Notes: a model not told the origin generated them from the letters alone. DNA of 32,000 bases from Candidatus Lokiarchaeum ossiferum (GCA_025839675.1 CP104013.1:5070001-5102000); one strand, 5' to 3'. Positions 1-32,000 are shown, counted from the stretch's first letter. Numbers and translations are program-made.

Positions 1-284
1 TAATTCAAGAAAATATACCCGGAATGGGTATTTCTGTTGCTAAATCTTTTGATCCAGATTCTCGGAGTTATAATGTTAATTTTGACAAACTAAAAGATGC
101 TTTAAATCTTAAAAATGAATGGAATGTAAAAAAAGGTTCTAAAGAAATATATGAAAACTTAAAAAACTCTTCAATCACCAAGCAAGATTTTGAAAACAAG
201 GCATGTTATCGGTTGAAACAATTAGAGCAAGTTTTAGATCAATTTCCTAATTTTCTTTCAAAACAATTAGATGAGATTTGCTAA
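1..284 (+). CDS. C-terminal fragment of an extended-SDR NAD-dependent sugar epimerase/dehydratase (5' end lies left of the window)
   Basis: The frame is open from nt 3 to the TAA at 282-284, with no stop before the listed ATG at 24, so the gene runs off the left edge. The tail DPDSRSYNVNFDKLKDAL...CYRLKQLEQVL resembles, by eye, the C-terminal tail of polysaccharide-cluster NAD-dependent epimerase/dehydratases. It sits directly upstream of sugar-nucleotide genes. Confidence 0.5.
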   Translation, partial: IQENIPGMGISVAKSFDPDSRSYNVNFDKLKDALNLKNEWNVKKGSKEIYENLKNSSITKQDFENKACYRLKQLEQVLDQFPNFLSKQLDEIC

Positions 285-288
285 AATT

Positions 289-1158
289 ATGAAGAAAATT
301 GTAATAATTGGTTCAAATGGGCAATTAGGGCATGATATTAAAAAAATATTGAGTAATACATATGAAATCGTATCTTTAGAGCATAATAATTTTTCCATTG
401 AAAATGAAGAGTTAGTGCAAAAAAAACTCAAAGAAATATCTCCCGAAATTGTGATAAATACTGCCGCATTCCACAATTTGAATTTATGTGAAATTGATGT
501 CCAAAATGCTTTTTTGATTAATTCAATTGCCTTGAAATATCTATCTGATACGTGTAATCAAATTGAAGCAACCTTGGTACATTTTTCAACAGACTATGTT
601 TTTGGTGGAGATTCTCAAAGAAATTCACCTTATCGCGAAAAAGATTTTCCCTACCCTATTCAAATTTACGGTATATCAAAATTGGCTGGTGAAAATATTA
701 TTCGTCAGTATTGTAAAAAATATTTCTGTATACGTGTGTCTGGTTTATATGGAAAAAAAGGGACTCGAGCAAAGAAATTCTCAAATTTTGTAGAAATGAT
801 GATTAAACTTGGAAGAGATGCAGAGAAAGCAAATGAAAAGCTACCTTCCGCAATGGATCAAGTCTTAACATTTAACCCAACTGTTGAAGTTGCAAAAGTG
901 GTTGAAAAATTAATTAAAACTGATGCTTATGGATTGTATCATGCAACATGTGAAGGACAGTCAAGTAGGTTTGAGTTTTCCCAAGAGATATTTAAAATAC
1001 TTGATATCAATGTTGAATTAGTTGGTGTAAAATCTAGCTATTTTTCACCTAAATACAACCAACCTCATTATTCCGTTTTAGATAATGAAAAATTAAGTGA
1101 TCTAGGAATTGAAATGCCGCATTGGAAACCTGTTTTAAAAAAATATCTTAAAGATTGA
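289..1158 (+). CDS. RmlD-like NDP-4-dehydro-6-deoxyhexose reductase (RmlD substrate-binding family)
   Basis: N-terminal Rossmann MKKIVIIGSNGQLG. Further motifs: INTAAF, LVHFSTDYVFGG and catalytic YGISKLAGE (YxxxK). The ATG at 289 puts the Gly-rich loop at the usual position and lies 5 nt after the upstream stop. The longer track ORF starts at 271 and would overlap the upstream gene. Confidence 0.8.
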   Translation: MKKIVIIGSNGQLGHDIKKILSNTYEIVSLEHNNFSIENEELVQKKLKEISPEIVINTAAFHNLNLCEIDVQNAFLINSIALKYLSDTCNQIEATLVHFSTDYVFGGDSQRNSPYREKDFPYPIQIYGISKLAGENIIRQYCKKYFCIRVSGLYGKKGTRAKKFSNFVEMMIKLGRDAEKANEKLPSAMDQVLTFNPTVEVAKVVEKLIKTDAYGLYHATCEGQSSRFEFSQEIFKILDINVELVGVKSSYFSPKYNQPHYSVLDNEKLSDLGIEMPHWKPVLKKYLKD

Positions 1159-1349
1159 AGGTTCCACTTTTTTATTCTTTTAAAAACAATAGTCTGCTTC
1201 ACTTCAGCTAATAAAAAATCCTTAAAATAATTCCATGGACCTTCAAAATTCGGTATAGAAGGAACAATCAGAGTTTTTTCTGAGAAATTTTGTACTATGA
1301 AAACTTATATAAATTCTAGTATTGATTAGTTTTAACAGAGTTGAATAAT

Positions 1350-1799
1350 ATGATTGATGGTGTAGTTATCTATCCACTAAAACAAATTTGTGATGATCGT
1401 GGAAAAATCATGCATATGTTGAAATGCACTGATTCTCATTTTGAAGAATTTGGAGAAATTTATTTTTCCTTTATAAATCCAGGGATAATCAAAGGATGGC
1501 ATTGGCATGAAAAAATGATCTTGAATTATGCCGTTCCAATTGGAATGATAAAGCTTGTCTTATTTGATGGTCGAGAAAATTCTCCCACGAAAGGAGAAAT
1601 TCAAGAATTATATATCGGTGAATCAAATTATTGTTTAGTAAAAATACCAACTGGTGTGTGGAATGGAGTGATGTGCATTGGAACAAAAACAGCAATCATT
1701 GCTAATTGTGCTACTATTGATCATGATCCATCAGAAATGAAAAGAGCAGATCCACTTTCTGATTTTATTCCTTATGATTGGCAAATAAAAATGCGATAA
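1350..1799 (+). CDS. RmlC-like cupin sugar-nucleotide 3,5-epimerase (short SpsL-like form)
   Basis: Motifs DDRGKIMHML, IKGWHWHEKM, DGRENSPTKGE and VKIPTGVWNG match the RmlC/cupin pattern D-x-RG, RG-x-H, R-x-SPT-x-G, IP-x-G. The track starts at TTG 1341; the first ATG is at 1350. Confidence 0.7.
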   Translation: MIDGVVIYPLKQICDDRGKIMHMLKCTDSHFEEFGEIYFSFINPGIIKGWHWHEKMILNYAVPIGMIKLVLFDGRENSPTKGEIQELYIGESNYCLVKIPTGVWNGVMCIGTKTAIIANCATIDHDPSEMKRADPLSDFIPYDWQIKMR

Positions 1800-1815
1800 A
1801 GAACACATGTAAGAG

Positions 1816-3054
1816 TTGAAATTTAATTTGAAAATAACTAAATGTAGAGTATGTAAGAATGATAATTTTCACCAAATCTTAGATTTGGGGGAAACTCCCT
1901 TAGCTAATGCGTTTATTGAGAAAAAATCTAAGAAAAAAGAGCATTTCTATCCATTAAACGTAGTTTGGTGTGATAAATGCGGATTGTTAATGATTGATGA
2001 AGTTGTACCACCTGAAATTATGTTTAAAAATTATATTTACGTATCTGGAACATCCCCTACTTTAAAAAAACATTTCGGTGACTTAGCTCGCGATGCAATT
2101 TCAACCTATAATGTTAAACCAGGAGAACTTGTTGTAGATATTGCAAGTAATGATGGAACTTTGCTCAAAGAATTTAAAAACCAAGGTTTAAGTGTACAAG
2201 GAATCGATCCTGCTGAGAATATCTCGGAAATTGCACGCAATTCAGGAATTCCTACTGAGACAGATTTTATTAACGAAAAAGTTGCATTGAAAGTCAAAAA
2301 AAATATTGGTGCTGCAAAATTGATTACTGCCACTAATGTTGTTGCTCACATTAATGATTTGGATGAGTTATTCCGTTCTATCAAAATTATGTTACAACCA
2401 GATGGAATTTTTATTATAGAAGTCCCTTATATGGTTGATTTAATTGAAAATGTCGAATTTGATACAATCTATCATGAACATCTATCCTATTTTGCAGTTG
2501 GACCAATAAAAATTCTGTTTGATAATAATGATTTTAAATTGATTCGAGTGAAGCATGTTTCAATTCATGGTGGAACTATTCGTCTATTTGGTGCACGAAA
2601 AAATTCTTCCTTAAATATTGATAAAAGCGTTGAAGAATTCCTTATTCGGGAAGAGAGCATGAATGTGAATAAAATTGAGTATTACAAAAATTTTGCTTTA
2701 AAAGTTGAAAATTTAAAAGTGAATTTATTGAAGACTCTCAAAGATATCAAAGAGAATGGTAAAAAAATTGCTGGATATGGAGCTTCTGCAAAAGGAAATA
2801 CTCTTTTAAATTATTTTGGTATCGATAATTTGACTTTAGAATATATAGGGGATCTAAATAAACTAAAACAGAACCAAATTACCCCGGGAACTCACATTCC
2901 AGTGGTAAATCCAATATTAATCAAAGAGAATCAAATTGATTACCTCCTTATCTTGGCTTGGAATTTTAAAACTGAAATAATGAAACAACAAAATTATATT
3001 CGTGAATGGGGGGGGAAATTTATCATCCCAATCCCTCAAGTTGAAATCTTGTAA
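1816..3054 (+). CDS. NDP-hexose C-methyltransferase (TylCIII-like; Zn-ribbon plus class I SAM MTase plus C-methyltransferase C-terminal domain)
   Basis: N-terminal CRVC...(x35)...CDKC zinc-ribbon pattern, SAM motif VVDIASNDGTLL, and a C-terminal second Rossmann GYGASAKGNTLLNY. TTG start: there is an in-frame TAA two codons upstream and no ATG before the Cys motif. Confidence 0.75.
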   Translation: MKFNLKITKCRVCKNDNFHQILDLGETPLANAFIEKKSKKKEHFYPLNVVWCDKCGLLMIDEVVPPEIMFKNYIYVSGTSPTLKKHFGDLARDAISTYNVKPGELVVDIASNDGTLLKEFKNQGLSVQGIDPAENISEIARNSGIPTETDFINEKVALKVKKNIGAAKLITATNVVAHINDLDELFRSIKIMLQPDGIFIIEVPYMVDLIENVEFDTIYHEHLSYFAVGPIKILFDNNDFKLIRVKHVSIHGGTIRLFGARKNSSLNIDKSVEEFLIREESMNVNKIEYYKNFALKVENLKVNLLKTLKDIKENGKKIAGYGASAKGNTLLNYFGIDNLTLEYIGDLNKLKQNQITPGTHIPVVNPILIKENQIDYLLILAWNFKTEIMKQQNYIREWGGKFIIPIPQVEIL

Positions 3055-3134
3055 AATAACAAATTCTTTTTCAAATTATAAATACTCCTTTTTTTTTAAA
3101 AAAAATTAATAAACTAATCAATTGAATTTCAAAT

Positions 3135-3140
3135 AGGTGA
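3135..3140 (+). promoter_or_regulatory. Shine-Dalgarno-like AGGTGA, 6 nt upstream of the TTG start of rfbF
   Basis: Read directly: aataAGGTGAaaaaacTTG. Confidence 0.55.
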
Positions 3141-3146
3141 AAAAAC

Positions 3147-3917
3147 TTGAAATGCGTTATATTTTGCGGTGGTAAAGGGACAAGATTGAGGGAAGAAACG
3201 AAATTTATCCCAAAACCTTTGGTAGAAGTTGGTGGGAGACCAATATTATGGCATATCATGAAAATTTATTCAAGTTATGGCATAAATGATTTTATTTTGC
3301 CCTTAGGATATAAAGGGGATATGATTATTCGCTATTTTATGGAATATCAATGGAGAAATTCAGATGTCACTTTAAATTTAAAATCAAATCATATAAAGAT
3401 TGAAAATAACGATGAAATTGAAGGCTGGAATATTACTTTTGTAGACACTGGAATGGAAAGTAAAACTGCTTTAAGATTACATAAAGTAAAGAAATATCTG
3501 GAAGGAGAAGATAATTTTTGTCTCACATACGGAGATGGAGTTGCCAATGTGAATATAAAAAATCTTGTGGACTATCATCTCAAACACAATAAAATTGTTT
3601 CAATTACAGGATTGCATCCAAGATCAAAATATGGTCTAATGTTAAAAGATGAAGATAACATCATCACTAAATTTGAGGAAAAACCTATTTTAAAGGAATC
3701 TGTTAATGGAGGTTTTATGGTCATAAATAAACGAATTTTCAATTACATTACGGATGAAAATTTAATGTTAGTTGAATCAGTTCTACCAAAACTTGCAAAA
3801 GAAAGTGAGATTAAGGTATATAATTTTGATGGATTTTGGCATTGTATGGATACTTATCGAGACTATGAAGATTTGAATCGTATGTGGAATGATAAACCTC
3901 TTTGGAAAATATGGTAA
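3147..3917 (+). CDS. rfbF: Glucose-1-phosphate cytidylyltransferase (CDP-glucose pyrophosphorylase)
   Basis: MKCVIFCGGKGTRLREETKFIPKPLVEVGGRPILWHIMKIY is the canonical RfbF N-terminus, and the length (256 aa) is typical. TTG start with AGGTGA 6 nt upstream and an in-frame TGA at 3138-3140. Confidence 0.9.
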   Translation: MKCVIFCGGKGTRLREETKFIPKPLVEVGGRPILWHIMKIYSSYGINDFILPLGYKGDMIIRYFMEYQWRNSDVTLNLKSNHIKIENNDEIEGWNITFVDTGMESKTALRLHKVKKYLEGEDNFCLTYGDGVANVNIKNLVDYHLKHNKIVSITGLHPRSKYGLMLKDEDNIITKFEEKPILKESVNGGFMVINKRIFNYITDENLMLVESVLPKLAKESEIKVYNFDGFWHCMDTYRDYEDLNRMWNDKPLWKIW

Positions 3918-3918
3918 G

Positions 3919-3927
3919 TTTTTTTTT
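3919..3927 (+). terminator. Oligo-T (T9) tract 1 nt after the rfbF stop codon
   Basis: Read directly: TAAgTTTTTTTTTcc. Oligo-T tracts are the established archaeal termination signal. Confidence 0.5.
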
Positions 3928-4096
3928 CCGAATCATAAATTTTAATATAAAATATTTTTTTAACAAACCAGAATTCATTTTTCTAATTGAATTAGGTATT
4001 GTAGAAATTGAAAACTAAACCTAAATAAATAACCCAGAAAAAATATATTGAGTTATTAACTTCATTGCTAGAAATAAACTAAAAACTACTTTAATT

Positions 4097-4101
4097 AGGA
4101 G
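4097..4101 (+). promoter_or_regulatory. Shine-Dalgarno-like AGGAG, 10 nt upstream of ATG 4112
   Basis: Read directly: ttAGGAGatttattgaaATG. Confidence 0.45.
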
Positions 4102-4111
4102 ATTTATTGAA

Positions 4112-4846
4112 ATGGATCCGATTGAGGAATTTAAAAAAGAACGTGCTAAAGATATGGAATTGATGTCGAAAGACAAAGAATTGAGTCAAAAATCGATAGA
4201 GTGGATGATTCATGCGGAAAAATACAAATATACATATAATTATTCATGGTTAGGTCGCCCAATAATAAAATATCCAAATGATATCGTACTGCAACAGGAA
4301 ATAATCTGGGAATTCAAACCAGATTTGATTATTGAAACAGGAATTGCACATGGAGGTAGTATAATTCTTTCTGCTTCGATGTTAGAATTACTTAGGGGTG
4401 ATGGGCTAGTTGTAGGTGTGGATATAGATATTCGAAAACATAATCGAGATGAGATAGAAAAACATCCATTATTCAAACGTATTAAATTGATTGAAGGTTC
4501 TTCTACTTCAGACCATGTAATGGATCAAATTCGTAAAATTGCTCAAAATAAAAAAAGAATTATGGTCTTTCTTGATTCTCTTCACACTCATGATCATGTC
4601 TTAGATGAGATGAAATGTTATTCTCCATTTGTCAGTGTTGGATCGTACCTTGTTGTATCGGACACGTTCATTGAGTTTTTCCCTGAGGGTCATTATTCAA
4701 ATCGTCCATGGGATCGTGGGGATAATCCATATACTGCAGTTCAAGAATTTTTATCTGAGAATGATGGCTTTGAAATTGATACAAAAAAAGAGAGTAAATT
4801 ACTGATAACAGAAGGTATTAGTGGTTGGTTAAAAAGAATTAAGTAA
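4112..4846 (+). CDS. CmcI (cephalosporin hydroxylase) family SAM-dependent O-methyltransferase, probable sugar O-methyltransferase
   Basis: Motifs WLGRPIIKYPNDIVLQQEIIWEFKPDLIIETGIAHGGS, VVGVDIDIR, LIEGSS, FLDSLHTHDHVL and GSYLVVSDT match the CmcI family pattern. An AGGAG lies 10 nt upstream of the ATG. Confidence 0.8.
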   Translation: MDPIEEFKKERAKDMELMSKDKELSQKSIEWMIHAEKYKYTYNYSWLGRPIIKYPNDIVLQQEIIWEFKPDLIIETGIAHGGSIILSASMLELLRGDGLVVGVDIDIRKHNRDEIEKHPLFKRIKLIEGSSTSDHVMDQIRKIAQNKKRIMVFLDSLHTHDHVLDEMKCYSPFVSVGSYLVVSDTFIEFFPEGHYSNRPWDRGDNPYTAVQEFLSENDGFEIDTKKESKLLITEGISGWLKRIK

Positions 4847-4854
4847 AAATTTTA

Positions 4855-4863
4855 TTTTTTTTT
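4855..4863 (+). terminator. Oligo-T (T9) tract 8 nt after the CmcI-like stop codon
   Basis: Read directly: TAAaaattttaTTTTTTTTTa. Confidence 0.5.
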
Positions 4864-4890
4864 ATTCGGGAGAATTATGTGCCCGGAATA
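4863..4890. terminator. G/C-containing hairpin in the convergent gap (possible bidirectional terminator element)
   Basis: TATTCGGG (4863-4870) pairs with CCCGGAATA (4882-4890): 8 bp with one bulged G and an 11-nt loop. It is flanked by T9 on the plus strand and, on the minus strand, a T7 (A-run 4933-4939) 10 nt after the aminotransferase stop. Confidence 0.35.
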
Positions 4891-4948
4891 TTTTCCTTCA
4901 GCCATAAAATGTGCTATAATTAAGAACGAGATAAAAAAAGTGAAATAA

Positions 4949-6091
4949 TTATTTTTTAAGAAAGAATTCTTTTATAGAATCTATTATATAATTTTGTTCT
5001 TCTTCAGAAAAAGTTAAGGAAATCGGTAATGTTAATATTTTCTTGGATATTTTTTCCGTCACTGGCAAATATCCTTCAGAATATTTATATTTCAACTTAT
5101 AATAACTCTTTAAATGTATTGGGGCGAAATAAATTTTAGTAAAAATGTTTCGTTTCATCAAATAATCTTGAAGTTCTTCTCTTACAAAAGGATCTTTTAC
5201 TAAAATACTATAAAGTTGGTATACATTCCTAGATCCAAAATATTCTGGTAATATTTCTATTTCCGAAATATCTTTTAGGTTTTTATCATAGTAGTTGCCA
5301 ATTTTACGCCTTTTTTTGATTAAAAATTCAATTTTTTCGAGTTGAGATATTCCTAAAGCAGCACATATGGTTGGCATTCGATAATTATAACCTACTTGAA
5401 CATAATCTTCCATATGAATATCGGAGAAATAGTCAATATTCTTTTGTTCTACCCGACCATGTGATCTTATTAATATTAATTTCTCATATAAATCTTGATC
5501 ATTGGTTATAATTGCTCCTCCTTCTCCAGTAGGTAAAATTTTGTTCTGACAAAAACTTAATATTGCAGAATCTCCAATTGTGCCGGCATAAAAGTTGTCA
5601 ATTTTTGCTCCAAAGCTTTCTGCATTATCTTCTATCAACAATAAATTGTTCTTTACTGCAATGTCTTTCAATTTATGAATATTTTTGCATACTTTGCCAC
5701 CGTAGTGTACTGGAATGATTGCCTTAGTTTTTGAAGTAATTTTTCGTTCAACATCAACGGGATCTAAACCCAGGGTTTCATCTTCAATATCAGCAAAAAT
5801 TGGAGTGGCTCCAGCCAAAATTACCGCATTTGCAGTTGCAATAAAAGTGAAGGATGGTACAATCACTTCTCCACTTGTTATTCCATATGCGAGTAGTAAT
5901 GAATGGAGTGCAGCTGTGCCATTACAAAATGCAAGAGCATACTTACAATTAAAGAACTCACTTATTTTCTTTTCGAATTCTTTAATTTCTGGACCAACAG
6001 CCCAATATGAGCCCCGCTTTATAATATTGGAAACATTTTCAACATCCGATTTATCCCAATATATATCAAATAATGGAAATTTTGTCCTCAT
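4949..6091 (-). CDS. DegT/DnrJ/EryC1/StrS-family PLP-dependent sugar-nucleotide 4-aminotransferase (PglE/LegC/PseC-like)
   Basis: Motifs CNGTAALHSLL, VIVPSFTFIATAN, LIEDNAESFG and SFCQNKILPTGEGG (Schiff-base Lys). It starts 6 nt after the stop of the upstream dehydratase gene. Confidence 0.9.
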   Translation of the reverse strand: MRTKFPLFDIYWDKSDVENVSNIIKRGSYWAVGPEIKEFEKKISEFFNCKYALAFCNGTAALHSLLLAYGITSGEVIVPSFTFIATANAVILAGATPIFADIEDETLGLDPVDVERKITSKTKAIIPVHYGGKVCKNIHKLKDIAVKNNLLLIEDNAESFGAKIDNFYAGTIGDSAILSFCQNKILPTGEGGAIITNDQDLYEKLILIRSHGRVEQKNIDYFSDIHMEDYVQVGYNYRMPTICAALGISQLEKIEFLIKKRRKIGNYYDKNLKDISEIEILPEYFGSRNVYQLYSILVKDPFVREELQDYLMKRNIFTKIYFAPIHLKSYYKLKYKYSEGYLPVTEKISKKILTLPISLTFSEEEQNYIIDSIKEFFLKK

Positions 6092-6097
6092 TTTCTC

Positions 6098-7153
6098 TCA
6101 CTTTAACAAATCTAAATCATTTAACAAAGCACTTATTTCTCCTTTTGTTAATGGAGTTTGATTTTCAGTACTATAAATAAAATCTTCATTCACCTTTACT
6201 TTTTGATAATCTGTATTTCTGGGCAATCTTTCATGAACATCAAATCCTAATGAAGGATAGATGATATATAGATCATCAGTATCATAACAACTAACATACT
6301 CTATTGGAGATATTAATTCTTCATCATATTTTTCTCCAATTCTAGGACCGGCAATTTTGATCTGTATTGAATCTGGATTTTTTCCGATTTTAGGTGCATA
6401 CTCTTCAATTATTACTTCAATAAGGTCTCTAATGAAGATAGTATTCATTTTTAAAACAAAAATTTCACTACCTTGTGATTTTGTCATAGCTCTTAAAACT
6501 AAATTAACCGCTTGATCAATCGACATGAAAAATCTTTTCATTTTTTCTCCAGTCAAAGTCACTTCATTCCCGGATTTAATATTGTTTTTAATTAATGGTA
6601 TTATTGATCCTCTTGATCCTAAAACATTACCAAATCTAACACAGGAAATTTTTAATTTATGAGTGCCTTTTGAGCAGCTTTTCGAAATACATATTCGTTC
6701 ACCTAACATTTTTGTTGCTCCCATCGCGGTTGTAGGAGAAACTGCTTTATCAGTAGAAATGTGAATTAAATTTTTTATTTTCATTTCAACTGCAGCTTCA
6801 ATGATGTTTTCCAGCCCCAGTACATTAACTGTGATTGCTTCCATTGGATTATATTCACTTATTGGAACATGTTTTATTGCAGCGGCATTGAAAACATAAT
6901 CCATTTCATCCATTGCTTTTTTTACTCTTTTATAGTCCCTGATATCTCCGAGCAAGAACCTTAATTTTTTTGTGTGACTTTCTAATTTTACCTTCATTTC
7001 CCATAATTCATTTTCTGAATTAGAAAGTATACGAATAACTTTAGGATTATATTTTAGCAGTTGGATCACTATTTCAGAACCAATTGTGCCTGTTCCACCC
7101 GTGACCAAAATGGATTTATCTTGAAAAAAATTTAGAAGGTCTTTGTATTCCAT
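6098..7153 (-). CDS. UDP-N-acetylglucosamine 4,6-dehydratase, Polysacc_synt_2 (CapD/PglF/PseB/FlaA1) family
   Basis: Motifs ILVTGGTGTIGSE, GDIRD, VFNAAAIKHVP and ISTDKAVSPTTAMGATKMLGE. The track ORF begins at TTG 7204 with a hydrophobic 17-aa leader. ATG 7153 (MEYKDLL) is preferred and has a TTTTTTAAA box about 22-31 nt upstream. Inverting versus retaining chemistry cannot be decided by eye. Confidence 0.85.
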   Translation of the reverse strand: MEYKDLLNFFQDKSILVTGGTGTIGSEIVIQLLKYNPKVIRILSNSENELWEMKVKLESHTKKLRFLLGDIRDYKRVKKAMDEMDYVFNAAAIKHVPISEYNPMEAITVNVLGLENIIEAAVEMKIKNLIHISTDKAVSPTTAMGATKMLGERICISKSCSKGTHKLKISCVRFGNVLGSRGSIIPLIKNNIKSGNEVTLTGEKMKRFFMSIDQAVNLVLRAMTKSQGSEIFVLKMNTIFIRDLIEVIIEEYAPKIGKNPDSIQIKIAGPRIGEKYDEELISPIEYVSCYDTDDLYIIYPSLGFDVHERLPRNTDYQKVKVNEDFIYSTENQTPLTKGEISALLNDLDLLK

Positions 7154-7276
7154 AATGTATAATATTCGTAGATTGTTTAAAAAATTGATAAATACAAGAA
7201 TCAAAGAGATATTTTTGTTTGAAGATAAGTCAATTCTCTAATTAAATTTTTAAAGAAATATAAATATCGTTTAATC
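7154..7276. promoter_or_regulatory. Divergent promoter region (dehydratase operon to the left, FemAB-like gene to the right)
   Basis: A/T boxes lie at archaeal TATA-like distances from the starts. TTTTTAAA (7246-7253) is 24-31 nt upstream of GTG 7277. TTTTTTAAAC on the minus strand (7175-7184) is 22-31 nt upstream of ATG 7153. Such boxes are frequent by chance in DNA this AT-rich. Confidence 0.35.
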
Positions 7277-8356
7277 GTGCAAATATTAAACACAAAATCA
7301 TCTTGGAATGAGGTATTAAAAAAAAAATTTCCAAAATTTAATGATATTTATTTTTGCTATGAGTATTTCCAAATATACTCTGAAAATTATAATGGTGTAC
7401 CGGAGGCTATTTATTGGGCAGATTCTAACGTTGAAATTTTTTGGACTCACATTGTTAGAGGGATTGATCATCTTAATTTAAATAAGAATTATGAGTTCTT
7501 TGATCTTACCACTCCATACGGATATGGTGGGCCATTATTCAATATTTTGAATGATAAAGGGGTAAAAGAATCGATTTTAATTTTTTTTAAGGAGTACTCA
7601 ATTTATTGTAAAAAGAACAATTACATAAGTGAATTCATACGTTTTCATCCTTTGCTTAAAAACCATAAACTATTAACTGATATAAGTGAGATTCAGCTTC
7701 AATATCTAAATGATGTCGTTGCTATTGATTTAACCAAAGATAAACCTGATATTTTTAGTAATTTTAAAAAGAATAAAAGATATCAGATTAGAAAATCCGA
7801 GAAAATGGAATGTAAAGTCATAATTGACGAAAATCCGCAATTATCAGACATTAAAAGTTTTATAGACTTATACTATCAGACTATGGACAAGAACACTGCT
7901 TCAAATAAGTATTATTTCTCTGAAAAATTCATTCTAAATCACTTTGAAATGCTTCATGGTAGAATAATTGTAGCTAAAGCAATATTGGCTTCAGAAATTG
8001 TTGGCATGAGTTTGTTTATATTTGGTAATGAATATATTCACTATCACTTATCTGGTAGTAAAAAGATCAAAGGCTTATACCCCTCAGACATGATTCTCTG
8101 GTATATTGTAAAATGGGCAAAAACACAGAATAATAAATGTTTCAATTGGTTTCATTTGGGAGGTGGCAGAGGTACTAATGATAGTTTATTTAAGTTCAAA
8201 TCCGGATTTTCCCAACACACATTTCCATTCTATCTTGGTAAAATAATCTTCTGCCCAAAGGAATATGAGAAGTTAAGCAAAAAAAATCCGAATTGTGAAG
8301 AAAATGAAACATTTTTTCCACCATACAGAAAAGGATTTGATGAAAATATTATATAA
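7277..8356 (+). CDS. FemAB/BioF2-like GNAT-fold acyl(aminoacyl)transferase
   Basis: Motifs FKKNKRYQIRKSEK, a central MSLFIFGNEYIHYHLSGS, and LWYIVKWAKTQNNKCFNWFHLGGG resemble FemAB/Acetyltransf_6 proteins found in glycan loci. GTG start. Confidence 0.6.
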   Translation: MQILNTKSSWNEVLKKKFPKFNDIYFCYEYFQIYSENYNGVPEAIYWADSNVEIFWTHIVRGIDHLNLNKNYEFFDLTTPYGYGGPLFNILNDKGVKESILIFFKEYSIYCKKNNYISEFIRFHPLLKNHKLLTDISEIQLQYLNDVVAIDLTKDKPDIFSNFKKNKRYQIRKSEKMECKVIIDENPQLSDIKSFIDLYYQTMDKNTASNKYYFSEKFILNHFEMLHGRIIVAKAILASEIVGMSLFIFGNEYIHYHLSGSKKIKGLYPSDMILWYIVKWAKTQNNKCFNWFHLGGGRGTNDSLFKFKSGFSQHTFPFYLGKIIFCPKEYEKLSKKNPNCEENETFFPPYRKGFDENII

Positions 8357-8357
8357 T

Positions 8358-9461
8358 TCAAATATTTTTAAAAATCTCATCCAACTTGCTTAATTTTTCA
8401 ATATAATCTTTTGGAATATACCTATGATCTATTGGAATCGTAAGAACTCTTTCACTCAACTTTGTTTCTTCTTTACATACATCTTGAATACTAAACGGTA
8501 AAATCCAATGAATTGGAGTAAATATTTTTAATTTAATAAATTCCTTCTTGTATTTCTCTCGAATTGTGTTTGATGGGAATTTGAGGAGAAAAAAAGAAGG
8601 TAAGGTTAATGGTTTTTTAAAAAAAGTATATTCTTTTTTTGTTTTTTTTAAGAAAAATTGTGCATTTGCTTCTCTTCTATTCTTTGTAATCTTGTAACTG
8701 ATCTTTTTTAATATATCTAAAGAAATTTCTGGGATCTTCTCAAGGTTATACTTCTCTTTTTTTTTTTCCTTTTCTTCTTCGTATTCGTTATATAATTTTA
8801 AAAAATGTTTTTTTAGATTTACTCTTTCTTTTTCTGAATTCGATTGAAAGTAGTATTTCTTTAGAAACATCGCTTCAAGCATTGTTTCATAGTTTGTTGG
8901 ATTCCTCAATTTTTTTTTTTTTGGATTTTCCTGGAATGAGTAAACGACACCACCATCAGGTATTGGAAATATTTTTCTTAAACTCGCAAACAAATAGATA
9001 TTTTCATGAACGAGATTGAATCTTGTTGTGTTTAGTATTGAATGTGAGATATCAATTATTACAATACAACCGTTATTAAGTAATTGCTGTATTTCATCTT
9101 GAGAAATTTGTTCAATTCCGAAATAATCGATAATCAAAACAATCGAGTTCTTTATATTAAAATTTATTTTTGGGGATAAATCGTCTGATTGTTCATAATG
9201 TGCATAATCGAGATCCAATTCTGAAAAAGGTTGGATTATTGATTCACAAAGGTACTTGGGGATCAAAATTTGATTTTTTCTTGCTTCAACTTCATTTTGA
9301 ATTAAGATCCATTTCAATGCCTGGCGTCCATCTCTAATGAATTCGAAGTTCGGATAATTTTTATCTATTTTCTGAATCAAGTAATTGTAACAAGAATTTT
9401 CTTCTTTTATGTCAATCAATTCAGGCATTTCAAAAAATCCACCGATTTCATCATGAATCAT
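8358..9461 (-). CDS. Highly divergent DegT-like (fold-type I PLP) protein of unknown specificity
   Basis: By-eye alignment to the DegT layout: RDGRQALKWIL, ILIPKYLCESIIQP, VIIDISHS, FASLRKIFPIPDGG (Lys at the Schiff-base position) and a C-terminal VLTIPIDHRY. It carries a Lys/Glu-rich insert (EEKEKKKEKY). The ATG overlaps the neuB-like stop by 11 nt and is preceded by GGAGGA. Confidence 0.45.
   Translation of the reverse strand: MIHDEIGGFFEMPELIDIKEENSCYNYLIQKIDKNYPNFEFIRDGRQALKWILIQNEVEARKNQILIPKYLCESIIQPFSELDLDYAHYEQSDDLSPKINFNIKNSIVLIIDYFGIEQISQDEIQQLLNNGCIVIIDISHSILNTTRFNLVHENIYLFASLRKIFPIPDGGVVYSFQENPKKKKLRNPTNYETMLEAMFLKKYYFQSNSEKERVNLKKHFLKLYNEYEEEKEKKKEKYNLEKIPEISLDILKKISYKITKNRREANAQFFLKKTKKEYTFFKKPLTLPSFFLLKFPSNTIREKYKKEFIKLKIFTPIHWILPFSIQDVCKEETKLSERVLTIPIDHRYIPKDYIEKLSKLDEIFKNI
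8910..8922. repeat. T13 homopolymer inside the divergent DegT-like CDS (encodes PKKKKL on the minus strand)
   Basis: Counted directly from the sequence. A T11 lies in the same gene at 8757-8767. Confidence 0.95.
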
Positions 9462-10512
9462 GGAAATCCTCCGGTTTCAGCGCTTGGTCTTTTAAAATAT
9501 CCTTGTTGAATTTTCTACCAATAAATTCGTTCAATCTTGAGGGTACTATGAAACCATTTGCTCGTTTCATACTTACCATATTTTCCTCTAAAATACTTCC
9601 TTTTTCAATGAAATTTTTCGCAACTACGCTTTTTCTCACAATTTTAGCATTTTCAAGTTCTATATTTGTTGGTTTTTTCTCCCAACTGCCCATAATTTTT
9701 TCTATTTTTCGAATTTCTTCAACCAATTCTTTCAATTCAGTTGGTGATAGGGAACATTTATGATCTGGGCCTTTAGCGCTCTTATCATAAGTGAAATGTT
9801 TTTCAATCACGCTTGCTCCCATTGCAACTGCTGTAATTGAAGCTAATATCCCTATTGTGTGATCTGAATATCCAATATCTATTCCAAAATTCTTTCTTAA
9901 TGTTAACATAGAATTCATATTTACATCATCTAAATCAGTAGGATATTCCGAAGTACAATGCAATAAAATGATTTTGTTATTTCCCATACCAACAATTTCT
10001 TCATAAGCTCTTCTAATTTCTATTAAAGTGGCCATTCCAGTTGAAAGTATGATTGGTTTGTTCATGCTTGCTATTTTCTTTAGAAAAGGTATATTTGTAA
10101 CCTCACCCGATCCTATTTTAAATAATTGAACTCCTAAATTATTTAGAAACTCAGCACTTTTTTCTTCATCTGGGGTTGAGAGAAATATCAGACCTTTTTT
10201 TTCAGCATAATTTTTTAAAATTTCAAACTCATTATACGATAATTCTAATTTTTTTAACATTTCAAACTGTGATTCTTCTACACCTGTATTTTTAGTTTGA
10301 TATTTCGCTTGAATTACATTTTCTGTGAGTAATTCTTCAGTTTTCCAAGTTTGAAATTTCACCGCATCCACATTTGCATTCTTTGCAATATCAATCAATA
10401 ACTTTGCCTTATCTAATTCCCCATTATGATTTACACCTGCTTCTGCTATTATAAAACAAGGTTCTCCATCACCAATTCTCCGGTCTTGTATTTTAATTTT
10501 ATTTTTCACCAA
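9451..10512 (-). CDS. neuB: NeuB-family nonulosonic acid synthase (legionaminic/N-acetylneuraminic/pseudaminic acid synthase) with C-terminal SAF domain
   Basis: Motifs IGDGEPCFIIAEAGVNHNGELD, VDAVKFQT, GYSDHT and a C-terminal SAF-like VAKNFIEKGSILEENM. The start is TTG 10512 or GTG 10509. Confidence 0.9.
   Translation of the reverse strand: MVKNKIKIQDRRIGDGEPCFIIAEAGVNHNGELDKAKLLIDIAKNANVDAVKFQTWKTEELLTENVIQAKYQTKNTGVEESQFEMLKKLELSYNEFEILKNYAEKKGLIFLSTPDEEKSAEFLNNLGVQLFKIGSGEVTNIPFLKKIASMNKPIILSTGMATLIEIRRAYEEIVGMGNNKIILLHCTSEYPTDLDDVNMNSMLTLRKNFGIDIGYSDHTIGILASITAVAMGASVIEKHFTYDKSAKGPDHKCSLSPTELKELVEEIRKIEKIMGSWEKKPTNIELENAKIVRKSVVAKNFIEKGSILEENMVSMKRANGFIVPSRLNEFIGRKFNKDILKDQALKPEDFHDS
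9467..9472 (-). promoter_or_regulatory. Shine-Dalgarno GGAGGA inside the 3' end of the neuB-like gene, 5 nt upstream of the overlapping ATG 9461
   Basis: The minus strand reads ccGGAGGAtttccATG. Together with the 11-nt stop/start overlap this suggests translational coupling. Confidence 0.6.
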
Positions 10513-10526
10513 TTATCAAATCCAAT

Positions 10527-11690
10527 TTAATATGTGTTAATTTTTTGTAAGATATTTTTGCTAAAATCAAAGTTTGTTAATATTTCTAATACTTTTTCAC
10601 TTGTTTTTCCATTTCCATATGGATTTATACATTTATTCAGCTTTAGTTGGAAGTCCTTATCGTATAACGCTTTATTGGTGCCTTCTAATATTTGTTTTTC
10701 AGAATAATCAACATCAATAACATTAATTCCTCGTTCACGATTTTGTTGTCTTGTACCGATATTAACTACTGGAAGTTTGAAAGATGGAGCTTCTGTAATT
10801 CCGCTACTGGAATTACCAATTAACACACTTGCATATTTAAGCAAGTTCAGATAATCTTCATGTGATAAATTCTTATAAACTTGAATAAAATCAAGATTAG
10901 AGCACAATTTGATTTGTTTTATAATTTCTCTGCCTCCAGAATCAGAATTTGGATAAATAATTATTGTTTGTTCTCTGAGTTTCTTTATCACATTCAGAGT
11001 TTTTATAATTTGATTCCTTGCATCCTTGGATTCAATTGTATTTGCATGTTGAATGACAACTATTAGGGGTTTGTTAAGATTTATATTGAATTTTTGGGAA
11101 AATTCCTCCTTCGTCATATATTTCAAGTTCAATATTTTATCTAAAGAAGGTTCCCCTACAATGAATACCCTTTTTGGATTTTCTCCCATCTTAATGATTC
11201 TATTTGCGCTCTCTTTTGTCGCAGGAAAATGAATATGTGCAAATTTAGTTATTGCATGTCTCACAGATTCATCTATTCCTCCAGTACGATCTCCTCCCGA
11301 AAAATGAATGATTGGAATATTCATATATGCTGCGCTTATGCTCATTGCTAATGCTTCAGTACGATCCCCTAGAACAATGACTGCATCAGGAAAAGTTTCT
11401 TTCAACACAGTTGCCGCACCAATAATTCCTTTTCCTACACTTTTCGCCATTGAAATATTATCATCTGACCGAGTATCCATCTCAAATTGATGCTGTACTT
11501 CAAATCCATCTTTAATTATATTATTAATTGAATTTCCAAATTCTTGTGATAAATGCATACCAGTAACTATTAATTCCAATTCAAATTTTTCACTATTTTT
11601 GATTGCTTGCATAATTGGTTTTAAAATTCCATAATCTGCTCGAGTACCTGTTAAAAATGCAATTCTTTTCTTTTTCATTGATAAAACCAT
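10527..11690 (-). CDS. neuC: NeuC-family hydrolysing UDP-sugar 2-epimerase (NeuC/LegG-like)
   Basis: Motifs KRIAFLTGTRADYG, VLGDRTEALA and HFSGGDRTGGIDESVRHAITKFAHIHF. An alternative start is Met5 (11678). Confidence 0.9.
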   Translation of the reverse strand: MVLSMKKKRIAFLTGTRADYGILKPIMQAIKNSEKFELELIVTGMHLSQEFGNSINNIIKDGFEVQHQFEMDTRSDDNISMAKSVGKGIIGAATVLKETFPDAVIVLGDRTEALAMSISAAYMNIPIIHFSGGDRTGGIDESVRHAITKFAHIHFPATKESANRIIKMGENPKRVFIVGEPSLDKILNLKYMTKEEFSQKFNINLNKPLIVVIQHANTIESKDARNQIIKTLNVIKKLREQTIIIYPNSDSGGREIIKQIKLCSNLDFIQVYKNLSHEDYLNLLKYASVLIGNSSSGITEAPSFKLPVVNIGTRQQNRERGINVIDVDYSEKQILEGTNKALYDKDFQLKLNKCINPYGNGKTSEKVLEILTNFDFSKNILQKINTY

Positions 11691-11806
11691 TTTGTATTTA
11701 ATTATTCATGCGATTTTATTAATTTTTAGAAGCTCTTTTCTTAAGATCGCTAGATATAGGTTATGTATAATAATATAAATATATTATTTCAACATAGTGA
11801 TTATGT
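11691..11806. promoter_or_regulatory. Divergent promoter region (neuC-neuB operon to the left, GNAT gene to the right)
   Basis: ATAATAATATAAATATATTA (11767-11786) is centred about 30 nt upstream of ATG 11807. The GTGA at 11797-11800 could be a weak SD. Confidence 0.35.
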
Positions 11807-12316
11807 ATGGAAATTTTCATTGAAATTGCGAATGAAGAAGATTATGAAGGTTTTTATAATTTAAAGATCGATAAAAATAATGTTTTTTGGTCTGGTTTTA
11901 AAAAACCACCAAAAAAAAAAAAATTAAATGAATGGTTTTTAAAACAACTATCCAGACAAGATCGCATAATTTTTTTAGTCCGTTTAAACGATAATCCGAA
12001 AAAACCTGTTGGATATTTATATTTAGATTTTTTAGAAGATGATATCGATAGCATTTCAGTAAGTTATGGAGTTCATAGCGATTTTATGGGAAAAGGGATT
12101 GGAACAAAAATTATTGCTCATGCTTTCGAATATGTACGTGCCAACTATACAACTACGAAGCTATTAGTGGGATGGGTTTCTACTAAAAACATTGCTTCTA
12201 TGAAAGTTTTCAAAAAAAATAATTTTATTGAAACAAATGAAACTAAAAAAGTACTATTAGTTGATTTTAATGAAGAAATTACCATGATTAAATATATTAA
12301 AAACATCAACCATTAA
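11807..12316 (+). CDS. GNAT-family N-acetyltransferase (PseH/RimJ-like size and layout)
   Basis: GNAT motif A FMGKGIGTKIIAHAFEYV, and a C-terminal NIASMKVFKKNNF. Contains an A13 tract (11911-11923) encoding KKKK. Confidence 0.7.
   Translation: MEIFIEIANEEDYEGFYNLKIDKNNVFWSGFKKPPKKKKLNEWFLKQLSRQDRIIFLVRLNDNPKKPVGYLYLDFLEDDIDSISVSYGVHSDFMGKGIGTKIIAHAFEYVRANYTTTKLLVGWVSTKNIASMKVFKKNNFIETNETKKVLLVDFNEEITMIKYIKNINH
11911..11923. repeat. A13 homopolymer inside the GNAT CDS (encodes PKKKKL)
   Basis: Counted directly from the sequence. Confidence 0.95.
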
Positions 12317-13028
12317 TTTCTTCTTTTATTTTTGTACTTATTATGAATTCTGCAAGTAATAAATCCCATTCTTCATCAATATCTACACTTCTATGGGGTG
12401 GCATAATAGAAATCTTTGTATTTTCATTGAATTGTGGATTATCACTGAAAAGAATTTCATGTTTGAAAACATTAAATCCATCGTTCATTTCATAAACTTG
12501 AGGTGAATCTCTACGATCATTTATTTTCTTTTCAATTTTTTTCACATATTGGATTTTTCCATCCAAAAATTCAACCATGTTGAAATAGGGACTCTTACTT
12601 GCGACATTTACACTGAAGACATTAGATGCATCTTCGTCAATTAAGATTTTTATAGAATTTTCCATATCTTCTAAATTCTTTAATGGTGTAGCAACACCTA
12701 GATCTATAATAACATCAAATTTTTGGTCCAAATTCTCTTCAACCCATTTTGTTGCATGTTGAATTACATCAATTCGTGAAATTTTGCCTGAAGCTAAAAA
12801 ATCTGGTCGTTTAAAATGGATATCAAATCCGTGTTTTTTTACAACTTCCATAATCTCTTGGGAATCAGTAGAAATGATATATTCATCAATTAAAGAACTC
12901 TCTCTAACCAAATTCAATGAATGGATGATTAATGGTTTATCTCCTAAAATTCTAATATTTTTTCCCTTCACTCCTTGAGATCCTCCTCTAGCACAAATTG
13001 TTGCTAAAATCTTCTTATTCTTATACAT
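12306..13028 (-). CDS. neuA: Acylneuraminate cytidylyltransferase family (CMP-nonulosonate synthetase; NeuA/LegF/PseF-like)
   Basis: Motif ILATICARGGSQGVKGKNIRILGDKPLI (CTP_transf_3 P-loop-like) and ISTDS. Its 3' end overlaps the convergent GNAT gene by 11 nt. Confidence 0.85.
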   Translation of the reverse strand: MYKNKKILATICARGGSQGVKGKNIRILGDKPLIIHSLNLVRESSLIDEYIISTDSQEIMEVVKKHGFDIHFKRPDFLASGKISRIDVIQHATKWVEENLDQKFDVIIDLGVATPLKNLEDMENSIKILIDEDASNVFSVNVASKSPYFNMVEFLDGKIQYVKKIEKKINDRRDSPQVYEMNDGFNVFKHEILFSDNPQFNENTKISIMPPHRSVDIDEEWDLLLAEFIISTKIKEEING

Positions 13029-13263
13029 TCAATTCAACTTCCAAGTAATGATTTATAATTATTTATATCAGCATTTAATGTTATGCATTAAAGTATTGTA
13101 GAAATATGATTACTGGTAATAAGATGTTGATTTTCCTTTTAATGGGCGAAAAAAGTTGACTTTTTTATGAAAAGTTAAAATCAAACGAGAAAACTCTAAA
13201 TTTAAATTACGGCGTTCGCATTTTCAACCTTGAAGATATTTTAGATGTTTCATTCGTTCCTTC

Positions 13264-14166
13264 CTACAGTAATTCAAAAATTTGAGTACCTTCTTCTAAA
13301 CTTGTAATATTTTTTTGCTCTTTTATTTCAATAAACTCCTTAATTTCTTCAATATAACATTCATTGAAATTAAATAAATCTGGTTTTTCAATTAATTTGT
13401 CTTCAATCCGGAGAATTTTGTTCACAAAATCAACTTCTATCAATTTCTGATTTTCACCTATAATTTCCATTCCTCTTTCGGATTTTCGATAATAATCTAG
13501 TTCAACATCGACAATAAACTTGTCATAATGATATATACCTTTAAAAAAATCGCAAGTATCGATATTTAAACTACTGAGTTTTTCTCTCCAAGTGAATAAT
13601 TTCTTTTTTGGATTACCAAATATCCACAACATATAATTTAATTCATGAGAAAGATCTAAATCAACCCCACCTCCTAAAACTTTCTTAGCGCTGTAGGATT
13701 CTTCATAATTTCGATCTGGGCGCCATTCTGGGAGGTATTGCCCTGCAAAAATTTTTACAGATCGAATTTTGTGCTTAAAATATTTAATATACTTCTGAAT
13801 TTCTGTAAACACACCTAAAAATCTCATATCATATCCAATGGTAATGTTTAGGCCGAATTTTTCTTTAATTTCTAAGATTTTTTTTGAATTTTCTCTAGAA
13901 CCGTCTACGGGCTTTTCTATTAAGAAATTTTTGCAATCAGTCTTTTCTAAAACATGTTTTAAAGAAATCAAGTGATGGGATGTCGGAGTTGCGATAATAG
14001 AATGTGATATGTGGCCATTATTATTTAAGTTATCAACAAAATGGATATCCTTTGATTTATCTGGATATTTTGTTAGTATTATTGGTTTGATTCCAAGAGA
14101 AATCAAATTTTTTGCGTGTCTTTTTCCAATCGAACCATATCCTAAAATTAGAATTTTATACTCCAT
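13264..14166 (-). CDS. Gfo/Idh/MocA-family NAD(P)-dependent oxidoreductase (PtmF-like position)
   Basis: N-terminal Rossmann KILILGYGSIGKRH and an EKP motif (FLIEKPV). Located next to the CMP-transferase gene. Confidence 0.7.
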   Translation of the reverse strand: MEYKILILGYGSIGKRHAKNLISLGIKPIILTKYPDKSKDIHFVDNLNNNGHISHSIIATPTSHHLISLKHVLEKTDCKNFLIEKPVDGSRENSKKILEIKEKFGLNITIGYDMRFLGVFTEIQKYIKYFKHKIRSVKIFAGQYLPEWRPDRNYEESYSAKKVLGGGVDLDLSHELNYMLWIFGNPKKKLFTWREKLSSLNIDTCDFFKGIYHYDKFIVDVELDYYRKSERGMEIIGENQKLIEVDFVNKILRIEDKLIEKPDLFNFNECYIEEIKEFIEIKEQKNITSLEEGTQIFELL

Positions 14167-14224
14167 GCTTAGATAGAATTTTTCAAAATTTTAAAAGTAT
14201 GACAATCTATTTAAAGTGATAATA
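14167..14224. promoter_or_regulatory. Very compact (58 bp) divergent promoter region between the Gfo/Idh/MocA and SDR genes
   Basis: A single block, TTTTTCAAAATTTTAAAAG, lies 15-35 nt from both start codons. This would imply short or absent 5' leaders in both directions. Confidence 0.3.
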
Positions 14225-15019
14225 ATGGAAAATAATTTTCTTGAAAACAAAGTAGTAGTGATTGCAGGAGCATTAGGAAGAATAGGGAAAGCATTTGTTG
14301 AATTGGTCATTGAAAGTAGTGGTGTTCCAATACTTGCTGATATTGATATTGATAACAGTAAATCTTACTTAAAAAGTCTTGAAGACAGATTTAATAAGCA
14401 ATTTGATTTTATATCTTTAGATATAACCTCTAAAAAGTCATTAAATTCAATGATCCAAAAAATAAATTCGAATTATGGGCGAATTGATGCATTTGTGAAC
14501 ACAACATATCCTCAAGTTAGTGGTTCAACCGTAGTATTTGAAGATGTTTCATATGAAAATTTTTGTAAGAATTTAAATCTGCATCTGGGAGGATATTTTT
14601 TAGCTTCACAACAGTTTGCTATTTTTTTTAAGAAGCAATCTTATGGTAACATTATAAATATCTCTTCTATCCAGGGTGTTGTGGCACCAAAATTTGATAC
14701 TTATGATGGAATATTAATAAATGGGAATGTTATGGGTTGTGAACCTGAATATCCTGCAATTAAAGCAGGGATTATTATGTTGACTAAATACATGGCAAAA
14801 TACTTCAAGAATTCAAATATTAGATTCAATTCAATAAGTCCAGGAGGGATACTTGAGTCTCAACCAGAAAAATTTCTAAAAAAATATAATTCTTATTGCT
14901 CATCAAAAGGAATGCTTGATTCAGAAGATTTGAAAGGTGCTCTTTTATTTTTATTATCAGATATGTCCAAATATGTAAATGGACAAAACATTGTAGTTGA
15001 TGATGGTTGGACCCTTTGA
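14225..15019 (+). CDS. Short-chain dehydrogenase/reductase (classical SDR; PtmA-like position)
   Basis: Motifs VVVIAGALGRIG, NISS and YPAIKAG (YxxxK), with a C-terminal NGQNIVVDDGWTL. The track starts at GTG 14216; the first ATG is at 14225. Confidence 0.8.
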   Translation: MENNFLENKVVVIAGALGRIGKAFVELVIESSGVPILADIDIDNSKSYLKSLEDRFNKQFDFISLDITSKKSLNSMIQKINSNYGRIDAFVNTTYPQVSGSTVVFEDVSYENFCKNLNLHLGGYFLASQQFAIFFKKQSYGNIINISSIQGVVAPKFDTYDGILINGNVMGCEPEYPAIKAGIIMLTKYMAKYFKNSNIRFNSISPGGILESQPEKFLKKYNSYCSSKGMLDSEDLKGALLFLLSDMSKYVNGQNIVVDDGWTL

Positions 15020-15030
15020 TAGATATGTTA

Positions 15031-15039
15031 TTTTTTTTT
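15031..15039 (+). terminator. Oligo-T (T9) tract 11 nt after the SDR stop codon
   Basis: Read directly: TGAtagatatgttaTTTTTTTTTa. Confidence 0.5.
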
Positions 15040-15153
15040 AATATTTCTTAATTTTAATTATACAATTTAACCAAGATTTACCAAATTTGATGGAATATCA
15101 ATTTACTGAACAAAAAATGAAAAAAAGTAAAAAATTTTTCTCTCTTTTTTTAT

Positions 15154-16104
15154 TTATCCTCTAATTTTTTTTAAAATAGCGATATCTTCAGATTGTTCCT
15201 GGATCGTTTTCAATTTTATCCAATCTTTATTCAAGAAGGCACTTGTTTGTAAAAACAGTCCTGGTTTAAATTTCCTATCTAACTCATCATCAATTTCAAC
15301 CTTTTCAACTTTCACACTTCCTATTTTCTGAATTTTCAATTCTTCTAATGGTTTGAAAATCAATCGATTCTCTCTTGTTAATAATTCAATCCACCATCTA
15401 CCTGGACTTTCCCAATTTGCATGATAAGAGAATAAAGCTCCTCTTGAAGATACGCCTGCTCCCGTAAAAATTGATCCTTTTTTGAACCATGAGAGATTTC
15501 CTGTTTTAAAGCATTTTATGTCCTCCGGATTTCCTCCTAAGAAGAAAGCCATGTCAATGACATGTGTAGAATTGTGTAATAGCCAATTTTCCTTAATGCC
15601 GGTTGCTTTTTTTATGTCTTTAATTACGTGACTCCATTCAGTGAATTCAAATAGAAAAGATTTCACACCGCCATCTTTCTTGATAATTTCTTCCGCTTTA
15701 ATTGTAGATGCAAAGAAACGTCGATTGTAAGCTAAAAGTACATTTGAATTATTTTTAATGGCTAATTCATTTAAGCTCAATATATCTTCATCATCTACAC
15801 CACCAGGTTTCTCAAGAAGTATATTTTTAATTTTCTTATTAATTAAAATTCTAGTTACTTTTCCCAATTCAGAACCCGTTACTGCCACAATTGCATTTTC
15901 TGGAATTGAAATGCAATTGTCGATCCATTTTTTTATTCCCCCTGCTATTGCAACTATTCCGGTCTCTTTTTTGAATTTAGTAACTCCTTCTTCACTCCTC
16001 CCAACAACGACAAAAGGAACCTCCAAATTATTCAACACTTTGGAATATTCGATTGCCATATATCCTGATCCTATGAGTAATATTGTATTATTTTTTTTTT
16101 GCAT
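15154..16104 (-). CDS. Gfo/Idh/MocA-like oxidoreductase
   Basis: Motifs ILLIGSGYMAIEY (Rossmann), LLEKPGG (EKP motif) and AYNRRF. A T10 tract (16091-16100) lies immediately after the start codon. Confidence 0.6.
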   Translation of the reverse strand: MQKKNNTILLIGSGYMAIEYSKVLNNLEVPFVVVGRSEEGVTKFKKETGIVAIAGGIKKWIDNCISIPENAIVAVTGSELGKVTRILINKKIKNILLEKPGGVDDEDILSLNELAIKNNSNVLLAYNRRFFASTIKAEEIIKKDGGVKSFLFEFTEWSHVIKDIKKATGIKENWLLHNSTHVIDMAFFLGGNPEDIKCFKTGNLSWFKKGSIFTGAGVSSRGALFSYHANWESPGRWWIELLTRENRLIFKPLEELKIQKIGSVKVEKVEIDDELDRKFKPGLFLQTSAFLNKDWIKLKTIQEQSEDIAILKKIRG

Positions 16105-16117
16105 TTTTTATCACTGT

Positions 16118-17095
16118 TTAACTAAATGGTAGGATTTCATATTTTGAATCTGAAAAGTTATTTATATAATCCAGAACTGGTTTAAAAATAGATAAATGAA
16201 GCTTTTTTGAGTCTGAATATGATGTTAATTCACACGAATTTGTCTTAATTAAATCTTCAATTAAAATATTTGTTAATTCACTTTGATATGGGAATTTTAT
16301 TTCCTTTTTTATCCATTTTTCAGATATCTGTGGATTGTATGTGAGAATTTCCAGTTCAGATTCTTTTAATATTATTCTCTTTTCATCTGTATAAATTTCA
16401 TTGATTAATGGCAGATTTCCTGAAGGTAAACAATGCAAAAATCCCGATGTACCATTTTTGAATTTAATATTTAATTTTCCATTCATCTCATAAAACCCTT
16501 GACGTTTACTTTTGGATAGTTTTGGAATTAATTCGCTTGTATCAACAACAAATTCGGTAGAATCAGTTAAAAAAGCAATTATGTCAATGAAATGTATCGC
16601 GTTTGACATCAAATTAAATTTACTCCCTGAAATTGAAAATGAAAATTTATTTCCTCCAATAATATCTTTGATTTCTTTATACACAAAAAACATTCTTCGT
16701 GGACAATTTACCCAAGCTTCAGATTTATTGGTCTTTAACAAATTTTCAACATAATTATAATCCTCAAGTTTCTGAAACAGCACTTTTTCTAAAACAAATT
16801 TCTCCACGTGATTTTTAGCCAGTAGATTTTCAATAACCATTTTACGTACATCGGAATTTGTTGCAATAATCGCTACTTCAAAATCAATATCACTAAAATC
16901 TATCTTATTATGATAAGAAATTGTATGTTTCGCTTCACATTCTTCAACGGAATTATATCTTTGTTCAGCAATCTTCAGTGAGTTTTGATTTGGATCGACG
17001 ACATGGATTTTCAGAGGAAAATTAATTTTCTTTAAAGCTTGTAGGTGTCTACTTCCTAAATTTCCTGTCCCAATAACACATATATTTTTTTTCAT
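16118..17095 (-). CDS. Gfo/Idh/MocA-like oxidoreductase (divergent)
   Basis: ICVIGTGNLGSRHLQAL Rossmann and VLEKV in the EKP position. Its ATG overlaps the upstream stop (ATGA at 17092-17095). Confidence 0.55.
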   Translation of the reverse strand: MKKNICVIGTGNLGSRHLQALKKINFPLKIHVVDPNQNSLKIAEQRYNSVEECEAKHTISYHNKIDFSDIDFEVAIIATNSDVRKMVIENLLAKNHVEKFVLEKVLFQKLEDYNYVENLLKTNKSEAWVNCPRRMFFVYKEIKDIIGGNKFSFSISGSKFNLMSNAIHFIDIIAFLTDSTEFVVDTSELIPKLSKSKRQGFYEMNGKLNIKFKNGTSGFLHCLPSGNLPLINEIYTDEKRIILKESELEILTYNPQISEKWIKKEIKFPYQSELTNILIEDLIKTNSCELTSYSDSKKLHLSIFKPVLDYINNFSDSKYEILPFS

Positions 17096-18960
17096 AATGT
17101 TTTTACTTCCTCGCTAATTTTCTTTTTTTTTTTAAAAATTCTTCTAATTATATTTATTAATGTAGATAATTTTGCTTTGAGGTTTAACTTCAATGCGGCA
17201 ATATTTTTCTTCAAATTGTTACTTTCTCTGTCTTTTTTTTTTGTTCCTATAATTTGGGTAATTAAAAATTTCAATTCTACCGCCATTTTAAGATAAACCC
17301 TCCGTTTATAGTGTCTAATATTATCAAGAATATCTTCCTGCTTAACAATTTTTCTAACATCTAATAGATAACAATTCTTATGAGATTTAATGAATTCATC
17401 TAAACAATTATTCATTTCTATGTGTCTATTTAGGCTATTAGTTTCAACTTTATTTGACGAAGGTGGATGAACTTCAGAACCATTAATGAATATTATTGGT
17501 TTTCCACCAATTTTGTCTACAATATATTCAAGATTTTTCTTAAATTCAGATACAGAAATTAGCCCTATGTATTCAAAATTTTCTTTAAAGAAATTGTGAA
17601 AATTCTTATCCATTCCAGAAATTTTTGCGTTCCGAAATCTCGATTCAAATTCATCCGGATCTTCACTTATAATATTCGTATAGCCTCCGTAAGCGATTTT
17701 AATCTCATTTTTCTTTGATTGATACATCTCTTGTGTGTAATCCATCAACACGCTATAAACTAATATATCGTATGAATTAAGATCAAATATATTTGTTTCA
17801 AAATTCATTTGATCCAAAAATGGGATATTTGATATCATTGCATTTTTTTGATTTTTAGACAATATCTGGGAATTGATAATAAATGAAGTGTGTTCTCTAT
17901 GAATTGGATGGTTATTTTCTAAAACAGAATTGAATTCCCTTAGAATCTTCAAATTTCGCTGATACAAATAATGATCCATTTGCTCTAAATCGCATCCTCC
18001 TTTTATTAATATCGAGAGTTGCTTTTTACTTAACTCCGTCTTATTATGGAGATTTTTTTTTTTTTTAATTTCTTGCTTAATCCAATAAACATTTTTGCTC
18101 TTACTTAATGGAGTTGCTACTTCTTCGATAATCTCAATCTTTGGATAATTTAAAGATTTGTAAATATAGTTTTCAACTCCTAAATTTAAAATTCTACAAG
18201 AGAAGATGAAATGTTCCAGATAATTCTCTTCTTTTTTCAAAGAAACAAACCCTGCAATTCCATAGTCTCCGTATTTGTCTGTAACTTTGATTATAAAATT
18301 TATATAGCTATTATCTTTTAATAAAACGGATAGTTTTTCCAAAGTTATTCTATTCTTTGTATAATTCAATTGATTCGTTCTATTTATTAATTCATGAATT
18401 CGGTTAATATTGTCCAAACAATCATATTGAATCATTATTTTGATTTTAGATTGTTTCAAAAATTCCTCATTGTCGGAATAATTCATTTGAGCTTTATTTT
18501 TTTTTTCTAGAATTTTATACTGTTTCAATCTTGTTAGTTCAGAATCGTTTTTTCCGATAAATGCAGGATGAGATTTTATTTTTTGAATAAACTCTGGTCC
18601 GACAACATTGACATTTGGATTGTAAAATGCTACTTCTTCCCTATTGAGGTGATTATCATCAATAAACAATACATTTGTCTGTCTAAGTTGTGTATTATTA
18701 ATTATGTTTTTAATCATTTGACCTTTAGGCTCCCAGCTAATATGCGGGAAGATAAAATATTTCCAAATTCCTATATTTTCTAATTCTTTCTTGGCATTAT
18801 TAAAATCATTCTTTGAAGCAATTGCATTCATAATTCCTTTTTTGGAAAGATTTTTAATCAGATCTATCCTCTTATCAGTTATTCTAATCGAACCTTCTGA
18901 AAGAGTTCCTTTCCAAAGTGTATCATCCAGATCCCAAATAATCAATTTAATATTTTCCAC
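17092..18960 (-). CDS. HAD-superfamily subfamily IIIC / FkbH-like protein with an about 320-aa C-terminal extension of unknown function
   Basis: HAD motifs IIWDLDDTLWKG (motif I), ASKND and FIDDN, followed by RTNQLNYT, YGDYGIAGFV and FIFSCRILNLGVENY (FkbH-type domain with SCR cysteine). Residues about 300-622 were not recognised. GTG start with an in-frame TGA five codons upstream. Confidence 0.75.
   Translation of the reverse strand: MENIKLIIWDLDDTLWKGTLSEGSIRITDKRIDLIKNLSKKGIMNAIASKNDFNNAKKELENIGIWKYFIFPHISWEPKGQMIKNIINNTQLRQTNVLFIDDNHLNREEVAFYNPNVNVVGPEFIQKIKSHPAFIGKNDSELTRLKQYKILEKKNKAQMNYSDNEEFLKQSKIKIMIQYDCLDNINRIHELINRTNQLNYTKNRITLEKLSVLLKDNSYINFIIKVTDKYGDYGIAGFVSLKKEENYLEHFIFSCRILNLGVENYIYKSLNYPKIEIIEEVATPLSKSKNVYWIKQEIKKKKNLHNKTELSKKQLSILIKGGCDLEQMDHYLYQRNLKILREFNSVLENNHPIHREHTSFIINSQILSKNQKNAMISNIPFLDQMNFETNIFDLNSYDILVYSVLMDYTQEMYQSKKNEIKIAYGGYTNIISEDPDEFESRFRNAKISGMDKNFHNFFKENFEYIGLISVSEFKKNLEYIVDKIGGKPIIFINGSEVHPPSSNKVETNSLNRHIEMNNCLDEFIKSHKNCYLLDVRKIVKQEDILDNIRHYKRRVYLKMAVELKFLITQIIGTKKKDRESNNLKKNIAALKLNLKAKLSTLINIIRRIFKKKKKISEEVKTL
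18053..18066. repeat. T14 homopolymer inside the FkbH-like CDS (encodes IKKKKN on the minus strand)
   Basis: Counted directly from the sequence. The same gene also carries T11 (17123-17133), T10 (17233-17242) and T10 (18497-18506). Confidence 0.95.
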
Positions 18961-19029
18961 TTCGATTAACTCTCATTGAATTACAATATGATGAAAAAAT
19001 TTTCATTTCTTAAAAAATGATAGTTCTCT

Positions 19030-20508
19030 TTATTTGGCATTTGATATTACGTATTTCATGAATTTTTTGGGGTTAATAGTTTCCATAACAAATAAATAAT
19101 CATTTTTATTTACTAATTTCATAAAAATCAAGACGAGAAAATAACCAATAACTGTGAAAATTGTCAAAATTATTAAAAGTACAATGTTTTCTCCGATTAA
19201 ATTGTTTATAATTATGGATATTGCTAAAAATGAAAGGTTAATAAATATGAGCTGTGTGGAAATTTTTGAAATGTTTCCAAAATTAAAATCTTTGTTTACA
19301 TAATAACGACCTACAGGAATTGATACGATATATCCTAGATTGGGACCTATTGATAAACCTATTAGCCCTAAAGTGGGAATTAAAAATAACCAACTAATTA
19401 TTGTGAAGAATAACCCTACTAAGCCAAAAACCAATACCAATTTATTCCTTCCGGATGCTATTAATATTGTGCCATAAGGATTCCATAATCCCCACGAAAA
19501 TAAGGTAAAAATGGAAAACAAAAGGAATTTTGTTCCATGAATGTAATAAAATTCCCCAAAGAAAACTTTGATAAATAGTGGTGCAAGGATAAACGCTCCT
19601 ATCAGCATTAATCCCCAAAATATCATCATATATCTTTCAAATAGTTGTACTTTGAATTTCAACTGTTCATGATTATTTTTAGCTATCAAAGAAGAAAAAG
19701 AAGGGAGAAACAGTGAAGATAAAGACTGTTGAATCAAAAACAAAATTCTTAGGATATTCTGAATGACATAATATACTCCCAAAATGGATTCATCGTAATG
19801 TTGCAGGAAAATAAAAGGTCCTAAATTTTGAATGCTTATTGATATCAAACTTGGTATTAGTAAAGGAATTGAGATTTTTAAATAATCTTTTAACAAAGAT
19901 TTAGAGGGTTTTGTTAATTTAATGTCTTTAAGGTAGTATATATAAAATAACAAAGATATAAAATTGGCAATTATAATGCTTAAGCAATATAAGAAGAAAC
20001 TTTCTGCAATAAAAATAGCATAAGCTTTAAACGTTCCCAAAATAAGGCTATTAATGAAAGTAGGGATTTGCATTTTTACTATTTTTAATTGAGCTTGAAG
20101 AGTTGTTGAAAAGACAAAATTTAATGATTGTAAAAAGGAAGAAATGAAATATATTTCTAATATCTGAATTTGTATAGGATTATTTGATATAATTTCATTT
20201 TCAATTTGGTAATCTAAAACGAAGTAGATTCCTATTGAAGTAACGATGATTAGTACAAGTTTTAGTATCAAGTAAGTTGAAAAATATATGTTCGTTTCTA
20301 ATTTCTGCTCTGATGTCTTCTTAAGATGTGCAGTTTGAAAACTTAAATCAGAAAAAAAATTGAAAAATGCAAAAATGGACACTGCAATCGATAAAAAGGC
20401 AAATGATTCTGGGGAAAATTTCTTTACTGCAAAAAAAAAAATTCCTACACTTATTATTTGACTGAAATATTTAGAAATTAAGATTAAAATCGAATCTTTT
20501 GCAGCCAT
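19030..20508 (-). CDS. Wzx/AglR-like polysaccharide (lipid-linked oligosaccharide) flippase, MOP superfamily
   Basis: 492 aa and almost entirely hydrophobic, with about 12-14 predicted helices by eye. The N-terminal LISKYFSQIISVGIFFFAVKKF is typical of polysaccharide biosynthesis (Wzx) proteins. Glycan-cluster context. Confidence 0.7.
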   Translation of the reverse strand: MAAKDSILILISKYFSQIISVGIFFFAVKKFSPESFAFLSIAVSIFAFFNFFSDLSFQTAHLKKTSEQKLETNIYFSTYLILKLVLIIVTSIGIYFVLDYQIENEIISNNPIQIQILEIYFISSFLQSLNFVFSTTLQAQLKIVKMQIPTFINSLILGTFKAYAIFIAESFFLYCLSIIIANFISLLFYIYYLKDIKLTKPSKSLLKDYLKISIPLLIPSLISISIQNLGPFIFLQHYDESILGVYYVIQNILRILFLIQQSLSSLFLPSFSSLIAKNNHEQLKFKVQLFERYMMIFWGLMLIGAFILAPLFIKVFFGEFYYIHGTKFLLFSIFTLFSWGLWNPYGTILIASGRNKLVLVFGLVGLFFTIISWLFLIPTLGLIGLSIGPNLGYIVSIPVGRYYVNKDFNFGNISKISTQLIFINLSFLAISIIINNLIGENIVLLIILTIFTVIGYFLVLIFMKLVNKNDYLFVMETINPKKFMKYVISNAK

Positions 20509-20767
20509 ATTGAATTTATATAGAGTTTTTTAATTTTTGAATTTTTTCATAGGTTCATCGATCGAATTGGAATTCTAACTACTTTTTCTATTTATCTTAA
20601 ATTGACTTAATGAATTTAATTATGTATCCTTTGGATATAATCGCTTAGCAAATCAAAAATTCTTAGGAAATACCCATAGAATTTATGTTTAAACAAAACT
20701 ATTATATTTTAAGTAATCTATATAAATTTAATATTGAACTAAATTCATATAAAAATTGGGAAATTGA
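20509..20767. promoter_or_regulatory. Divergent promoter region (flippase-FkbH-oxidoreductase operon to the left, GT-B-like gene to the right)
   Basis: 259-bp ORF-free AT-rich spacer between divergent starts. TATATAAATTTAATATT lies about 30-45 nt upstream of ATG 20768, and TTATATAGAG lies close to ATG 20508 on the other side. Confidence 0.35.
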
Positions 20768-22750
20768 ATGCATTTAACAGTGGATAACGCAGAAAAAATT
20801 GGGTTTATATTTTTTAATGAAATTCAATTGCTCAAATTTCGATTTGCAGAAAAATTCAATAATTTTTTTTTATTTAATGATAATTTCGATGAGGTAGAAT
20901 TTCAATTTCTCAAATCAATAAAAAAGACGATTTTTCAGTTCAAATCGAAGAATATATTGAAAAATTTGAAGAAATCAACTGTTAAATGTGATAATTTTTA
21001 TGATCACCTAAATTCGAAATCAATCAGAGAAGTAAATTTCAAGTCAATTGAAATATATAATTATATTCTTAAAAATTCTTTAAATCTAAACAATTCAACT
21101 TTTAACGATGTTAATCTCATCAAAGTATATAGGATGAGTATTCTCCTGGACTTGATCGATATTTTTTCTCAATTGCGAGGATTAACAAATTTTCTTGAAA
21201 AAAAAAACCTAAAATATATTTTAATTGCAAGTTCGACCCGCCAAATAAGTCATATAATTTCAAAAAACATTTCAAAAGAATTTTCAAATTTAAAATGTAT
21301 AGGAGTAGCAAAAAAAAAGGAGAAACAATTAGTAAATCCGAAGTTGAGGAATTTCTTGTGGAGTATATATTTCATAAAGGAAAAAATTGACTATCTAAAA
21401 AAATCTTGGATTAAAACAACAAAAAACTCCTACAACTTGAGTACAAGAAATATCAAGATTAATTTTGATCATCGAAGGTTATTAATTTTGATTGTCTCAG
21501 AAAATCAGTTTCAACGTGTAATTATTGTCTTAAACGAGTTAATTAAAGAAAAGGATTTAGATATATATGCATTACTCATGCCTACTGTTGCTACCTTTAA
21601 AAATATTGCTTATTTGAATAGTATTAAGATATTTACTTTTGATATATCTAATGATTTATCATTATATAGGAAATCTCGAGAATTATATGATTTTAATTCT
21701 TGGATATCAAATTATTTTAAAAAAGAAATCTACAATTTTGACAGAAAATCACCACCAAAATATCCAAATGAGAGGAATTTAATCCATTCCATTTTACTTA
21801 AGAATTTCACAAAATTCCCAATTTTAATAAAAATCCAGCAAATAATGCAACAATGTTTTAGAAAAATACAGCCAAGTCTTTCAATTTATTTGAATGAATA
21901 TATTCCTGAATCGAAGATATTCGAACAATTGAGTAAAAAATATGGTTCAAAGCTTATTTTTATCCCCCATTGTGCCGCAGGAGGATATTTATATGAACCA
22001 TTAACCATGGATTATGCTTTTTTATCTGGAGCTATGGAAAATATGTATTATAGCTCCCTTCCTGGTAGTACAAAAAGCAAAACCCAAGTTATTATTACTG
22101 GAAGTCCTCATTATGACAAATTATTTCAATTGAAAGAAGAAAAGATCAAAAATAAATCCAAAATCATTTTTTCTTTAAAAAAAAAATTAAAATTGACTAA
22201 GGAGACAAAAATTATATTATTGGTCACCAACCCAATTAATAAAACTTTGCTGGAGATTATGATAAAATCAGTCGTTCTTTCAGCTAATCAATATGAAGAC
22301 GTTCACCTAATAATAAAACTTCATCCTAGAGAATTTTCATCAGATTTTCATACGAAAATAGTAAATACCTATGGAAATCCAGATAAAACAACTATTTTGA
22401 AACATGGTAACATTGAATTATATGATTTGTTTCTAATTTGTGATATCGTAGTGGGAAGATTGACAAATGCATTAATAGAAGCCGTTCTCTTTGATAAAAA
22501 TGTAATTGACTTAGATTATGATAATTATGGAGATCTTTATAATTTACATAAATATGATTCTGAAATTAGAATCACAGATCCAAAAAACCTTAATGAATTT
22601 GTAAAGAAATTGCTTAATAATGAAGAGATTGTTGCCCAATTAAAGAAAGGAAGAAAGGTTTATGAAAATCTTCTATCCGATGGAAAAAAATTCCAATCCG
22701 CAAAAATAATGAAGGAAAAAATCATTGAGATATTAAAATCTGAAAATTAA
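20768..22750 (+). CDS. Large GT-B-like transferase with HP motif (TagF / Capsule_synth / sialyltransferase-like C-terminal half); function unknown
   Basis: The C-terminal half reads IFIPHCAAGG, ITGSPHYDKL, KIILLVTNP, HLIIKLHPRE, then DLFLICDIVVGRLTNALIEAVLFDKNVIDLDYDNY. This is the order seen in TagF-like and KpsC/KpsS-like GT-B enzymes. The N-terminal about 230 aa were not recognised. Confidence 0.45.
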   Translation: MHLTVDNAEKIGFIFFNEIQLLKFRFAEKFNNFFLFNDNFDEVEFQFLKSIKKTIFQFKSKNILKNLKKSTVKCDNFYDHLNSKSIREVNFKSIEIYNYILKNSLNLNNSTFNDVNLIKVYRMSILLDLIDIFSQLRGLTNFLEKKNLKYILIASSTRQISHIISKNISKEFSNLKCIGVAKKKEKQLVNPKLRNFLWSIYFIKEKIDYLKKSWIKTTKNSYNLSTRNIKINFDHRRLLILIVSENQFQRVIIVLNELIKEKDLDIYALLMPTVATFKNIAYLNSIKIFTFDISNDLSLYRKSRELYDFNSWISNYFKKEIYNFDRKSPPKYPNERNLIHSILLKNFTKFPILIKIQQIMQQCFRKIQPSLSIYLNEYIPESKIFEQLSKKYGSKLIFIPHCAAGGYLYEPLTMDYAFLSGAMENMYYSSLPGSTKSKTQVIITGSPHYDKLFQLKEEKIKNKSKIIFSLKKKLKLTKETKIILLVTNPINKTLLEIMIKSVVLSANQYEDVHLIIKLHPREFSSDFHTKIVNTYGNPDKTTILKHGNIELYDLFLICDIVVGRLTNALIEAVLFDKNVIDLDYDNYGDLYNLHKYDSEIRITDPKNLNEFVKKLLNNEEIVAQLKKGRKVYENLLSDGKKFQSAKIMKEKIIEILKSEN

Positions 22751-22797
22751 ACTAATCCGATTTAACAAGCCCTTTAGATATAACGAGACCAACACAT

Positions 22798-22820
22798 CTA
22801 TTATTATTATTATTATTATT
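22798..22820. repeat. (TTA)n trinucleotide microsatellite; read on the minus strand it gives seven consecutive in-frame stop codons ending the GT2 gene
   Basis: The plus strand reads cta(tta)6tt. On the minus strand the GT2 ORF ends CAA TAA TAA TAA TAA TAA TAA TAG. Confidence 0.9.
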
Positions 22821-23835
22821 GTAAACTACGAGAAATCTTTGGTATTGTATTTAGAAATTTGTATTCTTCTACCATTTTTTTCCTACAAGACCGATACATC
22901 TTTCGATTAAACCCGATATAAATTCCGTTATATATTGCTCGGATTTGAGTAAGAATAATTTTGTACTCTGAATTTTTCATTGCTACTCTCAATTGAATTA
23001 ATGTTTTTTTTATTAATTGTCTGGGTAAAAAAATAAGAATTTTTAATAATGAATAATGTTTGAAATGAAGAATGATCATATTTCGAGTATACAGATACAA
23101 CTGAAAGAGATTTACTCGTTCATTTTCTTTATTGTTGACAGAATTAATTCTTACTTTATGTAAAACTGTTGTTTTTGGAAAATATTTAATGATATAACCG
23201 TTTTGTTTTGCAGTTAGATTCCAATCTGTTTCTTCCCAGTACATGAAAAAAATCTCATCCAAAAACCCGATTTTATTAGTTATTTCTGTTCTAAAAAATA
23301 AAGCAGCTCCAACAGAGTAATCTGTATCAATAGTTTTATCAAATTGGCCTGAATCCTTCCTATTTTCTCCAATGTGGTAACTTAGATAGAAATTACTTGG
23401 GTTTATTTTTGCTCCAGCATACCAAATAATATTTGGATTGGAAAATATTTTCATCTTGGGGGATAACATTGCTACATTCTTGTGTGCCTCCATATATTCA
23501 TAAATTTTGCTTAAACAATCGGGATCATCAATTTCAGTATCACAGTTAAGCAAAAATGTGTATTTTGTTTTAACTCTTCTGATTGCGTAATTATTTCCTC
23601 CTGCAAAACCTAAATTGAACTTAGGTTTAAAAATACTTATCTCGAAGATATCTTTGAATTTAATTTTCAAGCTTTCTAATTCTAAAATATCAAAATTATT
23701 GGGAGAATTATCTACAATGACAATATTAAAATTTAAAAATGATTGAGAAGTGAGAGATTTTAAACAAGCATCAATTAATTTTGAAGTTTTATAATTTACA
23801 AAAATTATTGTTATTGAAAATTTCTCAGTGGCCAT
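22816..23835 (-). CDS. Family 2 glycosyltransferase (GT-A fold)
   Basis: Motifs FSITIIFVNYKT, NIVIVDNSP, FLLNCDTEIDD (DxD-type) and GAALFFR. Confidence 0.85.
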   Translation of the reverse strand: MATEKFSITIIFVNYKTSKLIDACLKSLTSQSFLNFNIVIVDNSPNNFDILELESLKIKFKDIFEISIFKPKFNLGFAGGNNYAIRRVKTKYTFLLNCDTEIDDPDCLSKIYEYMEAHKNVAMLSPKMKIFSNPNIIWYAGAKINPSNFYLSYHIGENRKDSGQFDKTIDTDYSVGAALFFRTEITNKIGFLDEIFFMYWEETDWNLTAKQNGYIIKYFPKTTVLHKVRINSVNNKENERVNLFQLYLYTRNMIILHFKHYSLLKILIFLPRQLIKKTLIQLRVAMKNSEYKIILTQIRAIYNGIYIGFNRKMYRSCRKKMVEEYKFLNTIPKISRSLQ

Positions 23836-23992
23836 TAATTCTTTGAATTATTTATTACTTAAAAGAAATTAATATCACATTATTCTATCTCTACATTTTT
23901 TTTAACTAATTTAAAGAAAATTAAATTAATTAAAACACTATTAATAAATGTAGTATTAAAATTGAATAAAATAGAAGAAATGATTACTAAAA
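23836..23992. promoter_or_regulatory. Divergent promoter region (GT2 to the left, Gfo/Idh/MocA-GT2 pair to the right)
   Basis: 157-bp ORF-free AT-rich spacer between divergent start codons. Confidence 0.3.
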
Positions 23993-25045
23993 ATGTCTAA
24001 TACAATCAAAATCGCAATGTGTGGATGTGGGCATATTGCTCCCCGATGGTTGGAAGTTTTTTCAAAAAACTCTGATATAGAATTAATTGCTATCGCTGAT
24101 CCAAATCCTGATGAATTTAAGAAGTTAAATGATTTTGATCTTCAGAATGTTAAAAAATATTCCAATTTAGATGCTGTTTTTGCAAATCATAAAATCGATG
24201 CGGTTTTCATATTAACTCCACCACAATATCACTCTCGCTATATTATTGAAGCTATCGAACACGGAATTCATGTTTTAACTGAAAAACCTTTATGTGTCGA
24301 TCTCAATCAATTTTTACATATTAAGAAGGCTGCTGAACTGGCGAGAGAAAAGAAAATTATCACGGCTGTTAACCAACAATATCGTTGGAACCCAAGAATT
24401 TTATCTATTCATGATTCAATAACTCAGAATCGGATTGGTGATATTTTTTTGGTCAACTCAATTTTTAATCAAAATAATTATCATTTTAAACGTTGGTGGC
24501 GTAAACAACATTCTTACATTAGTATTTTTAATTGGTATATTCATATTATTGATTCAATGAGATATTATTTATCTCAAAAGCCAATATCAGTTTCAGCGCG
24601 GTTTATTCGACCACCACATTCAAAAATACTTGGATATTCATCATTACTTATGGATGTAAATTTTGAAAGTGGGACTGTTTGGCATCTTACTGCAAATCAA
24701 GAGTCGATAGCTGGCCCCACTACTTCCGGTCATTCTCGATTTACCATGTATGGGTCTGAAGGTACTTTAGTTAATACGAAGAACGATCCTCCATACATTT
24801 ATACGAAAGATGGGGAAAAAATGGAGTTGGGGGAAAATATTGCTGATATTGACAATGAATCCACCTACCCTCCTGGATGGGCAGATACGGTTGAAAAATT
24901 TGTTCATTCTATTCGAACTGGGCAAGAACATCCAACTTCTATTTTTGATAATCTTTGGACAATGAGTATATTATTGGCTGCCATTAAATCCCATGAAAAC
25001 AATAGAGAAGTCAAAATATCTGAAATTTTCGGAGAAAAAAAATAA
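23993..25045 (+). CDS. Gfo/Idh/MocA-family oxidoreductase
   Basis: Motif IKIAMCGCGHIAPRW (Rossmann), LTEKPL (EKP motif) and NQQYRWNP. Confidence 0.8.
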   Translation: MSNTIKIAMCGCGHIAPRWLEVFSKNSDIELIAIADPNPDEFKKLNDFDLQNVKKYSNLDAVFANHKIDAVFILTPPQYHSRYIIEAIEHGIHVLTEKPLCVDLNQFLHIKKAAELAREKKIITAVNQQYRWNPRILSIHDSITQNRIGDIFLVNSIFNQNNYHFKRWWRKQHSYISIFNWYIHIIDSMRYYLSQKPISVSARFIRPPHSKILGYSSLLMDVNFESGTVWHLTANQESIAGPTTSGHSRFTMYGSEGTLVNTKNDPPYIYTKDGEKMELGENIADIDNESTYPPGWADTVEKFVHSIRTGQEHPTSIFDNLWTMSILLAAIKSHENNREVKISEIFGEKK

Positions 25046-25115
25046 TTATATTGAAAAACCCGCCCCCAACACTTAGCAAAAAAAAAAACAGAAATAATGG
25101 TGATTTAAAATAACT

Positions 25116-26123
25116 TTGGAAACTGGTTTAAAAATTAGTGTGTTGATCCCTAGTTGGAACGGAGGAAAAGGCATTATGAATACTATTGCCAAGTTTAAGA
25201 AGCAGGATTATCAAAATTTTAATCTTATACTAATACTTGGGGGAGAAGATACATATATCAAAAAAGCAAAAAAAATACAGTGGGATAAACTTACTATTAT
25301 CCCCCAAAAAGTCCCGAACAAATTGAGATCTTATAATGATGCATTACAAGACTCATCTAAAATCGGGGATGTTATTGTTTTTTCAGATATCGATTCTGAG
25401 ATACCAATCGATTTTTTGTCAAAATTTGCACTTAACTATTCAAATCCAAAGAAAAATATTGTAACTGGGAGATGTCTGCCTTTGCAGAAAACTCAAAATC
25501 TCGTTGAAGTGGGTTACACCAAGATGTGGAATAAAGAACATTCTCAAAAAGGTGAAATCGTTAATTTTATTTATGGGGCTTGTTATTCAATGAGAAAAGA
25601 TTTCTTTTATGGGAAATTCCATAAATTTGATGAAACTGTCCAAATCGGAACTGATCCTGCAATAGTAGAACAAATCAATGCGCTGAATGAGCCAATTTAC
25701 TTTGATAAATCCATCTTGATTTACACGGATATCTTTAGCGAGAATCCTAAAAAGTTTTTGTTACAAAAATCTCGGTGGTATAGAATTTTGTACCTAAAAT
25801 CTTTACAACGTAATGATAAATCAAAATTTTTGATGGGTTTAAATTTTATATTTAGCTGGAGCATGATTTTGATCATCCCACTGTTATTAATTATTAATTG
25901 TCTTTTTGTCCAAAATATCTATTTTTTTATATCTCTTATATCATTTTGGACAATAATTATGGTAAAATCTTGGGTGTCAAGTTTTCTAAGGATGTATTGC
26001 GAGAAATCTGACCTGAAATTTCTATTCAAGTCATTTATCTTCATGTTAATTAAAAATTTAATTGTAATTATTGCATCAATAGAGTTAATTTCAAAAAAGC
26101 ACAGATATCAATGGAGAATTTGA
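25116..26123 (+). CDS. Membrane-anchored family 2 glycosyltransferase
   Basis: Motifs ISVLIPSWNGG, QDYQNFNLILILGGED and FSDIDSE (DxD), plus C-terminal hydrophobic helices (FIFSWSMILIIPLLLIINCLF, ISLISFWTIIMV). TTG start with an in-frame TGA five codons upstream. Confidence 0.75.
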   Translation: METGLKISVLIPSWNGGKGIMNTIAKFKKQDYQNFNLILILGGEDTYIKKAKKIQWDKLTIIPQKVPNKLRSYNDALQDSSKIGDVIVFSDIDSEIPIDFLSKFALNYSNPKKNIVTGRCLPLQKTQNLVEVGYTKMWNKEHSQKGEIVNFIYGACYSMRKDFFYGKFHKFDETVQIGTDPAIVEQINALNEPIYFDKSILIYTDIFSENPKKFLLQKSRWYRILYLKSLQRNDKSKFLMGLNFIFSWSMILIIPLLLIINCLFVQNIYFFISLISFWTIIMVKSWVSSFLRMYCEKSDLKFLFKSFIFMLIKNLIVIIASIELISKKHRYQWRI

Positions 26124-26162
26124 AAACTAAAATTTGAATTCTAAATTTATGTTTTTTCCTGA

Positions 26163-26190
26163 GATGTCAAATTGATTACGACATTTTTTT
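26163..26190 (+). terminator. Short hairpin followed by T7, downstream of the membrane GT2 gene
   Basis: ATGTC (26164-26168) pairs with GACAT (26180-26184), and the T run extends to 26190. The stem is short, so support is weak. Confidence 0.3.
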
Positions 26191-26387
26191 GCATTTCATT
26201 CTCTTTTTCTTTGCTCTCTTTGGATTAAATCGCACGCCTTAATCCCGAATTAGACTCTTTTTGTGTGAATTTTCCAATATTTTGGATCCAAATTCTGGTT
26301 CGGAGTATATTGTTGCACAGAATTGCTCTTGGTGAATTTTAACAAAAATAATGAAGTTTTCGAATTTATTTCCTTCTAAAACACAAA

Positions 26388-27227
26388 TTAAATAAATTTG
26401 AAACAAATTTTACTTCCATCTTCAATTTTGAAAAAATCACGGAGATATTGTTCCGAGATAAATTCTAGAATATGGGATTTATGGGAAGTTCTTTGGATCT
26501 TTAAAAGTGCCCCGCTTACTTGATTGTGAACATTATTTCTCGGCCACATCTGGACTTTCACACATTTAACTTCACCGTATGTTCTCGATTCACCCACGAA
26601 TCCGTCGATGATTATAGTGGGATAATTATTAATATAATTTTGAAGTAAATTATCCATTGTGGGGCTAAGCTTTAGATTCAATGTTCCAAAATATGGAAAA
26701 AAACCAATTTTTTTATAAAATTGTTCTAAGTATTGAGGGTGTTTAATATAGTGGGCACCTTCCCCCATTCCAGATAACAATGTTCCACAATATGTGGTTT
26801 CATTTGAAGCTTTGAGACTGATTATTTTTAATTGCTCATAGATATTATTCAGTTGAGCATATCCTTCAGTTGTGAGTTCTAATTCACCACCACGACCTTC
26901 AAAATTGCGAATTATTAATTTTTTTTCTTCTAATTCTAAAATTCTTCTAGAAATTGTTTGTTGACTAATTGGAAGAATTTTGCATAAATCTGGAGTTGAA
27001 ATCGTCCCATTATTCTGCATTTTGTGGTAGGAAATCCATAAAAGAAAAAACCATTCTTTCTCTCCTACGAAACGTTCGTCTGGTACATAATTACTTGAAT
27101 TTTCATTTCTATCCGACATCAATACTATCAATATATTTTCATTCCACATAAAATAACTCATTTTTGAGTAAGAATCTATCACATTTTTTTTGTCAATATT
27201 CATCATTAATTTGAAAAGAAATGGCAT
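26388..27227 (-). CDS. ribK: Archaeal CTP-dependent riboflavin kinase fused to an N-terminal winged-HTH (RbkR-type bifunctional kinase/regulator)
   Basis: wHTH segment ISTPDLCKILPISQQTISRRILELEEKKLI. Kinase segment GTLLSGMGEGAHYI...YLEQFYKKIGFFPYFGTLNLKL and a C-terminal RTSHKSHILEFISEQYLRDFFKIEDGSKI, matching the MJ0056-type family. The true start may be internal, for example Met37 at 27119. Confidence 0.85.
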   Translation of the reverse strand: MPFLFKLMMNIDKKNVIDSYSKMSYFMWNENILIVLMSDRNENSSNYVPDERFVGEKEWFFLLWISYHKMQNNGTISTPDLCKILPISQQTISRRILELEEKKLIIRNFEGRGGELELTTEGYAQLNNIYEQLKIISLKASNETTYCGTLLSGMGEGAHYIKHPQYLEQFYKKIGFFPYFGTLNLKLSPTMDNLLQNYINNYPTIIIDGFVGESRTYGEVKCVKVQMWPRNNVHNQVSGALLKIQRTSHKSHILEFISEQYLRDFFKIEDGSKICFKFI

Positions 27228-27255
27228 TTTTGTTTAATCAAAGCTAAATATTGGA

Positions 27256-28326
27256 ATGATCATGGCTCGATTAAACTACTTTCGCTTTGCTAAGAATTTT
27301 GCTCTCAACAATTTCAGTTTTAATCAAGTCTATAAACCTTTAAATGCACAAATCGAATTAACCTTGCGATGTAATGCCCGATGTGTCTTTTGTTCAATTT
27401 GGCAAAGAGATTTTCAAAAAGAAATCCAACAAGAAATGTCGACATCTGAAGTAAAACACATTATTGATGAATTAGAAAAACTCGGGGTTCAAGTTGTAAA
27501 TTTTACCGGTGGAGAGCCAACTTTACGAAACGATCTCCCTGAATTAATTTCATATGTTAAATCAAAAGGGATGATGCCCACCATTGCCACAAATGGTTTT
27601 ACATTATATGAGTTGGTGAAATCTGGAAAAATTAACGATATTGAGTGGGTAATGGTATCACTCGATTGGCCAGATGCCGAAAATCATGATAAATACCGCG
27701 GAATCAAAATTTTTGATAAAACAGTTAAAGGAATTCGGGCTTTGGTCTTAGAAGGAAAAGCGGCCCAGATTTCTACAGTGATTACCAAAGAAAATTTGAA
27801 CAAAATGGAAGAGATGTGTAAATTCGCTCATGACTTAGGGGCTATGATTGAGATGCTTCCCTGTGAAAATATCATCCGAGAACAAGATACTGCTCATATT
27901 GTGGATGAAATCGAAGGTTTTATACCAAACATCCCCACTTATGCAAATGAAATTCGTCGCTTGAATAAAATATATCCCAATTTAATTACCGATTCAGTCA
28001 CCGCAAATATCATTGAAGCAGGAGGTTTTGGAAATCAAAAACTATTACACTGTGTCACTGCTCGATCATTCTTAGTTATAAATTATCGTGGTGAGTGGAT
28101 TGTTCCCTGCAAAATTCATCCCATTTTAAAAGTTGATGTGAAAAAACATTCTCTTTATGAGGCCTATTATTCATATGAAGCCAAAAAAATCATGGATCTC
28201 AAAGATGCTTTTCCTTTTTGTAAAGGGTGTCGTTTGGGGTGTGCCATAGCAACCTCAATCCCAACACGCTGGCCAACTTTGTATGAAAAATATATTAAAG
28301 CATTTTTCAATGGCAATCTTTTTTAA
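27256..28326 (+). CDS. Radical SAM protein with C-terminal Cys-rich (SPASM/twitch-like) region
   Basis: Motif LTLRCNARCVFCSIW (CxxxCxxC) and FTGGEPTLRNDL (GGE motif). The C-terminal cysteines are HC-x19-C ... FC-x2-C-x3-C. Confidence 0.8.
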   Translation: MIMARLNYFRFAKNFALNNFSFNQVYKPLNAQIELTLRCNARCVFCSIWQRDFQKEIQQEMSTSEVKHIIDELEKLGVQVVNFTGGEPTLRNDLPELISYVKSKGMMPTIATNGFTLYELVKSGKINDIEWVMVSLDWPDAENHDKYRGIKIFDKTVKGIRALVLEGKAAQISTVITKENLNKMEEMCKFAHDLGAMIEMLPCENIIREQDTAHIVDEIEGFIPNIPTYANEIRRLNKIYPNLITDSVTANIIEAGGFGNQKLLHCVTARSFLVINYRGEWIVPCKIHPILKVDVKKHSLYEAYYSYEAKKIMDLKDAFPFCKGCRLGCAIATSIPTRWPTLYEKYIKAFFNGNLF

Positions 28327-28354
28327 AAATAGTGTAATCTAAAAAAAGCATAAA

Positions 28355-28981
28355 TTATTCGTCTAAGCGTTTCTTCCAATCTTTTTTGGGTGGTTCCTCG
28401 AAATATGAACTTGATGAAGTATACTCTTGTTGGGGTGGATGATTTTGAGGATTTTCTGAAGCATACATAATTTTTGTATCTAGAGCATTAATATGGTCCA
28501 CAATCACTTCTTGCTTTGCATGTTTTTCAGGATTGAGTTTTCTGGCAATCATTTTTCCTCCTACTAAAACTACAGAGAAGCATAAAGAGACGAAAATGTA
28601 CAAGGAAAAGAGTTTCCTTCCCATAACAAAGTTGAAAGGTAAATACTCATCATAATCTCCGAAAAATAAGTTTAACAAACCCCATAATCCGAACCAGATC
28701 ACTGATCTAATAAGCATCGGGATCAATTGTGTTTTATACATTCCTTTCATTAATTCCATCATTTCTTGATTCATTCGCATCATAGCTTCTTGATCTCCGC
28801 GAGCTTCCTTCATGCGAGCTTGTAGTTCTTGAGTTCGTCTCTGTGTTTCCATCTGTTGTTCTCGTGATACTGAAAATCGCTTTGAGAACCATTGGGAGAA
28901 AAGTGACATGGCTATACATATTCCAGCGATCGTCCAAATAACATTAGGTGGGGCTATTGTGGGGTCAGTTTGTAAAAACAT
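28355..28981 (-). CDS. DUF106 / EMC3-TMCO1-like Oxa1-superfamily membrane insertase homologue (archaeal type)
   Basis: TM1 (VIWTIAGICIAMSLFSQWF), then a charged coiled-coil (REQQMETQRRTQELQARMKEARGDQEAMMRMNQEMMELMKGMYK), then two more TM segments. This is the DUF106 architecture. Confidence 0.7.
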   Translation of the reverse strand: MFLQTDPTIAPPNVIWTIAGICIAMSLFSQWFSKRFSVSREQQMETQRRTQELQARMKEARGDQEAMMRMNQEMMELMKGMYKTQLIPMLIRSVIWFGLWGLLNLFFGDYDEYLPFNFVMGRKLFSLYIFVSLCFSVVLVGGKMIARKLNPEKHAKQEVIVDHINALDTKIMYASENPQNHPPQQEYTSSSSYFEEPPKKDWKKRLDE

Positions 28982-29073
28982 ATGTTCTCACATAGTGTAA
29001 TGAGAAAAAAGATATGAATTTTTAGAATTTCGTGACAACAAATTAATGGTTTTTAGGTTTATTCAAAGATAAT

Positions 29074-29583
29074 ATGGAAGAGAGTTTTGATGACCCTCCA
29101 CCGAAGGATAAATTTCCCGAAATCATAAAACAAGCAATTCTTTACTTTTCTTTTGCGATTGCAATGATTATTCTAAATATATTAGTTCAGAATTTATTTG
29201 AGCAAATCATATTCCCCTTTGTGGACCTTAAACTAGGTGATAGAGATTTCTTTAAAAACATCATCCTCTCAACAAACCCCTATAATATTCCAGAATTAAT
29301 TGGGTCAATTTTCGCTGTTGGAATAACCTATGTGATCAAGTTTGTTTTAGACAAATTATTTGTGTTTAAAAAAACAGACACGACCCTAAAACAGACTAGC
29401 AAAGAATTTTCCGTCTATTTACTGCTTGCAGTATTAACAACTCTCGAAAACCTCGGAATCCAATTTATTTTAGGAATTGTTACTATTTGGGCTCTGAATC
29501 TGCGAATTGGCATTGCGCTTACGTGTGGCTATATCACAAAATTCTTTCTTGATAAGAGATTTGTGTTTAATGACCAATCATAG
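29074..29583 (+). CDS. GtrA-family small membrane protein
   Basis: Four hydrophobic segments plus the duplicated GtrA signature KFVLDKLFVFKK and KFFLDKRFVFND. Confidence 0.7.
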   Translation: MEESFDDPPPKDKFPEIIKQAILYFSFAIAMIILNILVQNLFEQIIFPFVDLKLGDRDFFKNIILSTNPYNIPELIGSIFAVGITYVIKFVLDKLFVFKKTDTTLKQTSKEFSVYLLLAVLTTLENLGIQFILGIVTIWALNLRIGIALTCGYITKFFLDKRFVFNDQS

Positions 29584-30079
29584 GTAGTTATCAGAAATAA
29601 AGGATTTATTTGCTTTTTGATTTAAATTTTTAGTGATCCAACTTGAATAATTTCTGTTTTTCCAATTATTTCTCGCTTCTTTCTTCTGAAGGTTAATTGA
29701 AATAAAAAATCGATTAAAAACATTAATCAGAGATATTAGGGAGAAGAAAATGTAATGAAATAACTCCTAAGGTTATAATTCATCTCAAGATACACAAAGA
29801 AAAATTGTCGGAATTTATGGCAAATTAATTAAGTAAAAGTAGTGCTCTAAAAATAGGCTCACTTGGCTTAATTGTCCCTAATAAATGAAAGTAATATAAA
29901 AGAACCTTCATTTCTTAATATATTAAAAATAAGAATATGTGGAATTGTGGAGAGTCATCGATCCAATAACATCATTTTTTTTTGGTTAAATAAGGAAAAT
30001 ATGTCTAAAACTGAGAAAAAATTATAACCTTATAGACTGAATGAAATGAAAAAAAAGAATTTTTTGAAATAACAATGAA

Positions 30080-30964
30080 TTATTTGATTGCCTCAACATA
30101 TATCGATATTTTTGGATGAGTTTTGTCAAATAATCTCGTTTCTCTTAAAATAGGTGAAAAACTTTGACCCCAAGCAGATAGATAAATTTTTGAAAAACCG
30201 GCTTTTTTTAACATTCTGAAAGATTTTTCTTTATTCCACCAATTAATATGAAAACCTGGATATTTTCCTTGGATTTCTTTAGAGCACATTGATGTAATAT
30301 AATTTAAAGCTTCTTCATAGGATTTTTCCTCAAAAATTTTATTAAATTCTTCATCGGAAATTCTTCTTGGTGATTCAATATCTGCTATTTCAGATAATTG
30401 TGAAGCGAATTCAAACAGGAAAATTTGTTCGATTGACGCTTCACTCATCGGTTTGTTCAATCTTACTCTTTCCATTGTTTCCTTTGTACTATAATCACTG
30501 ATACAATAATAATAATCTCTATCATTATTTTTAACTGCACGATATCCAAGATCTGTATTTGGAGTTGTAAATCTAAATATTCCTCCTTCTTTCAATATTC
30601 GATATGATTCATTAAATAAGTTTTGGGCAGCTTCATCTGAAATATGTTCAACAACGTGACTTGAATAGATTACTTCAGCTGAATCATCCTGGATTGGTAA
30701 TTTTTCTAGAGAAAAAAGGTCATATTCTAAGAATGAATTAGTTTGTTGAGCTTTTGAATACCAATCGCTATGTTTATCGATATTCGTCCAATATGGATGT
30801 GAAAACTCTCCTGCTCCTACATTATAAAATCTTTTTTCTTTTAGTGCTTCTTCTTTATATAACCTTTTATAGATTGGCAGATATGAATTATCAACCTTAT
30901 TTATTCTTTCAATTTTTAATCCAAGTTTGTTAAAGGTTTTCCAAATTAATTTCTTTATACTCAT
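30080..30964 (-). CDS. Class I SAM-dependent methyltransferase (Methyltransf_11-like)
   Basis: Motif FYNVGAGEFSHPYWTNID (motif I variant) and VIYSSHVVEHISDEAAQNLFNESYRILKEGGIFRFTTPN (motifs II-III). Confidence 0.7.
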   Translation of the reverse strand: MSIKKLIWKTFNKLGLKIERINKVDNSYLPIYKRLYKEEALKEKRFYNVGAGEFSHPYWTNIDKHSDWYSKAQQTNSFLEYDLFSLEKLPIQDDSAEVIYSSHVVEHISDEAAQNLFNESYRILKEGGIFRFTTPNTDLGYRAVKNNDRDYYYCISDYSTKETMERVRLNKPMSEASIEQIFLFEFASQLSEIADIESPRRISDEEFNKIFEEKSYEEALNYITSMCSKEIQGKYPGFHINWWNKEKSFRMLKKAGFSKIYLSAWGQSFSPILRETRLFDKTHPKISIYVEAIK

Positions 30965-31001
30965 AATTATTTCACAGTTGTAATTAAAATTATTAAAAAA
31001 A

Positions 31002-31682
31002 TTAGGATTTTACAACTCGTCCATGTTCCATTTCAACAAGACGGGTACCGTATTTAACTAATCCTTTATCATGGGTCACAATACACATGGTTGTGCCCAT
31101 TTCTTTGTTCAACGATTTTAATAATTCCATAATTTGTTGAGCTGCTGCAGCATCTAAATTTCCCGTAGGTTCATCAGCAAATAACACACGCGGTTTATGA
31201 ATTATTGCTCTTGCGATTGCGGTTCGTTGTTTTTCTCCACCGGATAATTCTTTAGGGAGATTATCTTTCCGATCAAGAAGATCCACTTTGCGGAGTGCGT
31301 TAATTGCTCGATCTTCAATTTCTTTCGATCGTAAAACTCCGGGCCATAGCACTGCTTCAATATTTTCAATCGCTGTTAAATTTTCAATAAGATTAAAATC
31401 TTGGAAAACAAATCCAATTTTACGTCGCCGAATATTGCTTAGGCGTTCTTCAGAAGCCCTATCAATTTTTTCTCCATCTAGGACTATTGATCCATCATCA
31501 GGAAGATCTAAACCGCTCATTACATTGAGCATGGTGGTTTTTCCACATCCGGTAGGACCCATAATGATTACAAATTCTCCGGCATTGATTTCAATATTTA
31601 CATCGGCTAATGCGCGAATAATATTTCCGCGAAGGCGGAATTCTTTCTGAACATTTTCTAATTTTATCATTACTTCTGGCAT
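31002..31682 (-). CDS. ABC transporter ATP-binding protein (MacB/LolD-like)
   Basis: Walker A GPTGCGKTT, Q-loop FVFQDFNL, signature LSGGEKQR, Walker B VLFADEPTGNLD and H-loop VTHD. A strong AAGGAGGAA lies 6 nt upstream of the ATG. Confidence 0.9.
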   Translation of the reverse strand: MPEVMIKLENVQKEFRLRGNIIRALADVNIEINAGEFVIIMGPTGCGKTTMLNVMSGLDLPDDGSIVLDGEKIDRASEERLSNIRRRKIGFVFQDFNLIENLTAIENIEAVLWPGVLRSKEIEDRAINALRKVDLLDRKDNLPKELSGGEKQRTAIARAIIHKPRVLFADEPTGNLDAAAAQQIMELLKSLNKEMGTTMCIVTHDKGLVKYGTRLVEMEHGRVVKS

Positions 31683-31688
31683 TTGTGA

Positions 31689-31697
31689 TTCCTCCTT
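31689..31697 (-). promoter_or_regulatory. Shine-Dalgarno AAGGAGGAA, 6 nt upstream of the ABC ATPase ATG and spanning the permease stop codon
   Basis: The minus strand reads aatAAGGAGGAAtcacaaATG. Confidence 0.65.
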
Positions 31698-32000
31698 ATT
31701 TTAATACCCTTAAGGCAACTATTGGCCTTAATTTCAAGATTTTCGAGTACATTACCAATATTCCTAAAACTTGAGAGATTAAGAACATTGCAAAGGATAT
31801 TACAATTGGTAATAATCGTAAAATTGGTTCTGTTGGATTTCCGGTTGTTAAATTGATAAATGCTGTAAATCCCGTTATATGGATCAATAACTCCGCCACA
31901 ATAATGAAAGACATTGTGGTAACCCATACTAATTCTCCTACAATCAAAGTTCTAATATTTCCATTTGTATATCCTATACATTTCAACGTAGCAATTTCGC
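31696..32000 (-). CDS. C-terminal part of an FtsX/MacB-type ABC transporter permease (5' end lies right of the window)
   Basis: The frame is open to nt 32000; the listed start at 31986 is an internal TTG. EIATLKCIGYTNGNI matches the FtsX-domain EIG-x-LKA-x-G motif. It is followed by TM segments and a terminal ...VALRVLK, and sits directly upstream of the ABC ATPase. Confidence 0.75.
   Translation of the reverse strand, partial: EIATLKCIGYTNGNIRTLIVGELVWVTTMSFIIVAELLIHITGFTAFINLTTGNPTEPILRLLPIVISFAMFLISQVLGILVMYSKILKLRPIVALRVLK

Follow-up and report, generated by a model that had tools for sequence, protein, structure and literature searches.

The FkbH-type half and its locus

What does an FkbH-type enzyme do in a surface-glycan locus that has no carrier protein? 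The question is raised by a 622-aa ORF in a 32,000-nt stretch of the Candidatus Lokiarchaeum ossiferum genome (GCA_025839675.1 CP104013.1:5070001-5102000; the window), whose product has 100% identity to a 'HAD-IIIC family phosphatase' of that organism. The original prediction had placed this ORF at the head of three same-strand genes downstream of a flippase, and all of these were confirmed, on the minus strand, with an ATGA overlap between the FkbH stop and the GfoA start (17092-17095), a spacer of 13 nt between GfoA and GfoB, and 69 nt between the flippase stop and the FkbH start (Table 1). The order Wzx, then FkbH-like gene, also occurs in four homologous loci (L009, L042, L072, L082). The gene is flanked by a legionaminic-type nonulosonic-acid (NulO) island that encodes an aminotransferase, a 4,6-dehydratase, a FemAB-like protein, an ORF without assignment, NeuB, NeuC, a GNAT protein, a CMP-NulO synthetase-like protein, a PtmF-like Gfo protein and a PtmA-like SDR. 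NeuB (TIGR03569, 446 against a cut-off of 399.65) and NeuC (TIGR03568, 463 against 235.9) pass their profiles, while the PseB-, PseC-, PseF- and PtmA-like matches are strong, yet under the equivalog cut-offs. The legionaminic-type set is complete in the island, comprising NulO synthase, hydrolysing 2-epimerase, CMP-NulO synthetase, 4,6-dehydratase and aminotransferase. Overlapping gene ends are frequent there, as at 9451-9461.

Table 1. Features of the FkbH-SGNH gene and its surroundings (positions within the window)
Feature	Position	Strand	Description
Legionaminic-type nonulosonic-acid island	4949..15019	.	flanks the FkbH-SGNH gene
GfoB	15154..16104	-	316 aa, GfoA partner; no Pfam Gfo match
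GfoA	16118..17095	-	325 aa, divergent Gfo/Idh/MocA-type Rossmann protein
FkbH-SGNH ORF	17092..18960	-	622 aa, GTG start, TGA stop
Long basic C-terminal helix	17095..17304	-	aa 553-622; model confidence low past ~aa 570
SGNH/GDSL-fold domain	17305..18027	-	aa 312-552; predicted fold
Lys-rich linker, disordered	18028..18060	-	aa 301-311, pLDDT <50
FkbH-specific Cys-bearing subdomain	18061..18444	-	~aa 173-300; R194-T-N-Q-L-N-x-T-K, S254-C255-R256
HAD-IIIC phosphatase subdomain	18445..18960	-	~aa 1-172
Wzx/MOP-type flippase	19030..20508	-	directly upstream of the FkbH-SGNH gene

The FkbH/HAD-IIIC identity that had been assigned to the N-terminal half was upheld by the profile check, in which the protein scored above the cut-offs of both TIGR01686 (FkbH; 178.3 bits against 146.65, aa 4-270, profile positions 3-285 of 323) and TIGR01681 (HAD-IIIC; 46.4 bits against 35.75), and every motif quoted in its support is present in the sequence. 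The HAD motifs D10-x-D12, S49-K50-N51, K79 and D101-D102 are invariant among 52 homologues; D10, D12, S49, D101 and D102 are also found in our canonical reference, the FkbH of a Streptomyces FkbK/ACP/FkbI/FkbH/OMT operon (L087), to which the protein is 30% identical over ~270 aa. The SCR cysteine, C255 (codon 18196-18198), aligns as predicted with the Cys of TSCR in this reference and is kept in 52/52 homologues. Judged by profile and alignment, the 622-aa protein is a true member of the FkbH-type enzyme family with a catalytic-type cysteine. It has the HAD-IIIC core, Cys-bearing subdomain, HAD motifs and S-C-R Cys in common with the FkbH/OzmB/ZmaN-type glyceryl-S-ACP synthases (TIGR01686) of the methoxymalonyl-ACP, hydroxymalonyl-ACP and tetronate pathways. 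Unlike these, it lies in a glycan context without an ACP partner, FkbK/FkbI/FkbG neighbours or a PKS context, is shorter after the Cys (profile positions 286-323, ~38, are unmatched) and carries ~320 additional C-terminal residues that form an SGNH fold and a basic helix.

In Foldseek searches with the HAD half, the best structural matches were MDP-1 and BF1531 rather than the YrbI type, and KDN-9-P and Kdo-8-P phosphatases were also among the matches. The PDB entry that matches this half best is BF1531 of Bacteroides fragilis (3slr, from structural genomics and with no assigned function; phmmer E 0.0036, Foldseek E 8e-7), but its domain order differs, with the HAD domain at residues 223-353 behind an unrelated N-terminal domain. 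A parallel in setting is cj1302, an fkbH-domain gene within the flagellin glycosylation locus of a C. jejuni strain making di-O-methylglyceroyl-Pse (PMC7099621). Both it and the Lokiarchaeum gene are FkbH-type genes inside a Pse/Leg glycosylation island. Several small ACPs are encoded at the cj1302 locus too, as is a FabH-like protein, so that it looks ACP-dependent.

The C-terminal domain

Beyond a weak SGNH-like hint near the end, aa 300-622 had been described as matching nothing. This holds for sequence profiles, in that the SGNH profiles PF00657 and PF13472 gave no match to the C-terminal domain even at E<=10, but not for the fold, and the hint itself turned out to be right. The AF2 model of aa 312-552 (pLDDT 95.1, pTM 0.92) predicts a three-layer alpha/beta/alpha SGNH fold, and each of the top 19 Foldseek matches in the PDB is either an SGNH or GDSL protein or a design built on this scaffold. 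The best matches are all SGNH esterases or acyltransferases, namely EstL5 (E 7.6e-6), the acyltransferase 8zbc, MsAcT, the OatA catalytic domain, SsfX3 and CE2/CE3 enzymes, and TM values to SGNH structures are 0.52-0.61 when normalised to the target.

Across 72 homologues, G321 and N517 are invariant (72/72 each), C323, D324 and S403 are each kept in 70/72, and E496 and H550 in 68/72. The strand-1 motif reads G321-G-C323-D (G-[GP]-C-D in the family); Ser occurs at position 323 in 0/72, and the two homologues with Tyr in place of the Cys are both short. Only two cysteines, C255 and C323 (codon 17992-17994), are invariant in the 52 full-length homologues. From topology and motif rather than a residue-level superposition, we infer that Cys323 stands in for the GDS serine nucleophile. 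A single profile-profile alignment with the SGNH family (hhalign, E 0.0033, probability 9.8%) set H550 (codon 17311-17313) on the last His of D-H-H-H in block V; it did not place C323 on the GDS serine. At the block-V Asp position, which is not conserved, stands N547 or D546.

In overall fold and, more tentatively, in its conserved His before the last helix and its putative nucleophile-type residue after strand 1, the domain resembles SGNH/GDSL enzymes that act on carbohydrates (OatA C-terminal domain, PatB/Ape, MsAcT, SsfX3, CE2/CE3). It departs from them in matching no SGNH profile, in the putative Cys-for-Ser exchange at the GDS position, in the unconserved block-V Asp and in an insertion of ~70 residues. 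The acyl source would differ as well: these enzymes use acetyl-CoA or a membrane AT3 domain, whereas an in-cis enzyme thioester is proposed here. The last 69 residues of the protein contain 21 K/R against 5 D/E, and this basic helix may mediate association with the membrane or a partner protein.

Family distribution and proposed function

The 622-aa protein belongs to a large conserved family and is not a fusion peculiar to the Lokiarchaeum genome. More than 2000 homologues of ~600 aa have the same architecture, spread over Bacteroidota, Firmicutes, Actinobacteria, Planctomycetes, Proteobacteria and Asgard archaea. Among 1.84 G representatives, the C-terminal domain hit 400 clusters, as a rule at residues ~310-570 of ~600-aa proteins. 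The domain almost always directly follows an FkbH half and is rarely found elsewhere, suggesting that the two halves evolve as one unit.

Homologues sit in glycan loci, often beside Wzx (frequently directly upstream) and nonulosonic-acid (Pse, Leg, Kdn) genes. Hymenobacter, Janthinobacterium and Enterovibrio have them in Pse loci, and Nonlabens (Leg-type) and a Flavobacteriales MAG in NulO loci bearing NeuC and CMP-synthetase; L082 is a Kdn-type locus, and L006, L050 and L093 are further NulO loci. In 7/32 de-replicated taxon groups, and also in the metagenomic loci L082 and L093, a NeuB homologue is found within 10 kb, in keeping with the placing of the protein in glycan or nonulosonic-acid biology. 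Some homologues are fused, in Rosetta-stone fashion, to GT2, LicD, Maf/MptE-like and DUF1796+TPR domains, next to glycosyltransferases. On the other side, 7/32 is a minority of the groups, and the Marinifilum homologues lie beside a sigma factor with glycan genes absent.

We searched for carrier proteins with Pfam PF00550 (PP-binding) in 229 small ORFs. The sole match was the L087 ACP, which was the positive control; there was none among the 7 window ORFs, in keeping with the lack of an ACP-sized ORF noted in the original prediction, and no other among the 222 small ORFs of 52 homologous loci. Nor was a PP-binding gene called in L001, L082, L089, L093 or L094.

We consider the chances about even that the 622-aa protein works on its own, independently of a carrier protein, as an acyltransferase that decorates a surface glycan, with glyceroyl as the most probable acyl group. 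Points against this reading are the missing SGNH profile matches, the hhalign placement of C323, the Tyr of two short homologues, the unmatched end of the FkbH profile, the low share of groups with a nearby NeuB and the Marinifilum setting. By analogy with the polyketide FkbH enzymes, from which the substrate is extrapolated, Cys255 would attack 1,3-bisphosphoglycerate at its acyl phosphate, and the 3-phosphate would be taken off at the HAD site (D10/D12), leaving glyceryl-S-Cys255. Where canonical FkbH uses a phosphopantetheinyl ACP, here the fused SGNH-fold domain would receive the glyceryl unit. There, Cys323, in the G-x-C-D turn past strand 1 at the place of the GDS serine, would take the acyl group with the help of His550 and Asn517 and transfer it to a hydroxyl (or amino) group. 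The acceptor would be a nucleotide sugar or lipid-linked repeat unit on the cytoplasmic side, prior to Wzx flipping; in Lokiarchaeum the likely target is the legionaminic-type nonulosonic acid, or else a residue next to it. The N-glyceroyl-NulO that the original prediction had in mind is possible but too narrow, because homologues also occur in Kdn-type loci, whose sugar is without amino groups, and in non-NulO polysaccharide loci.

More tentatively, the family could be an unrecognised enzyme class, distributed widely among bacteria and found in Asgard archaea too, that couples glycolysis directly to glycan decoration: its FkbH module would catch 1,3-bisphosphoglycerate as a glyceryl thioester, and its Cys-for-Ser SGNH domain would pass the glyceryl to surface sugars without a carrier protein or CoA. 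As of 2017, no enzyme was known to put glyceroyl onto Pse or Leg (PMC5378307, PMC5420450). If the proposal is true, the family would supply the missing transferase for glyceroyl substituents on nonulosonic acids and some polysaccharides and, given partner methyltransferases, for O-methylglyceroyl substituents too.

The same architecture and relay might serve another donor, such as lactyl or another 2-hydroxy-acyl phosphate, or another acceptor, such as a lipid, protein or cell-wall polymer, and we regard this as a less likely alternative. Some polyketide FkbH-type domains, in the bryostatin literature, are said to deliver lactate-type units. In L023 the FkbH-like gene is directly preceded by a D-2-hydroxyacid dehydrogenase gene, and a homologue lies in L062; a methyltransferase gene follows the FkbH-like gene in L093; and many homologues are in non-NulO polysaccharide loci or wholly outside glycan loci. 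Against it, the TIGR01686-defining residues are conserved with the glyceryl-forming enzymes, and the fused domains are of glycosyltransferase type and not lipid- or protein-modifying ones.

A pair of hydrolases, in which the HAD half dephosphorylates a sugar phosphate (e.g. NulO-9-phosphate) and the SGNH-like half is an O-acyl esterase that removes acetyl, as the esterase domain does in some NeuA proteins, appears unlikely. It would fit the intact HAD phosphatase motifs, the Foldseek matches to KDN-9-P and Kdo-8-P phosphatases and the SGNH structural neighbours, which are mostly esterases, but it leaves unexplained the invariant FkbH-specific subdomain with Cys255 and the strict fusion of the halves. 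Furthermore, the Pse and Leg pathways are not known to have a phosphorylated NulO intermediate, the Kdn-type locus L082 already has its own HAD phosphatase fused to CMP-synthetase, and the top HAD structural matches are not of the YrbI type.

The GfoA-GfoB pair

Carrier-independent acyl transfer, the reading we prefer, leaves the two downstream genes to be accounted for. The original prediction called both Gfo/Idh/MocA dehydrogenases, which is borne out in part: GfoA narrowly passes PF01408, the N-terminal NAD-binding domain (26.3 bits against a gathering score of 24), and GfoB has no PF01408 match, reaches 20.5 bits with iolG and is weakly similar to Gfo-family oxidoreductases in the PDB and to the PtmF-like ORF (13264-14166). 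The C-terminal substrate-binding Gfo/Idh/MocA domain (PF02894, PF22725) was found in neither, while the PtmF-like ORF shows PF22725 weakly. Both proteins fall outside the families of FkbK (3-hydroxyacyl-CoA dehydrogenase) and FkbI (acyl-CoA dehydrogenase), and companions of these types, seen in the canonical set of L087, are absent downstream of the FkbH gene, where the genes are Gfo/Idh/MocA-like.

The proposal that FkbH, GfoA and GfoB form one module, acting jointly like FkbH/FkbK/FkbI to give an oxidised glycerate-derived donor (hydroxymalonyl/tartronyl type) for NulO N-acylation, is very improbable and largely refuted by the comparative data: although the canonical methoxymalonyl operon pairs FkbH with two dehydrogenases, and the single strand, ATGA overlap and 13-nt spacer imply co-transcription here, overlapping gene ends are commonplace in the island, the Gfo-like proteins are of a different superfamily from FkbK and FkbI, whose substrates are ACP-bound, no ACP is encoded in the window, and homologues of GfoA or GfoB (phmmer E<=1e-5) are found in 0/81 loci with an FkbH-like gene. 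Conversely, six loci with a GfoA homologue are all NulO-type loci of legionaminic type (CMP-NulO synthetase gene in 5/6), and an FkbH-like gene is present in 0/6. The GfoB partner occurs in 6/6 and is adjacent in 5/6. In Peptococcaceae bacterium BICA1-7, the gene after the GfoA homologue encodes a protein 56% identical to GfoB. GfoA-GfoB is thus best read as a two-gene accessory module of NulO loci, conserved independently of FkbH, that is merely co-transcribed with the FkbH gene in Lokiarchaeum.

Two halves of the 622-aa protein

The window is AT-rich (~29% GC), and its composition is unbroken around the 622-aa ORF. The protein it encodes matches a "HAD-IIIC family phosphatase" from Candidatus Lokiarchaeum ossiferum with 100% identity. 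The A-runs near the starts of the two downstream genes are probably only Lys codons in AT-rich DNA, and are also potential slippage sites.

Features of the window around the FkbH-SGNH gene and in the adjoining island (NulO, nonulosonic acid)
Feature	Position	Strand	Remark
660-aa protein	20768-22750	+	divergent from Wzx
Wzx/MOP flippase	19030-20508	-	first of four consecutive same-strand ORFs
622-aa ORF (FkbH-SGNH protein)	17092-18960	-	GTG start
325-aa ORF (GfoA)	16118-17095	-	ATG overlaps TGA of the 622-aa ORF (ATGA, 17092-17095)
A8 run	17085-17092	-	almost directly after ATG of GfoA
316-aa ORF (GfoB)	15154-16104	-	13 nt after GfoA
A10 run	16092-16101	-	almost directly after ATG of GfoB
Bacterial-style island	1-4846 and 4949-15019
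367-aa ORF	8358-9461	-	in NulO island; start region overlaps neuB end by 11 nt
FemAB/Acetyltransf_6-like protein	7277-8356	+	weak matches; opposite strand within NulO island

The N-terminal half scored 178.3 bits against TIGR01686, the NCBIfam FkbH domain model (aa 4-270, curated cut-off 146.65), and 46.4 bits against TIGR01681, the HAD-IIIC model (cut-off 35.75); Pfam HAD models gave borderline matches only. As a canonical reference for the S-C-R cysteine, C255, we took the FkbH of a Streptomyces plasmid locus (L087), whose neighbours encode a 3-hydroxyacyl-CoA dehydrogenase, an ACP verified by its PF00550 match, an acyl-CoA dehydrogenase and an O-methyltransferase, the classical methoxymalonyl-ACP operon. 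D10, D12, S49, D101 and D102 are common to the aligned proteins, and C255 falls on the cysteine of T-S-C-R in the Streptomyces enzyme. The original prediction, largely correct in what it observed, was thus borne out in both its family assignment and its equation of the SCR cysteine with the catalytic-type FkbH cysteine: by sequence, the N-terminal half is a genuine FkbH. The final ~38 positions of the TIGR01686 profile are unmatched in the archaeal protein, so that the subdomain beyond C255 is shorter. A sequence search of the PDB gave a weak HAD match to 3slr only.

Residues 300 to 622 had been said to match nothing recognisable apart from a weak SGNH-like motif. This held for sequence profiles, as no Pfam or NCBIfam model matched the region even at E≤10, but not for structure, where a fold could be identified. 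AlphaFold2 models were confident for the whole protein (52 homologues, pLDDT 90.7, aa 301-311 forming a disordered linker) and for the isolated domain (aa 306-579, 72 homologues, pLDDT 95.1, pTM 0.92). With the domain model, Foldseek retrieved GDSL/SGNH proteins almost exclusively from the PDB, among them EstL5 (8ik1, E 7.6e-6), 7e16, the acyltransferase 8zbc, 1yzf, Cj0610c, MsAcT (2q0q), Est24, the OatA catalytic domain (5ufy), SsfX3 and CE2/CE3 esterases, at TM-scores of 0.52-0.61 normalised on target length. The C-terminal half is therefore predicted to be an SGNH-type fold, with a cysteine. Among the 72 homologues, which reach down to 24% identity, G321 and N517 are invariant (72/72), C323, D324 and S403 are each found in 70, and E496 and H550 in 68. 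G321-x-C323-D follows the first strand, at the opening of the first helix, and so corresponds in topology to the site of the G-D-S nucleophile; H550 precedes the last helix, like the block-V histidine. A weak profile-profile alignment (E 0.0033, probability 9.8%) placed H550 on the histidine of D-H-H-H in an SGNH family; in the same alignment, plausible in its C-terminal half alone, C323 did not fall on the serine, so its role as nucleophile is one that we infer from topology.

Family, fusions and genomic neighbourhoods

A full-length search returned 2193 matches. The best 120, with few exceptions 565-625 aa in length and sharing 37-51% identity over at least 87% of the query, came from Marinifilum, Nonlabens, Dokdonia, Sphingobacterium, Clostridium, Verrucomicrobiota, Planctomycetes and Helarchaeota. 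Searched alone against 1.84 billion representatives, the C-terminal domain yielded 400 clusters only, and in almost all of them it lay at ~residues 310-570, right after the FkbH half. The FkbH-SGNH architecture is that of a family, not a local fusion. Longer members carry further domains: GT2 (P0221, P0244, P0251, P0258), GT2 with LicD (P0241), or a Maf/MptE-like domain (P0160, at a locus with a CMP-sugar synthetase, a second Maf and several GT2 genes). A fusion with DUF1796 and TPR occurs in Komagataeibacter, next to a GT61 glycosyltransferase gene. On a plasmid of this genus (L088, 4633-7719), a 1028-aa protein annotated as "DUF1796 family putative cysteine peptidase" contains a complete C-terminal FkbH-SGNH unit (29% identity over 589 aa), so that the public annotation misses most of the protein.

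Neighbourhoods were compared in 80 genomic loci, one Marinifilum locus and metagenomic loci. Within 10 kb of the FkbH-like gene, a NeuB homologue was found in 7 of 32 taxon groups and any NulO-type gene in 11. In Hymenobacter it always forms part of a complete Pse locus: PseB adjoins it, and next come PseC, PseF, a PseG/H-like fusion whose C-terminal domain is GNAT, PseI and a GT4. The Nonlabens locus mirrors the window, running from NeuB, NeuC and PtmE-, PtmF- and PtmA-like genes through Wzx to the FkbH-like gene, and a Kdn-type locus (L082) has Wzx and the FkbH-like gene together with NeuB, a CMP-synthetase/HAD fusion and mannose-6-P isomerase. At a further NulO locus (L093), a methyltransferase gene follows the FkbH-like gene. 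This Methyltransf_21/C2185-like_N (PF22674) unit lies at 3224-4348 and is also listed at L089 (3071-4508), and PF22674 is fused to the FkbH-like protein in P0040; such a link would be compatible with a glyceroyl group being O-methylated, as in the di-O-methylglyceroyl-Pse of C. jejuni. In a Flavobacteriales MAG (L023, 9046-9978), the FkbH-like gene has a gene for a D-isomer-specific 2-hydroxyacid dehydrogenase immediately upstream, and a homologue of this dehydrogenase gene lies ~7 kb upstream in a Solirubrobacteraceae MAG (L062, 1871-2812). The dehydrogenase may be linked to the 2-hydroxy-acid unit being transferred.

No ACP-sized ORF had originally been noted in the window. E. coli AcpP, used as a phmmer query, gave no matches and missed the known Streptomyces control ACP as well; because this positive control failed, we replaced it with the Pfam PP-binding model. 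The scan took in 7 small ORFs of the window and, from 52 non-Hymenobacter loci, 222 small intergenic ORFs lying up to 8 kb from the FkbH-like gene; PF00550 matched the control ACP and no other. An ACP encoded farther away is possible. As a rule, archaea are not known to have an ACP.

A possible carrier-free route for acyl transfer

From the observed family, fold, conserved residues and context, we infer the following chemistry. In the first step, 1,3-bisphosphoglycerate would acylate Cys255 and the HAD site would remove the 3-phosphate, as in polyketide FkbH enzymes (PMC7489565). The glyceryl group would then pass to Cys323 of the fused SGNH-like domain, which would hand it on in the cytoplasm to a hydroxyl or amine of a sugar, ahead of export by Wzx. 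The glycosyltransferase fusions fit this mechanism. So does the nucleotide-sugar pool of T. forsythia, which already holds CMP-Pse5Am7Gra (PMC5420450), so that such modifications can precede transfer. We also count as fitting that glyceroyl-installing enzymes have been reported as still unidentified (PMC5378307, PMC5420450). A literature search (FkbH with polysaccharide; HAD-IIIC; epilegionaminic acid with Gfo) gave cj1302 as the sole relevant result. The original prediction had pointed to N-acylation; since Kdn lacks an amino group and the PseH position of the Pse loci still has its own GNAT domain, O-acylation is at least as likely.

Some members belong to ordinary polysaccharide clusters that carry Bac_transf and Wzz/tyrosine-kinase genes, and those of Marinifilum adjoin a sigma factor, with no glycan genes there; that the same architecture handles a different acyl donor or acceptor is a possible, though clearly less favoured, reading. 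The family has more than 2000 members, currently annotated merely as "HAD-IIIC family phosphatase", and its only invariant cysteines are C255 and C323; that the two halves form a phosphatase/esterase pair we consider unlikely. A role as NulO-9-phosphate phosphatase is likewise unlikely.

The FkbH-SGNH proteins remain an uncharacterised, widespread, putative carrier-free family linked to glycan and nonulosonic-acid decoration. Non-carbohydrate substituents of NulOs and capsules shape antigenicity and recognition by phage and the immune system, and the family offers a concrete, genetically testable candidate for glyceroyl installation. With transfer through Cys255 and Cys323, FkbH chemistry would for the first time be seen to operate independently of an ACP, and the domain would be an example of a cysteine-using SGNH fold.

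The GfoA-GfoB pair and the surrounding island

The two downstream ORFs had been read as Gfo/Idh/MocA dehydrogenases. GfoA narrowly passes PF01408 (26.3 against 24), whereas GfoB has no Pfam Gfo match and shows weak similarities only; a PDB sequence search gave nothing informative for either. GfoA has 671 homologues of ~325 aa. At the six homologous loci inspected (L084, L085, L086, L090, L091, L092), a GfoB homologue was always present (56% identical to GfoB in L084), immediately after the GfoA homologue in all except L091, where the two are apart. All six are NulO-type, five with a CMP-NulO synthetase gene, plus NeuB, NeuC-like, PtmE-like or HisH/HisF-like genes, and L086 carries a dehydratase, DegT and radical-SAM set. 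None has an FkbH-like gene, and none of 81 FkbH-like loci has a GfoA or GfoB homologue. It is thus highly improbable that FkbH and two dehydrogenases form one module like FkbH/FkbK/FkbI, a tempting operon-based analogy that comparative analysis corrects. By these distributions GfoA-GfoB is an independent accessory module; a role in redox chemistry of a NulO or its precursor, such as epimerisation, is speculative. The pair is conserved and unnamed in bacterial NulO loci, mostly legionaminic-type, and often adjoins the CMP-NulO synthetase gene.

A 609-aa unannotated ORF beside the L091 GfoA homologue proved unrelated to FkbH-like genes. Between its GfoB homologue and Wzx, L084 encodes a small free-standing SGNH protein (9958-10698) that bears the motifs TDSLxxPR, GIVDCAPR and DHHHL; its family is very small (8 matches in 5.8 billion proteins). 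Neither this GDSL protein nor a 294-aa protein of L085, both downstream of Gfo pairs, has BLASTP similarity to the FkbH C-terminal domain.

The adjoining island gives an Asgard archaeon a bacterial-style NulO decoration toolkit, in which NeuB and NeuC exceed their equivalog cut-offs and are accompanied by PtmA- and PtmF-like genes as well as rmlD and a CDP-glucose-type nucleotidyltransferase. Its GC content is uniform and so does not point to recent transfer. The 367-aa ORF has no Pfam or NCBIfam match, and the FemAB-like protein could attach an aminoacyl group, or another acyl group, to the sugar. The 660-aa protein, which only weakly resembles TIGR04396 ("surface carbohydrate biosynthesis protein") and Epimerase_2 (GT-B-like) in its C-terminal part, is a candidate glycosyl or NulO transferase.
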